Part shown: positions 1 through 64,000 of the stretch, in pieces | How positions within the stretch are numbered: position 1 is the first letter of the stretch | How the letters are laid out: every line of letters starts with the position of its first letter | Source of the DNA: Candidatus Omnitrophota bacterium | GTDB taxonomy: Bacteria > Omnitrophota > Gorgyraeia > Gygaellales > Profunditerraquicolaceae | Assembly: GCA_041649115.1 (NCBI GenBank) | Contig: JBAZNT010000001.1 | Span: 76,325 to 140,324 of the forward strand | DNA length: 64,000 nucleotides | Reading direction: 5' to 3' | Notes under the pieces: generated by a model | Databases searched by the model: none | Seen by the model: the letters and a program-made list of their open reading frames with translations, nothing else | What the model was told of the DNA's origin: nothing | Made by a program: the position numbers and the translations under genes

Positions 1-272
1 AGTCTCTCCTGGTGACCCTCGGCGAGCAGGGGATGCAGCTTTTTGAGAAAGGCGGACGCACCGCCGAGATACCCACCGTCGCCCAGGAGGTCTTTGATGT
101 CTCTGGCGCAGGTGATACGGTCATTTCCTGTTTTACGCTGGCGCTTGCATCAGGGGCATCAAAGCCGGAGGCAGCCTTGATAGCTAATTTTGCCGCCGGC
201 ATAGTGGTAAGCAAGCTCGGCACTGCAGTGACCGACAGAAGAGAATTGCTGGCTAAGATACAGTCGGTTTAA
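1..272 (+). CDS. rfaE: PfkB-family sugar kinase, C-terminal fragment; best match is D-glycero-beta-D-manno-heptose-7-phosphate kinase (RfaE/HldE domain I). The 5' end lies outside the window.
   Basis: The frame is open to the window edge (..SLLVTLGEQGM..). It has the PfkB C-terminal motif DVSGAGDTVISCFTLALASG followed by ANFAAGIVVSKLGT. It lies directly upstream of Kdo/LPS genes. Confidence 0.7.
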   Translation, partial: SLLVTLGEQGMQLFEKGGRTAEIPTVAQEVFDVSGAGDTVISCFTLALASGASKPEAALIANFAAGIVVSKLGTAVTDRRELLAKIQSV

Positions 273-283
273 AATCTAAGACA

Positions 284-1027
284 ATGAATGTTATCGGAGT
301 AATACCGGCAAGATATTCGTCAACCAGGTTTAACGGTAAGGTCCTGGCAGACCTTTGCGGGAAACCTCTCCTGCAGCATGTCTGGGAGCGGGCAAAGGAG
401 GCCAGGCTTCTGGACGAACTCATGATTGCCTGTGATGACGAGAGGGTATTTCAGGCAGCCTCCGGGTTCGGGGCCAAGACTGTCATGACCGCCAAGGCCC
501 ACGCTTGCGGCACGGACAGGATCTCGGAGGTGGTAAACCCCCTGGATGTCAGGATAGTGATTAATATCCAGGCGGATGAGCCGCTTATTCATCCGACGAT
601 GATAGACGCCTTAGCCCAGACGCTCCTGGATGACGGTTCCCTGTCCATGGCGACCCTGATGCATAAAATAGACGATACCGCCCTTATCCATGACCCGCAT
701 GTCGTGAAGGTGACGGTAGACAAGAACGGCTTCGCGTTATATTTTTCCCGCGCCCCCATCCCTTTCTGCGCTCCTAACTCTGAGGTCGGGACGCCGGATT
801 ATTATAAGCACATCGGATTATACGCTTATACCAAGGATTTCCTTTTTGTTTATAAAAACCTCCCCGTCTCAAGGCTGGAGCAGATTGAGAGGCTTGAGCA
901 GTTGAGGGTGCTCCAGGAGGGCTACCGCATCAAGGTTATTGAGACCAAGCACGATACCATCGGGGTCGATACTCCCGAGGACCTTGAGAAAGTAAGACAG
1001 TATCTGGAGAACAGGAAGGGGCAGTGA
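284..1027 (+). CDS. kdsB: 3-deoxy-manno-octulosonate cytidylyltransferase (CMP-Kdo synthetase)
   Basis: 247 aa. N-terminus VIGVIPARYSSTRFNGKVLADLCGKPLLQHV and IQADEPLI are typical of KdsB. It sits in a kds operon context. Confidence 0.95.
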   Translation: MNVIGVIPARYSSTRFNGKVLADLCGKPLLQHVWERAKEARLLDELMIACDDERVFQAASGFGAKTVMTAKAHACGTDRISEVVNPLDVRIVINIQADEPLIHPTMIDALAQTLLDDGSLSMATLMHKIDDTALIHDPHVVKVTVDKNGFALYFSRAPIPFCAPNSEVGTPDYYKHIGLYAYTKDFLFVYKNLPVSRLEQIERLEQLRVLQEGYRIKVIETKHDTIGVDTPEDLEKVRQYLENRKGQ

Positions 1028-1028
1028 T

Positions 1029-1847
1029 ATGCGCACGGTAAAAATAGGAAATATCAGAATCGGCAGGGGCAGCCCCCTGGTTTTAATTGCCGGTCCCTGC
1101 GTATTAGAGTCGGAACGCATGGCAATAGAGGCAGCCCGCAAGCTTAAAGACATCACCCGCAGGCTAAATATCCCCTATATTTTTAAATCCAGTTTTGATA
1201 AAGCCAACCGTCTATCGGTAGGTTCTTACCGCGGGCCGGGGATTAAAAAGGGGCTCCAGATACTCGCCAAGGTAAAGGAGAAGATACGCGTTCCCATTTT
1301 AAGCGATATCCATTGCCAGAAAGAGATAAAGGAAGCGGCCGAGGTTTTAGACATCATTCAGATACCGGCCTTCCTTTGCCGTCAAACCGATATCGTGCTG
1401 GCGGCAGCAATGACCCGCAAGGTAATCAATATTAAAAAGGGGCAGTTTCTGGCGCCTTGGGATATTATACCGATTGTGCGCAAGATCGAGTCTACCGGCA
1501 ACCGCAGGATAATCATCACCGAGCGCGGGGTATCCTTTGGCTACAACAATCTTGTTTCGGATCTGAGGGCCTTGAAGATTGTCAGGGATTCCGGGTATCC
1601 GGTCATCTATGATGCTACGCATAGCGTGCAGCTGCCGGGAGGCAAAGGCGATTGCTCCAGCGGACAGCGCGAGTTCGTAGGCCCGCTTTCCCGTGCCGCA
1701 GTGGCCTTTGGCTGCGACGGCCTCTTCCTTGAGGCCCACCCTGACCCGGACAACGCTCCCTGCGACGGTCCGAACATGATAGCGCTCTCAGACGTGGAGA
1801 AATTATTGAAAGAGATCAAAATGATAGAAGGTGTGCTATGGCGATAA
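1029..1847 (+). CDS. kdsA: 2-dehydro-3-deoxyphosphooctonate aldolase (Kdo-8-phosphate synthase)
   Basis: 272 aa. FKSSFDKANRLS, IPAFLCRQTD and YDATHSVQLPGG are KdsA hallmarks. Confidence 0.95.
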   Translation: MRTVKIGNIRIGRGSPLVLIAGPCVLESERMAIEAARKLKDITRRLNIPYIFKSSFDKANRLSVGSYRGPGIKKGLQILAKVKEKIRVPILSDIHCQKEIKEAAEVLDIIQIPAFLCRQTDIVLAAAMTRKVINIKKGQFLAPWDIIPIVRKIESTGNRRIIITERGVSFGYNNLVSDLRALKIVRDSGYPVIYDATHSVQLPGGKGDCSSGQREFVGPLSRAAVAFGCDGLFLEAHPDPDNAPCDGPNMIALSDVEKLLKEIKMIEGVLWR

Positions 1848-2806
1848 ACGTATTAAAACGCGCTAGAGAGGTTTTTAATATCGAGGCAAAGGCGATCAGC
1901 GACCTGAAGAACAAGATTAACCGCGATTTCCAAAAGGCGGTGCAGATTATGCTTAATACCAGGGGCAGGGTGGTGGTTAGCGGAATGGGTAAGGCCGGCA
2001 TTATTGCCCAGAAGTTTTCCGCGACCCTTTCTTCTACCGGCACCCCGAGCCTGTTCCTGCATTCCGCCGAGGCTATCCATGGCGACCTCGGCCGCGTGGT
2101 TTCGGATGATACCGTAGTTATACTTTCTAACAGCGGGGAAACGGATGAAGTTAAAAAATTTCTCCCGCTTCTCAAAAAGATAGGCGTACCCATCATCGCC
2201 ATTACCGGCAATACCCGCTCGATACTGGCGCGTTACAGCGATGTAGTTTTAGACAGCGCGGTGGAAAAAGAGGCCTGCCCGCTAGGCCTGGCTCCTACCG
2301 CCTCAACTACTGCGATGCTGGCGATGGCCGATGCCTTGGCAGTATGCCTGCTGGAATTGAAAGGTTTTAAAGAAAAGGACTTCGCTTTTTACCACCCCGG
2401 AGGATTGCTTGGCCGGAGGCTTCTTTTGAAGGTAGGAGACATTATGCGTACCGGTAGCTCCCACGCCGTAGTAGCCGATGATAAGAAGGTTTCCGAGGTC
2501 CTGTTTAAAATAACACATTCCCGCGCCGGAAGCGCTACGGTAGTAGGCAAAAATGGGAAGCTGGTCGGCATCTTTACGGACGGCGACCTGCGCAGGCACC
2601 TGGAGAGCGACCCTGACCTTACCAGACGCAGGGTCAGGGACGTAATGACCAGGGGCCCCATCTCGGTAAAGGCAGGGATGCTGGCGGCAGAGGCAATGCG
2701 CATCCTTGAGGGTAAGAATATTGACGAGGTTCCGGTAATCGACGATAAAGGCAGGCCCGTCGGATTGCTGGACGTGCAGGATTTATTAAAGGCAGGGTTG
2801 GTTTAG
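1838..2806 (+). CDS. kdsD: Arabinose-5-phosphate isomerase (SIS domain plus CBS pair)
   Basis: 322 aa. SIS motif VVVSGMGKAGIIAQKFSATLSSTGTPS, and a C-terminal tandem CBS region (VVGKNGKLVGIFTDGDLRR). Confidence 0.9.
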   Translation: MAINVLKRAREVFNIEAKAISDLKNKINRDFQKAVQIMLNTRGRVVVSGMGKAGIIAQKFSATLSSTGTPSLFLHSAEAIHGDLGRVVSDDTVVILSNSGETDEVKKFLPLLKKIGVPIIAITGNTRSILARYSDVVLDSAVEKEACPLGLAPTASTTAMLAMADALAVCLLELKGFKEKDFAFYHPGGLLGRRLLLKVGDIMRTGSSHAVVADDKKVSEVLFKITHSRAGSATVVGKNGKLVGIFTDGDLRRHLESDPDLTRRRVRDVMTRGPISVKAGMLAAEAMRILEGKNIDEVPVIDDKGRPVGLLDVQDLLKAGLV

Positions 2807-3352
2807 ATGAACGAAGCAAATGCGCTTGATGCCGCTATCGCGGCAAAGGCCGGGAAGGTAAAGCTTCTTCTCCTTGACGTGGACGGCGTTTTAACCGACG
2901 GCCGCATCGTCTATGATTCCAAGGGCCGCGATTCAAAATTTTTCGATGTCCACGACGGGATGGGGGTTTACCTTTTACGCCGCGCCGGCATCCCGACGGT
3001 ACTGGTTACCGCCAAGAGCTCCAAGGCGATCCTGCCGCGGGCCCGCGACATGCGGATCGCCAAGGTTTATGCCGAACTGCCCAGCAAAAGCAGGGTCCTT
3101 GAAAAGATCAAGAAGAAATACAACGTGGATCCGGAAGAAATATGTTTTGTGGGCGATGACCTGGTGGACCTTTGCCTGATGAATAAAGTGGGCTTGGCGA
3201 TAGCGGTATTCAATGCCTGCCCCGAGATAAAACAGGCGGCCGCATACATTACCATCAGGCACGGAGGCAGGGGCGCGGTACGCGAGGTCAGCGAGTTAAT
3301 CCTCAAATCCAAGGGCAGATGGAAAGAAATGGTCCGTCTCTATGATATCTAA
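2807..3352 (+). CDS. kdsC: Kdo-8-phosphate phosphatase (HAD superfamily, KdsC type)
   Basis: 181 aa. HAD motif I LLLLDVDGVLTDG, and FVGDDLVDL. It follows kdsD. Confidence 0.85.
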   Translation: MNEANALDAAIAAKAGKVKLLLLDVDGVLTDGRIVYDSKGRDSKFFDVHDGMGVYLLRRAGIPTVLVTAKSSKAILPRARDMRIAKVYAELPSKSRVLEKIKKKYNVDPEEICFVGDDLVDLCLMNKVGLAIAVFNACPEIKQAAAYITIRHGGRGAVREVSELILKSKGRWKEMVRLYDI

Positions 3353-4268
3353 AAGCCTGATATGGATATCGGCATTCTTTTTATCGTGCGGCGCGCCTTT
3401 ATACGCGCTGGATAGCGGGGCGCTTGAATCGGCCCAGCAGATTAATGAATTCTCGCTGGCAGGTTACGGCGAGAAGGGCAAGAAGACCTGGGACTTAAGC
3501 GCTCATTCCGCAGATATCTTTGATAATATCGTAAAGCTCAAAGAAATAACCGGCAATCTCTACGGCGAGCAAGAGGATATTGCCCTCAGCGCCAGGAAAG
3601 GGGATTTCGATAAGGTAAATTCCCGGGTTCATCTGGAGGAAAAGGTAGTTATTACCAGTTCCGGAGGGGCGCGGCTGACGACCGACAGCCTGGATTGGGA
3701 CCGCAAGGAACATATCGTTTCTACCGATGAGCTCGTAAGCATCGAAAAAGGCAATATGGTTACCAGCGGCCGCGGCGCAAGAGGCAATACAGATCTCAGG
3801 CGCGTCGACCTTAAGAAAGACGCCAAGGTAGAGATAACTCAAGATAAAACCGATGCAGTAGCTAAAAATTCCGGCGGCGAAAAAATGACCATCACCTGTG
3901 ACGGAGCGTTACAGATAGATTACGAAAAAAATGTTGCAGTGTTCAATAAAAATGTTAAAGTAGTGAGGCAGGATTTGGAGATTGACAGCGACACGATGGA
4001 GGTTTATTTCATACCTTCCAGCAAGGTTGCTAAAGGCGGCTCGTCCGTTCCGCAAGAGAAAGCGTCCGGCGATATGACTGCCGCGGCAATGGGCAACAGC
4101 ATAGACAGGATTGTCGCGCGCGGCAACGTCAGGATAATGCGGGGGGAGAACGTTTCTTATAGCGATGAAGCAATGTATAAAAGCCTGGATAAGAAGATTA
4201 CGCTTTTAGGCAGTCCTAGGCTCATAATCTATTCGGCGGAGGAGTTTAATGCACCTGCTGGAAATTAA
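3342..4268 (+). CDS. Periplasmic LPS-transport protein with LptC-like and LptA/OstA-like halves (apparent fusion)
   Basis: 308 aa with an N-terminal hydrophobic anchor or signal. The middle resembles LptC and the C-terminal half resembles OstA-N ([30 protein letters not shown]). It lies immediately upstream of, and overlaps, lptB. Confidence 0.6.
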
Positions 4269-4971
4269 GGCTATTGCCAAATCCTACGACGGCAGGCAGG
4301 TCGTTAAGGGCATAGATATTTTGGTTAAGCGCGGGGAAATCGTAGGTCTCCTCGGACCTAACGGCGCAGGCAAGACCACCACTTTCTATATGGTGGTCGG
4401 GATTGTTCCGCCGGATAGCGGCAAGATCGTTTTTGACAACCAGGATATCACGAGGCTGCCTATACACGAGCGTGCCCGTTACGGCATCGGTTACCTATCC
4501 CAGGAACCCTCGATCTTCAGGAAGTTGAGCGTCCGGGATAATATCATGGCAATCCTGGAGACCCTTCCGATAACCAGGCACGAAAGGGACCAGAGGCTGG
4601 GGGAGCTTCTTAAAGAGCTCAACATATCGCATCTGGCGAAGAACAAGGCTTATACCTTGTCCGGCGGAGAGAGGAGGCGCCTGGAGATTACCAGGGCGCT
4701 GGTGACTAATCCGTCTTTTATATTGCTGGATGAGCCATTTTCGGGCATTGACCCTATCGTAGTCAGCGAGGCCCAGGAGATTATCAAGGAACTCCGGACC
4801 AAGGGGCTGGGGATCTTGCTGACAGACCACAATGTGCGCGAGACCCTTTCTATCACCGACAGGGCATACCTGATAGCCGACGGGAAGATTCTTATTTCCG
4901 GCACTGCCCAGGATTTGATTGCCGACCCCAAGGCGCGCGAGTTGTATCTCGGAGAGAAGTTCAGCATGTAA
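4249..4971 (+). CDS. lptB: LPS export ABC transporter ATP-binding protein
   Basis: 240 aa. Walker [13 protein letters not shown] signature [11 protein letters not shown], Walker [13 protein letters not shown], and the LptB-type C-terminus ..[10 protein letters not shown]. Confidence 0.93.
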
Positions 4972-4988
4972 GGAAAGGCATCTAAGAC

Positions 4989-5867
4989 ATGAAGACGGAA
5001 ATCAAAAAAATCGACGGAACCAAAAGAGAACTGCACATCGAGGTGGAGGGAGACATCGTCAATAATAAATTCGATGACGTCTTTAAGAGGATAGGGCAGG
5101 AGGCCAAGGTCGCGGGTTTCAGGCCAGGACATGTCCCCCGCGACGTACTCGAGAAGCATTATTCCTCCCAGGCTCATGAGCAGGTGCTTAAAGAGCTCAT
5201 CCCGGATGTCTATAACCAGGCAATAGAGAAGGAGGGGCTTGATGTAATCGAGTTGCCGAATATCTATGACGTTAAACTCAGCCGCAGCAATCTCGTTTTT
5301 AAGGCGGCGGTAGAGGTTACCCCGGATGTAAAACTCGGTAATTATAAAGGCATAAAGGTCGAATATAAAAATATTGAGGTTACGCCGGAAGAGGTAAAGC
5401 GCCGCATTGATTCCTTGAGGGAGTCGCGCAAGGCGCAAGAGGCCGATGATAATTTTGCCAGGGGCCTGGGGTATCCGGGAATGGTAGAGCTTGAGAAGGC
5501 AATAACCCAGCAGGTCTTCCTGGAGAAAGAAGGTCAGCAGCGCCACAAGATAGAGGAGACGTTAATTGAGACCCTGAGAAAACAGTCGGATTTCAAGCTT
5601 CCGGAGTCCATGGTGAACAGGCAGTTGGCGGACCTCCTGCGCAGGGCAAAGCTGGACCTGGCATTAAAGGGAATTGCGAGAGACAAGATTGACGGGAGCG
5701 AAGGGGAATTGAGGAAAGAATTGGAGCCGCAGGCGCATTCGCAGGTCAGGACTTATCTTGTCCTGGCAGCGGTGGCGCGCAAGGAAAATATCCCGCTGGA
5801 CGATGGGATGCCGGCGAAGGTCTTGGAATTCCTCTTAAAGGAGGCTAATTGGCAGCAGCTAAAATAA
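4989..5867 (+). CDS. tig: Trigger factor, short form lacking the FKBP-type PPIase domain
   Basis: 292 aa. The N-terminal ribosome-binding signature GFRPGHVP is present. By hand alignment to E. coli TF, the N-domain joins directly to the C-terminal arm region. It lies upstream of clpP. Confidence 0.85.
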
Positions 5868-5878
5868 GGGAGGCAGAT

Positions 5879-6487
5879 ATGAGCATAAAGATGCAGACTT
5901 TGGTCCCTATGGTGATTGAACAGAACCCCCGCGGCTACGAGCGCGCTTACGATATCTACTCCCGGCTTTTAAAGGACCGCATTGTTTTTATCGGCACCCC
6001 GATTGACGATACAGTCGCCAATCTTATCATCGCCCAGATGCTCTTCCTGCAGATGGAGGATTCCAACAAAGAAATCAATGTTTACATCAATTCCCCCGGG
6101 GGCTCGGTGACCGCAGGCCTGGCGATATACGATACCATGCAGTTCGTAAAGTGCGAGGTGGCCACTTACTGCGTCGGTCAAGCCAGCAGCATGGGGGCAT
6201 TGCTGCTTTGCGCCGGGGCAAAGGGCAAGCGTTCTGTGCTGCCGAATTCGCGCATTATGATCCATCAGCCGTGGGGAGGCATCGAAGGAGCTGCAGAGGA
6301 TATCTCGCGCCACGCAAAGGAGATACTGAAGATGCGCGACCGCATAAACGAAATCCTCTCCAGGCATACCGGCCAGCCGCTGGATAAGGTCCAGAAGGAT
6401 ACCGACCGCGATTACTTCATGTCTGCCGAAGAGGCCAGGAATTACGGATTAGTAGATGAGGTTATCATCAGCCAGAAGACAAAATAA
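5879..6487 (+). CDS. clpP: ATP-dependent Clp protease proteolytic subunit
   Basis: Catalytic-context motifs [11 protein letters not shown] and MIHQP. I chose the ATG at 5879 (RBS AAGGGAGG at 5866-5873) rather than the track's TTG at 5849. Confidence 0.95.
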
Positions 6488-6503
6488 GAGGAGATAGCGT
6501 AAA

Positions 6504-7640
6504 ATGAGAAAGAGATACCTGCTTACCCCCGGGCCTACCCCTTTGCCGTATGAAGTTTCCGAGGCCCAGGCCCGCCCGATAATACATCACCGCACCCCGC
6601 AGTTTCAGGCTTTCCTTAAAGAGGCGAGCGAAGGGTTAAAATACTTATTCCAGACGCAAGGCGAGGTTTTTATCCTTGCTTCTTCCGGGACCGGGGCAAT
6701 GGAAGCGGCAGTAGTCAATATTTTGTCTCCCGGCGATATCGCCTTGACGGTCGAGGGAGGAAAGTTCGGGGAGAGATGGACCGAGATCTGTTCCTCCTAC
6801 GGGATTGAGGCTGAGGTGCTCAAGGTGGAATGGGGGAGAGCGGTTGACCCTAAGGAAATTGCCAGGCGCCTGGCAGCTAATCCCAAAATCAAGGCAGTCT
6901 TTACTACCCTTTGCGAGACCTCTACCGGCGTGACAAACGATATTGAGGCCATAGGCAAGGTAGTCAGGGATACCAGCGCCGTTTTGGTGGTAGATGCAAT
7001 TTCCGGACTGGGCGCAGTGGATTTCAAGACCGATGCCTGGGGTGTTGATATCTGCGTCTCCGGCTCCCAAAAAGGATTGATGTTGCCTCCGGGGTTGGGC
7101 TTTATTTCGGTCAGCACCAAGGCCTGGAAGAAGATAGAGGAGTCCAAGGCCCCAAGGTATTACTTTGACCTGAAGTCATGCCGTAAGGCGATGGAGAAAA
7201 ACGATACGCCTTTTACCCCCGCCATTTCTTTGATTATCGCTCTCAATGAAAGCCTGCGCATTATCCGCCAGGACGGCCTGGATAAGGTTTTTGCGCGGCA
7301 CAGGAAGATGGCAGATGCTACGCGCTCGGCAGTCAAGGCCTTAGGGCTGGAATTGTTCGCGCTTACCGCAGCCTCGGATGCCGTGACCGCAGTAAAGGTC
7401 CCTGCCGGTATTGACGGGGAAAAGCTTGTCAAGACGATGCGCGATACCTACGGCGTTACCATCGCCGGAGGACAGTCGGAATTGAAAGGGAAGGTTTTTC
7501 GCATTGCCCACATGGGCTATATCGAGGAGTTTGATATCATCGTAGGCATCTCATGCCTTGAGAAGGTCTTGCGCCAGATGGGGTATAAATTCCAGCTCGG
7601 CTCAGGGGTAGGGGCTGCAGAGGAGATATTCTTAAGCTAA
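6504..7640 (+). CDS. Class-V (AGXT/SerC-like) pyridoxal-phosphate aminotransferase; probably the phosphoserine aminotransferase partner of serA
   Basis: 378 aa. It starts LLTPGPTPLP and contains SGSQKGLMLPPGLG, which carries the PLP lysine context. It lies directly upstream of serA. Confidence 0.75.
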   Translation: MRKRYLLTPGPTPLPYEVSEAQARPIIHHRTPQFQAFLKEASEGLKYLFQTQGEVFILASSGTGAMEAAVVNILSPGDIALTVEGGKFGERWTEICSSYGIEAEVLKVEWGRAVDPKEIARRLAANPKIKAVFTTLCETSTGVTNDIEAIGKVVRDTSAVLVVDAISGLGAVDFKTDAWGVDICVSGSQKGLMLPPGLGFISVSTKAWKKIEESKAPRYYFDLKSCRKAMEKNDTPFTPAISLIIALNESLRIIRQDGLDKVFARHRKMADATRSAVKALGLELFALTAASDAVTAVKVPAGIDGEKLVKTMRDTYGVTIAGGQSELKGKVFRIAHMGYIEEFDIIVGISCLEKVLRQMGYKFQLGSGVGAAEEIFLS

Positions 7641-7652
7641 GCGGAGGATTTA

Positions 7653-9239
7653 ATGTATAGGATACTTGTAAGCGACCCCCTTTCCGATAAGGGGTTGAAG
7701 ATTTTAAGAGAAGCCAAGGAATTAGAGGTAGACGTCAAGACCGACCTGAAACCCGAGGCCCTCAAGGGCATCATCAAGGATTACGACGCCTTGATTGTGC
7801 GCAGCGCCACCAAGGTCACGAGTGATATTGTCGAGGCCGCCGCAAGATTAAAGGTTATCGGCCGGGCAGGCGTCGGGTTGGATAATGTTGACCTTGAGGC
7901 AGCGACCCAGAAGGGGATTATCGTAATGAATACCCCGGCGGGCAATACCGTTTCTACCGCCGAACATACCTTTAGCATGATACTTGCGCTATCCAGGAAT
8001 ATCGCCCAGGCTAGCGCCTCCATCAAAAAAGGGGAGTGGAAGCGTTCCAGATTCATCGGGGTGGAGCTTTACGGCAAGACCCTGGGGGTAGTGGGGCTGG
8101 GGCGTATCGGCAGCGAGGTCGCCAGGCATGCCATTTCTTTTGGGATGAAGGTCCTGGCGTATGACCCCTTTCTTTCGCGCGATGTTGCCAAAGCGATGGG
8201 TATCGAGATAGTGGAGTTGGAGGTTTTATTTAAACGGGCGGATTACATCAGCGTGCACACCCCTCTTACGGCGGAGACCACCCATATCATCTCCGGTAAG
8301 GAGTTTTCCCTGATGAAGAAGGGGGTGCGCATCATTAACTGCGCCAGGGGGGGCATTATTGATGAAGAGGCATTGCTTGCCGCCATCAAAGACGGGAAGG
8401 TTGCGGGTGCGGCGCTGGATGTTTTTGAAAAAGAGCCCCCTTCGGCTGATAGCGAGCTGCTAAAACTCGAGAACGTCGTAGCTACCCCGCACCTGGGGGC
8501 CTCTACCGAAGAGGCGCAGGTGAATGTCGCCGTTGAAGTGGCGGAGATCGTACGCGATGCGTTGCTTGGCTGCGGTATACGCAATGCCGCAAATTACCCC
8601 TGCGTCGACGCCGAGGTGTATAAAGTCCTGGAACCCTATGTTAATCTCTCCGAGAAACTCGGTGTTTTTGCCAGCCAGCTGGCGGAAGGCAGATTCCAGG
8701 AAGTAAATATAAATTATAGCGGCGACATCATCCAGTACGATTTAAGCGCCCTGACTATGGCGCTGGTAAAGGGCCTGCTTTCCCCGATATTGAAGGAGAC
8801 GGTAAATTTTATCAATGCCACCAGCCTGGCCGGCGAGCGCGGTATCCTTATCAAGGAATCCAAGTCTTCCAAGGAGGAGGAATTTGTTACCCTTATAAAG
8901 GTGGAGATAAAAACCGATAAAGGCGCGCGCGTAGTAGCAGGTACCCTCTCTTCCAACAAACAGCCGCGTATCGTCAAGATCGACGATTACTACGTTGAGG
9001 CTACCCCGCAGGGGGATATGCTTCTGCTGCAGAACTGGGACCGTCCCGGTATTATCGGGCATCTGGGCACGCTGATGGGCAAGCACAATATCAATATTGC
9101 CGGCATGACCTTCGGACGCGAGAAGCGCAAGGGTAAGGCCATCAGTCTCCTTAACGTTGACAGCCCGGTTTCGGAAGACCTCATCGCTAAGATTAAAAAG
9201 AACGAAGATATTATTTCGGTAAAAACAATCAAACTTTAA
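7653..9239 (+). CDS. serA: D-3-phosphoglycerate dehydrogenase (long form with a C-terminal ACT domain)
   Basis: 528 aa. NAD-binding motif GVVGLGRIGSEVA; the 2-hydroxyacid dehydrogenase catalytic region ..NCARGGIIDE..TPHLGAST; and a C-terminal ASB/ACT-like region. Confidence 0.93.
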   Translation: MYRILVSDPLSDKGLKILREAKELEVDVKTDLKPEALKGIIKDYDALIVRSATKVTSDIVEAAARLKVIGRAGVGLDNVDLEAATQKGIIVMNTPAGNTVSTAEHTFSMILALSRNIAQASASIKKGEWKRSRFIGVELYGKTLGVVGLGRIGSEVARHAISFGMKVLAYDPFLSRDVAKAMGIEIVELEVLFKRADYISVHTPLTAETTHIISGKEFSLMKKGVRIINCARGGIIDEEALLAAIKDGKVAGAALDVFEKEPPSADSELLKLENVVATPHLGASTEEAQVNVAVEVAEIVRDALLGCGIRNAANYPCVDAEVYKVLEPYVNLSEKLGVFASQLAEGRFQEVNINYSGDIIQYDLSALTMALVKGLLSPILKETVNFINATSLAGERGILIKESKSSKEEEFVTLIKVEIKTDKGARVVAGTLSSNKQPRIVKIDDYYVEATPQGDMLLLQNWDRPGIIGHLGTLMGKHNINIAGMTFGREKRKGKAISLLNVDSPVSEDLIAKIKKNEDIISVKTIKL

Positions 9240-9259
9240 GATTGCAAGGGCCTTAGCAA

Positions 9260-10990
9260 GTGAAAGTCCGCATCTTTGCTCTATTGTTTATTTTTCTTGC
9301 CGGCGGTTTAGCAACAGCCCGGGCCGGGGAATTCAACATCCTTTATACCGGCGGTACCCACGCGATGCTATACCCCTGTAATTGTCCTGTTGAGCCCGAC
9401 GGCGGAGTTGCGCGGCGCGCAACCCTCATAAGAGAGCTCAGAAAGAAAAACCCCAATACCCTGGTTTTGGATTCCGGAGATTTCTTCGCCGGCGGACTGC
9501 AGGACGAATATACGCAGAATAGCGAACTTGATATGCGTCGCAGCGCCATTGAGCTGGAGGCCATGGGGATAATGGGTTATGATGCAGCAGGGGTATCCAG
9601 CGAAGAGTTTAATTTCACAAGGGATTTTCTAGAGAAGAGCATCAAGGAGGCAAGGTTTCCTTTTCTCTCGGCTAATATTAAATCCCCGCTCTTTCATCCG
9701 TATATCGTCAAGGAAATAGGCGGCGTGAAATTCGGGATCACCTCTGTTATTACTCCTTTTGCCGCAGCCAAGACCGGGGGATTAGAGTTGCCAGACCCCC
9801 GGGATTCCTTAAGAAAAGTCCTTGGCCGAATGAAGAAGGAAGGCGTTGATATAGTTGTATTATTGAGCCGGTTAGACCAAAAGGAAGACATAAACTTAAT
9901 AAAGGGCCTGGGTGGCGTTGACATTATTATTAACAGTTATAGCAGCAAGAATGACGACATCTTTACTAAGAGCGGCACTACCCTGATTGTAAAGACCTCC
10001 TGGCAGGGAAGGCATTTAGGGAGGTTGATGCTGGATATAGACGCCGACAAGAAAATCGTCAATTATAAGGCAGAGTTCATCAGGCTTTCGGATGAGATTG
10101 CTGATGACCCGGCGATAACTGCGATCCTGCCGCAGTGTTTTTCCGACTCCAATTGCAGAAAAGGAGCAGCGAGGGGGTCTTGTAATAACCCGGCCATGCC
10201 GAATGCGCGATGCGCATTTGCCAAGGCATCCAGGGTCAGCTTATTGGTCATAACTTCAAAGGAATGCACTGTCTGCGATGCGCAGAAAACGATAGATTAT
10301 TTAAAGAATGAATTCCCAGGCCTTAGCGTATCCTATCTCTACCACGGCAGCCGGAAGGCGGATAGGTTGATTGCCGATTTCGGTATCAAGGGTCTGCCGG
10401 CTTATCTGCTGGAGAAAGAGGTAGAAAAGGACCCCAATTTCAGCAAGCTTGCGGATAAGTCCGTTTTAAAGGGGGATTACTACCTTTTGGAGCCCAGATT
10501 CAGCGGTCTGGCCTATTTCTTAGACCGCAGGAGACAAAAGGGCAACATAGATGTCTTTCTTAGTCTTTACGACGCAAGCGCCGTCGGCATCCTGGAAAAT
10601 GTCAGGCAGTATCAACCGGCGCTGCACTTTCTGGTTACCGAGCAAGGGGGAGATTTTAGCGCCCTCAAAGGAAAGCCCGAGGTAGAGGAGTGCCTGCGCA
10701 GCGTCTGCGTCCGGAAATATTACCCCAGGCGATACTGGGATTACCTTAGCTGCCGTGCCGCTAACATCAGCAGCAGCTGGTGGCAGGAATGCGCTTCCGG
10801 CATCGACGCATCCAGGATTGCCGAGTGCGCCAGGGGGCAAGAAGGGAAGGCGCTTTTAAGAGACAATATACGGATGAACAAGGAATTGGAGATTATGTTC
10901 GGACCGCTGTACCTGGTAGATAATAATGAGATTTTTGGAATCCGCGGGGTGCCCAGCAAAGAAGAATTCCGCAGGATTTTCAAAAAATAA
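9260..10990 (+). CDS. Exported multidomain protein: degenerate 5'-nucleotidase/metallophosphoesterase-like N-domain, Cys-rich linker, CxxC thioredoxin-like module and a degenerate DsbA-like module
   Basis: 576 aa with a GTG start and a signal peptide (MKVRIFALLFIFLAGGLATARA). GGVARRAT and DSGDFFAGG resemble 5'-nucleotidase motifs, but the DxH and GNHE positions are altered (YTGGTH, SSEEFN). A C-x5-C-x8-C-x9-C linker follows. ITSKECTVCD plus GLPAYLL indicates a thioredoxin fold. Confidence 0.55.
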   Translation: MKVRIFALLFIFLAGGLATARAGEFNILYTGGTHAMLYPCNCPVEPDGGVARRATLIRELRKKNPNTLVLDSGDFFAGGLQDEYTQNSELDMRRSAIELEAMGIMGYDAAGVSSEEFNFTRDFLEKSIKEARFPFLSANIKSPLFHPYIVKEIGGVKFGITSVITPFAAAKTGGLELPDPRDSLRKVLGRMKKEGVDIVVLLSRLDQKEDINLIKGLGGVDIIINSYSSKNDDIFTKSGTTLIVKTSWQGRHLGRLMLDIDADKKIVNYKAEFIRLSDEIADDPAITAILPQCFSDSNCRKGAARGSCNNPAMPNARCAFAKASRVSLLVITSKECTVCDAQKTIDYLKNEFPGLSVSYLYHGSRKADRLIADFGIKGLPAYLLEKEVEKDPNFSKLADKSVLKGDYYLLEPRFSGLAYFLDRRRQKGNIDVFLSLYDASAVGILENVRQYQPALHFLVTEQGGDFSALKGKPEVEECLRSVCVRKYYPRRYWDYLSCRAANISSSWWQECASGIDASRIAECARGQEGKALLRDNIRMNKELEIMFGPLYLVDNNEIFGIRGVPSKEEFRRIFKK

Positions 10991-11002
10991 AGAGGTGAGC
11001 CC

Positions 11003-13517
<2,515 letters not shown>

Positions 13518-13518
13518 A

Positions 13519-13554
13519 GGAAACTCCTTCCAACAGGAATCGGGAAAGTGTTTC
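13519..13554 (+). repeat. Hairpin-repeat family copy after purA
   Basis: GGAAACTCCTTCC-AACAGGAATC-GGGAAAGTGTTTC pairs at 10 of 12 positions. The 3' arm TCGGGAAAGTGT matches the other copies. Confidence 0.6.
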
Positions 13555-13569
13555 GGCATTGAAAATGGC

Positions 13570-13598
13570 TTGACTAAAATTATGGCATATGTTATAGT
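13570..13598 (+). promoter_or_regulatory. Sigma-70-like promoter for the OmpA-like/coiled-coil lipoprotein operon
   Basis: TTGACT (13570-13575), a 17-nt spacer, then TATAGT (13593-13598), about 30 nt upstream of an AGGAGG RBS and the ATG at 13630. Confidence 0.55.
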
Positions 13599-13629
13599 TA
13601 AACCCTATCCTAAAAACAGGAGGTAACAG

Positions 13630-14277
13630 ATGAAAGCGGCATCCGTATTTAAAATCTTACTAATAATATTAATAGTGACGGCCATCTCCGGATGTACTTT
13701 TGTTTTCCAGAAGGGGAGACGTTCGGATATCGAAAAGATAAAGGATCTCTCCAGGCAGCTGGATGAATTGGGACAGACCCAGAGACTCTTGGAGGCGAGG
13801 CTTGCCCAGGAGATCAAGGATAAGCAGGTAAGGCTTCAGATGATGGAGAAGGGGCTGGTAATTACATTTGTGGCGGATGTCCTCTTTGATTCCGGCAAGG
13901 CCAAGATCAAACCGACGGCTTATGCTACCCTTGATAAGGTAGCAACAGTTCTTAAAGAGAATGCCCCCGAATATAATATAGGAATTGAGGGGCATACCGA
14001 CAACGTGCCGATCAGGTTCTCGGGATGGAAGAGTAATTGGGAACTTTCCACTGCCCGCTCATTGAGCGTATTGCACTATCTGGTAGATGACGAGGGTATC
14101 GCCCCCAGCCGGGTATCCGCCATCGGTTACGGCGAATACAGGCCGGTTGCCTCCAATGATAGCGCCGAGGGGCGTCAGCTTAACCGCAGGGTAGAGATTG
14201 TTATCCTGCCCATGGTTTCAAAGGTTAAGGAGACCGCAAAAGAAGAGGGTATTGAGCCCGCGGAGAATCTGAAGTAA
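13630..14277 (+). CDS. OmpA/MotB-family peptidoglycan-binding lipoprotein with an N-terminal coiled coil
   Basis: 215 aa. The lipobox is LIVTAISGC. OmpA-like domain motifs are GHTDNVPI.., NWELSTARS and NRRVEIVI. Confidence 0.8.
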   Translation: MKAASVFKILLIILIVTAISGCTFVFQKGRRSDIEKIKDLSRQLDELGQTQRLLEARLAQEIKDKQVRLQMMEKGLVITFVADVLFDSGKAKIKPTAYATLDKVATVLKENAPEYNIGIEGHTDNVPIRFSGWKSNWELSTARSLSVLHYLVDDEGIAPSRVSAIGYGEYRPVASNDSAEGRQLNRRVEIVILPMVSKVKETAKEEGIEPAENLK

Positions 14278-14307
14278 TAGTATTGTTTTTTAGAGGGGAA
14301 TCAGAAA

Positions 14308-14676
14308 ATGGAAGAAGGAATGAAAAACCGCCTCATTCTTATACTTTCGGTTCTAACGGCAATATTCTTTATTGCGGCCGTAGGCTCCTGCGGCAGCGCG
14401 CGCAGACAGAAGATTGCCAAGGACAAGGAGATGGCCACCCGCCTGGATCTGGAAGAGAACGCCGGCAAGCTCGAGAGCCAGGTAGCTAGCCTCAAGCAGG
14501 AACTGCAGCAGGAGAAAACGGCGCACGAGACTACCCGTAAGGCATTATCGCAAGAGCAGCTTATTAATCAGGACCTGAAGGATGAGTTGGAGAAGGTCAG
14601 CGAGCTCAAGGGGGCGCTGGAGGAAGATTTAAAGGAAGCGCTTATAAAAGGCAAGTCTTCGAAGAGCAAAAGATAG
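14308..14676 (+). CDS. Small lipoprotein, almost entirely coiled coil, with a basic C-terminus (hypothetical)
   Basis: 122 aa. It has a hydrophobic signal and lipobox AAVGSCGS, then about 90 residues of heptad-like E/K/Q/L-rich sequence ending KGKSSKSKR. The start could be 14308 or 14320. Confidence 0.6.
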   Translation: MEEGMKNRLILILSVLTAIFFIAAVGSCGSARRQKIAKDKEMATRLDLEENAGKLESQVASLKQELQQEKTAHETTRKALSQEQLINQDLKDELEKVSELKGALEEDLKEALIKGKSSKSKR

Positions 14677-14749
14677 AAGGTTGATTTTTAGGGCGGTCCA
14701 TTATTTTAGATAATAAACCGAAGATGAGATAGAAGGAGCGGCACAAAAG

Positions 14750-14763
14750 ATACGCGCGCGTAT
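14750..14763. other. Perfect 14-bp palindrome ATACGCGCGCGTAT with an alternating CG core, directly upstream of the terminator
   Basis: Read directly from the sequence. It is its own reverse complement, and flanking A/T runs extend the potential stem to 14747-14766. Confidence 0.6.
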
Positions 14764-14766
14764 TTT

Positions 14767-14793
14767 AAAAAGGGGATGGCTATCCCCTTTTTT
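14767..14793. terminator. Rho-independent, potentially bidirectional terminator after the lipoprotein operon
   Basis: AAAA-AGGGGAT-GGCT-ATCCCCT-TTTTT: a perfect 7-bp GC-rich stem with a 4-nt loop, an A-tract upstream and a T-tract downstream. Confidence 0.8.
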
Positions 14794-14833
14794 GTTGAGC
14801 AAGGTTTTTGGTTTAAAGCGCAAGGAGGTGGGT

Positions 14834-15814
14834 ATGGCGATATTACACAGGGTGGGGCAGAAATTAAGGAGTATTGCCGCCAAGAACAGGAAGAAGGTAA
14901 GTAAGGCGATTGGCAGAAAGAAAGCCGGGGCAGCGGTTGTCAAGGAAGAGAAACGCGAGGCGCTCGGCACCCATGAGACAACGGTAGTAAAGGCCAAGTT
15001 TTCCACGCCTGAGCCAGGCAGGCCCACACGCCGCGTGATGGAGGATCTCCCGGCAGGTTACCACGAAGACAAGATAGTGCTTCAGGTGCGCGACCCCTGG
15101 TGGCTGCATAGCTACTGGGAGCTGACTCCTGAAACCATCGATGGCCTGCGCAGGCGTTTAGGAGATTCCTTCCGGGGTTCGCGAATGGTGCTTCGGGTTT
15201 ACGATGTAAGTTATATTATCTTCGACGGGAAAAACGCCAACAGTTATTTTGACATCGAGGTTGACCCTCAGGCAACCAGCTGGTATATCGATACCAAGGG
15301 GCCGGGCAGGTCGTGGTGCGTGGAATTAGGGTTCCGCCTGGCCAATGGCGATTTCGTCGCCATCCTGCGTTCCAATACCGTGCATACCCCTATTGACGGG
15401 CCGTCCTGGATTACCGACGAAGAATGGATGATACCGGATGACGTGTTTGCGCGGCTCTACGGGATGGGATTTGGCCTGGGGCAGAGTTCTCCGGTAGGAA
15501 AGGCCTGGCAGGAACGCTTAAAGAGAGAACTTTATTCCGGGGCCCTTTCCTCGGGCGCCAGTCCGGTTAAGAAGCCCCTTGGACAGAAAGGGTTTTGGAT
15601 GGTTGTAAATACAGAGCTTATTGTTTACGGAGCGACTGAGCCCGATGCCAAGTTGACTGTTCAGGGTAAGCCCGTGAATTTACGCGCCGACGGTACATTC
15701 ACCTTGCGTTTTGCCCTTCCTGACGGCAGGCAGGTCATACCGGTCGAGGCAGTTTCAGCGGATGAGAGCCAGAGGCGCAGCGTAACGCCGATAGTCAGCA
15801 GGGAGACCAGATAG
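14834..15814 (+). CDS. DUF4912-family protein (function unknown), paired with the GH57 enzyme
   Basis: I chose the ATG at 14834, after the AAGGAGG RBS at 14822-14828. It has a basic N-terminus and then IVLQVRDPWWLHSYWEL.., which I recognise as DUF4912-like. The track's TTG start at 14792 lies inside the terminator T-tract. Confidence 0.65.
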   Translation: MAILHRVGQKLRSIAAKNRKKVSKAIGRKKAGAAVVKEEKREALGTHETTVVKAKFSTPEPGRPTRRVMEDLPAGYHEDKIVLQVRDPWWLHSYWELTPETIDGLRRRLGDSFRGSRMVLRVYDVSYIIFDGKNANSYFDIEVDPQATSWYIDTKGPGRSWCVELGFRLANGDFVAILRSNTVHTPIDGPSWITDEEWMIPDDVFARLYGMGFGLGQSSPVGKAWQERLKRELYSGALSSGASPVKKPLGQKGFWMVVNTELIVYGATEPDAKLTVQGKPVNLRADGTFTLRFALPDGRQVIPVEAVSADESQRRSVTPIVSRETR

Positions 15815-15819
15815 GATAT

Positions 15820-17394
15820 ATGCATAAAGGATACCTCTCCATCGTTCTGCACAGCCATCTTCCCTATGTGCGCCACCCGGATTACGAAGATTTCCTGGAG
15901 GAGGATTGGTTCTACGAGGCCATTACCGAGACCTATATTCCTTTGATTGAGGTATTTCAGCGCCTTATCGAAGATAAGGTAGATTTCCGCATTACCCTGG
16001 GTTTGTCTCCTACCCTGGTTTCGATGTTCGTGGATCCCCTCCTTGAAGCGCGTTACCTGAAGCACATTAATAAATTAATAGAGCTGGCGCATAAAGAGGC
16101 AGAGAGGACGCGCTGGCAGCCGGAGTTTCAGCATCTGGCATTGATGTATCTGGATAATTTTTACCGGGCGCGCAGTATATTCGAGCGTTACAACGGCAAC
16201 CTGTCTGTGGCATTTAAGAATTTTCAGGATTTAGGCAAGGTTGAAATCGTTACCTGCGGCGCCACCCATGGTTATCTGCCTCTGATGGAGACGGTGCGGC
16301 CTTCGGTGCGGGCGCAGGTTAAGGTTGCGGCAGACCATTATCAGAAGGTCTTTGGCAGGAAGCCCGCCGGGATATGGCTGCCGGAATGCGGATATTACCC
16401 CGGATACGACGAGATATTGAAGGAAGCGGGGATAAGATATTTTTTCAGCGATGCCCACGGCGTGCTACACGCGACGCCACGGCCAAAATACGGGGTATTC
16501 GCCCCGATATACTGTAAATCCGGAGTAGCCTGTTTTGGCCGGGACCTGGAATCCGCAAAGCAGGTCTGGTCTTCTATTGAGGGCTACCCGGGTGACTATG
16601 CCTATCGCGAATTTTACCGCGATATCGGTTTTGACCTGGATTACGAATACGTCAAGCCTTATATACATCCCGACGGCATCAGGGTTAATACCGGCATCAA
16701 GTATTACCGCATCAGCGGAAGCGATAACAAACAGCCGTATAACCCTTACCTGGCGAGGGAAAAAGCTGCCGTGCATGCCGGTAATTTTATGTTCAACCGC
16801 GAAAAACAGATGGAGCACCTTTACGGCTTATTGGGGAATAAACCGCTTGTTATTTCGCCTTATGATGCCGAGCTCTACGGGCACTGGTGGTATGAAGGCG
16901 TGATATGGCTGGAGATGCTTTTGCGCAAGATACATTTTGACCAGAATACCATCCGTCTCATTACCCCTTGCGAGTACCTTGCGGAGAATCCGCGCCATCA
17001 GGTTGCCACGCCTTCCATGTCAAGCTGGGGATGGAAGGGCTACAGCGAGATGTGGTTACAGGGTCCTAACGATTGGCTCTACCGTCATCTGCATAAGGCC
17101 TCGGAGCGCATGACGGAGCTGGCCAGGACATTTCCGCAAAGCGAAGGTTTATTAAGACGGGCGTTAAACCAGTCCCTAAGGGAGCTTTTATTAGCCCAGA
17201 GTTCAGACTGGGCTTTTATCATGGCTACCGGCACGCATGTGCCTTATGCCACCAAGCGCAGCAAGGAACATCTCCTGAGGTTTACGCGTCTTTACGAGGA
17301 CATCAAATCTAACTATATCGACGAGAAATGGCTGGCGGATATCGAATACCGCGATAATATCTTCCCCGATATCGATTACCGCATACATCAGTAA
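15820..17394 (+). CDS. Glycoside hydrolase family 57 1,4-alpha-glucan branching enzyme-like protein
   Basis: 524 aa. The N-terminus GYLSIVLHSHLPYVRHP..EEDWFYEAITETYIPLI is typical of GH57 branching enzymes with a DUF1957-type C-terminal region. Confidence 0.85.
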   Translation: MHKGYLSIVLHSHLPYVRHPDYEDFLEEDWFYEAITETYIPLIEVFQRLIEDKVDFRITLGLSPTLVSMFVDPLLEARYLKHINKLIELAHKEAERTRWQPEFQHLALMYLDNFYRARSIFERYNGNLSVAFKNFQDLGKVEIVTCGATHGYLPLMETVRPSVRAQVKVAADHYQKVFGRKPAGIWLPECGYYPGYDEILKEAGIRYFFSDAHGVLHATPRPKYGVFAPIYCKSGVACFGRDLESAKQVWSSIEGYPGDYAYREFYRDIGFDLDYEYVKPYIHPDGIRVNTGIKYYRISGSDNKQPYNPYLAREKAAVHAGNFMFNREKQMEHLYGLLGNKPLVISPYDAELYGHWWYEGVIWLEMLLRKIHFDQNTIRLITPCEYLAENPRHQVATPSMSSWGWKGYSEMWLQGPNDWLYRHLHKASERMTELARTFPQSEGLLRRALNQSLRELLLAQSSDWAFIMATGTHVPYATKRSKEHLLRFTRLYEDIKSNYIDEKWLADIEYRDNIFPDIDYRIHQ

Positions 17395-17425
17395 ATAACC
17401 CCCATAATACAGGTAAGGCTTTATT

Positions 17426-18163
17426 ATGGCTGCAGGCATAAAAGACAAGATTCCCTGTCACGTAGCGATTATTATGGACGGCAACGGCCGCTGGGCAAAG
17501 GAAAGGGGTCTTACCCGCAGCGCCGGCCATCGCGCCGGTATTAAAGCCGTAAAAGAGGCGGTTTCAGCGGCAGGCGAGCTTGGCGTCAAGGTGGTTACGT
17601 TTTTTGCGTTCTCTACCGAGAACTGGTCGCGCCCCAAAAAGGAAATAGAGATGCTTATGCGCGCCTTGGATAATTTTCTGAAGCGCCAGCTTGAGGATTT
17701 GAAAAAGAATAATATCCGGCTTCTGGTTATCGGCAGGGACGAGCCTTTGCCGGCTTATCTGCGCAGGAAGCTGAAATATGTCCAGGAGCGGACCGGTAAT
17801 AATACCGGCCTGACGGTGGTATTGGCGTTGAATTACGGCGGTAGACAGGAGATCGTTGACGCCGCCAGGAGATTTGCCAAAGCTGCTTTCAGGGGCGAGG
17901 TCAGGCCGGAAGGGTTGAATGAAGAATCCTTCGGCAATTATCTGTATACCAGCGGCCTGCCGGACCCGGATATATTAATCCGTACCAGCGGCGAGATGCG
18001 CGTCAGTAATTTCCTGCTTTGGCAGATTTCTTATACCGAGTTTTATTTTATCGGGAAATACTGGCCGGATTTTAAAAAAGAGGACTTTTACAGGGCGGTT
18101 AGGGTATATCAGGAGAGGGAACGCCGCTTCGGCAGGATAAGGAGGTGGCCACTTGCTACTTAA
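17426..18163 (+). CDS. uppS: Undecaprenyl-diphosphate synthase (cis-isoprenyl transferase)
   Basis: HVAIIMDGNGRWAKERG, FAFSTENWSRP and RTSGEMRVSNFLLWQ. Confidence 0.95.
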   Translation: MAAGIKDKIPCHVAIIMDGNGRWAKERGLTRSAGHRAGIKAVKEAVSAAGELGVKVVTFFAFSTENWSRPKKEIEMLMRALDNFLKRQLEDLKKNNIRLLVIGRDEPLPAYLRRKLKYVQERTGNNTGLTVVLALNYGGRQEIVDAARRFAKAAFRGEVRPEGLNEESFGNYLYTSGLPDPDILIRTSGEMRVSNFLLWQISYTEFYFIGKYWPDFKKEDFYRAVRVYQERERRFGRIRRWPLAT

Positions 18164-18947
18164 AAGGATATTAACTTCAGCGGCGCTTATCGGGTTGATC
18201 ACCGTGACAGTGTCGTTTGACTGGTTGGTAGGCCTGGCAGTAACTGCTTTTATCGTGGCGGGGCTCTACGAGTTCTTTACGATGCTAGAGAAGAAGGGCA
18301 TTATTATCTACAAGTATTTCGGTATTGCCGTAGGGGCGGTTATCCCGCTTTCCATTATGCTGCGTTTTGAACTTACCAAGGGCTGGGAGCTGCTCTTTGT
18401 CACCCTGGGGTTATTATTCCTTATCGTAATGCAGTTTAGGAGGAGCCAGAGTTCCGGGGTTATCGTAGGGATATCAACGACCATTTTCGGCATAATCTAC
18501 GTCTCCTGGTTCTTGAGTTTTCTCATTAAGATACGCTACCTTCCGCGGGGGATGGAATTGCTGGTGGCGGTCCTGGCTATTACCAAGCTGGGTGATATCG
18601 GCGCATATCTGGTAGGTTCGCGTTTCGGCAAGACGCCTCTTATGCCGCGTATCAGCCCGCACAAATCAATAGAAGGTGCGCTGGGGGGGCTGGTTTTTAG
18701 CGTTATCGCAGCATTGCTAATCAAGGGGGTAATAAAGATTTCCTACCCCCAATCGGTACTGTTGGGTATTTTTATCGGCCTGCTCGGCCAGATAGGGGAT
18801 TTATCAGAATCATTGATGAAGCGTGACTGCGCGGTCAAGGATTCCGGCAGGCTATTGCCCGGTATGGGCGGAGTTCTGGATGTGGTCGATAGCCTCCTTT
18901 TTACCGCTCCGGTATTTTATTTCCTCTCAAGCTACGCGGTCATTTAG
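18153..18947 (+). CDS. cdsA: Phosphatidate cytidylyltransferase
   Basis: 264 aa, polytopic membrane protein. CDS signature SLMKRDCAVKDSGRLLPGMGGVLD. TTG start after an AGGAGG RBS. Confidence 0.9.
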   Translation: MLLKRILTSAALIGLITVTVSFDWLVGLAVTAFIVAGLYEFFTMLEKKGIIIYKYFGIAVGAVIPLSIMLRFELTKGWELLFVTLGLLFLIVMQFRRSQSSGVIVGISTTIFGIIYVSWFLSFLIKIRYLPRGMELLVAVLAITKLGDIGAYLVGSRFGKTPLMPRISPHKSIEGALGGLVFSVIAALLIKGVIKISYPQSVLLGIFIGLLGQIGDLSESLMKRDCAVKDSGRLLPGMGGVLDVVDSLLFTAPVFYFLSSYAVI

Positions 18948-18968
18948 CTGCCAGGGCATGCAAAGGTT

Positions 18969-20123
18969 ATGAAACGTATTACTGTTTTAGGCTCAACCGG
19001 TTCTATAGGCGTTAACACCCTTAAGGTGGTGCGTGATTTTCCGGGGCTTTTTAAGGTAGCAGGATTAAGCACAAATTCCAACACCGCTCTTTTATATCAT
19101 CAGATTAGAAGTTTTAGGCCTGAGGTAGTTGCAGTAGCAGATTGCCGGGCCGGCCTGAGGTTAAAAGAGAGATTAAGAGGCCAGAAGGTAAGGGTGCTCA
19201 TAGGCGAAGAAGGCCTGTCGGAATTGGCAGGCCGCCGCAATGTTGATAAGGTAGTTTTGGCGATCAGCGGTTCATCGGCGCTCGGTCCTCTCTTGAGCGC
19301 TATCAATAACAGAAGGGTCGTCGCTTTAGCCAATAAGGAGGCCTTGGTTATGGCGGGTGAGCTTATCCTGCCGCGCCTCTTAAGAGGGGAATCGCGCCTT
19401 ATCCCTATTGATAGCGAGCAATCAGCTATCTGGCAGTGCCTTGAAGGAGAAGATAAGGCGAAATTAAAACGCATTTACCTGACTGCTTCAGGCGGGCCAT
19501 TAAGAAAGAAAAGGGTAAGTTCTTTGAGGAATGCCCGCGTAAGCGAGGTCTTGAGGCATCCCCGATGGAATATGGGCAGAAAGATAAGCGTGGATTCCGC
19601 CACCCTCATGAATAAGGGGCTGGAGGTTTTAGAGGCGATGTATCTTTTTGGCGTAGCAGCCGATAAGATTAAGGTATTGGTGCACCCGGAGGCAGTTATC
19701 CATTCTATGGTTGAGTTTACGGATGGCGTTATACTTGCCCAACTTTCAGCCACTGATATGCGTATCCCCATACAGTACGCCCTTTCCTACCCCGAAAGGC
19801 TAAGTAATACTGAGTTTCCGGAGGTAGATTTTTTGAAATTAAGGAGGCTTAATTTTGAAGGGCCGGATTTACGCCGCTTCCCGGCTTTGGGGCTGGCATA
19901 TCTGGCAGCCGAAGAGAGAGGCACAATGCCCGCAGTCTTAAACGCTGCCAATGAGATAGCGGTGGAAGCCTTTTTAGAAAACAGAATTTCATTTACCGGC
20001 ATAGCCAAGACCGTAGAGACGGTAATGCAGAGTCATAAAAAAACAAGAGAGCCCAGCCTCGCCGATATCATGGCGGCGGATGAATGGGCCAGAAACAAGG
20101 CGCGCGCCTTAACCCGCAATTAA
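18969..20123 (+). CDS. dxr: 1-deoxy-D-xylulose-5-phosphate reductoisomerase
   Basis: ITVLGSTGSIGVNTL, LANKEALV, and NMGRKISVDSATLMNKGLE. Confidence 0.95.
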   Translation: MKRITVLGSTGSIGVNTLKVVRDFPGLFKVAGLSTNSNTALLYHQIRSFRPEVVAVADCRAGLRLKERLRGQKVRVLIGEEGLSELAGRRNVDKVVLAISGSSALGPLLSAINNRRVVALANKEALVMAGELILPRLLRGESRLIPIDSEQSAIWQCLEGEDKAKLKRIYLTASGGPLRKKRVSSLRNARVSEVLRHPRWNMGRKISVDSATLMNKGLEVLEAMYLFGVAADKIKVLVHPEAVIHSMVEFTDGVILAQLSATDMRIPIQYALSYPERLSNTEFPEVDFLKLRRLNFEGPDLRRFPALGLAYLAAEERGTMPAVLNAANEIAVEAFLENRISFTGIAKTVETVMQSHKKTREPSLADIMAADEWARNKARALTRN

Positions 20124-20126
20124 AAG

Positions 20127-21206
20127 ATGCTTTCTTTAATTACCTTTATACTTGTCATCGGCATTCTTATTGTCGTGCATGAATTCGGGCATTTCATGAT
20201 GGCCAAGATGATAGGGGTGCGGGTTGAAAAGTTTTACGTCGGGTTCGGTCCGCAGCTTTGGAAGAAGAAGAGAGGCAATACCGAATACGGCCTGGGTGCC
20301 GTACCGCTCGGAGGATACGTTAAGCTTGCCGGCGACAATCCCGAGGAGTCCAAGGGGGAGCCTTACGAGTATTTTTCCCGTAGGCCCGGAGAGCGCGCCC
20401 TAATCGTATTCTGCGGCCCGCTTTTGAATTACGTCCTGGGTTTTTTATGTTTATGGCTGGTTTTCTCAAGCGGCTATCCCATGTTTACCGCCAAGGTAGG
20501 CAGCCTCATCAGCGGCCTGGGCGCCGAGCAGGCAGGCATAAAGCCGGGGGATAGGATTGTTGCTATTGACGGAGAAGATATAAAGTTGTGGGAACAGCTG
20601 CAGCGGATCATGCGCTCCAAAGAAAATTCCTCTTCGGTCAAGATAGGCTTGTTGCGCAGAGATAAGAGATACGATTTCGACGTTAAGCTCCAGCAAAAAG
20701 AGCTCATGGATATTTCTGGACGCAAACATAAGGTGGGGCTCCTGGGGATAACGCCCGAGGGGGAAGCGGTTAACGTCAGGTACGGCCCGCTTAAATCTTT
20801 TTCTATGGGGTTAGAGAAGACCTTCGAGATAACCGTTATGACCTACCGCGGGCTTTGGAATATTATTGCGGGGAGGTTGTCGCTGCGCGATTCGGTCACC
20901 GGGCCTCTCGGGATATTCTATATTACCGGCAAGGCTGCCGAGGCGGGGATAAGCGCCGTGATACAGCTGGTAGCGGTATTGAGCATAAGCCTGGCGATAT
21001 TCAACCTCTTGCCGCTTCCGGTCTTAGACGGCGGGCATTTGTTCTTCTTGGCTCTCGAGAAAATAAGGGGCCGGCGCCTAAGCGCTAAGGCCGATAATAT
21101 CATCACGAGGATGGGGCTGGCTTTTATTATTTCCCTGGCAGCAGTAGTCACCTATCTTGATGTCTGGAGACTTTTCAGCGATAAGATTGCGGCGTTATTT
21201 AAATGA
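20127..21206 (+). CDS. rseP: RIP metalloprotease RseP (M50 site-2 protease, single PDZ)
   Basis: HEFGHF zinc motif at the N-terminus, an internal PDZ region (GIKPGDRIVAIDG), and C-terminal NLLPLPVLDGGH. Confidence 0.9.
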   Translation: MLSLITFILVIGILIVVHEFGHFMMAKMIGVRVEKFYVGFGPQLWKKKRGNTEYGLGAVPLGGYVKLAGDNPEESKGEPYEYFSRRPGERALIVFCGPLLNYVLGFLCLWLVFSSGYPMFTAKVGSLISGLGAEQAGIKPGDRIVAIDGEDIKLWEQLQRIMRSKENSSSVKIGLLRRDKRYDFDVKLQQKELMDISGRKHKVGLLGITPEGEAVNVRYGPLKSFSMGLEKTFEITVMTYRGLWNIIAGRLSLRDSVTGPLGIFYITGKAAEAGISAVIQLVAVLSISLAIFNLLPLPVLDGGHLFFLALEKIRGRRLSAKADNIITRMGLAFIISLAAVVTYLDVWRLFSDKIAALFK

Positions 21207-22315
21207 TGCAGATTAAGAGGCGCAAAACCAGGGTTGTCAGGATAGGCAGGATTTCTATCGGAGGGGGCAATCCCGTTGCCGTGCAGTCGATGGCGAAGGT
21301 CAAGACCTCCAGGGTGGAGGAGGTCTTAAGGCAGGTGCGTGATTTAGCATCGGCCGGCTGCGAGATCGTGCGTGTGGCGGTGAAGGATGAGGCTGACGCC
21401 CGCGCCATAAAAGCAATTAAGAAGTCTATTGACATGCCGTTGGTGGCAGACATACATTTTTCGCATCGGCTGGCGTTGCTGGCGGTTGAAAGCGGAGCAG
21501 ACAAGATACGCCTTAACCCCGGAAATGTCCATAAAACAGAAGAGGTTGTGGCTATTGCCCGCGCCTGCCGCCTGCACCGCGTGCCTATACGGGTAGGCCT
21601 GAACTCCGGATCCTTAAAGACATTAAAGATGGGCGGCGGCAAGCGCAGGTTAGCGCGAGGCAAAGGCCTTTCCGATATAATGGTAAAAGAGGCCCTGGAC
21701 TACCTGAAGATTCTTGAGAAGGAGAGTTTCTACAACATCGTTTTATCGCTGAAGGGCTCGCACCTCATTGATACTATTTCCGCTTACCGCAAGATGAGCC
21801 GGTATTGCGATTATCCTTTTCATCTGGGAGTGACGGCGAGCGGATTACCTGAGGATGGGGCGGTTAAATCAAGCATCGCAATTGGAGCTTTACTATTAGA
21901 GGGTATCGGTGATACAATAAGGGTATCGCTTTCGGCCCCTCCTGCCGAGGAGGTGCGGGTTGCCCGTTCTATCCTTCAGTCAGTGGGGCTACGGAGTTTC
22001 GGATACGAAATTATTAGCTGTCCTACCTGCGGCAGGTGCGAGGTGGACCTTATCTCCAAATTAAGGGAACTTAAGGCGGGGCTAGAGGGTTTAGGCGTTA
22101 GTAGCTCCGGGCGTCCCGTCAGCATCGCGTTGATGGGGTGCGTGGTTAACGGGCCGGGAGAAGCGCGCGAGGCGGATATCGCAGTAGCGTTTGGAGCGAA
22201 GGAAGGATTATTGTTCAAAAAAGGAAAGCCGTTCGGGAAAGTAACCTTTAGGGACAGTGTAGCGGTTTTATTAAGAGAACTCAAGGCAATAGGATGCTCT
22301 GGTCTAAGACGTTAA
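21203..22315 (+). CDS. ispG: 4-hydroxy-3-methylbut-2-en-1-yl diphosphate synthase
   Basis: VAVQSMAKV, RLNPGN, and the cluster cysteines CPTCGRC .. GCVVNGPGEA. Confidence 0.95.
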   Translation: MMQIKRRKTRVVRIGRISIGGGNPVAVQSMAKVKTSRVEEVLRQVRDLASAGCEIVRVAVKDEADARAIKAIKKSIDMPLVADIHFSHRLALLAVESGADKIRLNPGNVHKTEEVVAIARACRLHRVPIRVGLNSGSLKTLKMGGGKRRLARGKGLSDIMVKEALDYLKILEKESFYNIVLSLKGSHLIDTISAYRKMSRYCDYPFHLGVTASGLPEDGAVKSSIAIGALLLEGIGDTIRVSLSAPPAEEVRVARSILQSVGLRSFGYEIISCPTCGRCEVDLISKLRELKAGLEGLGVSSSGRPVSIALMGCVVNGPGEAREADIAVAFGAKEGLLFKKGKPFGKVTFRDSVAVLLRELKAIGCSGLRR

Positions 22316-23544
22316 TACCTACTTTAAGAGAGGTCCCGCAGGAAGCGGAATCGGTAAGCCATCAGTTGATGCTGCGCGCAGGATTAGTACGCATGCTTCT
22401 TGCCGGCGTTTATTCCTATCTGCCGTTAGGCCTGAGGGTCCTGGAGAATATCGAGGCGGTTGTCCGTCAGGAGATGGAGGCTGCCGGTGCCTCCGAATTG
22501 CTGCTGCCGGCCCTGCAGCCTTTGGAGCTTTGGCAGCGTTCCGGCAGGGATAAGGACATGGGGGAGGTAATGGTGCGTTTTACGGACCGCAGAGGCAGAA
22601 ACCTCTGCCTCGGCCCTACCCATGAGGAGGTTATTACGGAACTCGCAAAGGACCATATCTCCTCTTACCGTCAGCTGCCGCTGGTCTTATACCAGATTCA
22701 GACTAAATTTCGCGACGAGATACGGCCGCGCTTCGGTCTGGTGCGGGCCTGCGAATTCATTATGAAGGATGCCTATAGCTTTGATAAGGATGAAGCGGGG
22801 CTGGATAAGAACTACCAGGAGATGTATGGGGCCTATCAGCGTATCTTTAAGAGGTGCGGACTTGATTGCCTGGCGGTTGAGGCGGATTCCGGCGTTATGG
22901 GAGGAAAGGTTTCGCACGAGTTTATGGTACCGGCCAGGGACGGAGAGGATATGGTGTCGGTCTGCGCGAATTGCCGCAGGGCGTATCCATTTAATGAAGG
23001 GCCTGATGCGGCCTGCCGTGATTGCGGCTCGAAATTAGACAAGGTCCATGCCATAGAGATAGGACATATATTTAAATTAGGGACCAGATACACCGGGACG
23101 CTTGAGGCCGGTTTCGTCGATGAGACAGGCAGGCTCAATCCCATTGTGATGGGATGTTACGGCATCGGGATTTCCCGTTTGGTGTCTGCCGTTATTGAGC
23201 AGAATAACGATAAGGACGGGATTGTCTGGCCGCTCGAGGTCAGCCCGTATAAAGTGATTGTCCTGCCGCTGGACGTTACCGACGGAGTTATCAGAGAGAA
23301 GGCCCGCGAGGTTTACGATGAACTGGCTGGGCTGGGGATCCCCGTGCTGCTTGACGACCGCGATGAGCGCGCCGGGGTTAAATTCAAGGATGCTGATCTC
23401 CTGGGGATAGCCCTGCAGGTGATTATCGGCAAGGAATCTTTGAAGAAGAAGACGCTGGAGTTTAAGGAGCGCCGCGGAAATAAAAAGAGCGCCGATACCA
23501 AAGCGGCGGTTATAAAACGCATCAAGGAGATACTTAATGTATAA
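22294..23544 (+). CDS. proS: Prolyl-tRNA synthetase, bacterial-type core without the INS editing domain; a Cys4 mini-insertion sits in its place
   Basis: 416 aa. The N-terminus TLREVPQEAESVSHQLMLRAG and the class II motifs FRDEIRPRFGLVRACEF and GCYGIGISR are present. Only about 35 residues, containing CANC..CRDC, lie between SHEF and IGHIFKLGTRY. Confidence 0.9.
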   Translation: MLWSKTLIPTLREVPQEAESVSHQLMLRAGLVRMLLAGVYSYLPLGLRVLENIEAVVRQEMEAAGASELLLPALQPLELWQRSGRDKDMGEVMVRFTDRRGRNLCLGPTHEEVITELAKDHISSYRQLPLVLYQIQTKFRDEIRPRFGLVRACEFIMKDAYSFDKDEAGLDKNYQEMYGAYQRIFKRCGLDCLAVEADSGVMGGKVSHEFMVPARDGEDMVSVCANCRRAYPFNEGPDAACRDCGSKLDKVHAIEIGHIFKLGTRYTGTLEAGFVDETGRLNPIVMGCYGIGISRLVSAVIEQNNDKDGIVWPLEVSPYKVIVLPLDVTDGVIREKAREVYDELAGLGIPVLLDDRDERAGVKFKDADLLGIALQVIIGKESLKKKTLEFKERRGNKKSADTKAAVIKRIKEILNV

Positions 23545-23995
23545 TGACAGCGTTATACTCCAGCTGCGGGGCTTAATTGAAGGGCATCTCAAGGGGCAGG
23601 GGATGCTTCTGGTGGATCTTGTCTGCCGCCGCGAAGGCAAGAGCCTTATGCTGCGCGTGTTAGCTGATTATCCGCAGGGAGGCATTGATATTGATACCTG
23701 CGCCCGCCTGAATAATGAATTAGGGGGGATCCTCGAGGAAAATAATATTATCGGGGAGAGTTACGTCCTGGAGGTTTCCTCTCCCGGTCTAGACCGGCCC
23801 CTCAAGAGCAGGGAGGATTTTCTGCGTTGCCTGGGGAGAGAAGCGGTATTCTATCTTTCCGCGCCAGTCAAGGAAAGGATCCAGTGGCAGGGCGTAATCA
23901 AGGAGGCAGGAGAAGACGGTGTTTTGATAGAAGGCTCTGAGGATGCGATAAGCATCCCTCTGGCGTTCATAAACAAGGCAAGACAGATAGTCTAA
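23537..23995 (+). CDS. rimP: Ribosome maturation factor RimP
   Basis: 152 aa. LEVSSPGLDRPL motif, and its position upstream of nusA-infB. Confidence 0.9.
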   Translation: MYNDSVILQLRGLIEGHLKGQGMLLVDLVCRREGKSLMLRVLADYPQGGIDIDTCARLNNELGGILEENNIIGESYVLEVSSPGLDRPLKSREDFLRCLGREAVFYLSAPVKERIQWQGVIKEAGEDGVLIEGSEDAISIPLAFINKARQIV

Positions 23996-24017
23996 AGGGG
24001 ACTGACAGGAGATTTGT

Positions 24018-25238
24018 ATGAGCAAGGAACTATTAGCGATCATCGAACAGATAGAGAGGGAAAAAGGAATCAAGAAAGAAGTTCTGGTTGCAGCAGTGGA
24101 GAGTGCGCTTCTGAGCGCTGCCCGTAAGGTGGTTGATGCCACGGATGAAGACGAACTCAAAGTGGTATTAGACCAGCAGACAGGCCAGGTCAGGGCATAT
24201 AAAAATGACAAGGAGATTACCACCATAGATTTCGGGCGCATCGCAGCCTCTACTGCCAGGCAGGTAATTATCCAGAAGATACGCGAGGCGGAAAAAGAGG
24301 TGGTCTTCAGCGAATTCCAGGGGAAGGTAGGCGAAATCGTGGCCGGGACGGTGTACCGTTTCGAGAAAGGTAATATTGTAGTCGATCTTCTCGGCAAGGC
24401 CGAAGGGCTTCTACCGAAGCGGGAGCAGTCTGCGCGCGAGGACTTCAGGCAGGGACAGCGTGTCAGGGCATTTGTGCTGGATGTCAAAAAGGATGCCCGT
24501 GGAGCGCAGATTATACTCTCGCGCACCCATCCTAATCTGGTCAAGGAGCTGTTTGAGTTAGAGGTCCCCGAGATATACGATGGGGTGGTAGAGATAAAGG
24601 CTATTTCGCGGGAGGCCGGAGAGCGCACCAAGATTGCAGTCTGGTCCAAGAATGAAAAAGTGGATTCGGTGGGCGCCTGCGTAGGGATGCGCGGTAACCG
24701 CGTCAGGAATATCGTTAACGAGCTAAACGGAGAAAAGATAGACATCGTCCGTTACAACGAAGATATCCGCGAGTACATTAAAGCTGCCCTCGCGCCTGCC
24801 AAGATAAATGAGATAAAGCTGGAGAAGGAAAATATGAAGGCCGAGGTTATCGTAGATGATGACCAGCTTTCTTTGGCAATAGGCAAACATGGCCAGAACG
24901 TGCGTCTGGCTTCCCGTCTGGTAGGATGGGAGTTGGATATACGCACCAGGGAGATGCTCGCCAGGGAAGCGATGAAAGCCATCGGGCAGGAAAAAACCGC
25001 CGGCGCTATAGATGCAAAAGAAACGGCAGGGGGCTTAGAGGATTTAAGCGGAGTGGGAGAGAAGACCGTAGCTAAACTTGAGGCAGCAGGGTTTAAGACT
25101 ATCGGCGATATATCAAAGGCCAGCCCGGAGGATTTGGTGCGGGTAGAAGGCATCGGAGAAAAGAAGGCTAAAAAGTTGGTTGCCGAAGCCAAAAAATTGG
25201 GGCATAATAAGAAATCAAATGCTAAAACCAAAGACTAA
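24018..25238 (+). CDS. nusA: Transcription termination/antitermination factor NusA
   Basis: 406 aa with S1 and KH regions (GACVGMRGNRVRNIVNELNGEKIDIV, AIGKHGQNVRLASRL) and a C-terminal HhH region. Confidence 0.95.
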   Translation: MSKELLAIIEQIEREKGIKKEVLVAAVESALLSAARKVVDATDEDELKVVLDQQTGQVRAYKNDKEITTIDFGRIAASTARQVIIQKIREAEKEVVFSEFQGKVGEIVAGTVYRFEKGNIVVDLLGKAEGLLPKREQSAREDFRQGQRVRAFVLDVKKDARGAQIILSRTHPNLVKELFELEVPEIYDGVVEIKAISREAGERTKIAVWSKNEKVDSVGACVGMRGNRVRNIVNELNGEKIDIVRYNEDIREYIKAALAPAKINEIKLEKENMKAEVIVDDDQLSLAIGKHGQNVRLASRLVGWELDIRTREMLAREAMKAIGQEKTAGAIDAKETAGGLEDLSGVGEKTVAKLEAAGFKTIGDISKASPEDLVRVEGIGEKKAKKLVAEAKKLGHNKKSNAKTKD

Positions 25239-27324
25239 GAAGGAAAAAGAGGTCACGGGCGCCAAAAAAAAGGTTGCCAAGAGCACGCACAAGCCCGCGC
25301 TTAAGCCGGTCAAGAAGAGCCAGGTTAGGGCCCCTAAGGCCCCCCGGGCTAAGAAACCGATTTCCCCTCATCGGCCGCTTGAGAAGCCCGAGGCTAAACA
25401 TAAGATAGCCGAGTCGCCTGCGAAGAAAGAGCCCGTTACCGTCGCCAAGGAGACGCCGGCAATAAAGCCGCCGCAAAAAGAACGCCAGGTTCCTCCGGCT
25501 GAGGTTAAGTCCGTTGCCTCAGGGGTTGTTTCTGCGCCTGAGCCCGCTGTTGTCCCGCCGAAGCCCGATTTGAAGGAGTTGGAGTTAAAGCTCCCCGTCA
25601 GCGTTAAGGACCTGGCAATAAAATTGCAGCAGAAGCCCTCGGCGCTGCTGAAGTTCCTTCTAGACAGGGGAATTATGTCCGGCATTAATCAAAATCTTGA
25701 TAATGCCGCGGCAGAAGAGATATGTTCCAAATTCGGTTTTAAGATTGTCAGTGCCCCCGACGAAGAGGAACTGGCGCTGCGTATCCATAAGGAGCCCGAC
25801 AGCAAGGATGCTCTAAAACCGCGCTCCCCCATCGTTACTTTTATGGGGCATGTTGACCACGGAAAGACTTCGCTGTTGGACGCTATTCGTAAGACCAAGG
25901 TTGCGGATTCCGAACACGGAGGCATTACCCAGCACATCGGGGCCTACCGGGTTTCTCTCGGACACGGAGACATTACCTTTCTTGACACCCCGGGGCATGA
26001 GGCGTTCACCGCTATGCGCGCGCGGGGGGCAAGCCTGACCGATATCGTGGTTTTGGTGGTGGCTGCTGACGACGGCATCATGCCTCAGACCAGGGAGGCC
26101 ATTGACCACAGCCGGGCCGCCGGCGTTTCGATCATTGTGGCTATCAATAAGATTGATAAACCCCAGGCAGACATCGACCGCGTTAAGAAACAATTAGGGG
26201 AATTGAACCTCCTGGCCGAAGACTGGGGAGGAAAGACCATTACCGTTGCCGTATCGGCCAAAACCGGCGAAGGCATCGACAATCTCCTGGAGATGATTAT
26301 ATTAGAGTCTCAGATGCTGGAATTGAAAGCCAACCCCGACAGATTGGCGCGCGGGGTGGTGATAGAGGCAAGGCTTAGCAAAGGCAAAGGCCCGGTAGCA
26401 ACGCTGCTGATAGAGAATGGCACCCTGCATCTTAACGATACGATAATTGTAGGCAACGACTGCGGGAAGATCCGTGCCATGTTTAACTACCGCGGCCAGC
26501 AGGTTAATTCCGCAGGTCCGGCAGAGCCGGTGGAGGTCCTGGGTTTATCAGGCGTGCCGCAGGCAGGGGAACAGTTCTTTGTAATGGAAGACGAAAAGAC
26601 ATGCCGTGATATCGCCACCAAGAGGCAGGAGCAGGAGAAGCAGCAGCAGGTCAAGGCCGTCAAGAGGATAAGCCTGGAGGACCTGCATTCCCAGATCAAG
26701 GAAGGCAAGCTCAAGGAGCTCAAGCTTATCCTGAAGGCCGATGTCAACGGCTCGCTTGAGGCAATCAAAGAGACCATCGCTAAATTAGAGACGCCGGAGA
26801 TAAAGCTGGAGATTATACATGAGGGCACCGGGAATATAAATTCTTCCGATGTAATATTGGCGGTAGCCTCCAATGCCCTGATCCTGGGTTTTAATGTCAA
26901 CGCCGACGAGCGGGCAAGGGAGGCGATTGAGAAAGAAGGCGTTGACGTGCGCACCTACAACATCATATACGAACTTGCCAATGATATCAAGGCAGCGCTG
27001 GAGGGGATGCTTGAGCCTAAGATCAAAAAGGTTTTTATGGGCAAGGTCGAGATACGCAAGGTATTCAAGCTTTCGCGTTCCGGTTCAATTGCGGGTTGTT
27101 TTGTGACCAAAGGCAAGATTACCCGCAGTGCCCAAGTGACCCTGACCAGGAACGGGGAGGCAGTCTTTGATGGCAAGATATCATCCCTGAAGCGCTTTAA
27201 GGATGATGCCCGCGAGGTTCTGGAAGGCTTTGAGTGCGGTATCGCTATCGGGGGATTTGAGGATTATCAGGCGGGAGATATCATTGAGGCCTATGAGATA
27301 GAGAAGATCGCCAGGAAGCTATGA
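25219..27324 (+). CDS. infB: Translation initiation factor IF-2
   Basis: A K/P/A-rich N-terminus is followed by the GTPase motifs [20 protein letters not shown] and NKID. I prefer the ATG at 25219; an in-frame TTG at 25180 is an alternative start. Confidence 0.93.
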
Positions 27325-28301
27325 AGAAGCGCATCTTAAGCGGCATGCGGCCTACCGGTAAGCTGCACCTGGGGCATTTGGTAGGGGCCTTAGACAACTG
27401 GGTTAAGCTCCAGGAGCAGTACGAATGTTTTTTTATGGTAGCGGACTGGCATGCCTTGATGGGGGAGTATGAGGACCCCGCCGGCCTGCGGGAATACGCC
27501 ATTGATAATGTAGCCGATTGGCTCAGCGCAGGCATCAACCCTAAGGCCTCCACTCTTTTTGTGCAATCCAGCGTTCCCGGGCACCTGGAACTGGCGATGA
27601 TATTTTCCTGTTTTGTACCGTTGGGGTGGCTGGAGCGTTGTCCTACCTATAAGGAGCAGCTACGCGAAGTAAAGACCCGCGATTTACACACCTACGGATT
27701 CTTAGGTTATCCGGTGCTGCAGGCCGCCGATATCCTGCTTTATAAGGCAGATGCCGTACCGGTAGGCGAGGATCAGTTGCCTCACCTGGAGCTTACGCGC
27801 GAGATAGGCCGGCGTTTTAACAGCCTTTATCAAAAAGGATTTTTCCCAGAGCCCAAGGCCATCCTGACAAAGACGCCGCGTCTCTTGGGGACGGACGGCA
27901 GGAAGATGAGCAAGAGCTATGACAACGCCATAAACCTTTCCGATTCCGCAGAGGCTATCGCCAGGAAGGTCGCCGTCATGTTTACCGACCCTAAGCGGAT
28001 AAAATTCAGCGATAAAGGGCACCCCGATACCTGCAATGTCTTTTCTTATTACGAGATGTTTTCTCCGGCAATGCTGGAGGATGTGCGCGATTGGTGCGCG
28101 CATGCCAAGGTAGGTTGTACCGAGTGCAAGAAGAGGCTGTCTTCGGCGTTGATAGAGAAGCTGGGGCCTTTTCATAAAAAGAGGCAGGGGCTGCTTCAGG
28201 ACAAGGCGATGATTCTCAGCGTCCTGGAGGAAGGCAATAGGCGCGCCGCTGATTTCGCCTCCAGAACCATCCGGGAAGTCCGCCAGGCGATGAAGATATG
28301 A
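27321..28301 (+). CDS. trpS: Tryptophanyl-tRNA synthetase
   Basis: A class I HIGH-type motif (TGKLHLGH) and KMSKS. Confidence 0.95.
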   Translation: MKKRILSGMRPTGKLHLGHLVGALDNWVKLQEQYECFFMVADWHALMGEYEDPAGLREYAIDNVADWLSAGINPKASTLFVQSSVPGHLELAMIFSCFVPLGWLERCPTYKEQLREVKTRDLHTYGFLGYPVLQAADILLYKADAVPVGEDQLPHLELTREIGRRFNSLYQKGFFPEPKAILTKTPRLLGTDGRKMSKSYDNAINLSDSAEAIARKVAVMFTDPKRIKFSDKGHPDTCNVFSYYEMFSPAMLEDVRDWCAHAKVGCTECKKRLSSALIEKLGPFHKKRQGLLQDKAMILSVLEEGNRRAADFASRTIREVRQAMKI

Positions 28302-29059
28302 GCTATAAGGTAAGACTAGAGATATTCGAAGGGCCGCTGGACCTCTTGCTTTATCTGGTTAAAAAAGACCACCTTAATATCTATGATATCCCGATTGCCC
28401 AGATTAGTGACCAGTACTTAAAATACCTGGAGTTGATGCAGCTGTTGGACCTTAACATCGCCGGGGAGTTCCTGGTGATGGCGGCTACCCTCATGCAGAT
28501 TAAATCCAAGATGCTCCTGCCGGCTGAGGAGGCGCCTGTATCCGAAGAGGAAGAGGATCCGCGTGCGGAGCTCGTGCGGCGGCTCCTGGAGTACGAGAAA
28601 TACAAGGAGGTCGCAGAGTCTTTAAGGCAGCGCGAGGCATCCCAGCAGGAGGTCTTCAAGCGCCCAAGGTCAGAACTGAATAAGATTGAGCCGTCCGCAG
28701 ACAAGGATGTTTATTTTGAGGCAAGCATCTTTGACCTTATCAACGCCTTTACCAAGGCGCTGGATGAGGTCCCCAAGGAATTATTCTATCAGGTTATCAA
28801 AGACGAGTTTACCATCGAGGGCAAGGTGCACGAGATATTGCACCTGATGATGGTGGAGTCGCATAAGCGCGTGGCGGAATTGTTCGCCAAATGCAAGAAC
28901 AAAATAGAGATTATTGTGACGTTTTTGGCAACCCTGGAGCTGATACGCCTCAAGGAGATCGTTATCATACAGAAGGGGTTGTTCGGAGAGATCGAAATCA
29001 TGCGCAACGAAGCAAACATCATCCCCTATGACCAAAGAAACAAGGCAGAAATTAATTAA
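28298..29059 (+). CDS. scpA: Segregation and condensation protein A (kleisin)
   Basis: FEGPLDLLLYLVKKDHLNIYDIPIAQISDQYL is a typical ScpA N-terminus. Confidence 0.9.
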   Translation: MSYKVRLEIFEGPLDLLLYLVKKDHLNIYDIPIAQISDQYLKYLELMQLLDLNIAGEFLVMAATLMQIKSKMLLPAEEAPVSEEEEDPRAELVRRLLEYEKYKEVAESLRQREASQQEVFKRPRSELNKIEPSADKDVYFEASIFDLINAFTKALDEVPKELFYQVIKDEFTIEGKVHEILHLMMVESHKRVAELFAKCKNKIEIIVTFLATLELIRLKEIVIIQKGLFGEIEIMRNEANIIPYDQRNKAEIN

Positions 29060-30101
29060 AGGCACGCCGGCGGCGCTTGAGCATAACGGGCTTATCGCGG
29101 CGGAGGGCGAATCCGAAGAAGACGTCATCCTCAATATCTCCCTTAGGCCGGAGCGCCTCTCGAATTTCGTAGGCCAGAAAGAAACGGTTGAAAACCTGAA
29201 GGTCTGCCTTACTGCCGCCAGACAGCGCAAAGAGCCGCTGGAGCACATTCTTTTTTCCGGACCCCCGGGATTAGGCAAGACTTCCCTCGCCCATATTATC
29301 GCCCATGAGATGAGCACCAAGATTACCGCTACCTCGGGTCCGGCGATTGAGCGGGCAGGGGACCTGATCGGCATACTTACGAATCTGGAAAAAGGGGATA
29401 TCCTTTTTATAGATGAGATCCACCGTTTATCAAAGGTGGTGGAGGAGTTTCTCTATCCGGCCATGGAGACATTTCAGATTGATTTTGTCATCGATAAAGG
29501 TCCGTATGCCAAGACCATCAAGTTTAATCTCAAGCCTTTTACCCTGGTCGGAGCCACTACCAGGTCCGGGCTGTTATCCTCTCCGTTGCGCGGAAGGTTC
29601 GGGATATTCTATCACCTGGATTTTTATCCGGTAGAGGACCTTGCCAGGATAATCAAACACTCCGCCAAAATCCTAGCTATGGACATAGACGAAGAAGCAG
29701 CCAGAGAGGTCGCACGCCGCAGCCGCGGGACGCCCCGGATTGCTAATCGTCTTCTGCGCCGGGTAAGGGATTATGCGCAGGTGCTAAAGATCGGCAGGAT
29801 TAACCTTGAGGTTGTCTGCCGCACCCTGGACGGCCTGGGGATTGACAGGGCGGGATTAGACGATATCGACCGCAAGGTTCTGCGGGTGATGCTGGAGTCT
29901 TACGGCGGAGGGCCGGTCGGCGTGGAGGCCCTGGCAGCCAGCCTTAACGAAGAGGTTGATACCATCGTGGATACCGTTGAGCCGTATCTGTTAAAGGTCG
30001 GGTATTTAAAGCGGACCCCGCGGGGAAGGGTCGCCACAAAAATCGCCTTCGAGCACTTCGGGAAAAAATACGAAAACCAGCAGGAACTCTTCAATAAATA
30101 A
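29028..30101 (+). CDS. ruvB: Holliday junction branch-migration helicase RuvB
   Basis: LRPERLSNFVGQ, Walker A GPPGLGKTSLA, FIDEIHRL and RGTPRIANRLLRRVRD. Confidence 0.95.
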   Translation: MTKETRQKLIKGTPAALEHNGLIAAEGESEEDVILNISLRPERLSNFVGQKETVENLKVCLTAARQRKEPLEHILFSGPPGLGKTSLAHIIAHEMSTKITATSGPAIERAGDLIGILTNLEKGDILFIDEIHRLSKVVEEFLYPAMETFQIDFVIDKGPYAKTIKFNLKPFTLVGATTRSGLLSSPLRGRFGIFYHLDFYPVEDLARIIKHSAKILAMDIDEEAAREVARRSRGTPRIANRLLRRVRDYAQVLKIGRINLEVVCRTLDGLGIDRAGLDDIDRKVLRVMLESYGGGPVGVEALAASLNEEVDTIVDTVEPYLLKVGYLKRTPRGRVATKIAFEHFGKKYENQQELFNK

Positions 30102-30163
30102 CCAGAAACGCTTTCCAACTCAAACCAGAAACGCTTTCCAACTCAAGGGGGAAGGTGTTTCTG
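30101..30163 (+). repeat. Hairpin-repeat family copy in which the 5' arm and loop are tandemly duplicated
   Basis: ACCAGAAACGCTTTCCAACTCAA occurs twice in perfect tandem (30101-30123 and 30124-30146). The 5' arm 30126-30139 pairs with GGAAGGTGTTTCTG at 30150-30163 over 14 positions, two of them G-U. Confidence 0.8.
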
Positions 30164-30179
30164 CATTTCTTGCCGGCTT

Positions 30180-30722
30180 ATGAGATTATTATTGCATACC
30201 TGCTGTGCGCCGTGCCTGATATATCCGTTGGAGAAGCTGGGGGGAGGGGGTTTTGAGGTCACCGGCTTTTTCTATAACCCCAATATCCATCCCTTTACGG
30301 AATACAGGAGCCGTAAACAGGCGCTGGAGGCATACGCCGGGGGTATCGGCGTCGAGGTCCTCTATCCGGAGTATCGGCCCGAGGAATTCTTCCGGGCGGT
30401 TAATTTAAAAGAGGCTGATCCCGGAAGATGCGGGTTGTGCTGGAGGCTACGGCTTAAAAAAACCGCGCAGGCAGCAAAGGAGATGGGGTTTGGAAGTTTC
30501 TCTACTACCCTTCTGGTCAGCCCCTATCAAAGTCAGGATGCGCTCAAGAAGATAGGGGATGAGGTTTCGGCTGAGGAGGGGATAGGTTTCTATTACGAGG
30601 ATTTTCGCGTCGGGTTTCGCAAGGCGCACGATGAGGCGCATAAAAAAGGTATCTACTGCCAGAAATACTGCGGTTGTATCTATTCGGAGATGGAGCGATG
30701 CAGGAAATCGGCAAAACCTTAA
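30180..30722 (+). CDS. queH: Epoxyqueuosine reductase QueH (DUF208 family)
   Basis: The N-terminus LLLHTCCAPC and C-terminal YCGCIYSE are QueH/DUF208 hallmarks. Confidence 0.85.
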   Translation: MRLLLHTCCAPCLIYPLEKLGGGGFEVTGFFYNPNIHPFTEYRSRKQALEAYAGGIGVEVLYPEYRPEEFFRAVNLKEADPGRCGLCWRLRLKKTAQAAKEMGFGSFSTTLLVSPYQSQDALKKIGDEVSAEEGIGFYYEDFRVGFRKAHDEAHKKGIYCQKYCGCIYSEMERCRKSAKP

Positions 30723-30913
30723 TTATCTTCGGGCTTATCATTTTGGGCCTGGGCCTGCTTTTGACCTTTATAAATAAAGTGCCTTTTCTGGGGAAGCTTC
30801 CGGGGGATATATACATCCACAAGAAAAACTTTACCTTTTATTTTCCGGTTGTCACCTCGATATTAATAAGCATCATACTTTCACTGGTATTCTGGTTATG
30901 GTCAAGGCGCTAA
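30698..30913 (+). CDS. Small membrane protein, DUF2905-like
   Basis: About 71 aa with two hydrophobic helices flanking GKLPGDIYI. The ATG at 30698 is preceded by GGAGATGGAG. Confidence 0.65.
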   Translation: MQEIGKTLIIFGLIILGLGLLLTFINKVPFLGKLPGDIYIHKKNFTFYFPVVTSILISIILSLVFWLWSRR

Positions 30914-32011
30914 GGTTGGCAATAGTTTTGGCGTTTATGTTCGGCGCATGGAATGCCTGCACGGCCGAGGTGCCGCCCCAGGTAAGGGTAGCGGTCCTCA
31001 AGGACGTCAGTTCCTTTAGGCTCAAGGTCAGGGGGACTTATGAGGTTATTGATCCCGCCAGCGGAAAGGTTTTGTCAAAAGGCAGAAATATACGGACCAC
31101 GGTCACAGTCTATAAGAACGGCATACTCCTGGCAGGAGGAGGATTTGCTACAGACAGAATCCTGATTAAGGGCAATGACCCGGAGGCATTTCTTATCAAC
31201 GACCGCAGTTTCCGGGGGGATATTGAGGTTCTCAGGGATTCCTCCGGTCATTTTCTGGTAGTTAACCGCATAGGCCTTGAGGATTATGTCAGGGGCATCC
31301 TTTATCATGAGGCCTCGCATTACTGGCCAGGGGATGCGCTTAAGGCCCAGGCAGTTGCCTGCCGTACCTACGCAGTTTACCAGATGCAGACGAATTCCGC
31401 CTGCGACTATGACGTTACCAGCGATATATATTCCCAGGTTTACGGAGGGAAGGTCTCGGAGCGCTACCGTACCAACAAGGCAGTCGAGGATACGGAGGGG
31501 GAAGTCCTTTTTTATAAGGGAAGGGTTTTCCCCGCCTATTACCACGCTACCTGCGCCGGGCACACCGAAGATGCCTCTGAGCTCTGGAAGATTAACATCC
31601 CTCCTTTAAAAGGCGTAGCCTGCGATTATTGCAAAGATGCACCGCATTACAATTGGCATAATGTGCTTAGCGTAAAAGAAGTAACTGATAAATTACGCGA
31701 GGCAGGATATAAGCTAAAAGATATAGAAGCCATCGCTCCCTTAGACAAGACTTCCTCCGGAAGGATCAGGAATTTAGCCATCGTCTCCGGGGGAAGGCAG
31801 CTAAGGATTCCGGCGAAGGATTTCCGTAATATCATGGGGCCTAACGTCATCAAGAGCACGATATTTGATGTCAAGGTAATAGGCGATGATGCCGTATTCG
31901 AAGGTTTAGGGTGGGGCCACGGCGTTGGGATGTGCCAGTGGGGAGCGTATTTTATGGCCAAAAAAGGTTACGACTACCGCGAGATTCTTAAGTATTACTA
32001 TCCCGCAAGCT

Positions 32012-32034
<23 letters not shown>
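30898..32034 (+). CDS. SpoIID/LytB-domain protein (peptidoglycan lytic enzyme or amidase enhancer)
   Basis: 378 aa with a signal peptide. It contains LEDYVRGILYHEASHYWPGDALKAQAVACRTYA and YHATCAGHTEDA. Confidence 0.85.
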
Positions 32035-34806
<2,772 letters not shown>

Positions 34807-34820
34807 CAAGGAGGATAGCA

Positions 34821-35174
34821 ATGAACAAAATCAGGATGATTGAGCAAGAATACAGCAAGAAGGAAGTTCCCAGTTTTGGCGTCGGGGATACGGTGAAGGT
34901 GTTAGTTAAAATTCCGGAAGGTCCTGATAAGACCCGCCTGCACCCTTTCGAAGGGGTCGTAATAGCTAAAAAAGGCAGCGGCTCCAGGGCGAACTTTACG
35001 GTCAGAAAGGTTTCTTTCGGAGAAGGCATCGAACGCGTCTTCCCGCTTTATTCTCCCGGCATCGAGCGCATTGAACTAATCCGTTCAGGGAAGGTCAAGA
35101 GGGCGAAGCTTTATTATCTGCGCAGCAAGGTCGGCAAGCGCGCTACTAAAATCGAGTCCGCAGGGCCCAGGTAG
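34821..35174 (+). CDS. rplS: 50S ribosomal protein L19
   Basis: 117 aa. [29 protein letters not shown]. It follows trmD, as in most bacteria. Confidence 0.95.
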
Positions 35175-35183
35175 CAAATAAAA

Positions 35184-35792
35184 GTGCTTTATTACGAAAA
35201 CAAGCTCCGCAGGGAGGGTTACGATTTTATCATCGGGATAGATGAGGTGGGCAGGGGCTGCCTTGCCGGTCCGGTAGTGGCAGCGGCAGTACTTCTTAAG
35301 GAAACGAGATTCCGCAGCCGCATTGATGATTCCAAGAGATTGACCCCTCTTCAGCGTGAGGCGGCATTTCCGGAGATTGTGGATAAATCCGCGTTCGGCG
35401 TAGGTATCGTAAGCGAGAAGGCGATCGACCGCCTGAATATAGCGGTGGCGACCGGCATTGCAATGGAGAAGGCCGTTTCCATGCTTCTCAAGGGGCTCGG
35501 GCCGTGCAATGAAAAACGTATCTGCCTGATGGTCGACGGCACCGTAAAATTAAAGACGCACCTGCCGTACATCAATATTATCAGGGGAGACTCGAAGTCA
35601 AAAAGTATCGCCTGCGCGTCTATCCTTGCCAAGGTTACCCGCGATAGTATCATGTCTTCTTACGATGTTGTATATCCGCAGTACGGTTTCTGGAAGCATA
35701 AGGGTTACCCTACCCGCTTGCACCGGGTGGCAGTGGAGAGGTTCGGGTTATCCCGGATACACCGGGTGAGTTTCTGCCATGCCGCGAAGTAA
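35184..35792 (+). CDS. rnhB: Ribonuclease HII
   Basis: GIDEVGRGCLAGPVVAAAV and DSKRLTP; GTG start. Confidence 0.93.
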   Translation: MLYYENKLRREGYDFIIGIDEVGRGCLAGPVVAAAVLLKETRFRSRIDDSKRLTPLQREAAFPEIVDKSAFGVGIVSEKAIDRLNIAVATGIAMEKAVSMLLKGLGPCNEKRICLMVDGTVKLKTHLPYINIIRGDSKSKSIACASILAKVTRDSIMSSYDVVYPQYGFWKHKGYPTRLHRVAVERFGLSRIHRVSFCHAAK

Positions 35793-36156
35793 TTTGTCGC
35801 TAGGCAAGAGCGCCGAAGATGAAGCCGTAGATTTTCTCAGCCGCCAGGGATGCCGTATCATCAGGAGGAATTATCGCAACAGGGCAGGCGAGATAGATAT
35901 CATTGCCCGGGATAAGGGCACGGTTTGTTTTGTGGAGGTAAAGAGCAGGCGTTCGTTAAGATACGGGCTGCCGCAGGAGGCGGTTTCCTTGCGTAAGCGC
36001 GAAAGGATAGCGCGGGTAGCCCTGGGTTTTTTAAAGGAAAATAATCTCCTGGATTCCCCGGCGAGGTTCGACGTAGTAACGGTCTTGTGCTTGGGCCGGG
36101 CAAGAGAGATAAAATTAATCCGGGGGGCATTCGAATCGGAGGGAGGGGTTGCCTGA
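35779..36156 (+). CDS. yraN: YraN-family endonuclease (UPF0102)
   Basis: 125 aa. GEIDIIARDKGTVCFVEVKSR, and the conserved rnhB-yraN neighbourhood. Confidence 0.85.
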   Translation: MPRSNLSLGKSAEDEAVDFLSRQGCRIIRRNYRNRAGEIDIIARDKGTVCFVEVKSRRSLRYGLPQEAVSLRKRERIARVALGFLKENNLLDSPARFDVVTVLCLGRAREIKLIRGAFESEGGVA

Positions 36157-36157
36157 T

Positions 36158-36724
36158 ATGGCAGATTACCGTAGCGCCACTTTAATGGAATATCTCGATG
36201 CGCTGGCAGCGAGGGCGTCCGTGCCCGGAGGGGGCTCTGCCGCGGCCCTGGATGCGGCCATGGGGGTTGCGCTTATCAGCATGGTGATTAATTTTACCAT
36301 CGGCAAGCCCCGTTACGCCAGATACGAAAAAGAATTAAAGAAGGCTCTGGAGAAGTCCGAGAAGTTGCGCGAGGAATTTCTGCAACTGGTGGACCTTGAT
36401 GCCGCGGCCTATAAGAGCAGGAGCCTGCGTGATGCGCTGGATGTGCCCTTCATGGTTTGCAGGCTTTGCCTGGAAGGGGCAAAGTTATTGCCCGGCCTTG
36501 TCAAAAATTCTAACCCTAACCTGATAAGCGACGTGGCAGTGGCGGCAGCGTTTCTGGAGTCTGCTTTCTCGGCCGCGTATTTTAACGTCCGGATAAATCT
36601 TAAATCCCTAAACGATAAAAAATTGGATTCCAGGATTAATAAGGAATTGCTTTCCAAGGAGAAGATTCTCAGGAGGATCAGATACCAGACGGAGGAGAAA
36701 GTTGGCAAGATTATTAGAGGGTAA
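36158..36724 (+). CDS. fchA: Cyclodeaminase/cyclohydrolase-family protein (FchA/FtcD C-terminal type; likely methenyl-THF cyclohydrolase)
   Basis: YLDALAARASVPGGGSAAALDAAMGVALISMV is the family signature. I prefer the ATG at 36158, which has better spacing from the GGAGGGAGGGG RBS than the TTG at 36149. Confidence 0.72.
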   Translation: MADYRSATLMEYLDALAARASVPGGGSAAALDAAMGVALISMVINFTIGKPRYARYEKELKKALEKSEKLREEFLQLVDLDAAAYKSRSLRDALDVPFMVCRLCLEGAKLLPGLVKNSNPNLISDVAVAAAFLESAFSAAYFNVRINLKSLNDKKLDSRINKELLSKEKILRRIRYQTEEKVGKIIRG

Positions 36725-37541
36725 GCCTGTCGCAGAGAGGATCAAGGCAGAGATTAAAAAGCAGGTTGGGTCGCTGGCTCGTGCGCCCGTGCTGCTTAGC
36801 GTCCAGGTAGGGGAGGATGCCGGTGCCGCGAGCTACGTAAAGTCCCAGCAGAGGGCTGCAGAGGGCCTCGGCATAGAATACCGTTTTCATAAATTGCCGC
36901 CGGAGATAACGGAAGGGGAGCTTCTGGAGTTTATCGGGCGCATGAATTCCGATAAGTCGCTGGACGGGATAATCGTGCAGATGCCGCTGCCGCCCCATAT
37001 CGATCGCAGTAAAATCAGCCAGGCCATCCTTCCCGAGAAAGACGTAGAGGGGATGCATCCCGAGAATATCGGTAGGATCCTTTTCGGTAAGGCGAGCATC
37101 CTTCCTTGCACTGCCGCGGCAGTAATGGAACTGTTGAAGGAGAGCGGGGTCGACCTTTATGGCAGAGAGGTAGTGGTGGTGGGCCACAGCGAGATTGTCG
37201 GCAAGCCCCTCTCGCTTTTGCTGCTTGATAAATTCGCCACTGTTACGGTCTGCCACATAGGCACCTCCAAGGCCGCAAAGCTACAGGAGCACGTCAGTGC
37301 TGCCGAGATATTAATCGTAGCAGTGGGCAGGGCCGGGCTTATTAAAGGAGAGTGGATTCGCGAAGGCGCCGTTGTCATAGATGTCGGCATAAATAAGGTA
37401 GGGGATAAGATTGTAGGCGACGTGGAATTTCAGGAGGCCCAGAGGCGCGCCGCGTTCATCACGCCTGTCCCCGGCGGGGTAGGGCCTTTAACCGTTACCC
37501 TCCTCATGCGCAACCTCCTTGAGGCAGTGAAGTCAAAATAG
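36702..37541 (+). CDS. folD: Bifunctional 5,10-methylene-THF dehydrogenase / 5,10-methenyl-THF cyclohydrolase
   Basis: YVKSQQRAAEGLGI, GIIVQMPLP, VVVGHSEIVGKPL and TPVPGGVGPLT; TTG start after a GGAGGAG RBS. Confidence 0.93.
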   Translation: MARLLEGKPVAERIKAEIKKQVGSLARAPVLLSVQVGEDAGAASYVKSQQRAAEGLGIEYRFHKLPPEITEGELLEFIGRMNSDKSLDGIIVQMPLPPHIDRSKISQAILPEKDVEGMHPENIGRILFGKASILPCTAAAVMELLKESGVDLYGREVVVVGHSEIVGKPLSLLLLDKFATVTVCHIGTSKAAKLQEHVSAAEILIVAVGRAGLIKGEWIREGAVVIDVGINKVGDKIVGDVEFQEAQRRAAFITPVPGGVGPLTVTLLMRNLLEAVKSK

Positions 37542-37542
37542 G

Positions 37543-37580
37543 ATAGAGACGTTTTTCTCCCCGTTCGGGAAAGTGTCTTC
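37543..37580 (+). repeat. Hairpin-repeat family copy (unit 1 of the folD-metF spacer)
   Basis: ATAGAGACGTTTTTCTCCCCGTTCGGGAAAGTGTCTTC. By position-by-position count it is 31/38 identical to 63537-63574. Confidence 0.75.
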
Positions 37581-37586
37581 AAGAGG

Positions 37587-37629
37587 CAGAAACGCTTTCC
37601 CGAACGGGTGGGAAACTGTTTCTGTTTTT
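37587..37629 (+). terminator. Repeat-derived intrinsic-terminator-like hairpin followed by T5
   Basis: CAGAAACGCTTTCCC (37587-37601) pairs with GGGAAACTGTTTCTG (37610-37624) at 14 of 15 positions, one of them G-U, with an 8-nt loop. TTTTT follows at 37625-37629. Confidence 0.6.
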
Positions 37630-37634
37630 GATCC

Positions 37635-37647
37635 GGAAAGCGTTTCT
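37635..37647 (+). repeat. Isolated 3'-arm copy that is the perfect reverse complement of 37588-37600
   Basis: GGAAAGCGTTTCT is the exact reverse complement of AGAAACGCTTTCC. It ends 7 nt before the metF ATG. Confidence 0.7.
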
Positions 37648-37654
37648 TTAAACT

Positions 37655-38527
37655 ATGGCCAGCTTTAAAGAGAAATTAGCATCGGAGAAGTTTCTGGTAA
37701 CTTCCGAGATCGGCCCTCCCAAGGGCATCGGGACAAAGACCCTCCTGGAGGACGCCGAGCTTATCCGCGGGAGGGTGGATGCCATTAATGTGACGGACCT
37801 GCAGAGCTCGGTGATGCGCCTGGGTTCCCTGGCAGTCTGCGCTCTTTTAAAACAGAGGGGATTTGAACCTTTATTCCAGCTAACCTGCCGTGACCGTAAC
37901 CGCCTTGCCTTGCAGTCCGATATACTTTCCGCTGCCGCCCTCGGCATTAAAAATCTCCTGATACTTACCGGTGACCATCCTAGCCTCGGAGACCATCCGG
38001 AGGCCAAGCCGGTGTTTGACCTGGATTCGGTGCAGCTTCTGGAGGCAGTCGGGAAGTTAGAGCAAGGCTTGGATATGAAAGGCAACAGGCTGGAGGGAGA
38101 AGCTCCGGAATTCTGCGTCGGAGCGGCGGTTAATCCCGGGGCAGACCCGTTAGAGCCCGAGATCCTAAAAATGGAAAAGAAGATTGACGCGGGGGCGGAG
38201 TTTTTCCAGACGCAGGCTGCCTACGATATAAAGATTTTTGAAAAATTCCTTGATAAAACCCGGCACCTTAATGTCCCGGTGCTGGCAGGTATCGTGCTTT
38301 TAAAGTCCGCCGCCATGGCGCGCTACATGAACGAGAATGTAGCAGGTATATGCGTACCGGAAGACCTGATCAAACAGATGTATGAGGCCAAGGACAAGAC
38401 GGCAACCTCCATAGGGATTGCCAGCCGTCTGATTAAGGAATTCAAATCCATGTGCCGGGGGGTCCACATTATGCCTATCGGATGGGAAAAAAAAGTTCCC
38501 CTCGTCCTGGACGCCTCAGGTTTATAG
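37655..38527 (+). CDS. metF: Methylenetetrahydrofolate reductase (acetogen/MetF type)
   Basis: 290 aa. FLVTSEIGPPKG, INVTDLQSSVMR, CRDRNRLALQSD and TGDHP. Confidence 0.85.
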   Translation: MASFKEKLASEKFLVTSEIGPPKGIGTKTLLEDAELIRGRVDAINVTDLQSSVMRLGSLAVCALLKQRGFEPLFQLTCRDRNRLALQSDILSAAALGIKNLLILTGDHPSLGDHPEAKPVFDLDSVQLLEAVGKLEQGLDMKGNRLEGEAPEFCVGAAVNPGADPLEPEILKMEKKIDAGAEFFQTQAAYDIKIFEKFLDKTRHLNVPVLAGIVLLKSAAMARYMNENVAGICVPEDLIKQMYEAKDKTATSIGIASRLIKEFKSMCRGVHIMPIGWEKKVPLVLDASGL

Positions 38528-38529
38528 AT

Positions 38530-39447
38530 ATGGCTGAGATTGTGATAGTCGGCAATTCTGCCGCAGGATTTTCATGTTGCCAGGCGCTACTTGCAGAGCG
38601 CGGCAACAACGGGATAACCGTTATCAGCGAAGAGGGTTTTCCTGCCTACAACCGTAACCTCCTTATCGGTTATTTTAGCGGAGGCATAAAGGAAGAAGAA
38701 CTCTTTCTCTGTCGCCAGGACTATTACCAGGCTAACGATGTAAGACTGCTTAAAGAGGGCAGGGTGGTTTTGCTCGAGGCCAGAAAACAGCGGCTCATCC
38801 TCAAGGATAATTCCAGGATAAATTATGATTATCTGGTGATTGCCTCAGGCTCAAGGCCGCGCCTCCCCGATATACCGGGGATCACCAAGGAGGGGGTTGA
38901 GGTTTTTTATTCGCTGGGAGATGTCAGGAGCATTAAGCAACGCCTGATCATCTCCGATACGGTAGCATTGTTCGGAGGGTCCATGCTTTGCGCTGAACTT
39001 TCCGTTTCGGAGTCCCTCAAGGGTAAGGAAGTCAAGATTATTGCCAGGGGCAGGCCCGGGGCGTTTAGCGCCAGCGAGACCCGGGAATGGCTGGAAGGGG
39101 TCGAGGTTGCCGAGGTTATCGGCGAAGGCTCTGAATTGCGGGCGATAAAATTAAGCAACGGTAAGGCAATCGGCGTATCTTTGCTGATCTATGCCGGGCC
39201 GCAACTTGCGGCAAGCGAATTCTTGAAAGGCAGCGATGTCAGCACCGACAATGGTTCTATCCTGGTAGATGGGCAGATGCGCACGAACCTCCGGAATGTT
39301 TTTGCATGCGGCAGCGTTTCTAAAAAAGACAATTACGCCCCGCAATCCAAAACCTGGGATGATTCCGTAAAAGAAGGCATCCTGGCAGCCGAGAGCTTAT
39401 TAAGAATCCTTAAAGGAGAAAGCAATATATGTCAACAGACGTCTTAG
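38530..39447 (+). CDS. Truncated, divergent FAD-dependent pyridine-nucleotide-disulfide-oxidoreductase-family protein (NirB/rubredoxin-reductase-like N-terminal two domains)
   Basis: The ATG at 38530 gives MAEIVIVGNSAAGFSCCQALL, followed by YNRNLL and YDYLVIASGSRPRLPDIPG. The second dinucleotide motif is degenerate (FGGSMLCAEL) and the usual GD motif reads ACGSVS. At about 305 aa it has no dimerisation domain. It overlaps acsB by 19 nt. Confidence 0.65.
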   Translation: MAEIVIVGNSAAGFSCCQALLAERGNNGITVISEEGFPAYNRNLLIGYFSGGIKEEELFLCRQDYYQANDVRLLKEGRVVLLEARKQRLILKDNSRINYDYLVIASGSRPRLPDIPGITKEGVEVFYSLGDVRSIKQRLIISDTVALFGGSMLCAELSVSESLKGKEVKIIARGRPGAFSASETREWLEGVEVAEVIGEGSELRAIKLSNGKAIGVSLLIYAGPQLAASEFLKGSDVSTDNGSILVDGQMRTNLRNVFACGSVSKKDNYAPQSKTWDDSVKEGILAAESLLRILKGESNICQQTS

Positions 39448-41615
39448 TCGAACTTGGCAGCAAGGGGGCAGGCAGCATCATTAAAGCCGCGGGTTCTGCC
39501 CTGGATAAAGCAGCTAAAGAGAAAGGGGAATCCTGCGCTATCGGTTTCGGGGGCACCAATTATTATTTGCCGTTGGCATACGCCCTCTTAAGTATTGAGG
39601 CCAGAAGTCTCGGGGACTGCCGGAATATCCTCAGGGAAGCCGAAGCCCTCAATAATAACCACTCAGCTTCCAGCGGTCTTAATATTACCTGCCTCGGAGG
39701 CATATTGAATAAAGGCGTTGCCGCCTTGCTCTGCGAGGAGGTGCTGGCTGCGCTGGCCTATCTTGATAAAGAGCACCCCGGGGAGGGTTCCGCAGGTTTC
39801 CTGCCGGATACCCTGTTAAGGTCGCTGGGCATCCAGTTGGTTGACGGCAGGATTGCCGGTATCGCGGTAATACTGGGGCCTGCTAAGGATGCGGATGGAG
39901 CGGTGCGCATCGTCAGGGATTTCCAGAGCAAAGGCATCGTAAGCATTCTCGTCGGCAACACAGGCGCAAACAGTTTTAAGAAACAACTGGAAGACAAAAA
40001 GGTAGAGATGGGGCTGGAAAATTATATCGTTGCGTTAGGTGACGATTACCTTTCCGCCATCTATGCCGTTAACTGGGCTGTGCGCGCCCCGCTCGTGTAC
40101 GGAGGCCTGAAGAGCGGGCAGTGGCAGGAAATTTTAAAATACAGCCAGGAGAAAATCCCGGCCTTTGTGATGCTGCTTACTCACGTGGATGAGGTATTGG
40201 TGGCTACAGGCCTCGGGGCATTGGCAATGGGGTTTCCCATTATCTCCGACTTGGATATCCCCCAGCTTGGCAAGATAGACACTACTTTATATGAAGCTGT
40301 TGTTAGCGAAAAGGATTACGGCAGGCTGCCTGCCAGGTGCATTGAGACAAGAGGGCTGAAGGTAAGGGTTGCCGAGGTTCCCATACCCGTGCCTTACGCC
40401 CCGGCATTCGAAGGGGAGCGCGTAAGAAAGGAACAGCTGCATGCGGAGTTCGGCAGCAAGAGCACCGTTGCCTTCGAATACCTGACCTTGAAGGGGATGG
40501 ATGAGGTCGAAGACGCCAGGGTAGAATTGAAAGGGCCGGATATCGACCAATTGCCGAAAGGCATGAAATCCCTGCCGTTGGCGATAATCGTAGAAGTAGC
40601 CGGCCGCAGGATGCAGAAAGATTTTGAGCCTATCCTGGAACGCCAGATACACCGCTTTATGAATTATGCCATGGGCGTGATGCACGTCGGCCAGCGCGAC
40701 ATGAACTGGATACGCGTTTCGCGCGATACGTTTGAGAAGGGATTCCGCCTCAAGCATTTCGGAGTCATAATCCATTCCATGCTGCACCAGGAATACAGCG
40801 CTATCGTGGAGAAGGTACAGGTAAAACTTTATACCCGGGAGGAAGACGTCAAGCTGCTCCTGCCGCAGGCCAAGAGGGCCTACGAGGAGCGCGATGAACG
40901 CATTGCCGGCATGGTGGATGAGAGCGTAGATACATTTTACTCCTGCCTGCTCTGCCAATCCTTTGCCCCGAACCACGTCTGCATTATTACTCCGGAGCGC
41001 CTGGGGCTATGCGGTGCTTATTCCTGGCTGGATGCCAAGGCTTCTTTTGAGATTGTTCCCACCGGTCCGAACCAGCCCATTAAAAAGGGGGAGGTCTCAG
41101 ACGGCAACCTGGGGCAATGGAAGAATATAAACGATTTTGTTTATAATAAATCCAATAAGACCATCCAGAAGGTTAATATGTATTCCCTGATTGATTCTCC
41201 TCAGTCTTCCTGCGGTTGTTTTGAGTGTATTGCGGCGATTGTCCCGGAGGTAAACGGTATAATGGTGGTGCACCGTGATTATACCGGCCTGACGCCGGTA
41301 GGCATGAGTTTTACCACCCTGGCGGGTTCGGTAGGCGGGGGGGTGCAGACCCCGGGTTTTCTGGGGATAGGCAAATTATATATTGTCAGCCGTAAATTTA
41401 TCTCTGCTGACGGAGGATTAAAGAGGCTGGTATGGATGCCGCGGGAACTAAAAGAGATATTGGCGGATAAGCTTAAGAAGCGCGCCGAGGAACTTAAAGA
41501 ACCGGACCTTCTTGACAAGATTGCGGATGAAACTACCGCCGGCACTGTTGCAGAGTTGATTGATTTTTTGCAAAAAGTCAAACACCCTGTACTTGGTATG
41601 CCCGCCCTCCTATAG
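39429..41615 (+). CDS. acsB: Acetyl-CoA synthase catalytic subunit (bacterial AcsB; A-cluster protein of CODH/ACS)
   Basis: 728 aa. FYSCLLCQSFAPNHVCIITPERLGLCGAYSWLDAKASFEI and the A-cluster Cys-Gly-Cys motif SSCGCFECIAAIVPE are present. It is collinear with my recollection of Moorella AcsB, which is about 729 aa. Confidence 0.93.
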   Translation: MSTDVLVELGSKGAGSIIKAAGSALDKAAKEKGESCAIGFGGTNYYLPLAYALLSIEARSLGDCRNILREAEALNNNHSASSGLNITCLGGILNKGVAALLCEEVLAALAYLDKEHPGEGSAGFLPDTLLRSLGIQLVDGRIAGIAVILGPAKDADGAVRIVRDFQSKGIVSILVGNTGANSFKKQLEDKKVEMGLENYIVALGDDYLSAIYAVNWAVRAPLVYGGLKSGQWQEILKYSQEKIPAFVMLLTHVDEVLVATGLGALAMGFPIISDLDIPQLGKIDTTLYEAVVSEKDYGRLPARCIETRGLKVRVAEVPIPVPYAPAFEGERVRKEQLHAEFGSKSTVAFEYLTLKGMDEVEDARVELKGPDIDQLPKGMKSLPLAIIVEVAGRRMQKDFEPILERQIHRFMNYAMGVMHVGQRDMNWIRVSRDTFEKGFRLKHFGVIIHSMLHQEYSAIVEKVQVKLYTREEDVKLLLPQAKRAYEERDERIAGMVDESVDTFYSCLLCQSFAPNHVCIITPERLGLCGAYSWLDAKASFEIVPTGPNQPIKKGEVSDGNLGQWKNINDFVYNKSNKTIQKVNMYSLIDSPQSSCGCFECIAAIVPEVNGIMVVHRDYTGLTPVGMSFTTLAGSVGGGVQTPGFLGIGKLYIVSRKFISADGGLKRLVWMPRELKEILADKLKKRAEELKEPDLLDKIADETTAGTVAELIDFLQKVKHPVLGMPALL

Positions 41616-41617
41616 CA

Positions 41618-41637
41618 GGAGCCATTTCTAGGTTGGC
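41618..41637 (+). repeat. GGAGCCATTTCT-AGGTTGGC element upstream of the TPR gene
   Basis: GAGCCATTTCT is the reverse complement of the 11-mer AGAAATGGCTC at 42657-42667. The adjacent 8-mer AGGTTGGC recurs directly at 42673-42680. Confidence 0.5.
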
Positions 41638-41640
41638 TTG

Positions 41641-41675
41641 AAGGGCGTTTCTGTTTTGGGATGGGAAACGTTTAT
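41641..41675 (+). repeat. Degenerate relative of the hairpin-repeat family, possibly a weak acsB terminator
   Basis: AAGGGCGTTTCTG-TTTT-GGGATGGGAAACGTTT contains 3'-arm-like GCGTTTCTG followed by TTTT and a GAAACG complement. The similarity to the family is only partial. Confidence 0.35.
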
Positions 41676-41689
41676 ATTTTAAATTTTTC

Positions 41690-41718
41690 TTGACCTTTTT
41701 TGGCTTTTCTTATATAGT
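41690..41718 (+). promoter_or_regulatory. Sigma-70-like promoter for the TPR gene
   Basis: TTGACC (41690-41695), a 17-nt spacer, then TATAGT (41713-41718), 20 nt upstream of the ATG at 41738. Confidence 0.5.
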
Positions 41719-41737
41719 AGAAACGATAAAGGCGATA

Positions 41738-42610
41738 ATGTCAAAATATCCTCCTAAACCTTTCCCCTTTTATAGCATTATAATAGGAGCGTTGTTTTTG
41801 TTTTTAACGGCGAATTCTGGCGCTGCTCAGGAAGAGAAACTCTCTTTAATACAGAACGAGGCCAGGCTTTACCGCGAGTTGGGATTGGAGTCTCAGAATA
41901 AAGGCGAGCTTCAGGAGGCCCTGGTGTATTACGAAAAGGCCATTGTAATGGATCCTCAATACCCGTTGACCTATAATGATGCCGGTGTTGTCCTGGAAGG
42001 GATGGAGCGCCCGGATTTAGCAAAGACAATGTACCTTAAGGCTATCGAGGTAGCGCCGAATTACCCCGACAGCTATTCAAATCTGGCAATCATTTACGAA
42101 AATGAAGGTAATTACGCCGATGCCGTAACCTGCTGGATGAAACGGGCTACGCTAGGCCCTCCTAACGACCCTTGGGCAGAGGCTGCCCGCCGCAGGATAG
42201 GGGACATCGCCAAGGCGTACCCCCAGGCCTACGGCCTAAGCAGCCAGCAATACCAGCAGGGGGAGCGCAGGCTCAGCGCTGAAGCGGAGGAAATCCCGTT
42301 TTCCTATGAGGCAGAGGCGCCGTCTTCCCAATCGGCGTTGACTTATCTAAAACCGCAATATCCTTTGCCCGAACAGCCGGCGGTAGCATACCAGGATTTT
42401 CCTGCTTCCCAGGGCGTTGCCAGGGCAGGCGGCTCCAGCGGTGGAAATAAAACCCGCGCTTCCAATTACCTTATGCAGGCCAGGGAGAATTTCGATGCAG
42501 GTAGCTATGTAGTAGCTTTGAAAGAAGCAACGGTCGCGGAGTATCTGGACCCCGAAAATTCCGAAATCAGTTCTTTTGTGGAAGAGATCCGTAAAAAACT
42601 TTTAAATTAG
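41738..42610 (+). CDS. Secreted or membrane-anchored tetratricopeptide-repeat protein
   Basis: It has an N-terminal hydrophobic segment (FYSIIIGALFLFLTANSGAAQ) and at least three TPR units (EALVYYEKAIVMDPQYP.., MYLKAIEVAPNYP.., ADAVTCWMKRA). I moved the start from the track's TTG at 41690, which is the -35 hexamer, to ATG 41738. Confidence 0.78.
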   Translation: MSKYPPKPFPFYSIIIGALFLFLTANSGAAQEEKLSLIQNEARLYRELGLESQNKGELQEALVYYEKAIVMDPQYPLTYNDAGVVLEGMERPDLAKTMYLKAIEVAPNYPDSYSNLAIIYENEGNYADAVTCWMKRATLGPPNDPWAEAARRRIGDIAKAYPQAYGLSSQQYQQGERRLSAEAEEIPFSYEAEAPSSQSALTYLKPQYPLPEQPAVAYQDFPASQGVARAGGSSGGNKTRASNYLMQARENFDAGSYVVALKEATVAEYLDPENSEISSFVEEIRKKLLN

Positions 42611-42656
42611 TTACTGCGCTATATCACGCCTCATTTTCCCGTGTTTAATTAATCGT

Positions 42657-42680
42657 AGAAATGGCTCTCCCGAGGTTGGC
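42657..42680 (+). repeat. AGAAATGGCTC-TCCCG-AGGTTGGC element downstream of the TPR gene
   Basis: This is the partner of 41618-41637: the 11-mer is inverted and the 8-mer is direct. Confidence 0.5.
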
Positions 42681-42684
42681 CTAA

Positions 42685-45225
42685 ATGGCTAAAGAAAGAT
42701 TATTTTTACTTGATGCTACAGCTTTTTGCTATCGCGCCTTCTACGCTATCGGAGGCCTGTCTACCTCATCGGGTCAGCCTACCAACGCGGTTTACGGTTT
42801 CGCCAATATGCTTAAGAAGATTATTAAAGATAGGCACCCTGATTTTATCGCTGCTTGTTTTGACGTATCCCGCGATACGTTTCGCCAGAAGAAATTTGCC
42901 GCTTATAAGATACATCGTCCCCCGATGCCTGAAGGCCTATCTTCCCAGATGCCGTTTATCAGGCAGCTGGTGAGCGGTTACGGCATAGCGGTTTTTGAAA
43001 AAGAGGGTTACGAGGCAGACGACATCATTGCGACTATCGCTGCCAGGGCGAAGGAGGAGGGGCTGAAGGTAACCGTCGTTAGCTCCGATAAGGACATACT
43101 GCAGTTGGTGGATGAGGATACCGAGGTATTTAATCCCTACAAGGATAACGGTATTACCTACGATGCAGAGAAGGTCAGGGGGGCTTTTGGGGTAAGCCCT
43201 TCCCAGATCCCGGATCTCATTGCCTTAATGGGAGACGAGGCGGATAACATCCCTGGCATCAGTGGCGTAGGAGAGAAGACTGCGAAGGCACTTATTAAAG
43301 AATTCGGTTCTCTTGAGTCCGTGCTGGCGCACGCCAACCGTATCATCCCCAAGAAGGTTTCAGGCGCCATTGAGGCTAATATGCGTACCGCCACTCTTAA
43401 TAAGGAATTGGCTGTTTTGGATAGCAGGGTGAAGTTGGATTTTAGCCTTGATATGCTGCGCCCCGGACCCCTAGATACCGAGGGGCTCCTGGACTTATTT
43501 AAAAAGCTGGAGTTTAAGAAGTTCAGCAGGGAGCTTCAGGTAGAAGCAGGGGATTCAGTTGCGAAGGAGCTGCCGGTTGGAGGCGATAGCGACCTGGAGC
43601 AGATTATCAGCAGGCGCCTTGAGGTTATTTTAGGATTTAGCGAAGACGCGGGAATATTTTTATCTGCCGCAGGCAGGGGCTTCCGCCTGGCTGCCATTAC
43701 TGCGAAGGCAAGGGAGATGCTTTCGCGCAGCGATATCCCCAAGACCGGTCACGACCTTAAAAGGATTAAGGTAATGCTGCAGAAGAATGGGGTAATCCTC
43801 GCAGGGCTGTATTTTGACACCATGATCGCGGCTTATCTTATTAATCCCGGTAAGGGTTCCTATGCGCTGGAGGATCTCTCCTGGGACTATCTGTCTCAAA
43901 CTCCCTTGAGCAGGGGTATCGATAATGCCGGCGCCCTGACGGCAATCGCTGACCTTAAACCTCTCTTGGAAGCCGAGCTTAAGAAAAGGTCCCTCCTGGA
44001 GCTTTTCCGCAGCATTGAGATGCCGTTGGTGGAGGTGCTGGCGGAAATGGAGACAACGGGGATAAAATTGAACACGATGATCCTGGAGGACCTTTCCAAA
44101 GAACTGGAGAGGAGGCTTATCATCCTAATCCAGGATATATATAAGCTAAGCGGCGCGGAATTCAATATCAATTCCCCAAAACAATTGCGGACCATCATTT
44201 TTGAAAAGCTTGGGCTGCCGGTGGTAAAGAGGACCAAAACCGGCCCTTCTACCGATGAGGAGGTATTAAAGGCCCTGGCCTCTTCTCACGAGCTTCCGGC
44301 GCTGCTTTTAGAATACCGCCAACTTACCAAGTTAAAGAATACCTATGTCGATACCCTGCCCGCCCTGGTTGACCCGAAAACCGGCAGGATTCATACCTCA
44401 TTTAATCAGACCGGTACCGAGACCGGCAGGTTAAGCAGCAGCAACCCTAACCTGCAGAATATACCTACCAGGACCGATATCGGCAGCAGGATCAGGCAGG
44501 CGATCGTGGCCTTTGATTCCGAGAGCTATCTTTTGGCGTGCGACTATTCGCAAATCGAATTAAGAATACTGGCGCACATATCCGGCGACGAGAACCTGAT
44601 CTCGGAATTCAGGCAGGATAAAGACGTGCACCGGGCTACCGCCGCGCTCATCTACGGCCTAGGCGAAACCGAGGTTAGCGACCAGATGCGCGATACCGCC
44701 AAGAGGGTTAATTTCGGTATCATCTACGGCCTGACCTCATATGGTCTTTCTCGCGACCTCTCTATATCATTTGATGAGGCGCAGGATTTTATCGATACCT
44801 ATCTAGCCAAATACCCCCGGGTTAAAGATTATATGCGGGAGCAGATTTCCAGGGCAGAGGATGACGGATTTGTTACCACTATCAGCGGCAGGAGGAGGTA
44901 TATACCGGAAATTAAGGATAAGAATCAGGCAGTACGCCAGTTTGCACAGCGCAAGGCCATCAATACCCCCATCCAGGGCTCGGCAAGCGATTTGATAAAG
45001 GCGGCCATGATTGCGATAGAGCGGAACATAAATGGAAAGGGGATGGCCAGCCGCATGATAATGCAGGTCCACGATGAATTGGTTTTTAACGTACCCCGCC
45101 GGGAGTTTGATGCCGCTATGGGGTTAATCCGGAGCGCGATGGAGCACGTCATAGAGTTAAGCGTCCCGGTAAAGGTTACTGTTAAAAAAGGAGATAATTG
45201 GCTGGATATGGTATCTGTCAACTAA
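42685..45225 (+). CDS. polA: DNA polymerase I (5' nuclease plus polymerase; the 3'-5' exonuclease motifs appear degenerate)
   Basis: 846 aa. The 5'-nuclease region is LLDATAFCYRAFYA..GYEADD. Polymerase motifs are DYSQIELRILAH, RRxAKxxNFGIIYG and QVHDEL. Confidence 0.95.
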   Translation: MAKERLFLLDATAFCYRAFYAIGGLSTSSGQPTNAVYGFANMLKKIIKDRHPDFIAACFDVSRDTFRQKKFAAYKIHRPPMPEGLSSQMPFIRQLVSGYGIAVFEKEGYEADDIIATIAARAKEEGLKVTVVSSDKDILQLVDEDTEVFNPYKDNGITYDAEKVRGAFGVSPSQIPDLIALMGDEADNIPGISGVGEKTAKALIKEFGSLESVLAHANRIIPKKVSGAIEANMRTATLNKELAVLDSRVKLDFSLDMLRPGPLDTEGLLDLFKKLEFKKFSRELQVEAGDSVAKELPVGGDSDLEQIISRRLEVILGFSEDAGIFLSAAGRGFRLAAITAKAREMLSRSDIPKTGHDLKRIKVMLQKNGVILAGLYFDTMIAAYLINPGKGSYALEDLSWDYLSQTPLSRGIDNAGALTAIADLKPLLEAELKKRSLLELFRSIEMPLVEVLAEMETTGIKLNTMILEDLSKELERRLIILIQDIYKLSGAEFNINSPKQLRTIIFEKLGLPVVKRTKTGPSTDEEVLKALASSHELPALLLEYRQLTKLKNTYVDTLPALVDPKTGRIHTSFNQTGTETGRLSSSNPNLQNIPTRTDIGSRIRQAIVAFDSESYLLACDYSQIELRILAHISGDENLISEFRQDKDVHRATAALIYGLGETEVSDQMRDTAKRVNFGIIYGLTSYGLSRDLSISFDEAQDFIDTYLAKYPRVKDYMREQISRAEDDGFVTTISGRRRYIPEIKDKNQAVRQFAQRKAINTPIQGSASDLIKAAMIAIERNINGKGMASRMIMQVHDELVFNVPRREFDAAMGLIRSAMEHVIELSVPVKVTVKKGDNWLDMVSVN

Positions 45226-45241
45226 GAGGGAGGTTTAGAGA

Positions 45242-46618
45242 ATGAAGGTTGTCATATGTGCTTCAGAGGTGGTTCCTTTTGCCAAGACCGGCGGGTTGGC
45301 TGACGTAGCAGGCGCCCTTCCGATAGCGTTGGAGGACGTCGGTCAGGAAGTCGTGATAGTGATGCCTAAATATAAGATGATACAGGATTCCAAGTTTAAT
45401 ATCCAAAGGCTCAAGCAGGGAATTTCCTGTACTACCGTGGGCAGGAATATCAAGGTTTATTTTATCGAGAACAGCCGGTATTTTGAGCGGGAGGGCCTTT
45501 ACGGTGACAAGCAAGGGGATTACCCGGACAACCTCGAGAGATTTTCTTACTATTCCAGAAGGACCCTGGAGTTATTGAAGGAGCTGAATTTCCGCCCGGA
45601 TGTCATCCATGTCCACGACTGGCAGGCGTGCCTTATCCCGGCCTACCTCAAGAACAATTACCGGCAAGAGGAGTTTTACAAGGATACCCGCGTGCTCCTG
45701 ACTATCCACAACATTGGTTACCAGGGGATTTTCTCCAAGGATGAATACCCCAAGCTCGGATTGGACTGGGGGCTTTTCAATATGGAGATGCTGGAGTTTT
45801 ACGATAAGATTAACCTCTTAAAAGGCGGGATAGTGTTCTCGGATACCGTCAATACCGTAAGCCCCACCTATAGCAGGGAGATCCAGACAAAGGAGTTCGG
45901 TTTTGGCCTTGAAGGAATCCTCGCCAAACGCCGCAATGAACTTTTCGGCGTCTTAAACGGCTTGGATTACTCTATCTGGAACCCCGCGACCGACAAGTTT
46001 ATCTCGCAGAATTATTCTGCCCGGACCGTTAATGATAAGCTTAAGAATAAGGAGGACCTGCAGAGGTTCTCTAAGTTGCCGGTTGACGCCAAGGTGCCGC
46101 TCTTTGGCATTGTCTCAAGGCTTGCCGAGCAAAAGGGGTTTGATATCCTCTCTGAGGCCATTGATAAGATCTGCAAGAGGAAACTAGAACTGGTAATACT
46201 GGGCACGGGAGATCAGAAATACCACGAGCTCCTGGGTGATATTGTCAGGAAATACCCGGAGGTAGTCTCCCTGTACCTTAAGTTCGATAATACCCTGGCG
46301 CATAAGATATACGCCGGCTCTGACATATTCCTGATGCCTTCCAAGTACGAGCCGTGCGGGCTGGGGCAGATGATCAGTTTAAGTTACGGCACCATCCCCC
46401 TGGTCTTTAAGACCGGCGGCCTGGCCGATACCGTCAGCGATGCCAACGGGTTTGTCTTTGACCAATACAGCCCCAGCGCGCTGGAGGCGATAATCGATAA
46501 ATCCATCAGGTCTTTCAGCGATAAAAAGAAATGGGGGCCCTTAGTTAAAAAAGCAATGCAATATAATTTTTCCTGGGAGGTTTCCGCCAGGCAATACCTT
46601 AAACTGTATAAGAGATAA
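45242..46618 (+). CDS. glgA: Glycogen (starch) synthase, GT5
   Basis: The N-terminus SEVVPFAKTGGLADV is present, along with PSKYEPCGLGQM. Confidence 0.93.
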   Translation: MKVVICASEVVPFAKTGGLADVAGALPIALEDVGQEVVIVMPKYKMIQDSKFNIQRLKQGISCTTVGRNIKVYFIENSRYFEREGLYGDKQGDYPDNLERFSYYSRRTLELLKELNFRPDVIHVHDWQACLIPAYLKNNYRQEEFYKDTRVLLTIHNIGYQGIFSKDEYPKLGLDWGLFNMEMLEFYDKINLLKGGIVFSDTVNTVSPTYSREIQTKEFGFGLEGILAKRRNELFGVLNGLDYSIWNPATDKFISQNYSARTVNDKLKNKEDLQRFSKLPVDAKVPLFGIVSRLAEQKGFDILSEAIDKICKRKLELVILGTGDQKYHELLGDIVRKYPEVVSLYLKFDNTLAHKIYAGSDIFLMPSKYEPCGLGQMISLSYGTIPLVFKTGGLADTVSDANGFVFDQYSPSALEAIIDKSIRSFSDKKKWGPLVKKAMQYNFSWEVSARQYLKLYKR

Positions 46619-46627
46619 CTCATCTGG

Positions 46628-47224
46628 ATGATGGTGCTAGGCATAACCGGGGGCTTCGGTAGCGGCAAAAGCACCGTTGCCAGGATGTTTGAGTCGCTGG
46701 CAAGGGGGAAGGGGAAGGTTTTGGATGCCGATGCCATTGCCCGCCGGTTGATGGCGAAAGGAAGCAGGGTTTATCGCAGGATAGTAACTGTCTTTGGGGA
46801 CGGCATCATCGGCAGGGGCGGCGAGATTGACCGGCCTAAATTGGCATCCGCGGTTTTTAAAAATCCGGTTTTACTGCGCCGGTTGGCGCAGATAGTGCAC
46901 CCGGAGGTGATAGGCGTTATAAAAAACCGGATAAGTTCCAGCCGAGCCAAGGTCGTCATCCTGGACGTGCCGCTTCTCTTTGAGACAGGGCTGAATGGCA
47001 TGGCAGATAAGGTTATCGTAGTAAAGATTAAGCGCCGGGAGCAGATGCAAAGGCTAAGGCTCTCCAGGGGCTTCGCTAGAAAGGAGATACTGGAGAGGAT
47101 GAATTTCCAGATGCCGCAGGCAGAGAAGATCCGCCTGGCGGACTTTGTAATAGATAACAGCAATAAAATAGAAGAAACAAGAACTCAGGCAGTAAAAATA
47201 TGGAGGTCTTTGTGGAAAAATTAG
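46628..47224 (+). CDS. coaE: Dephospho-CoA kinase
   Basis: [20 protein letters not shown]-loop, in a protein of 198 aa. Confidence 0.9.
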
Positions 47225-48468
47225 ATATCAGCAAGCTTAAGGAAATGAAGATTAACGAACTCAATAAACTATCCAAGGAGCTCGGCGTTAACGGATTAAG
47301 CGGCCTTAGGAAACAGGACCTGATTTTCAAGATCCTGCAGGCCCAGGCGGAAAAAGAGGGTTTGATGTTCGGGGAGGGGGTGTTGGAGATACTGCCTGAA
47401 GGTTTCGGATTCCTGCGTTCTCCCAATTACAATTACCTTCCGTGCCCCGACGATATCTATGTTTCCCCTTCACAGATACGTAAATTTGACCTGAAAACAG
47501 GCGATACCGTAAGCGGGGAGATACGTCCTCCAAAAGAGGGCGAGAAATACTTCGCACTGCTAAAGGTAGAGGCGGTTAATCACGAGCATCCGGAGGACGC
47601 AAAAGAAAAGGTGCTTTTTGATAATCTCACCCCAGTCTATCCCCGCGAGCACTTTATACTTGAGACAGTGCCTACGGAGATCTCGATGCGCATCATGGAT
47701 CTGTTGGCTCCTATCGGCAAGGGGCAGCGCGGGCTTATCGTTGCGCAGCCCTACAGCGGAAAGACCGTGTTATTGCAGAAGATCGCCAATGCCATCATGT
47801 CAAACCAGCCGGAGGTAATACTGATTGTTCTTTTGATCGACGAAAGGCCGGAGGAGGTTACCGATATGCAGCGCCATGTCAAGGGAGAGGTTATCTCTTC
47901 GACCTTTGACGAGCCGCCGGAGAGGCACGTGCAGGTTGCTGAGATTGTGCTGGAGAAAGCCAAGAGGCTGGTGGAGCACAAGAAGGATGTGGTGATTCTC
48001 TTAGACAGCATTACGCGACTGGCGCGGGCCTACAATTCGGTTGTGCCGCACAGCGGTAAGGTGCTTTCCGGAGGCATTGATTCCAATGCCTTGCAGAAGC
48101 CTAAGAGGTTCTTCGGAGCAGCGCGCGCCATAGAAGAGGGAGGAAGCCTTACTATCATTGCCACCGCCCTGGTCGATACCGGCAGCAGGATGGACGAGGT
48201 TATCTTCGAGGAATTCAAGGGGACCGGCAATATGGAGATACAGCTTGACCGCAATCTCTTCCAGCGCAGGATATATCCTGCCATCGACATCAAGCGCTCC
48301 AATACCCGCCACGAGGAATTGCTCCTTAAGCCCGAGATACTGCAAAAGGCCTGGATACTCAGAAAGGTCCTTAATGAGCTTAATAACGTAGAAGCGATGG
48401 AGCTTTTGATTGAGAAACTGTCAAAGACCAAGAATAACACCGAGTTCTTGAACAGCATGAACCAGTAA
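47200..48468 (+). CDS. rho: Transcription termination factor Rho
   Basis: It has a Rho N-terminal domain and an RNA-binding region (GFGFLR), Walker A ([10 protein letters not shown]), and LIDERPEEV. The real start may be the GTG at 47212, which lies 5 nt after GGAGG at 47202-47206. Confidence 0.94.
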
Positions 48469-48486
48469 TTGATAGAGGAGGCAGGC

Positions 48487-48693
48487 ATGAAAGAGAATAT
48501 TCACCCCAAATACCAGGATTGCGTGATTGTGTGCGCGTGCGGCAATACCATCCATACCCGCTCCACCAAGCCGAACATCCGGGTGGACGTATGTTCAAGG
48601 TGCCACCCATTTTTCACAGGCAAACAGAAATTTGTGGATTCCGCCGGCAGGGTTGATAAGTTTATGAAGAAATACGGCAAGAAGCAATCCTAG
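48487..48693 (+). CDS. rpmE: 50S ribosomal protein L31 (Cys-containing, zinc-binding type)
   Basis: MKENIHPKY.., with cysteine motifs CACG and [10 protein letters not shown]. The ATG at 48487 follows a GAGGAGG RBS. Confidence 0.93.
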
Positions 48694-48703
48694 GCTGCGA
48701 GGG

Positions 48704-49774
48704 ATGATTAAACAGTTAGAGAAGCTGGATGCCCGCTATCGGGAACTGGAGGATCTCCTGGCTTCCCCCGAGGTTATCTCGAATAAGCAAGAGTATAACC
48801 GTTACGCAAAGGAACTCTCGGATATCCGGGAAGCGGTTTATCTTTTCCGGGAGTATCTGCGCGTCTGCGGGGAGATGGAAGGCCTGGAGCAACTGTTGAA
48901 GAGCAAGGCAGAGCAGGAATTCCTGGAGTTGGCCAAGACCGAACTTGAGGGGCTCTGCACTAAGAAGTCCGGCCTCGAAGAGAGGCTCAAGGAATGCATT
49001 GCCGCTGACGATGATGACCTCGGCAAGGACGTAATTGTCGAGATACGCCAGGGCACCGGCGGCATGGAGGCAGGGTTATTTGCGGCAGACCTTTACCGTA
49101 TGTATACTAAATACGCTGTCAGGAAGAACTGGGTAGCGGAGGAGATGTCGTCCCACTCCACCGAGGTGGGCGGATTCAAGGAAATCATCTTTAGCGTCAA
49201 AGGCAGGGATGTCTACAAGCGCCTTAAGTTTGAAAGCGGGGTGCACCGCGTGCAGCGCGTTCCTGAGACCGAGGCACAAGGCAGGATACACACCTCAACT
49301 ACCACCGTCGCAGTGCTGGCCGAGCCCCAGGAGGTCGATATAGACATCGAACCCAAGGATTTGAAGATCGATACCTATCGTTCATCCGGACCCGGAGGCC
49401 AGCACATGCAGAAGACCGATTCCGCGGTAAGGATTACGCACCTGCCAAGCGCAATAGTGGTGGCCTGCCAGGATGAGCGCTCGCAGCTCAAAAACAAAAA
49501 TAAGGCGATGAGGATATTGCGTGCCCGGCTACTTGATATGAAGCAGCAGGAGGAGCTAAAGAAGATCTCATCGGACAGGAGGGCGCAGATCGGCTCCGGG
49601 GACAGGAGCGAGAAGATACGTACCTATAATTTCCCCGACCGGCGCATTACCGACCACCGCATTAATTTTACCACCTACAGGCTTGAAGAGGTATTAAACG
49701 GCGACCTTGATGAGATTTCCGATGCGTTGATAAAAGCCGCCAGCGATAAAAAGAACGCTACTTTCGATGAATGA
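48704..49774 (+). CDS. prfA: Peptide chain release factor 1
   Basis: The PxT-type tripeptide region (PET) and the GGQ motif (RSSGPGGQHMQKTDSAVRITH) are both present. Confidence 0.95.
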   Translation: MIKQLEKLDARYRELEDLLASPEVISNKQEYNRYAKELSDIREAVYLFREYLRVCGEMEGLEQLLKSKAEQEFLELAKTELEGLCTKKSGLEERLKECIAADDDDLGKDVIVEIRQGTGGMEAGLFAADLYRMYTKYAVRKNWVAEEMSSHSTEVGGFKEIIFSVKGRDVYKRLKFESGVHRVQRVPETEAQGRIHTSTTTVAVLAEPQEVDIDIEPKDLKIDTYRSSGPGGQHMQKTDSAVRITHLPSAIVVACQDERSQLKNKNKAMRILRARLLDMKQQEELKKISSDRRAQIGSGDRSEKIRTYNFPDRRITDHRINFTTYRLEEVLNGDLDEISDALIKAASDKKNATFDE

Positions 49775-50555
49775 AGCGGAATTATTGTTTTCTCGAATAT
49801 TAGGACTAAGCCGTGCCGAGATGTGCTTAAGGATGCGCCAGCCGCTTGGCCGGGAGGTCTCTTTGCGGATCGCCGCGGTATTAAGGAGAAGGGGCAGGGG
49901 AGAGCCTCTGCCTTATATACTCGGGAGCGTCGAGTTTATGGGATTGGATTTTAAAGTCGGGCCCACCGTATTAATACCGCGCCAGGAAACGGAGCTTTTG
50001 GTAGAAGAGGCCCTTGCGCTCATCCGGCGTATCGGGCGTTTTGACTTGAGGGTCTTAGACCTTTGCACCGGCTCAGGATGCATTGCGGTGTCAGTAGCTA
50101 AGCTCTCTCGGGTGGCGCAGGTAGACGCTAGCGATATCTCGGATGGCGCCCTTGAGGTGGCGCGCCTTAATGCCCGGAGGCACAAGGCGGGCGTAAATTT
50201 CATAAAGGCCGATTTGTTCGAAGGCTGCCTTTTTGAGGAGGGGGTTTATGATTTAATCCTGAGCAACCCTCCTTATGTCGCAGGGGCCGATATAGAACAC
50301 CTTGCGCCTGAAGTAAGGCAGGAACCCCGCTTGGCGCTGGAGGCCGGCAGGGAAGGGCTTGATTTTTACAGTCGTATCGCCAAAAAGGCAGCGGCCTATC
50401 TCAAGGAAGGCGGTTATCTAATGCTGGAGATGGGGTTTGGCCAGCGCGGTGCAGTAGAGGATATTTTTGAAGAAGCCGGTTTTAGGGCGGTAAAATTCAT
50501 ACGCGATTACCAGGGTATAGATAGGGTAATTATATTGCAAAGGAAGGCAGGATAA
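49767..50555 (+). CDS. prmC: Release factor glutamine N5-methyltransferase
   Basis: SAM-binding motif VLDLCTGSGCIA and catalytic motif SNPPYV. It follows prfA. Confidence 0.9.
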   Translation: MNEAELLFSRILGLSRAEMCLRMRQPLGREVSLRIAAVLRRRGRGEPLPYILGSVEFMGLDFKVGPTVLIPRQETELLVEEALALIRRIGRFDLRVLDLCTGSGCIAVSVAKLSRVAQVDASDISDGALEVARLNARRHKAGVNFIKADLFEGCLFEEGVYDLILSNPPYVAGADIEHLAPEVRQEPRLALEAGREGLDFYSRIAKKAAAYLKEGGYLMLEMGFGQRGAVEDIFEEAGFRAVKFIRDYQGIDRVIILQRKAG

Positions 50556-51817
50556 TGGACAGGTTGGTGTTTGAGGGGGGGGTGAGATTAAAGGGCGAGG
50601 TCAGGATATCCGGCTCAAAGAATGCTGCGCTTCCGATACTGGCGGCGACCTTGCTTACCGATGAGCCGTGCGTTATCAGAGGGGTGCCGAATCTCTGCGA
50701 TGTCATGACAATGCTTAAGATCCTGAGGTCTCTCGGGAAGAACGCGGAGTTCCATAACGGCACGGTAAGCGTCACGCAGGCGAGGCATGCGAACTTCGTA
50801 GCCGATTACAGGCTGGTTTCTACCATGCGCGCCTCATTTTGCGTGTTGGGGCCGTTACTGGCCAGATTCGGAAAAGCCAAGGTTTCCTTGCCCGGAGGTT
50901 GCGTTATAGGCGTGCGTCCGGTAGACCTGCACCTTAAGGGGCTGAAGGCGCTGGGAGCGGATATCGGTATCGAGTCTGGTTATGTGGTTGCTGCGGCAAA
51001 GCGTCTGCGCGGCAGCAACATGTATTTGGGAGGGGTTTTCGGTTCCTCGGTTTTAGGTACCGATAATGTAATGATGGCAGCTGCCCTTGCCGGCGGCAAG
51101 ACCGTTATCGAAAATGCGGCCTGCGAACCGGAGGTTTCTGACCTGGCTAATTTTCTTGTTAGAATGGGCGCTAAGATTCAAGGCCAGGGCACCCCTACTA
51201 TCGAGATACAGGGGGTAAGAAGTTTAAAAGGCACAGACTATACCATCATCCCGGACAGGATAGAAGTGGCTACATTTATGACGGCATCCCTTATCACGGG
51301 AGGGGATATCCTAATCAAGAACGCCTGCGCTTGCCATCTCGGGGCGGTGATTGATAAATTGACGGAGAGCGGAGCGGCAATTGCCAGGACCGACGCAGCG
51401 CTTCGGGTAAGGCCGCGGAGGCGTTTATGCCCGGTTAACGTTACTACCCTGCCTTATCCGGGTTTTCCTACGGATATGCAGGCGCAGATTATGAGCCTGA
51501 TGGCGGTAACGCCTGGCATCAGCGTGATTACCGAGAAGATTTACCCCGATAGATTTATGCATGTGGCGGAGCTTAACCGTATGGGCGCGCGCATACAGCG
51601 CGAAGGCCCCCATGCTATTGTAGAAGGAGTAAAGATGTTATCCGGGGCACCGGTGATGGCATCGGATCTCAGGGCCTCAGCCTCGCTTTTATTGGCAGGC
51701 TTAGTTGCCAAAGGCAAGACCGTAATCTCCAGGATTTACCATCTTGACCGCGGATATGAGGATATCGAACGCAAGATGGGTGCATTGGGGGCCCGCATAA
51801 AGAGAGAAAAGGAATAG
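50555..51817 (+). CDS. murA: UDP-N-acetylglucosamine 1-carboxyvinyltransferase
   Basis: 420 aa. GEVRISGSKNAALPILAATLL, LPGGCVIG (catalytic Cys) and FPTDMQAQ. Confidence 0.95.
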   Translation: MDRLVFEGGVRLKGEVRISGSKNAALPILAATLLTDEPCVIRGVPNLCDVMTMLKILRSLGKNAEFHNGTVSVTQARHANFVADYRLVSTMRASFCVLGPLLARFGKAKVSLPGGCVIGVRPVDLHLKGLKALGADIGIESGYVVAAAKRLRGSNMYLGGVFGSSVLGTDNVMMAAALAGGKTVIENAACEPEVSDLANFLVRMGAKIQGQGTPTIEIQGVRSLKGTDYTIIPDRIEVATFMTASLITGGDILIKNACACHLGAVIDKLTESGAAIARTDAALRVRPRRRLCPVNVTTLPYPGFPTDMQAQIMSLMAVTPGISVITEKIYPDRFMHVAELNRMGARIQREGPHAIVEGVKMLSGAPVMASDLRASASLLLAGLVAKGKTVISRIYHLDRGYEDIERKMGALGARIKREKE

Positions 51818-51821
51818 GCTT

Positions 51822-52388
51822 ATGATATTGATGATTGATAATTACGATTCCTTTACCTATAACCTCGTGCAGTACCTGGCGATGCTGGGAGAGAAAGTGG
51901 AGGTTTTCCGCAACGATAAGATAAGCATCGAGAAGGTAAGGGGATTATCTCCGGCAAGAATTGTTATTTCTCCGGGGCCGGGCAGGCCGGAGGATGCCGG
52001 TATCTCATGCGATCTGGTAAAAGAATTTCAAGGGGGCATCCCTATCCTCGGTGTCTGCCTCGGCCACCAGTGCATCGGCCAGGTTTACGGCGGACGAATC
52101 GTATCTGCGAAGAGGCTGATGCACGGTAAGACCTCGCGCATTTATCATAACGGCAAGGGCATATTCCGTAATATCGAAAACCCATTTTTTGCTACGCGTT
52201 ACCACTCGCTGGTAATAGAAAGAAAGAGTCTCCCGGCGTGCCTGGAGGTTAATGCCTGGACCAGGGAGGATGCCGAGATTATGGCCGTAAAACATAAACA
52301 ACACCCTGTCTGGGGAGTGCAATTCCACCCTGAGTCTATCCTGACCAAGGCCGGGTTTGAAATATTAAGGAATTTCCTCAAGCTATGA
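51822..52388 (+). CDS. trpG: Anthranilate (or aminodeoxychorismate) synthase glutamine amidotransferase component II
   Basis: MIDNYDSFTYNLVQYL, GVCLGHQ, and VQFHPES. It heads the trpDCFBA run. Confidence 0.88.
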   Translation: MILMIDNYDSFTYNLVQYLAMLGEKVEVFRNDKISIEKVRGLSPARIVISPGPGRPEDAGISCDLVKEFQGGIPILGVCLGHQCIGQVYGGRIVSAKRLMHGKTSRIYHNGKGIFRNIENPFFATRYHSLVIERKSLPACLEVNAWTREDAEIMAVKHKQHPVWGVQFHPESILTKAGFEILRNFLKL

Positions 52389-53395
52389 TACGAGACGCGA
52401 TAAAAGCCCTGGTAGAAAAGAAGGACCTCAGCGCCTCCCAGATGCAGGAGGTAATGCGGCAGATACTGGGCGGCGCAACGGATACCGCAGACATCGTCGC
52501 TTTCCTGACATCCTTAAGCGATAAAGGCGAGACGGTGGAAGAGCTTACTGCGGCGGTTACCGTGATGCTCAAATACATTGAGCCCATTATCGTGGAGAGG
52601 GCGAATATCTTGGATACCTGCGGCACCGGCGGAGACAGGAAAGGAACCTTTAACATATCCACTGCCGCCGCGTTTGTCGCCAGCGGCGCAGGGGTTACGG
52701 TAGCCAAGCACGGCAACCGTTCCGTCTCAAGTAAATCCGGCAGCGCAGATATACTGGAATCCCTGGGGGTAAAAATAGATATGACGAGGGAGTTGATTAA
52801 AGAATGCCTGGAAAAGATAGGGATAGCCTTTTTGTTTGCGCCTAACCTGCACCCGGCCATGAAACACGTGATGCCCGCGCGCAGAAAGATCGCAGGGAAA
52901 ACCATGTTTAATATCCTCGGGCCCTTGATAAACCCTGCCCGCGCCACCAATCAGCTTATCGGGGTTTACGACGCCCAATGGGCGCCTATCCTCGCCCGCG
53001 TGCTGCATAATCTGGGAACGCGGCATGTGCTGGTAGTGCACGGTAATGACGGGTTGGATGAAGTAACCACTACAGACAGGACTTTTATCTCGGAGGTGAG
53101 CGCCGGGGCATTCCGGGATTTTGAGACGACGCCGGAAGAGTTCGGGTTTAAGAGAGTCGCCCTTGATGCGCTGGCTGCGGAGGATGCCGTTTCCAGCGCC
53201 AGGATAGTGATGGATGTCTTAAGCGGCAAAAAGGGTCCGCCGCGCGACATTGTCTTGTTCAATTCCGGGTGTGCTATCTATGCCGCTGACCGGGCCGCTT
53301 CCATCAAGGAAGGGGTAGAGTTGGCAGCGGATTCGCTGGATTCCGGCCGGGCCATGAAGAAATTAACATTATTAAGGGAGTATTCCAAGAGATGA
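52385..53395 (+). CDS. trpD: Anthranilate phosphoribosyltransferase
   Basis: DTCGTGGDRKGTFNISTAAAFV and KHGNRSVSSKSGSADILE. Confidence 0.93.
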   Translation: MIRDAIKALVEKKDLSASQMQEVMRQILGGATDTADIVAFLTSLSDKGETVEELTAAVTVMLKYIEPIIVERANILDTCGTGGDRKGTFNISTAAAFVASGAGVTVAKHGNRSVSSKSGSADILESLGVKIDMTRELIKECLEKIGIAFLFAPNLHPAMKHVMPARRKIAGKTMFNILGPLINPARATNQLIGVYDAQWAPILARVLHNLGTRHVLVVHGNDGLDEVTTTDRTFISEVSAGAFRDFETTPEEFGFKRVALDALAAEDAVSSARIVMDVLSGKKGPPRDIVLFNSGCAIYAADRAASIKEGVELAADSLDSGRAMKKLTLLREYSKR

Positions 53396-54183
53396 AGAAG
53401 AGCGATTTTCTAAAAGAGATAGTAGCCAGGAAGAAAGAAAAAATAGCTTTAAGTAAACACGAGCTTCCGGAAGAGGAATTGAAAGAGCGCGTTAAATCCC
53501 TGGCCCCTGCCAGGAATTTTATTGAGGCGATTCAGAAGCCCCGCCAGATTTCCCTGATTGCCGAGATAAAAAAGGCATCCCCTTCCCGCGGGGTAATCCG
53601 GCAGGATTTTAACGTGCAGGATATCGCACGTACCTATCAGGAGGCTGGGGTACAGACAATAGCCGTTTTGACCGAGGAGGATTATTTCCAGGGGCACTTA
53701 TCTTATCTTAACGAGGTCCGCGGCATTACCGACCTGCCGTTGTTGCGCAAGGATTTTATTCTGGAACCTTACCAGATTTACGAGTCGCGTTTTTTCGGAG
53801 CCGATGCCGTGCTTTTGATATCCGAGATGCTTACCCAGGACAGCATCCTCCAGATGAGCCAGCTTGCTGCCGAACTCGGCCTGGCATCACTGGTGGAGGT
53901 GCATAGCGAAAAAGAACTGAGGAAGGTGCTTAAACTTAAGAATATCAGCCTCATCGGGATTAATAACCGCGACCTGCATACCCTGGAGGTGGATCCCTGC
54001 ACCACCCAGAAACTCTTTACGCTTATCCCCAAAGACAAGACGGTAGTTGTAGAGAGCGGCATTAAGAGTCGTCAGGATGTCATGTTTCTGAAGATACTGG
54101 GGGTGAGCGCGGTCCTGATAGGGGAGGCATTTATGGCAGCTTCCGATATACGTCGCCAGGTTGAAGAGATAATGGGATGGTGA
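53392..54183 (+). CDS. trpC: Indole-3-glycerol-phosphate synthase
   Basis: LIAEIKKASPSRG, LRKDFI and GINNRDL. Confidence 0.93.
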   Translation: MKKSDFLKEIVARKKEKIALSKHELPEEELKERVKSLAPARNFIEAIQKPRQISLIAEIKKASPSRGVIRQDFNVQDIARTYQEAGVQTIAVLTEEDYFQGHLSYLNEVRGITDLPLLRKDFILEPYQIYESRFFGADAVLLISEMLTQDSILQMSQLAAELGLASLVEVHSEKELRKVLKLKNISLIGINNRDLHTLEVDPCTTQKLFTLIPKDKTVVVESGIKSRQDVMFLKILGVSAVLIGEAFMAASDIRRQVEEIMGW

Positions 54184-54791
54184 AGGTCAAGATATGCGGC
54201 ATTACCAACCTTGAGGATGCCCTGGCTGCGGTGATTGCCGGTTGCGATGCGTTGGGTTTTGTATTTTACCGCAAGAGCCCGCGTTACATCGCGCCGTCCC
54301 GGGCCGGCCGTATTATCAGGCTCCTGCCTAAGAAGGTACTCAAGGTCGGGGTATTTGTGGATGCCCCGGCTGCGCGCATAAAAGGTATTGCCAGAAAATG
54401 CGGGCTTGATATGCTTCAGTTCCACGGGAGAGAAACCCCGGCATTTTGTAAAAAATTTAAGGACCGGCGCGTTATCAAGGCCTTTCGCGTCAAAGGCATA
54501 GTAGATCCAGAAGAGGTCTTAGGTTACGATACCTTTGCCTACCTTTTTGATACCTATTCGAAATCAGCAGCCGGAGGCACTGGCAGGGCCTTTGACTGGA
54601 ACCTATTGAAGGGACTGTGCTTGTTAAAAAAACCGATATTTCTTTCGGGAGGCATTAACTCCGGGAATGTGCGTCGGGCAATCAGGCTGGTGCGGCCGGA
54701 ATGGGTAGATGTCTCCAGTTCGCTTGAGACAGTCCCCGGCAGGAAAGACCACCGCAAGGTTTACGAATTGATAAAAATATTAAAATCATAA
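54177..54791 (+). CDS. trpF: N-(5'-phosphoribosyl)anthranilate isomerase
   Basis: VKICGIT, LQFHG and LSGGIN; its position between trpC and trpB also supports the call. Confidence 0.9.
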
Positions 54792-54801
54792 GGAGCTGGC
54801 G

Positions 54802-55983
54802 ATGCTACCGGATAAAAAAGGTCATTTTGGAGTCTTCGGAGGAAGGTTTGTACCGGAAACGCTCATCTGTGCCCTTGATGAATTGGAGAAGGAATACCTC
54901 ATAGCCCGTAAGGACGCGAGATTCAGGAAAGAGCTGGATTATTATCTTGAGGAATACGCCGGCAGGCCTACCCCCCTATACCTGGCGCGTAACCTGAGTC
55001 GTTGTTTAGGCATCTCTAAGATTTATCTTAAAAGGGAGGATCTCCTGCATACCGGCGCGCATAAGATTAACAATACCCTGGGCCAGATTATCCTCGCCCG
55101 CAGGATGGGCAAAAAGCGCATCATTGCCGAGACTGGCGCCGGACAACACGGCGTAGCTACCGCGACAGTGGCGGCATTGTTCGGCCTGGAATGCGTTGTA
55201 TACATGGGGCAAGAGGATATCAGGAGGCAGGAGTTGAATGTTTTCCGCATGAAGCTCTTGGGTGCGCGGGTCATTCCGGTTAAGAGCGGTTCCCGCACGC
55301 TCAAGGATGCCATGACCGAGGCCCTCAGGGATTGGGTTACCAACGTGCGCAATACGCATTATATTATCGGCAGTGTTGCCGGTCCGCACCCATATCCGGT
55401 GATGGTACGCGATTTTCAGGCCGTAATCGGACGTGAGGCGAGGACCCAGGTTCTCAAGAAAGAGGGCAGGCTTCCCGATTACCTGGTGGCTTGCGTAGGA
55501 GGGGGAAGCAATTCCATGGGGTTGTTCCATCCCTTTTTCAAGGACCGCAGGGTTAAGTTTATCGGAGTAGAGGCAGCCGGATTGGGGCTTTCATCGGGAA
55601 AACACTCTGCGAGTCTCGTAGCAGGGCATGCCGGGGTGCTGCACGGCTCCAAATCCGAGCTCCTGGAGGACAGTGACGGCCAGGTTAAATTGGCTCATTC
55701 CATTGCTGCCGGGTTAGATTATCCGGGGGTAGGCCCGGAGCACGCCTATTATAAAGAAAGCGGCCGGGCAGAATACGTAGCGGTTAACGACAGGGAGGCG
55801 CTGGAAGGCTTCGGGCTTTTGTCGCGCACCGAAGGGATCATACCGGCGCTGGAGCCGTCGCACGCAGTTTTTTATCTTACCAGACTCAGGACAACGATCA
55901 AAAAAAATTCCATTGTCATCGTTTGTATCTCCGGACGAGGAGATAAAGATACCAATACCGTAGCCGAAAGGTTAAGATTATGA
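54802..55983 (+). CDS. trpB: Tryptophan synthase beta chain
   Basis: [16 protein letters not shown] (PLP lysine), GAGQHGVA and GGGSN. Confidence 0.95.
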
Positions 55984-56765
55984 ACAGGCTCCAGGAAAGA
56001 TTCCGCTTTTTAAAGAAGCAGGGCGGGAAGGCGTTTATCGCTTTTATCACTGCCGGCTATCCGTCTTTAAGCATTACCGAGAAGCTGACGTTGAGGCTCG
56101 CTGCCATAGGGGTTGACGTCATAGAATTGGGGGTGCCGTTCTCCGATCCCATGGCTGACGGGCCGGCAATACAAGAGGCCTCGCAGGTCGCCCTCAAGAA
56201 AGGGGCCAACCTTAAAAAAATCCTTAAGACCATCCGCAACATCCGCCGCAAGAGCAATGTCCCTATCTGCCTGATGACTTATTACAACCCTGTTTTTTGC
56301 TTCGGAGAAGAAAGGTTTGCAGAGGCAGCTTCTGTCTCGGGAGTCGACGGCGTTATCATACCCGACCTTCCCCCTGAAGAGGGAAAGTCATTTTCGCGGT
56401 TCGCCTCTGAATACGGCCTCAATGTAATATGTTTTGTTTCTCCGACCACCAGTACCTGCCGCATAAAGTATATTACGGACACAGCGGGAGGTTTTATTTA
56501 TTACCTTTCGCTTACCGGGGTTACCGGCGCGCGCAGCAAGCTTCCTGCGGGACTGGCACGGGACATCTGCCGTATCAAGAGATTTACCTCCAAGCCGGTA
56601 TGCGTAGGTTTCGGGGTATCAACGCGTCATCAGGTGCGGGAGCTTTCCCGGGCGGCGGACGGGGTTATCGTCGGCAGCGCCATAATCAACAAGATAAAAG
56701 AGAACATCGGCCGCAAGGATTTGGTTGGGGAGGTAGCCGATTTTGTTTTGAGGCTTAAGGGCTAG
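55980..56765 (+). CDS. trpA: Tryptophan synthase alpha chain
   Basis: [18 protein letters not shown], and [10 protein letters not shown]. Confidence 0.95.
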
Positions 56766-56767
56766 AT

Positions 56768-58033
56768 ATGTACGAGAAGACGATCCTGGATAACGGATTG
56801 CGCATAGTAGCGTATCCCATGACCGCGATGCAGTCGGTAGCGCTGGGAATATGGATTAACGTCGGAGGCAGGTATGAATCGCGCGAATTCAAGGGCATCA
56901 GCCATTACCTGGAGCACCTCCTTTTTAAGGGGAGCAGGAAATATTGCTGCCGTAAGATTAAAGAGTCCATAGAGGGTATCGGCGGGTCATTGAACGGATT
57001 TACCTCAGAAGAACTTACCTGTTATCTGGTCAAGATACCCTTCCGTCACCTGGAACTGGCGCTGGATATATTATCCGATATGGTGCTTAATCCACTCCTG
57101 ACACAGGAGGATATAGATAAGGAGCGCAGCGTCATTATCGAAGAGATAAAGATGTATAAAGACCATCCGCAGAGCTATGTTTATGAGCTTTTGGATGAGC
57201 TGCTCTGGCCCGGACAGCCGCTGGGGATGGGCATTGCCGGAACAACCGAGTCGGTTGGCAGGATTAACCGTAAGGACCTCCTGCTATACCAGGGGCACCA
57301 CTACACTCCTTTGAATATGGTGGTGAGCGCCTGCGGCAGGCTTAATTACCCCCGTTTTAAAAAAAGGATAGAGGGTATCTTTAAGGACGCTTCTGGTAAA
57401 TCCCGCAATGTTTTCGTAACAGCCAGGGAGAATCAGCGCCAGCCGCAGTTTAGAATATTCCACAAGGATACCGAGCAGACGCATCTGGCTCTGGGGTTTC
57501 ACGGTTTTATGCGCGACCACCACTTGAGGCACGCCATGGCGATGTTGCATATCATCCTGGGGGCCAATATGTCCAGCCGTCTTTTTAATGAGGTAAGGGA
57601 AAAAAGAGGGCTGGCCTACGAGATAGGGACACAGGTCAAGCATTTCCAGGATACCGGCGCTTTCCTGGTGCATGCCGGAGTTGACAACAGCAAGACCTCT
57701 GACGCCGCAGCCGTGATATTAAGGGAACTCGGCAACATCAAGCGCGACCTGCCGGGGATCGACGAATTCAGGCGCGCCAAGGAATTCTACCTGGGGCAGT
57801 TAAGATTGAGCCTGGAGGATACCATGGACCACATGCTTTGGATAGGGGAATCCAGCGCCACTTTAAATAAAACCTATTCACTGCCAGCGGTAATCAGTAA
57901 AATCCAGAAGCTCAGGCGCGATGATGTGCGCCGGGTTGCCCGCATGATATTCAAAGAGAATAATCTCAACCTTGCCCTTATCGGCCCTCTTGGAGGGGCA
58001 GAGGAGAAGACACTGAAAGGACTGTCTTTATGA
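56768..58033 (+). CDS. M16-family zinc peptidase (insulinase/PqqL-like)
   Basis: 421 aa with the inverted zinc motif GISHYLEHLLFKG. Confidence 0.85.
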   Translation: MYEKTILDNGLRIVAYPMTAMQSVALGIWINVGGRYESREFKGISHYLEHLLFKGSRKYCCRKIKESIEGIGGSLNGFTSEELTCYLVKIPFRHLELALDILSDMVLNPLLTQEDIDKERSVIIEEIKMYKDHPQSYVYELLDELLWPGQPLGMGIAGTTESVGRINRKDLLLYQGHHYTPLNMVVSACGRLNYPRFKKRIEGIFKDASGKSRNVFVTARENQRQPQFRIFHKDTEQTHLALGFHGFMRDHHLRHAMAMLHIILGANMSSRLFNEVREKRGLAYEIGTQVKHFQDTGAFLVHAGVDNSKTSDAAAVILRELGNIKRDLPGIDEFRRAKEFYLGQLRLSLEDTMDHMLWIGESSATLNKTYSLPAVISKIQKLRRDDVRRVARMIFKENNLNLALIGPLGGAEEKTLKGLSL

Positions 58034-59052
58034 CGTTGGACTCGTTTCCTTTGATACTTCTGTTTTTATTTTTGCTGGCGGCTTTTTCGTTCTTTTTTTC
58101 CGCTTCCGAAACCGCAATCATAGGGTTAAGCAAGATAAAATTGCGCCATATGATTGCCAACGGCGTAAAACGCGCCAAGACCGTCCAGGGGCTGCTTACC
58201 AGGCTGGACAAATTTATCGCAGCCATCTTAATAGGAAACGACTTCGTCAACATCGCAATCTCAGCCGTCGTTACTGCCATGATGGTGGAGGCATTCGGTT
58301 ATCGCGCGGGCGTAATAATAGCGACATTCGCTTCCAGCTTCTTTGTGCTTATCCTGTGCGAGATCACCCCTAAGATACTGGCTACCAAGCATACCGAGAA
58401 GGTGGCGCTTTTCAGCGCCCCGCTGATGGCCATGTTTATCAGGGTATTCCATCCGATAATCATCGTCTTTACTTTTATCAGCGGCGTTATCCTTAAGGTA
58501 TTCGGGCTGGGCTCCTCCAAGAGATCCCCCCTTATTACCGAAGAGGAGCTGCGTACCATGATTGAGGTCGGCAAGGAGGAGGGGGTTTTAAGCGATGAAG
58601 AAAGAAAGATGCTGCACCGTATCTTTGAATTCGGAGATACCAAGGTTGGCGAGGTAATGGTGCCGAAAGAAAAAATGGTGGCGGTCAACATCAACAGCAC
58701 CCCGGAGGCGCTTTTAAATATATTCATAGAAGAGGGGCATGCGAGGCTGCCGGTGTACAACGACTCCGTGGATGACGTCGTTGGCATCATATATGCCCGC
58801 GACCTCCTCTATATACTCAGGGACAAAGGGTTATTCCTTTTACATGACCTTCTGCATCAGCCTTATTTCGTGCCGCCGTCGATGCGGGTGAACGAGTTGC
58901 TGCGCAGGTTCCAGGCCGAAAAGATCCAGATCGCTATCGTCGTAGACGCCAATAAAAAAACCCTGGGCCTGCTTACCCTGGAGGACCTTATCGAGGAGAT
59001 AGTGGGAGAGATCGAGGAGTCGCATCTCTCCCACCGAATAAATAAGCATTGA
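58030..59052 (+). CDS. CNNM/DUF21 membrane protein with a CBS pair (hemolysin/CorB-like); no CorC_HlyC C-terminal domain
   Basis: 340 aa. It has a four-TM DUF21 N-terminus (..FFSASETAIIGLSK..) followed by tandem CBS motifs (VGEVMVPKEKMV.., VVGIIYARDLL, LGLLTLEDLIEEIVGEI). Confidence 0.8.
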   Translation: MTLDSFPLILLFLFLLAAFSFFFSASETAIIGLSKIKLRHMIANGVKRAKTVQGLLTRLDKFIAAILIGNDFVNIAISAVVTAMMVEAFGYRAGVIIATFASSFFVLILCEITPKILATKHTEKVALFSAPLMAMFIRVFHPIIIVFTFISGVILKVFGLGSSKRSPLITEEELRTMIEVGKEEGVLSDEERKMLHRIFEFGDTKVGEVMVPKEKMVAVNINSTPEALLNIFIEEGHARLPVYNDSVDDVVGIIYARDLLYILRDKGLFLLHDLLHQPYFVPPSMRVNELLRRFQAEKIQIAIVVDANKKTLGLLTLEDLIEEIVGEIEESHLSHRINKH

Positions 59053-59076
59053 CCCCCTATTTTTTTACTGTATAAT
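59049..59076 (+). promoter_or_regulatory. Near-consensus extended -10 promoter (P1) upstream of the small zinc-ribbon gene
   Basis: TTGACC (59049-59054), a 16-nt spacer ending in TG, then TATAAT (59071-59076). The -35 hexamer overlaps the stop codon of the preceding gene. Confidence 0.55.
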
Positions 59077-59114
59077 ATCAGTCTATAGCAGTTGACGGAA
59101 AGGGGCAAAGAGCG

Positions 59115-59143
59115 TTGACACGCCGCAGGCGGCGTGGTAAGAT
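59115..59143 (+). promoter_or_regulatory. Second promoter (P2), with a GC palindrome filling the spacer
   Basis: TTGACA (59115-59120), a 17-nt spacer, then TAAGAT (59138-59143). The region 59119-59136 holds the inverted repeat CACGCCGC-AG-GCGGCGTG, which begins at the last two bases (CA) of the -35 hexamer and fills most of the spacer. Confidence 0.5.
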
Positions 59144-59170
59144 AGAAAAAATCGCAAAAAGGAGGATGCA

Positions 59171-59320
59171 ATGGCAGAAAAGGGATATTGCGTCAAATGC
59201 AAGGGCAAGAAAGACATGAAAGACGAACAGAAGGTTACCATGAAGAATGGCCGCCTCGCAGTCAAAGGTAAATGTCCGGATTGCGGTACGGGGATGTATA
59301 AGATCTTGGGCAAAAAATAA
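59171..59320 (+). CDS. 49-aa Cys4 zinc-ribbon protein (DUF5679-like), not in the supplied ORF track
   Basis: My own translation is MAEKGYCVKCKGKKDMKDEQKVTMKNGRLAVKGKCPDCGTGMYKILGKK. A strong RBS (AAAGGAGG) lies 5 nt upstream, and two promoter-like elements lie further upstream. Confidence 0.65.
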   Translation: MAEKGYCVKCKGKKDMKDEQKVTMKNGRLAVKGKCPDCGTGMYKILGKK

Positions 59321-59324
59321 CCAG

Positions 59325-59351
59325 CCGTTTAAGAAGACGGATCGTTGTTTT
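59325..59351 (+). terminator. Weak hairpin plus U-rich tail after the small gene
   Basis: CCGTTT-AAGA-AGACGG forms 6 bp including one G-U pair, followed by ATCGTTGTTTT. Confidence 0.3.
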
Positions 59352-59358
59352 AATAGAA

Positions 59359-59814
59359 TTGAAAACCTATGCCGGAGGAGGGGCTTCCCAGAAGAAGGCC
59401 CAGCCTCCGGCATCATTAAATAACGGCGCTAAAGCAGCCTCGGGGAGAGAAGCGATAGATACTAAAAGAACAGCCTTACGTATTGCGGCAATAGCAAAGG
59501 GGATGAAGGCGCAGAAGATAACGGTTCTGGATATGCGTGCGGTTTCGGGCTTCTGCGATTATTTTGTAATAGCCAGCGCAACCTCCCTCAGGCAGCTAAA
59601 CGCGTTATCCCGCGCCATTGAGGAAGAGATGCTTAAAGAGCGTCAAAAACCCCTTTCAAAGGCCTTGCCTAATGATGAGTCCGGCTGGGTGGCGTTGGAT
59701 TATTCCGGAGTCGTCGCGCACATATTCTATAAGCCATTAAGAGATTTTTATTCCCTGGAGCGCCTCTGGTCCGATGCCAAGAAGGTAAGGATCACCAGAA
59801 AGGCGGCGCCCTAA
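59359..59814 (+). CDS. rsfS: Ribosomal silencing factor RsfS (iojap family) with a G/A/S/P-rich N-terminal extension
   Basis: ITVLDMRAVSGFCDYFVIASATSLRQLNALSRAI and WVALDYSGVVAHIF are present. The only canonical in-frame start upstream of the conserved first helix is the TTG at 59359. Confidence 0.82.
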   Translation: MKTYAGGGASQKKAQPPASLNNGAKAASGREAIDTKRTALRIAAIAKGMKAQKITVLDMRAVSGFCDYFVIASATSLRQLNALSRAIEEEMLKERQKPLSKALPNDESGWVALDYSGVVAHIFYKPLRDFYSLERLWSDAKKVRITRKAAP

Positions 59815-59861
59815 GTTAGATTTGTTTCTAGTCCCGCATTGAAGTCACCCCGCAAGCAGCG

Positions 59862-61511
59862 ATGAAAGAAAAAATCAACGCCTTGTTAATAAAATTAATA
59901 ACGGACTCTTTAAGCGACGTGCCGGGGGCAGCAGGCGCCCTGGCCGGATTAAAGGAAGAACTGTATCTGGAGCTTCCCAAGGATAGCCGTTTCGGGGACC
60001 TCGCCAGCAATATTGCCTTAAAGCTCTCCAGGCCGCTTAAGAAGTCTCCTCCCGAGCTGGCCCAGGAGATTGCGGAGAAGATTAAGGCCCGGCTGCAAGA
60101 TTCACCCCTCGGTTTAGGCGTCAAGGAAGTAAGGGCAACAGGAGGATTCGTTAATTTTGCCCTTCGGCAGGAGTATTTTTATGAGTATCTCTCTGGCGTC
60201 ATCAAAAAAGGCAAGAGTGCCTTAAGGATGAACCTTGGATGCGGCAGAAGGGTGCTCCTGGAGTTTGTAAGCGCTAACCCCACCGGCCCGCTCTCCGTAG
60301 CGCATGCCCGTCAGGCAGCAGTAGGAGATGCCCTGGCAAGGGTCCTTTCATTTTTAGGTTTTCATGTAAAGAAGGAATACTATCTTAACGACGAAGGCAA
60401 CCAGATTGATATCCTGGGGCGCTCCGTGGAATTGAGATTTGCAGAACTCCAGGGCAGGAATGTGGCATTCCCGGAGGACCATTACCAGGGGGATTATATA
60501 TATGATATTGCCAGGGCCGTTAAATCCCGCATGATAAAGGGATGCAATTTCAAGCTCTATGCCGTAAACTACATCCTTAAGGTTATCAAGGAAGAGTTGC
60601 GTGATTTCGGGGTACGCTTCGATCGCTGGTATAGCCAGAAGTCGCTTCGCAAAAGCGGACGTATCGAGAAGACCTTGCGTATGTTGGAGCGCCGCGGACT
60701 TCTCTACCGCCAGGAGGGAGCGCTCTGGTTTAAGTCCATGCAATTCGGCGACGACAAGGACCGGGTAGTGGTAAAGAGCGACGGCTCCTATACTTATCTG
60801 GCCCCGGATATCGCCTATCACCGCGAAAAATACCGTCGGGGATTTGCCTGGCTCATCAACCTTTGGGGACCCGACCATCACGGTTACATCAACCGCCTTA
60901 AGGCCGCAGTGCAGGCATTGGGGGAGAAGGCGGATTCCCTCTCCGTAATCATCGTGCAATTAGCGACGATATTCAGGGGGGGAGAGCAGGTGCTGATGTC
61001 TACCAGGCGCGGCCAGTATATTACCATGAGGGAGGTGTTGGATGAGGTCGGCAGGGATGCCGCGCGTTTCTTCTTCATGATGCGCCGTACCGACAGCCAC
61101 CTGGATTTTGACCTTGAGCTTGCCAAAAAGAAAAATAGCGATAACCCGGTTTATTACGTGCAATATGCGCATGCCCGTATCGCAAGTATCCTTTCCAGCA
61201 GCCCCTTTAAAAACGGCGGGCAGGGGCCGGATTTTTCCCTGCTTAAAGAAACCGAGGAGCTCGCCTTAATCAGGAAGCTCTGGGAGCTGCTTTACGTATT
61301 AGAGGTTTGTCTTAAGACCGCCGACCCCTACATGCTCACCGTTTACCTGCAGGGTTTAGCCGAGTCCTTCCATAAATTCTACGACCGCCATCGCGTGTTA
61401 GGGCAGGAGAGAGAATTAACCCGCGCAAGGCTCGCCTTGATAAGCGCTACGCGTACCGTCATAGCTACCGGGCTGGACATTCTGGGTATTTCGGCTCCGG
61501 AAAAGATGTGA
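59862..61511 (+). CDS. argS: Arginyl-tRNA synthetase
   Basis: 549 aa. It has the class I HIGH-region equivalent (SANPTGPLSVAHAR) and the C-terminal anticodon-binding region (DNPVYYVQYAHARI). Confidence 0.95.
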   Translation: MKEKINALLIKLITDSLSDVPGAAGALAGLKEELYLELPKDSRFGDLASNIALKLSRPLKKSPPELAQEIAEKIKARLQDSPLGLGVKEVRATGGFVNFALRQEYFYEYLSGVIKKGKSALRMNLGCGRRVLLEFVSANPTGPLSVAHARQAAVGDALARVLSFLGFHVKKEYYLNDEGNQIDILGRSVELRFAELQGRNVAFPEDHYQGDYIYDIARAVKSRMIKGCNFKLYAVNYILKVIKEELRDFGVRFDRWYSQKSLRKSGRIEKTLRMLERRGLLYRQEGALWFKSMQFGDDKDRVVVKSDGSYTYLAPDIAYHREKYRRGFAWLINLWGPDHHGYINRLKAAVQALGEKADSLSVIIVQLATIFRGGEQVLMSTRRGQYITMREVLDEVGRDAARFFFMMRRTDSHLDFDLELAKKKNSDNPVYYVQYAHARIASILSSSPFKNGGQGPDFSLLKETEELALIRKLWELLYVLEVCLKTADPYMLTVYLQGLAESFHKFYDRHRVLGQERELTRARLALISATRTVIATGLDILGISAPEKM

Positions 61512-61512
61512 A

Positions 61513-63204
61513 ATGAATGCGCATAAAATCCTCAAGATTGCCTCGCCTGAACCGTCTCTTCAAGATACGCTCAGTAGCAGCCTGGGAATATCAAAGACGT
61601 TTTCCCAGGTCTTGATTAACCGCGGGATAAGGGGGGCAGGGGAGGCAAGAAGGTTCCTGGATGCCGATGTAGGCGGGTTGTCGGACCCGTATTCCTTCCG
61701 CGATATGCCCAAGGCCGTAGACATTATCAGTAAGGCAATTGCCGATAAAAAAAAGGTGATGGTCTTTGGGGATTATGACGTTGACGGGATTACCGCCATA
61801 GCAATACTAGATATTGTCCTTCGGCGCCTTGGGGCCGATGTGCTGCATTATATCCCCCACCGCATAAAGGAAGGATACGGTTTAACGAAGAATATACTGC
61901 GCCTGGCAGAAGACAGGGGCGCGGGTGTTCTCATTACGGTAGACTGCGGCATCAACAGCCCCCGGGAAGTAGAGGCCTTGGAGCGTCGTAACATCAGGGT
62001 AATTTTAACAGACCATCATGAGCCTGCCTCTTCGGGAGAGCTGCCCGCAGCTTCAGCGATTATCAATCCCAAGGTCAAGGGGTCGGTTTATCCGTATCGC
62101 GACCTGGCAGGGGTAGGGGTTGCCTATAAGTTATGCCAGGCGCTTAGCGGAGGGGATTTAAACGATTGCCTTGATATCGTAGCTCTGGGGACTGTCGCGG
62201 ATGTCGTGCCCCTTACCGGAGAGAACCGCATTCTGGTAAAGGAGGGTCTTAAGCGCCTTAAGGACACTGCCAACCTCGGTCTGCAGGCCTTGATGGAATC
62301 CAGCGGCATCAAAGGCAAGAATATCAGCCCTACCTTTGTCAGTTATATCCTGGGTCCGCGTATCAATGCCAGCGGGAGGATGGATAGCGCCGAGGTAGCG
62401 CTGGAATTGCTTTTGAGCAGCGATAGGGCGAGGGCAACGGAGCTGGCTTCTCTACTGGAGGGATATAACCGCCAGCGTCAGAAAGTAGAGAGCAGTATAC
62501 TTGAAGAGGCCCAGGCGATTATTGACAAGGAGGTTAATTTTAAGGAACATAAGATTATCGTTATCGCCAAAGAAGACTGGCACCAAGGGGTGCTTGGTAT
62601 TGTAGCCTCCAAGCTTGCCGACCGTTTTTACCGGCCGACCATACTTATATCTTTAAACGAAGAGCTCTGCAAGGGCTCCGGGCGTTCCATAAAGAATTTT
62701 CATCTTTTTGATGCCCTTGCGGATTGCAGCAAATACCTGGATTCTTTCGGAGGCCACAGCCATGCGGTAGGGTTGTTGATCTCCAGGGATAATATCGCGG
62801 ACTTCAGGCACAGCATCAATCGCCTGGCCCGGGAGAAATTGTTGTTACAGGACCTCCTGCCGAGTATCGAGGTTGATATGGAACTGGGATTTTGCGATTT
62901 AAACGAAAGGCTGGCCGATGAGCTTAAGCTGCTGGAGCCGTTGGGTGCCGCAAACCCCAAGCCCTTATTCTATAGCCGTAACCTAAATCTTAAGAACGCG
63001 CCGCAGGCCCTTGGCAGGGATACCCTCAAATTCTGGGTTACTGACGGTAATATTACTTATCAGGCTATAGGGTTTGGGATGGCCAGTCTCTCAGGAGAGC
63101 TTGTTAGGACTTCGGCCTTTGATTTGATTTATACTCCGAGGATGGATTCCTGGAGGGGGGGAAACTCTCTTATTCTGGAAGTCGAAGATATCTTCTTTAA
63201 GTAG
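61513..63204 (+). CDS. recJ: Single-stranded-DNA-specific exonuclease RecJ
   Basis: DHH motifs VFGDYDVDGITA, ITVDCG and LTDHH, plus the DHHA1 region GGHSHAVG. Confidence 0.93.
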   Translation: MNAHKILKIASPEPSLQDTLSSSLGISKTFSQVLINRGIRGAGEARRFLDADVGGLSDPYSFRDMPKAVDIISKAIADKKKVMVFGDYDVDGITAIAILDIVLRRLGADVLHYIPHRIKEGYGLTKNILRLAEDRGAGVLITVDCGINSPREVEALERRNIRVILTDHHEPASSGELPAASAIINPKVKGSVYPYRDLAGVGVAYKLCQALSGGDLNDCLDIVALGTVADVVPLTGENRILVKEGLKRLKDTANLGLQALMESSGIKGKNISPTFVSYILGPRINASGRMDSAEVALELLLSSDRARATELASLLEGYNRQRQKVESSILEEAQAIIDKEVNFKEHKIIVIAKEDWHQGVLGIVASKLADRFYRPTILISLNEELCKGSGRSIKNFHLFDALADCSKYLDSFGGHSHAVGLLISRDNIADFRHSINRLAREKLLLQDLLPSIEVDMELGFCDLNERLADELKLLEPLGAANPKPLFYSRNLNLKNAPQALGRDTLKFWVTDGNITYQAIGFGMASLSGELVRTSAFDLIYTPRMDSWRGGNSLILEVEDIFFK

Positions 63205-63215
63205 GGGGGATTCGC

Positions 63216-63443
63216 CTAGACCCTTGCTACCTTGCCTTTTTTGATGCATTTAGCGCAGACATAGACTCGCCTGGGTTTGTTGTCGAGCAATATCCGCATT
63301 TTCTGCAGGTTAGGCAGGAAAAGCCGTTTGGTGCTACGCACTATTTTACTTCCAGTGCCGCCTTTGCTTTTGGCCAGGCCCTTACGTACGACGTGTTTTC
63401 CTAAAAGAGGATTCTTGCCGCAGATAGCGCAAACTTTAAGCAT
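63216..63443 (-). CDS. rpmB: 50S ribosomal protein L28 (Cys-containing form)
   Basis: 75 aa: MLKVCAICGKNPLLGKHV..SKGGTG..RLFLPNLQK..VCAKCIKKG. It is the only minus-strand gene in the window. Confidence 0.93.
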   Translation of the reverse strand: MLKVCAICGKNPLLGKHVVRKGLAKSKGGTGSKIVRSTKRLFLPNLQKMRILLDNKPRRVYVCAKCIKKGKVARV

Positions 63444-63483
63444 GGTTATTTACCTCACAGAGCTTTGGTCTATTAAGGATTAG

Positions 63484-63511
63484 AGTATACTTGAAAATAT
63501 CCCCTTGTCAA
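63484..63511 (-). promoter_or_regulatory. rpmB promoter (minus strand)
   Basis: On the reverse complement: TTGACA (63511-63506), a 16-nt spacer, then TATACT (63489-63484). A GAGG RBS precedes the rpmB ATG. Confidence 0.5.
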
Positions 63512-63519
63512 GTTAAAAT
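63491..63519 (+). promoter_or_regulatory. Plus-strand promoter for the helicase leader, interdigitated with the rpmB promoter
   Basis: TTGAAA (63491-63496), a 17-nt spacer, then TAAAAT (63514-63519). Confidence 0.45.
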
Positions 63520-63536
63520 AAATGGATACGAAATAA

Positions 63537-63574
63537 ATAGAGACGCTTTCCTCCCTAATCGGGACAGTGTCTTC
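63537..63574 (+). repeat. Hairpin-repeat family copy (helicase leader, unit 1)
   Basis: ATAGAGACGCTTTCCTCCCTAATCGGGACAGTGTCTTC is 31/38 identical to 37543-37580. The arms AGACGCTTTCC and GGACAGTGTCT pair at 10 of 11 positions, including one G-U. Confidence 0.75.
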
Positions 63575-63628
63575 GTCCAGGCGCCCAAAAGCCTTCGGTA
63601 TGACAAAAAACAGTTTCTATCATATAGT

Positions 63629-63665
63629 AAAGACGCTTTCCCGAACAACAAGGAAAACACCTCCG
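63629..63665 (+). repeat. Hairpin-repeat family copy (helicase leader, unit 2; the 3' arm is decayed)
   Basis: It contains ACGCTTTCCCGAAC (63633-63646), identical to 37592-37605, followed by AAGGAAAACACCTCC. Confidence 0.6.
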
Positions 63666-63673
63666 GTTTATAG

Positions 63674-64000
63674 ATGAATATACTTGAGGGATTAAACGAA
63701 GAGCAGAAAAGGGCGGTTACCCACCGCCAAGGCCACCTGCTTATCATCGCCGGAGCAGGTACCGGCAAGACTACCGTTATTACCAGGAGGATAGCCTGGC
63801 TTTTATCAGAAGGGTTAGCGCGCACCAACGAAATCCTGGCGCTTACCTTTACCGATAAGGCAGCCTTGGAGATGCTGGAACGGGTGGACATACTGGTTCC
63901 TTACGGCTACACTGATATCTGGGTGTCTACCTTCCATGCCTTTGGCGACAGGTTATTGCGCGAGAATGCCCTGGTTGCAGGGCTCAACCCCGATTTCAGG
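63674..64000 (+). CDS. UvrD/PcrA/Rep-family superfamily-1 DNA helicase, N-terminal fragment (continues beyond the window)
   Basis: My translation is MNILEGLNEEQKRAVTHRQGHLLIIAGAGTGKTTVITRRIAWL..LALTFTDKAA.., with Walker A and motif Ia. It is not in the ORF track because no stop codon falls in the window. Confidence 0.85.
   Translation, partial: MNILEGLNEEQKRAVTHRQGHLLIIAGAGTGKTTVITRRIAWLLSEGLARTNEILALTFTDKAALEMLERVDILVPYGYTDIWVSTFHAFGDRLLRENALVAGLNPDFR

Follow-up and report, generated by a model that had tools for sequence, protein, structure and literature searches.

An Omnitrophota acsB operon without CODH genes, very probably reduced from a fuller WLP operon

Partial forms of the WLP that keep acetyl-CoA synthase and have no CODH are already documented in the Omnitrophota. 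A KEGG presence/absence survey of the phylum (Seymour et al. 2023, PMC10066038) reported 24 species, including the closed genome of V. archaeovorus, that have neither AcsA/CooS nor FDH and keep AcsB to AcsE, and described the absence of FDH for WLP-bearing Omnitrophota generally. Outside this phylum, Dehalococcoides mccartyi is reported to cleave acetyl-CoA without CODH, with release of CO (PMC6113397, citing Zhuang 2014). The incomplete or repurposed pathway that the original prediction offered as one reading of the locus described here has published precedent in this phylum. Nor is the joining of acsB to the methyl branch without parallel, as had been supposed, since Clostridium-type acetogens have their WLP genes all gathered in a single cluster, where a flavoprotein gene (lpdA) follows metF (PMC5039349; Acetoanaerobium locus). 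CooS, CooF and FNOR, in turn, are recognised as a putative functional unit (PMC6344411).

Our analysis concerns a 64-kb stretch of DNA (the window) from a Candidatus Omnitrophota MAG, in which a run of methyl-branch genes leads through a flavoprotein gene into acsB (protein MFA4983801.1 at NCBI; Table 1). Pfam and NCBIfam profile matches bear out the original calls of an fchA-like gene, folD, metF, a flavoprotein gene and acsB, with the FchA-like protein scoring 133 bits against the NCBIfam FchA equivalog, under its cut-off of 275. The fchA-like gene and folD overlap by 23 nt, and the flavoprotein gene opens 2 nt past the stop of metF and shares its last 19 nt with acsB. MetF has 49% identity with the Acetoanaerobium MetF that is linked to MetV and, by this similarity, is of the MetVF (acetogen) type. 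The identification of AcsB is strong: the protein has CODH_A_N, CdhC and ACS_CODH_B_C domains, passes the curated NF040764 cut-off of 800 bits, scores 675 bits against C. autoethanogenum ACS (6YTT), contains both motifs quoted in the original prediction and evolves at a dN/dS of 0.05-0.08. All A-cluster ligands are intact, C506, C509, C518, C528, C595, G596 and C597 being invariant across 17 homologs. The TPR gene and polA follow acsB as described earlier, and a promoter-like match at 41690-41718 precedes the TPR gene.

Table 1. Features of the operon, its borders and AcsB, in window coordinates
Feature	Position	Strand	Details
UPF0102 (YraN-like) gene	35779..36156	+	Pfam PF02021; upstream border of operon slot
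Empty fhs slot	36154..36160	+	UPF0102 stop TGA, 1 nt, then fchA ATG
fchA-like methenyl-THF cyclohydrolase, FTCD_C family	36158..36724	+	188 aa; PF04961, E 2.9e-47
folD, methylene-THF dehydrogenase/cyclohydrolase	36702..37541	+	279 aa; PF00763 and PF02882, both domains matched
metF, methylene-THF reductase	37655..38527	+	290 aa; PF02219 (MTHFR), E 8.6e-36
Pyr_redox_2 flavoprotein (predicted decayed FNOR)	38530..39447	+	305 aa; Pyr_redox_2 E 1.6e-29
acsB, acetyl-CoA synthase (A-cluster subunit)	39429..41615	+	728 aa; NF040764 963 bits
AcsB N-terminal domain, aa 1-312	39429..40364	+	remodelled in reduced clade
Tyr224 codon (M. thermoacetica Phe229), CO-alcove wall next to Ni_p	40098..40100	+	mapping includes mutagenesis primers in PMC11321310
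Cys506, Cys509, Cys518, Cys528 ([4Fe-4S] ligands of A-cluster) and Phe512	40944..41012	+	
Cys595-Gly596-Cys597, Ni-Ni site of A-cluster	41211..41219	+	
TPR protein gene, downstream border	41798..42610	+	conserved synteny; outside pathway
polA	42685-45225		downstream of TPR gene

The local absence of CODH, CFeSP, methyltransferase, Fhs and MetV was confirmed in two ways. Pfam annotation of every long ORF in the window and in 10 kb downstream returned housekeeping genes besides the operon and no CooS, CooC, AcsC/D/E, Fhs or MetV, and tblastn of the window with CooS, CooC, MetV, AcsD, AcsC, AcsE and Fhs from the Acetoanaerobium WLP cluster gave no match. MetV found no match in any other locus either, and Fhs matched 27 loci, the window not among them. 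A gene for a 564-aa formate-THF ligase occupies the fhs slot in 22 of the 60 related species that could be scored; by this comparison, the slot has lost its fhs in the window and in about 60% of the related species. Two serine-synthesis genes, serA and one resembling serC, also lie in the window.

This genome is not alone in its layout. The housekeeping slot trmD-rplS-rnhB-UPF0102 / operon / TPR-polA-glgA-coaE-rho and the gene order within it are the same in 80 Omnitrophota genomes, each a GTDB species representative, and in about 60 loci UPF0102 is kept immediately 5' of the operon; in none of the 80 does CooS, CooC or AcsC/D/E lie within 10 kb of acsB. Four sister-lineage loci from different samples (L170 to L173, e.g. 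QZM4-1-77, GCA_023819035.1), all recovered with one CooS query and at least 83% identical to each other in CooS, have the same flanks and gene order and carry the full form fhs-fchA-folD-metF-cooS-cooF-FNOR-acsB in this slot, with a 634-aa CooS, CooF and a 421-aa FNOR (Pyr_redox_2, Pyr_redox and Rubredoxin_C) directly before acsB. The window proteins share 79% (MetF), 72% (FolD), 62% (FchA) and 60-62% (AcsB) identity with those of the full operon, the FolD and FchA values referring to L171. Since four sister loci hold the full form in an identical slot, it is very likely that the window locus is a reduced derivative that has shed fhs, cooS and cooF. In a neighbour-joining tree of AcsB with short internal branches, the CODH-linked full-operon clade and the 82 reduced loci taken together are sister groups; read by parsimony, this suggests that cooS-cooF was deleted once. 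AcsC/D/E are not found within 10 kb of acsB in the full-operon relatives either; such scattering is therefore normal in the Omnitrophota, and the view that the acs genes are oddly laid out holds to that extent, but for CODH an incomplete pathway is favoured over mere scattering.

The original prediction named a flavoprotein without recognising in it a CooF-associated FNOR that has decayed, and it is this remnant that gives the main clue to the operon's past. The best full-length relative of the flavoprotein is the in-slot FNOR of L171 (30% identity, E 3e-46, 151 bits, against 88 bits for the runner-up Pyr_redox_2 family), with which it shares the GNSAAG motif; the FAD-side IASG is kept as well. 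The GxGxxG motif for NAD has disappeared along with 14 deleted residues, GS stands in place of the FAD "GD" motif, no member retaining the aspartate, and Rubredoxin_C, the C-terminal domain, is gone. Judged from sequence, the protein descends from the FNOR of a CooS-CooF-FNOR unit and has decayed. In the set of the 120 closest AcsB homologs, 5 have the flavoprotein fused to AcsB and 28 have just its middle domain in fused form, having lost both FAD-binding segments; AcsB is the partner in every fusion and MetF in none. As estimated from dN/dS (0.13-0.24, and 0.10-0.16 for the short extension), with the ORF intact in more than 40 species, the remnant is under purifying selection.

In classical enzymes the N-terminal domain of AcsB is the docking site for CODH and houses the CO tunnel. 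Among the AcsB domains, it is by sequence comparison the only one that diverged sharply: identity between reduced and full-operon Omnitrophota is 45% for the N domain as against 74% (M) and 79% (C), and in the N domain the full-operon proteins are 53% and the reduced ones 40% identical to classical AcsB. Checking the conservation of this docking domain, as had been proposed, thus revealed divergence specific to the reduced clade, and 14 of the 15 lost positions that are conserved in CODH-linked AcsB fall inside it. The full-operon AcsB differs from that of the window in its classical-like N domain and its alcove Phe; Phe is found in every CODH-linked AcsB examined, and 107 of 115 close homologs have Tyr. 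The CO alcove of the window AcsB is otherwise largely retained, and the change from Phe to Tyr is conservative.

Taken as a whole, the best explanation, which we consider rather probable, is a reduced, vertically inherited Omnitrophota WLP operon in which AcsB acts without CODH and leans towards cleavage. From a fuller ancestor, cooS and cooF would have been deleted in the window lineage and fhs dropped from the slot too; the FNOR would then have lost its NAD(P)H site, GD motif and C-terminal domain, surviving as a selected, probably non-NAD(P)H-dependent accessory protein translationally coupled to AcsB, and in relatives would have been fused to AcsB or cut to its middle domain. AcsB would still function as an A-cluster enzyme, though it would have ceased to dock CODH, and, with CFeSP and methyltransferase encoded elsewhere, as reported for relatives, could interconvert acetyl-CoA with methyl-THF and free CO; MetF, FolD and FchA would connect the methyl group with the pools of methylene-, methenyl- and formyl-THF. 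Because synteny indicates deletion of cooS-cooF and fhs from the operon, followed by remodelling of the docking domain, incompleteness is favoured for CODH, in keeping with the earlier suggestion of an incomplete or repurposed pathway, and it is likely that no CODH partner is encoded anywhere in this genome. We found no step at the locus by which CO2 or formate could enter, cooS and fhs both being absent from the slot, and this, with the reported absence of FDH, makes us lean to acetyl-CoA cleavage that supplies C1 units with CO as by-product, as in Dehalococcoides; we give this direction close to an even chance, the alternative being net acetogenesis. MetF is present, unlike in Dehalococcoides, so methyl-THF could derive from serine C1 units, which weakens the C1-supply rationale, and a largely kept alcove with a conservative Tyr fits CO uptake equally well.

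CO uptake is indeed what Seymour et al. proposed for CooS-less Omnitrophota: AcsB and AcsCDE would build acetyl-CoA from environmental CO and a methyl group supplied by serine/glycine or, in genomes that have Fhs, by formate, yielding acetate, ATP and an electron sink. The retained CO alcove, with an aromatic residue still at position 229, speaks for it, as the F229W variant of M. thermoacetica ACS has an 80-fold higher CO affinity (PMC11321310) and Tyr could likewise adapt the enzyme to scarce free CO; so do the serine-synthesis genes nearby and the fact that streamlined genomes hold a costly metalloenzyme under strong purifying selection, which suggests a central role. We nevertheless find it rather doubtful. 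Both CO and a C1 donor would have to come from outside or by an indirect route, and surroundings ordinarily contain no more than traces of CO; the locus shows no transporter or sensor related to CO, and the repeated absence of fhs from the slot implies that the formate entry point was repeatedly dispensable. It is also unlikely that the pathway is complete and merely scattered, with cooS/acsA, fhs and perhaps FDH at other loci sustaining a normal CO2-fixing or acetogenic WLP. The distance of AcsC/D/E from acsB in every Omnitrophota locus seen would agree with this, as would the selectively maintained N-terminal domain and the coverage of about 84 kb of the genome; a lone fhs outside the slot does occur in the same sample (L093), but its tetranucleotide correlation with the window is 0.73, compared with 0.96-0.98 inside the window, and we rejected it as part of this genome. 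Furthermore, each of the four CooS genes whose surroundings were examined sits in the slot, none of the best 120 Omnitrophota CooS matches is on a contig equal in length to the window contig or to any reduced-clade AcsB contig, and the clade-specific divergence of the docking domain, the decay of FNOR and its NAD site, as expected with its CooS-CooF partners gone, and the 24 published species all argue against mere scattering.

A different role for the remnant, namely a working redox partner that binds FAD and passes electrons to MetF (replacing MetV or the NADH site) or to the A-cluster for reductive activation, would accord with its intact, selected ORF, its FAD-side motifs, its position between metF and acsB, a MetVF-type MetF without MetV, and an AF2 model (pLDDT 92.8) with a confident two-domain flavoprotein-reductase fold. 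It appears improbable given the lost NAD(P)H motif and GD aspartate, the missing ferredoxin/rubredoxin-docking C-terminal domain and fusions that never involve MetF; the homologs without both FAD-binding segments mean that a flavin-dependent role cannot be general.

We found no earlier description of this operon-level reduction series in the literature searched. Dehalococcoides mccartyi likewise keeps AcsB without CODH, with acetyl-CoA cleavage into the C1 pool proposed (Zhuang et al. 2014); however, it belongs to another phylum, has another gene layout and lacks the MetF that the window keeps. The Acetoanaerobium noterae cluster (cooS-cooC-fhs-fchA-metV-metF-lpdA-cooC-acsD-acsC-acsE-acsB) resembles the window in having methyl-branch genes, a Pyr_redox_2 flavoprotein and acsB on one strand, whereas cooC-acsD-acsC-acsE and metV are absent here; the window flavoprotein was rejected as an LpdA orthologue (BLASTP E 0.002). 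It is instead homologous to the FNOR of the CooS-CooF-FNOR unit (Whitham 2015; Geelhoed 2016; Inoue 2019, PMC6344411) and holds the same position, with cooS and cooF gone and the remnant devoid of NAD site and C-terminal domain; the portions of that literature available to us do not describe attachment of the unit to acsB. The accessible text of Seymour et al. (2023) likewise makes no mention of the operon, the in-slot cooS-cooF-FNOR, the AcsB-fused FNOR remnant, the N-domain remodelling or the change of Phe229 to Tyr, and it reports a complete methyl branch including Fhs, whereas the window operon has no fhs. In the same phylum, their Velamenicoccus archaeovorus type shows the inventory of the window, AcsB and the methyl branch without AcsA/CooS and FDH, and the relatives identified among the related loci (UBA6253, UBA6233, RBG_13_41_10 and Undivivens industriae) belong to the Profunditerraquicolaceae, a family reported there as CooS-less.

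The window operon encodes an intact acetyl-CoA synthase with no CODH gene beside it. All five genes of the original prediction were recovered by profile matches where it had called them (table below), and FolD/FchA and MetF are methyl-branch members of KEGG module M00377. A gap of 1 nt separates the UPF0102 stop from the fchA ATG, the fchA and folD reading frames overlap, and the flavoprotein gene starts 2 nt past the metF stop and overlaps acsB by 19 nt. Downstream of acsB lie a TPR gene, preceded by a promoter-like match, and then polA; the remaining window and 10 kb past its end hold housekeeping genes only, nearly all on the + strand. GC skew is positive in 32 of 32 two-kb bins across positions 1-64000, and because gene strand is similarly uniform (practically all +), the window lies wholly on one leading strand.

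Coordinates of the features in the window and in the loci fetched for comparison
Feature	Sequence	Position	Strand	Evidence or content
fchA-like	window	36158-36724	+	FTCD_C, E 2.9e-47
folD	window	36702-37541	+	both FolD domains
metF	window	37655-38527	+	MTHFR, E 8.6e-36
flavoprotein, 305 aa	window	38530-39447	+	Pyr_redox_2, E 1.6e-29
acsB, 728 aa	window	39429-41615	+	NCBIfam NF040764, 963 bits against a cut-off of 800
promoter-like match, TPR gene	window	41690-41718		
serine-synthesis genes	window	6504-9239		class-V aminotransferase (serC-like); full-length 3-phosphoglycerate dehydrogenase (serA)
576-aa ORF	window	9260-10990		no Pfam match at E 1e-5
cooS-cooF-FNOR before acsB	L170	10001-18094		
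cooS-cooF-FNOR before acsB	L171	10001-15847		
cooS-cooF-FNOR before acsB	L172	9001-14783		
cooS-cooF-FNOR before acsB	L173	9001-15193		
insertion between cooF and FNOR	L170	12717-14577		same as L092 15058-16918
lone fhs	L093 (Ga0265297_10000941)	8001-9689		64% identical to Omnitrophota Fhs
hgcA and hgcB	L086 (JBLMZF010000058.1)	80-1452		directly upstream of metF-flavoprotein-acsB

The strong AcsB call made from the Cys motifs holds, as both quoted motifs are present and the NF040764 cut-off is exceeded. The protein has the three bacterial domains (the N-terminal PF18537, CODH_A_N, followed by PF03598 and PF19436), scores 675 bits against 6YTT, and carries all the A-cluster positions (C506, C509, C518, C528, C595, G596 and C597), which are invariant in 17 homologs. 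The claim that CODH, the corrinoid protein, the methyltransferase, fhs and metV are locally absent was likewise borne out by tblastn and Pfam searches: genuine CooS, CooC, MetV, AcsD, AcsC, AcsE and Fhs proteins had no tblastn match in the window. CooS was found neither in the window and the 10 kb downstream nor in 80 related loci, AcsC, AcsD and AcsE were found in neither the window nor any fetched locus (tblastn), and formate dehydrogenase and formate-THF ligase were both missing from the visible ~84 kb of the genome. The one AcsC-like match, in L086, a locus labelled Deltaproteobacteria whose AcsB falls inside the Omnitrophota clade, proved to be the mercury-methylation protein HgcA (352 aa, with the cap-helix motif NVWCAAGK and a transmembrane domain), encoded with HgcB, a 105-aa ferredoxin, so that the reduced operon there adjoins the gene of a corrinoid methyl-transfer protein.

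The window AcsB matches NCBI MFA4983801.1 exactly; that entry comes from a Candidatus Omnitrophota MAG (221-kb contig), and the same protein occurs in ENA ERZ27247363 and in JGI. Its best 120 homologs share 68-95% identity, and those with a named source are nearly all Omnitrophota. A scan of GTDB species representatives gave 80 loci with AcsB 64-81% identical to that of the window, the closest at 81%, so that the window's MAG is not itself one of these representatives; named relatives among the fetched loci belong to the class Velamenicoccia, the order Gygaellales and the family Profunditerraquicolaceae. By ORF clustering, nearly all 80 share one order, queA-tgt-trmD-rplS-rnhB-UPF0102-[fhs]-fchA-folD-metF-[flavoprotein]-acsB-TPR-polA-glgA-coaE-rho-prfA-prmC-aroA, and in none of the 80 does CooS, CooC or AcsC/D/E lie within 10 kb of acsB. 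Where the slot is covered, fhs is present in 22 loci and absent from 38, the latter including the window and L009, its nearest species representative. The lone fhs of L093, a contig from the window's own sample, adjoins no folate or acs gene and was considered as the missing copy; its tetranucleotide correlation with the window is 0.73, against 0.96-0.98 within the window, and by this measure it comes from another organism. The flavoprotein is also variable: it is free (about 290-330 aa) in 40 loci, fused to the AcsB N-terminus in 4 (1027-1029 aa in total), and in 36 cut down to 115-143 aa that extend AcsB at its N-terminus and align solely with the flavoprotein middle domain. In L088 (JBFWKV010000049.1), whose 728-aa AcsB is the most basal of the reduced clade, metF stands directly before acsB, so the remnant can disappear completely. 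A further Omnitrophota AcsB, P0044, reaches 1256 aa and contains an intein, recognised by the Pfam domains LAGLIDADG_3 and Intein_splicing.

A fuller version of the operon occupies the same slot in other Omnitrophota. A metagenome scan with Omnitrophota Fhs led to L092, in which metF is followed by cooS and then a cooF-like gene, and its CooS, used as the next query, gave 120 best matches that are all at least 83% identical, many of them named Omnitrophota. Full-operon contexts were sampled through this single CooS query, and all four inspected, each from a different sample (L170; L171, a 1.19-Mb contig; L172, which is QZM4-1-77, GCA_023819035.1; and L173), read UPF0102-fhs-fchA-folD-metF-cooS-cooF-FNOR-acsB-TPR-polA. 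The in-slot FNOR has 421 aa, with Pyr_redox_2, a PF00070 NAD domain and Rubredoxin_C, and its gene overlaps acsB just as the window flavoprotein gene does. Between the window and L171, identity is 79% for MetF, 72% for FolD, 62% for FchA and 60-62% for AcsB. In L170 the inserted stretch carries a small membrane ORF and a RelB/ParE toxin-antitoxin pair, besides a pilin-like gene and a second, short copy of the FNOR N-terminus that includes GNSAAG. The CooS-CooF-FNOR set is recognised as a putative unit, biochemically uncharacterised (PMC6344411), and its place before acsB suggests that in these lineages CODH/ACS may be connected to NAD(P)H by way of CooF and the flavoprotein.

We identify the window flavoprotein, from sequence comparison, as a decayed FNOR of such a unit. 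Its nearest full-length homolog is the FNOR encoded beside cooS-cooF (30% identity to that of L171 over 290 residues, E 3e-46, 151 bits), and both carry the unusual FAD motif GNSAAG; cooS and cooF adjoin the gene in L170-L173 and are absent beside it in the window. A search of 5.8 billion proteins returned an Omnitrophota-only family of 59 members scoring 168-625 bits, below which the scores fall sharply, generic Pyr_redox_2 proteins reaching no more than 88 bits. Across this family the NAD GxGxxG motif is lost (FGGSMLC in the window) and followed by a 14-residue deletion, the FAD motif 'GD' is changed to 'GS', and the C-terminal domain is gone, leaving 305 aa in the window against 421 aa in FNOR; Pfam accordingly finds neither PF00070 nor PF18267 (Rubredoxin_C) in the window protein. 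The AF2 model (pLDDT 92.8) has a two-domain core as in ferredoxin/rubredoxin reductases and NADH oxidases, with TM-scores near 0.8 (on the query) and near 0.6 (on the longer targets). Position after metF had suggested an orthologue of the clostridial LpdA, which is rejected by a BLASTP E value of 0.002 and a missing dimerisation domain, while an assignment to CoA-disulfide reductase is rejected because those matches are weak and far outscored by FNOR and the window protein lacks the active-site Cys context. Nor is the decayed FNOR a pseudogene: the free form shows a dN/dS of 0.13-0.24 and the short extension one of 0.10-0.16, compared with 0.04-0.08 in most pairs of MetF and AcsB and 0.16 in a single MetF pair. 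The window encodes an FNOR remnant that has no recognisable NAD(P)H-binding motif. In the clade, this remnant is either coupled in translation or fused to AcsB, an A-cluster enzyme that is intact and under strong constraint and lacks an operon-encoded CODH.

The direction of change was read from a neighbour-joining (distance-based) AcsB tree rooted with Acetoanaerobium, whose internal branches are short. The earliest branches are four CooS-linked AcsB encoded on other metagenome contigs, which were taken to represent other phyla; Omnitrophota are monophyletic, with the four full-operon sequences sister to all 82 reduced ones. The parsimonious reading is that cooS-cooF would have been lost once, followed by FNOR decay and repeated fhs loss. 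As weak negative evidence, none of the best 120 Omnitrophota CooS matches lies on a contig that matches a reduced-clade AcsB contig in length.

AcsB itself has diverged specifically in the domain where CODH would dock. The reduced and full clades share 45% identity in the N-terminal domain, 74% in the middle and 79% in the C-terminal domain. The corresponding values are 53%, 51% and 60% for the full clade against classical CODH-linked AcsB, 40%, 49% and 60% for the reduced clade against classical, 85%, 79% and 81% within the full clade, and 68%, 73% and 78% within the reduced clade, so that the N domain is the best conserved in the full clade and the least in the reduced one, where it is still constrained (dN/dS 0.04-0.10). 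The reduced clade has lost 15 of the 226 positions that are conserved among CODH-linked AcsB, 14 of these 15 in the N domain, and the eight fixed replacements all fall there (A44N, I106L, L171V, A221P, F224Y, G251S, A262L, I265L). With M. thermoacetica numbering equal to window numbering plus 5, F224Y corresponds to Phe229, in the wall of the CO alcove beside Ni_p. The window has Tyr here, as does about 93% of the reduced clade (107/115 close homologs, 75/79 loci), and every CODH-linked AcsB checked has Phe; from the alcove set G145, I146, V149, F229 and F512, the window keeps F512 and the G-I-x-x-I segment. In M. thermoacetica, CO affinity is 30-fold lower with F229A, which also abolishes autotrophy, and 80-fold higher with F229W (PMC11321310). 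A221P and A262L are not the CO-tunnel residues A222 and A265, as M. thermoacetica A222 is window A217, which is kept.

What the enzyme does can be put forward only conditionally. The window AcsB may act without CODH by exchanging free CO, and, with CFeSP and the methyltransferase encoded elsewhere, it would link acetyl-CoA to methyl-THF, which MetF, FolD and FchA would join to the other folate C1 levels. No entry route from CO2 or formate was found at the locus (the absence of FDH is taken from the literature on relatives), and for this reason we lean to acetyl-CoA cleavage for C1 supply, a choice that is close to evenly balanced against CO-scavenging synthesis; the retained CO alcove fits either direction. 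The serine-synthesis genes are relevant to the reason for keeping an ACS route to C1 units, as the organism can probably make serine and hence GlyA-derived C1 units, which together with MetF weakens the argument that cleavage is necessary. Beside serA, and before a homocitrate/isopropylmalate-synthase-like gene, lies the 576-aa ORF. Taken jointly, and tentatively, since we consider the whole combination rather unlikely, a genuinely CODH-free ACS would be kept in at least 80 species of ultra-small, possibly host-dependent bacteria; the catalytically dead FNOR remnant would have a structural role, as a subunit or domain attached to the remodelled AcsB N-terminal domain; Phe229-to-Tyr would retune the alcove for free-CO exchange; the enzyme would be mainly an acetyl-CoA decarbonylase, feeding the folate C1 pool and leaking CO to partners or hosts; and the sister-clade operon would encode a CODH/ACS not yet described, linked to NAD(P)H via CooF-FNOR.

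A partial WLP lacking CODH and FDH is already published for Omnitrophota: passages of Seymour 2023 describe it with AcsB-E kept, and report AcsC, AcsD and AcsE elsewhere in the genomes of relatives. In the literature searched, we found no description of the conserved operon and its full cooS-cooF-FNOR-acsB form, of the reduction series from full operon through free and fused remnant to middle domain only, or of the domain-specific AcsB remodelling and alcove substitution, and a 2026 preprint on complete Omnitrophota genomes contains no WLP text. Because fhs is often missing from the operon, Omnitrophota should not be called acetogens from KEGG module completeness. The joining of the methyl branch to acsB, which the original prediction set against the layout in characterised acetogens, has a precedent: Clostridium-type acetogens also place methyl branch, flavoprotein and acsB in one cluster, verified in Acetoanaerobium as cooS-cooC-fhs-fchA-metV-metF-lpdA-cooC-acsD-acsC-acsE-acsB. 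However, against the Clostridium-type order metV-metF-lpdA-cooC-acsD-acsC-acsE-acsB, the window lacks MetV, CooC, AcsD, AcsC and AcsE, and its flavoprotein is no orthologue of LpdA. The other comparison is with Dehalococcoides, where a CODH-less ACS cleaves acetyl-CoA with release of CO (a passage of PMC6113397, citing Zhuang 2014). The window locus may be a similar case, as locally AcsB stands without CODH and the remodelling of its N-terminal domain supports this; however, MetF is absent in the Dehalococcoides type, where cleavage would be the sole source of methyl-THF, whereas the window metF is present and strongly conserved. To our knowledge, Dehalococcoides has been the sole studied case of an acetyl-CoA synthase without a CODH partner, to which this locus adds a large natural clade with signatures that can be tested (N-domain remodelling, the eight fixed substitutions with alcove Phe229-to-Tyr among them, and the retained FNOR-derived domain), together with a sister clade in which this operon retains its CODH, allowing both states to be compared residue by residue.

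Follow-up and report, generated by a model that had tools for sequence, protein, structure and literature searches.

Between metF and acsB in an Omnitrophota Wood-Ljungdahl cluster lies a short flavoprotein gene that is real, conserved in Omnitrophota and under purifying selection. We use "X" as a working name for its product, the short Pyr_redox_2 protein encoded at 38530-39447 on the plus strand of the window (the whole 64-kb stretch of DNA analysed). X and cooS-cooF are nearly mutually exclusive, and in X-type clusters the remodelling of acetyl-CoA synthase (AcsB) is confined to its N-terminal domain, which in canonical enzymes contacts CODH. The reading we prefer, and regard as about evenly poised, is that X, a short-form derivative or paralogue of FNOR (FAD-dependent NAD(P) oxidoreductase), has lost its NAD(P)H site but retains FAD and serves a CODH-free acetyl-CoA synthase as an accessory subunit. 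The CODH/CooF/FNOR module is already known, though biochemically uncharacterised, and the literature searched describes neither the X-type short flavoprotein nor its fusions to AcsB.

The X gene and its junctions with metF and acsB

The relevant genes and motifs of the window are as follows.

36149-36724, plus strand: fchA; Pfam FTCD_C, THF_DHG_CYH and THF_DHG_CYH_C (fchA and folD jointly), with synteny in all related loci
36702-37541, plus strand: folD, an upstream gene of the C1-THF cluster (fchA and folD together span 36149-37541)
37655-38527, plus strand: metF, methylene-THF reductase, 290 aa; Pfam MTHFR, E 8.6e-36; without a metV partner gene
38530-39447, plus strand: X, 305 aa; start ATG 38530, stop TAG 39445-39447
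38551-38568, plus strand: FAD motif G8-N-S-A-A-G13, ranking with the best-conserved positions in the family alignment and also present in full-length relatives
38632-38634, plus strand: codon of E35, the acidic residue after the FAD motif; position 35 stays acidic across the family
38968-38988, plus strand: degenerate NAD(P)H glycine motif LFGGSML, residues 147-153; family consensus G-E-x-x-x-C
39304-39318, plus strand: ACGSV, residues 259-263, where the FAD ribityl motif A-x-G-D would be expected; ACGSV in 60/103 short relatives
39413-39418, plus strand: acsB Shine-Dalgarno sequence AAGGAG, inside the 3' end of X and 10 nt before ATG 39429, by direct reading of the sequence
39429-39447, plus strand: overlap of X and acsB, 19 nt, beginning at the acsB ATG (39429)
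39429-41615, plus strand: acsB, acetyl-CoA synthase, 728 aa; NCBIfam NF040764, 963 bits
39429-40373, plus strand: AcsB N-terminal domain A1, about residues 1-315, remodelled, of the CODH-less type

An earlier note on this DNA had described an ORF of about 305 aa that starts 2 nt after metF and overlaps acsB by 19 nt, and the coordinates agree on all three points, with the metF stop codon (TAG) at 38525-38527. A longer form of X starting at GTG 38452 is possible; however, all relatives in the family alignment start M-x-K-I-V-I-I-G, and we therefore favour ATG 38530. The tail of X, CQQTS, is the start region of acsB read in another frame (xxA TGT gives the acsB ATG). We rejected a functional cysteine in this tail because of that origin, because residues 299-305 are disordered in the AF2 model (pLDDT <50) and because fused and non-overlapping relatives lack it. 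A programmed frameshift from X into AcsB was also rejected, since the acsB frame is closed by a TAA at 39411-39413, a slippery site is lacking there and a separate Shine-Dalgarno sequence precedes acsB. Scanning 35700-42800 for promoters and terminators gave counts not above those of shuffled sequence.

X belongs to the FNOR flavoproteins but is shorter

The sole Pfam match of X is Pyr_redox_2 (PF07992), covering profile positions 2-291 of 291 (E 1.2e-29; 104.2 bits against a cut-off of 26.1). The best NCBIfam matches were PadH (E 3e-29; 102 bits against a cut-off of 475) and the N-terminal region of NirB, and X scored below the equivalog cut-offs of NirB, NorW, HcaD and PadH (61-102 bits versus 378-578). 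By sequence, the closest solved relatives are the NADH:rubredoxin oxidoreductases (NRORs) 3klj (E 4e-34) and 1xhc (E 6e-32). When the AF2 model of X (pLDDT 93, pTM 0.89) was searched with Foldseek, the top folds included putidaredoxin reductase, toluene-dioxygenase reductase and AorC, with TM-scores of 0.80-0.85 when normalised to the query and about 0.6 when normalised to the target. X comprises a FAD-binding domain followed by a second Rossmann domain that is degenerate, and has no C-terminal partner-binding domain: it ends at residue 305, and Pfam detected neither Rubredoxin_C nor Reductase_C in it, whereas full-length relatives extend to ~420 aa and carry the C-terminal domain PF18267. The identity and history of X as a shortened FNOR-family flavoprotein are well supported. 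The earlier note had proposed a FAD-binding fold at the N-terminus and a missing dimerisation or interface domain; the former is borne out by the full-length profile match and the predicted fold, and the latter by the difference in length and the low target-normalised TM-score.

Conservation within the family differs sharply between the cofactor motifs. Across 103 short relatives the FAD motif G-x-S/A-x-x-G is kept, with GNSAAG in 68/103 and both glycines in nearly all, and the most conserved positions of the family alignment are FAD-binding ones (G8, N9, S10, A12, G13, E35, A105, G107 and G261). Because these positions are the most conserved residues, X probably still binds FAD; loss of the GD aspartate, which is kept in only 4/103, may weaken that binding. 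An NAD motif of the form GxGxx[GAS] is found in only 3/103 short relatives but is intact (GAGIAG or GGGLVG) in full-length relatives, and Fe-S cysteine clusters are absent from the X sequence. The degenerate second dinucleotide motif and the altered GD motif first read from the window are thus properties of the family, whereas the variant first motif, GNSAAG, is not peculiar to X and also occurs in full-length relatives whose NAD and GD motifs are intact. X would be unable to oxidise NAD(P)H on its own and, having no NAD(P)H site, is therefore not an NAD(P)H-input module such as RnfC2 or HdrA provide. A function like that of CoA-disulfide reductase, an enzyme that appeared among the matches, was rejected because an active-site cysteine near residue 42 is missing from X.

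X is nearly mutually exclusive with cooS-cooF

Approximately 100 short relatives of X were found, essentially all from Omnitrophota; clustered at 90% identity, the relatives form 59 clusters, with identities of 37-95%. In an exhaustive profile search the short family merged gradually with relatives of ~420 aa that also carry GNSAAG. X is not an unrecognisable newcomer but a shortened FNOR-family flavoprotein with relatives encoded directly upstream of acsB. That it had not been recognised as a described component of acs clusters is in keeping with the literature searched, where we found no description of X or of X-AcsB fusions.

The order fchA-folD-metF-X-acsB was observed in the X loci whose context was examined (26 loci and the window). 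Homologs are thus not scattered, and the survey of metF-X-acsB neighbourhoods that the earlier note had called for places X in a conserved arrangement. metF is always directly upstream of X, with a gap of 1-5 nt in most loci, and X is intact beside metF even at L008, which has no acsB, at L015, where acsB is truncated, and at L018, where cooS-cooF-FL stands between X and acsB. Here FL denotes the full-length relatives, which are ~421 aa long with an intact NAD motif.

A commoner Omnitrophota cluster has the order (fhs)-fchA-folD-metF-cooS-cooF-FL-acsB, in which FL occupies the slot of X. Among 80 FL loci from metagenomes, most show metF-cooS-cooF-FL-acsB or a piece of it truncated by the contig end, and five consist of fchA-folD-FL-metHact(-metH) or folD-FL only. 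In most FL loci the FL and acsB genes share an 8-nt overlap. By comparison, cooS is present in only 1/26 X loci, and neither cooS nor cooF was found in the 64-kb window. Alignments of X with FL span the whole of X at 28-30% identity. A rough NJ tree puts X in a clade of its own, outside that of the CODH-type FL proteins, and descent of X in place from FL is therefore no more than possible. Even unrelated genes of the region (rnhB, TPR, polA and glgA) keep their order throughout the phylum, which makes adjacency alone weak evidence of shared function.

Selection on X bears on whether the protein does anything at all. Over its whole length X has a dN/dS of 0.12-0.18, which marks it as a selected as well as a conserved part of the metF-X-acsB arrangement. 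One could nevertheless regard X as a redox-dead pseudoenzyme remnant, kept as a structural piece or for the ribosome-binding site and start of acsB. The C-terminal domain is missing from all short relatives, the NAD motif from 100/103 and the GD aspartate from 99/103, and in a sister clade (P0146 type) the gene persists although all three motifs are degenerate. In addition, MetF and AcsB have dN/dS values about half that of X, neighbouring genes are 70-80% identical between loci whose X proteins are 40-50% identical, and the X gene contains the Shine-Dalgarno sequence and ATG of acsB. A protein that bound no cofactor would not, however, be expected to be most conserved at its FAD-binding positions; the observed dN/dS is far from neutral, and X is intact at L008, where there is no acsB to be served. 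We consider the remnant explanation unlikely.

AcsB, rather than MetF, is the candidate partner of X

X and AcsB are physically joined in a subset of loci. In-frame X-AcsB fusions of 1024-1029 aa occur at six loci (L006, L007, L009, L011, L016 and L026), and at 16 further loci the two genes overlap by 13-20 nt, such that 22/27 cases show either overlap or fusion. Fused fragments (P0224 and P0222) were also found among the matches listed for a junction query of the protein database. One-base slips in overlapping genes could have produced these fusions. An AF2 model of one natural fusion (P0094, 1024 aa), built from a mixed, shallow alignment, had a pTM of 0.47, with low confidence in AcsB A2/A3 and in the C-terminus of X, and is too poor to bear on any interface.

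The AcsB proteins of the two cluster types differ in a single domain. A1 is 65% identical within the X type and 46% between types, whereas A2 and A3 of X-type and CODH-type proteins are about 73-77% identical, and A2, A3, MetF, FolD and FchA are equally similar within the X type and between types. Within CODH-type clusters A1 is instead the most conserved domain (87.6%). Compared with solved CODH-bound ACS, A1 of the X type scores 113 and 110 bits and A1 of the CODH type 180 and 162 bits. The X-type domain is under strong purifying selection (dN/dS 0.05-0.09), and its residual distances correlate with those of X (partial r 0.42, Mantel p about 0.002). The remodelling of A1 may also follow from the loss of CODH alone, without a role for X.

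The earlier note had named X a candidate redox partner or scaffold for MetF or ACS. The sequence comparisons point to AcsB over MetF because the fusions, the type-specific remodelling of A1 and the X-A1 correlation have no counterpart on the MetF side; the MetF half of that proposal is only weakly supported. If X were the electron-transfer partner of MetF, replacing MetV, RnfC2 or HdrABC and relaying the electrons of a protein donor to the flavin of MetF, this would fit its invariable position just 3' of metF and its persistence there at L008, which has lost acsB, and at L018, where acsB is displaced. It would also fit the gene content, in that metV, hdr and rnfC were not found in the window or in related loci, as the earlier note had stated for this locus. 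Furthermore, MetFV-type enzymes require an extra module and can use ferredoxin (PMC8515935). However, MetF is about equally similar to that of the window in clusters without and with X (76% in the CODH type, 78.5% in the X type), and cooS directly follows metF in CODH-type clusters. The MetF relatives (at least 120 listed, 77-94% identical, all of Omnitrophota type) show that this type of MetF is far commoner than X, so that most MetF proteins of the window type work without X. Residual co-variation of X with MetF was not significant (r 0.22, p about 0.13), fusions are found only with AcsB (and, in one relative, with a TPR protein), and X has neither an NAD(P)H site nor Fe-S cysteine motifs. 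A flavoprotein gene beside metF is no proof of coupling, since in Clostridium ljungdahlii the product of lpdA, which adjoins metFV, was tested and does not feed MTHFR (PMC8515935). On balance, we think it improbable that X is the electron-transfer partner of MetF.

Far less probable still is an independent housekeeping flavoprotein resembling NADH:rubredoxin oxidoreductase, with a role such as oxygen defence and held in place by frozen gene order. The best solved relatives of X are NRORs, the whole region is syntenic whatever the function of its genes, and relatives persist at two loci (L111 and L112) without both metF and acsB. Yet X lacks both the NAD(P)H motif and the rubredoxin-binding C-terminal domain, is in most cases overlapped by or fused to acsB, is nearly mutually exclusive with cooS-cooF-FL, and is accompanied by a type-specific change in the N-terminal domain of AcsB.

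Discussion

CODH-less acetyl-CoA synthase occurs in many Omnitrophota and in Dehalococcoides, and at issue are how the enzyme is reduced, the source or fate of CO, and what replaces the contact with CODH. Our preferred explanation, an accessory subunit of CODH-free acetyl-CoA synthase, would run as follows. X would be a shortened derivative or paralogue of the NROR-like FNOR encoded just 5' of acsB. In the X-type cluster cooS and cooF are missing and the flavoprotein is without the NAD(P)H glycine motif, GD aspartate and C-terminal partner-binding domain; this flavoprotein may dock on the N-terminal domain of AcsB. There it could act as an electron entry from a protein donor such as ferredoxin, keeping the Ni-Fe-S A-cluster reduced; alternatively, it could be mainly a structural stand-in for the lost CODH contact. 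The stronger version, in which X is a working flavin subunit of an undescribed CODH-independent acetyl-CoA synthase, sitting on or fused to A1, conveying electrons from a ferredoxin-like donor to maintain a reduced A-cluster and possibly feeding MetF too, is conceivable but doubtful. If it held, MetF, X and AcsB would together make up a compact unit that combines methyl branch and synthase in ultra-small Omnitrophota.

Several known systems resemble parts of this arrangement. The nearest is the CODH-associated FNOR, which belongs to the same family as X, has GNSAAG in common with it and, in Omnitrophota, occupies the same slot directly 5' of acsB. X differs in being about 115 aa shorter, in lacking the C-terminal domain, the NAD(P)H glycine motif and the GD aspartate, in having no adjoining cooS or cooF at all but one of the X loci, and in falling into a clade of its own. 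The NRORs 3klj and 1xhc and the ferredoxin reductases putidaredoxin reductase (1q1r) and TodA (3ef6) are the best sequence and fold matches of X through their FAD and second Rossmann domains, but these enzymes bind NAD(P)H and use the C-terminal domain to help hold an iron-sulfur partner, and X has neither. PadH (phenylglyoxylate dehydrogenase), the best NCBIfam match, and AorC (tungsten aldehyde oxidoreductase, 8c0z_E), one of the top folds, are named in NCBIfam and the PDB as subunits of multi-subunit oxidoreductases. We take both to be FAD subunits that dock onto Fe-S enzyme complexes, presumably an arrangement like the one proposed for X on AcsB; unlike X, they use NAD+ and are full length, and X falls far short of the PadH cut-off. 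The FNOR (COG1251) of cooS-cooF-FNOR clusters is predicted only, with no biochemistry reported (PMC6344411).

In clostridial clusters, too, the gene of a redox protein lies between metF and acs genes (PMC8515935). Homology of X to MetV (MTHFR_C, NGPCGG and Fe-S cysteines), RnfC or HdrA is lacking, as is an NADH site; LpdA, for its part, contains a redox disulfide and a dimerisation domain. In many Omnitrophota the pathway is partial, without AcsA and CooS/F (PMC10066038). Dehalococcoides has AcsB without CODH in an incomplete Wood-Ljungdahl pathway, and this AcsB is interpreted as using free CO or running in the cleavage direction (PMC7005905; PMC10066038). The available portion of the former paper mentions no flavoprotein partner or fusion (PMC7005905), and the X-type clusters of Omnitrophota differ in having metF.

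For the question of what donates electrons to MetF, the lesson of X is mostly cautionary, as the adjacency is conserved while the comparative signal leads to AcsB. The FNOR flavoprotein emerges as a standing member of Omnitrophota Wood-Ljungdahl clusters, tightly coupled to acsB. X is a candidate subunit because it is present as cooS and cooF vanish, forms a single protein with AcsB in some loci, and occurs together with a CODH-binding domain that has been rebuilt, and the natural X-AcsB fusions are ready proteins for expression.

X lies in a conserved metF-acsB locus

The window is a run of housekeeping genes, every one on the + strand, with the gene for X, a 305-aa short flavoprotein, embedded among genes of C1 metabolism:

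36149-36724, +, fchA
36702-37541, +, folD
37655-38527, +, metF
38530-39447, +, X; ATG start 2 nt past the metF stop, final 19 nt within acsB
39429-41615, +, acsB; own ribosome-binding site (AAGGAG) inside X

The tight spacing on both sides of X, described in an earlier note on this DNA, was borne out by our reading of the sequence. A TPR protein gene follows acsB, and then polA and glgA. There is no cooS within the 64-kb window, and fhs (formate-THF ligase) is absent both between yraN and fchA (36156/36149 junction) and from the whole 64 kb; fhs occupies that position in 14 of 26 related loci. Elsewhere, a 576-aa ORF (9260-10990, +) had no Pfam match at E 1e-5.

A word-indexed search recovered 59 clusters of ~300-aa relatives (37-95% identity), which, where the source gives a name, are FAD-dependent oxidoreductases of Omnitrophota except for P0022 (Patescibacteria group) and P0029 (hypothetical protein). 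Scanning species-representative genomes gave 20 X loci, and further look-ups added six. The gene linkage seen in the window held up in this wider survey: metF precedes X in all 26 loci, and acsB comes after X in nearly all. Adjacency by itself is little proof, since regional gene order is kept well past the C1 genes (tgt-trmD-rplS-rnhB-yraN ... TPR-polA-glgA).

X is a shortened member of a flavoprotein family

X matches the Pfam Pyr_redox_2 profile over its full length (E 1.2e-29), confirming the flavoprotein family first proposed, but falls far under the cut-offs of all named NCBIfam families, among which PadH and the NirB N-terminal region score highest. A confident AlphaFold model built from 35 relatives (pLDDT 93, pTM 0.89) aligns structurally with ferredoxin, rubredoxin and putidaredoxin reductases, AorC and CoA-disulfide reductases, with TM scores of 0.80-0.85 normalised to X versus only ~0.6 normalised to the targets, because X is without their C-terminal domain. 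Among solved structures, those closest in sequence are two NADH:rubredoxin oxidoreductases, 3klj and 1xhc. The degenerate second motif, altered GD motif and missing C-terminal domain pointed out earlier are real, and are family traits rather than accidents of the window copy. Of 103 short relatives, 3 keep the second GxGxxG, 4 the GD aspartate and none the C-terminal domain. The GNSAAG FAD motif and acidic residue 35 are retained almost throughout. The conserved CQQTS at the C-terminus of X corresponds to the acsB start region in another frame.

X consists of two Rossmann domains in which the FAD-binding positions are the best-conserved residues; it retains neither an NAD(P)H site nor a partner-binding domain. 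X could be a redox-dead remnant, which we consider improbable. Its dN/dS of 0.12-0.18 indicates purifying selection; this ratio is about twice that of metF (0.06-0.10) and acsB (0.05-0.09).

X takes the place of FNOR in clusters lacking CODH

In an exhaustive profile search, the short family graded into ~420-aa proteins (FL) that have GNSAAG in common with X, together with intact NAD and GD motifs and the C-terminal domain. A metagenome scan with FL queries yielded 80 loci, most commonly ordered (fhs)-fchA-folD-metF-cooS-cooF-FL-acsB, with FL and acsB overlapping by 8 nt in most cases. The cooS-cooF-FNOR unit, containing a CODH-associated FAD-dependent NAD(P) oxidoreductase, is a recognised module of predicted function (PMC6344411). 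As FL fills the slot upstream of acsB in such clusters, X takes the FNOR place where cooS and cooF are lacking. Both its family and this kind of module were known before. Only one of the 26 X loci (L018) contains cooS, which fits the partial pathway without AcsA and CooS/F reported for many Velamenicoccia and Gorgyraia (PMC10066038). The literature searched held no description of the short X protein, an X-AcsB fusion or a remodelled AcsB N-terminal domain, in agreement with the earlier note, which had not recognised X as a described acs-cluster component.

A rough neighbour-joining tree separates the short proteins from the cooS-linked FL proteins, each group being a clade of its own, and X may thus have decayed in place or be an older paralogue. 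The key case is L018 (7986-15389), where alone the two forms occur together (metF-X-cooS-(91 aa)-cooF-FL(421 aa)-acsB). X there has a near-intact GAGPFV motif, and AcsB has a CODH-type N-terminal domain, 80% identical to that of L041. The locus may represent either an intermediate or a re-acquisition.

The N-terminal domain of AcsB diverges in X clusters

X and AcsB form a single reading frame of 1024-1029 aa at L006, L007, L009, L011, L016 (truncated where its contig stops) and L026/P0094, and the two genes overlap by 13-20 nt in 16 other cases. With the window as reference, we compared proteins from X-type and CODH-type loci. FchA, FolD, MetF and the A2 and A3 domains of AcsB are about equally similar to the window in both (the two cluster types compared: MetF 76 versus 78.5%, A2 73 versus 74%, A3 75 versus 76.5%). 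For A1, the domain that binds CODH in canonical enzymes, identity is 65% within X-type clusters and 46% between types; within CODH-type loci, A1 is the best-conserved AcsB domain (87.6%). X-type A1 also scores lower against solved CODH-bound synthases (113 and 110 bits versus 180 and 162), and is under strong purifying selection.

After removal of shared history (FchA and FolD distances), a crude test, X distances co-varied with those of A1 (r 0.42, permutation p ~0.002); the correlation was weak for A2/A3 (0.28) and fell short of significance for MetF (0.22, p ~0.13). Together, the fusions and overlaps, A1-specific divergence and residual co-variation point to AcsB as the partner of X. Of the earlier proposal that X serves MetF or ACS, the AcsB side is thus favoured and the MetF side is not. 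The adjacency to metF and the absence of metV speak for a MetF partnership, but we think it doubtful: the similarly adjacent lpdA of Clostridium ljungdahlii was tested and found irrelevant (PMC8515935).

X and its relatives also occur apart from AcsB

The tie to AcsB is probably not exclusive, and A1 remodelling could be a consequence of CODH loss alone. X is intact next to metF where acsB is separated (L018), missing or reduced. At L008 (7129-9965), which has no acsB, the TPR gene and polA come straight after metF-X, and X (P0027) keeps every family motif. At L015 (8910-10163), X lies 12 nt upstream of a 417-aa AcsB of A2 and A3 alone, resembling archaeal CdhC, which also lacks the N-terminal domain. 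Related proteins even survive the loss of both metF and acsB: L111 (5941-7206) and L112 (6001-7266; P0146) read rnhB-yraN-fchA-folD-[421-aa family member]-TPR-polA, with cooS and cooF also gone. This protein, from a large, diverse clade, has degenerate FAD, NAD and GD motifs and by sequence looks like a persistent pseudoenzyme.

Another arrangement, fchA-folD-FL-[~208-aa protein]-MetH (805 aa), occurs at L024 (7001-11417), L025, L027, L096 and L097, with an intact NAD motif in FL and no MTHFR gene in the cluster. The 208-aa protein has an RFSAGYGD motif and is, in our reading, a putative split-off reactivation (AdoMet) domain of MetH. FL might serve here as a reductase that reactivates methionine synthase, or it might replace MTHFR. 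In P0141 (563 aa), a hydrophobic segment links a family member to a TPR region with homology to window 41690-42610, and thus fusions with downstream neighbours besides AcsB also exist.

A possible role for X

Acetyl-CoA synthase requires low-potential reductive activation. We suggest that X retains FAD and may dock on the N-terminal domain of the CODH-free synthase, where a protein donor, such as ferredoxin, would supply it with electrons to hand on; this could keep the A-cluster reduced. Alternatively, its role may be mainly structural. PadH and AorC, the closest named relatives, are FAD subunits docking on Fe-S enzyme complexes and give precedents for such an arrangement. We regard X as an FAD-holding accessory protein on A1 with about even confidence, and are much surer of the family and evolutionary part of this reading than of its mechanism.

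The TPR protein of the window (41690-42610, +) has a hydrophobic segment at its N-terminus, and in every cluster type its gene lies directly 3' of acsB, or of the flavoprotein gene where acsB is missing.
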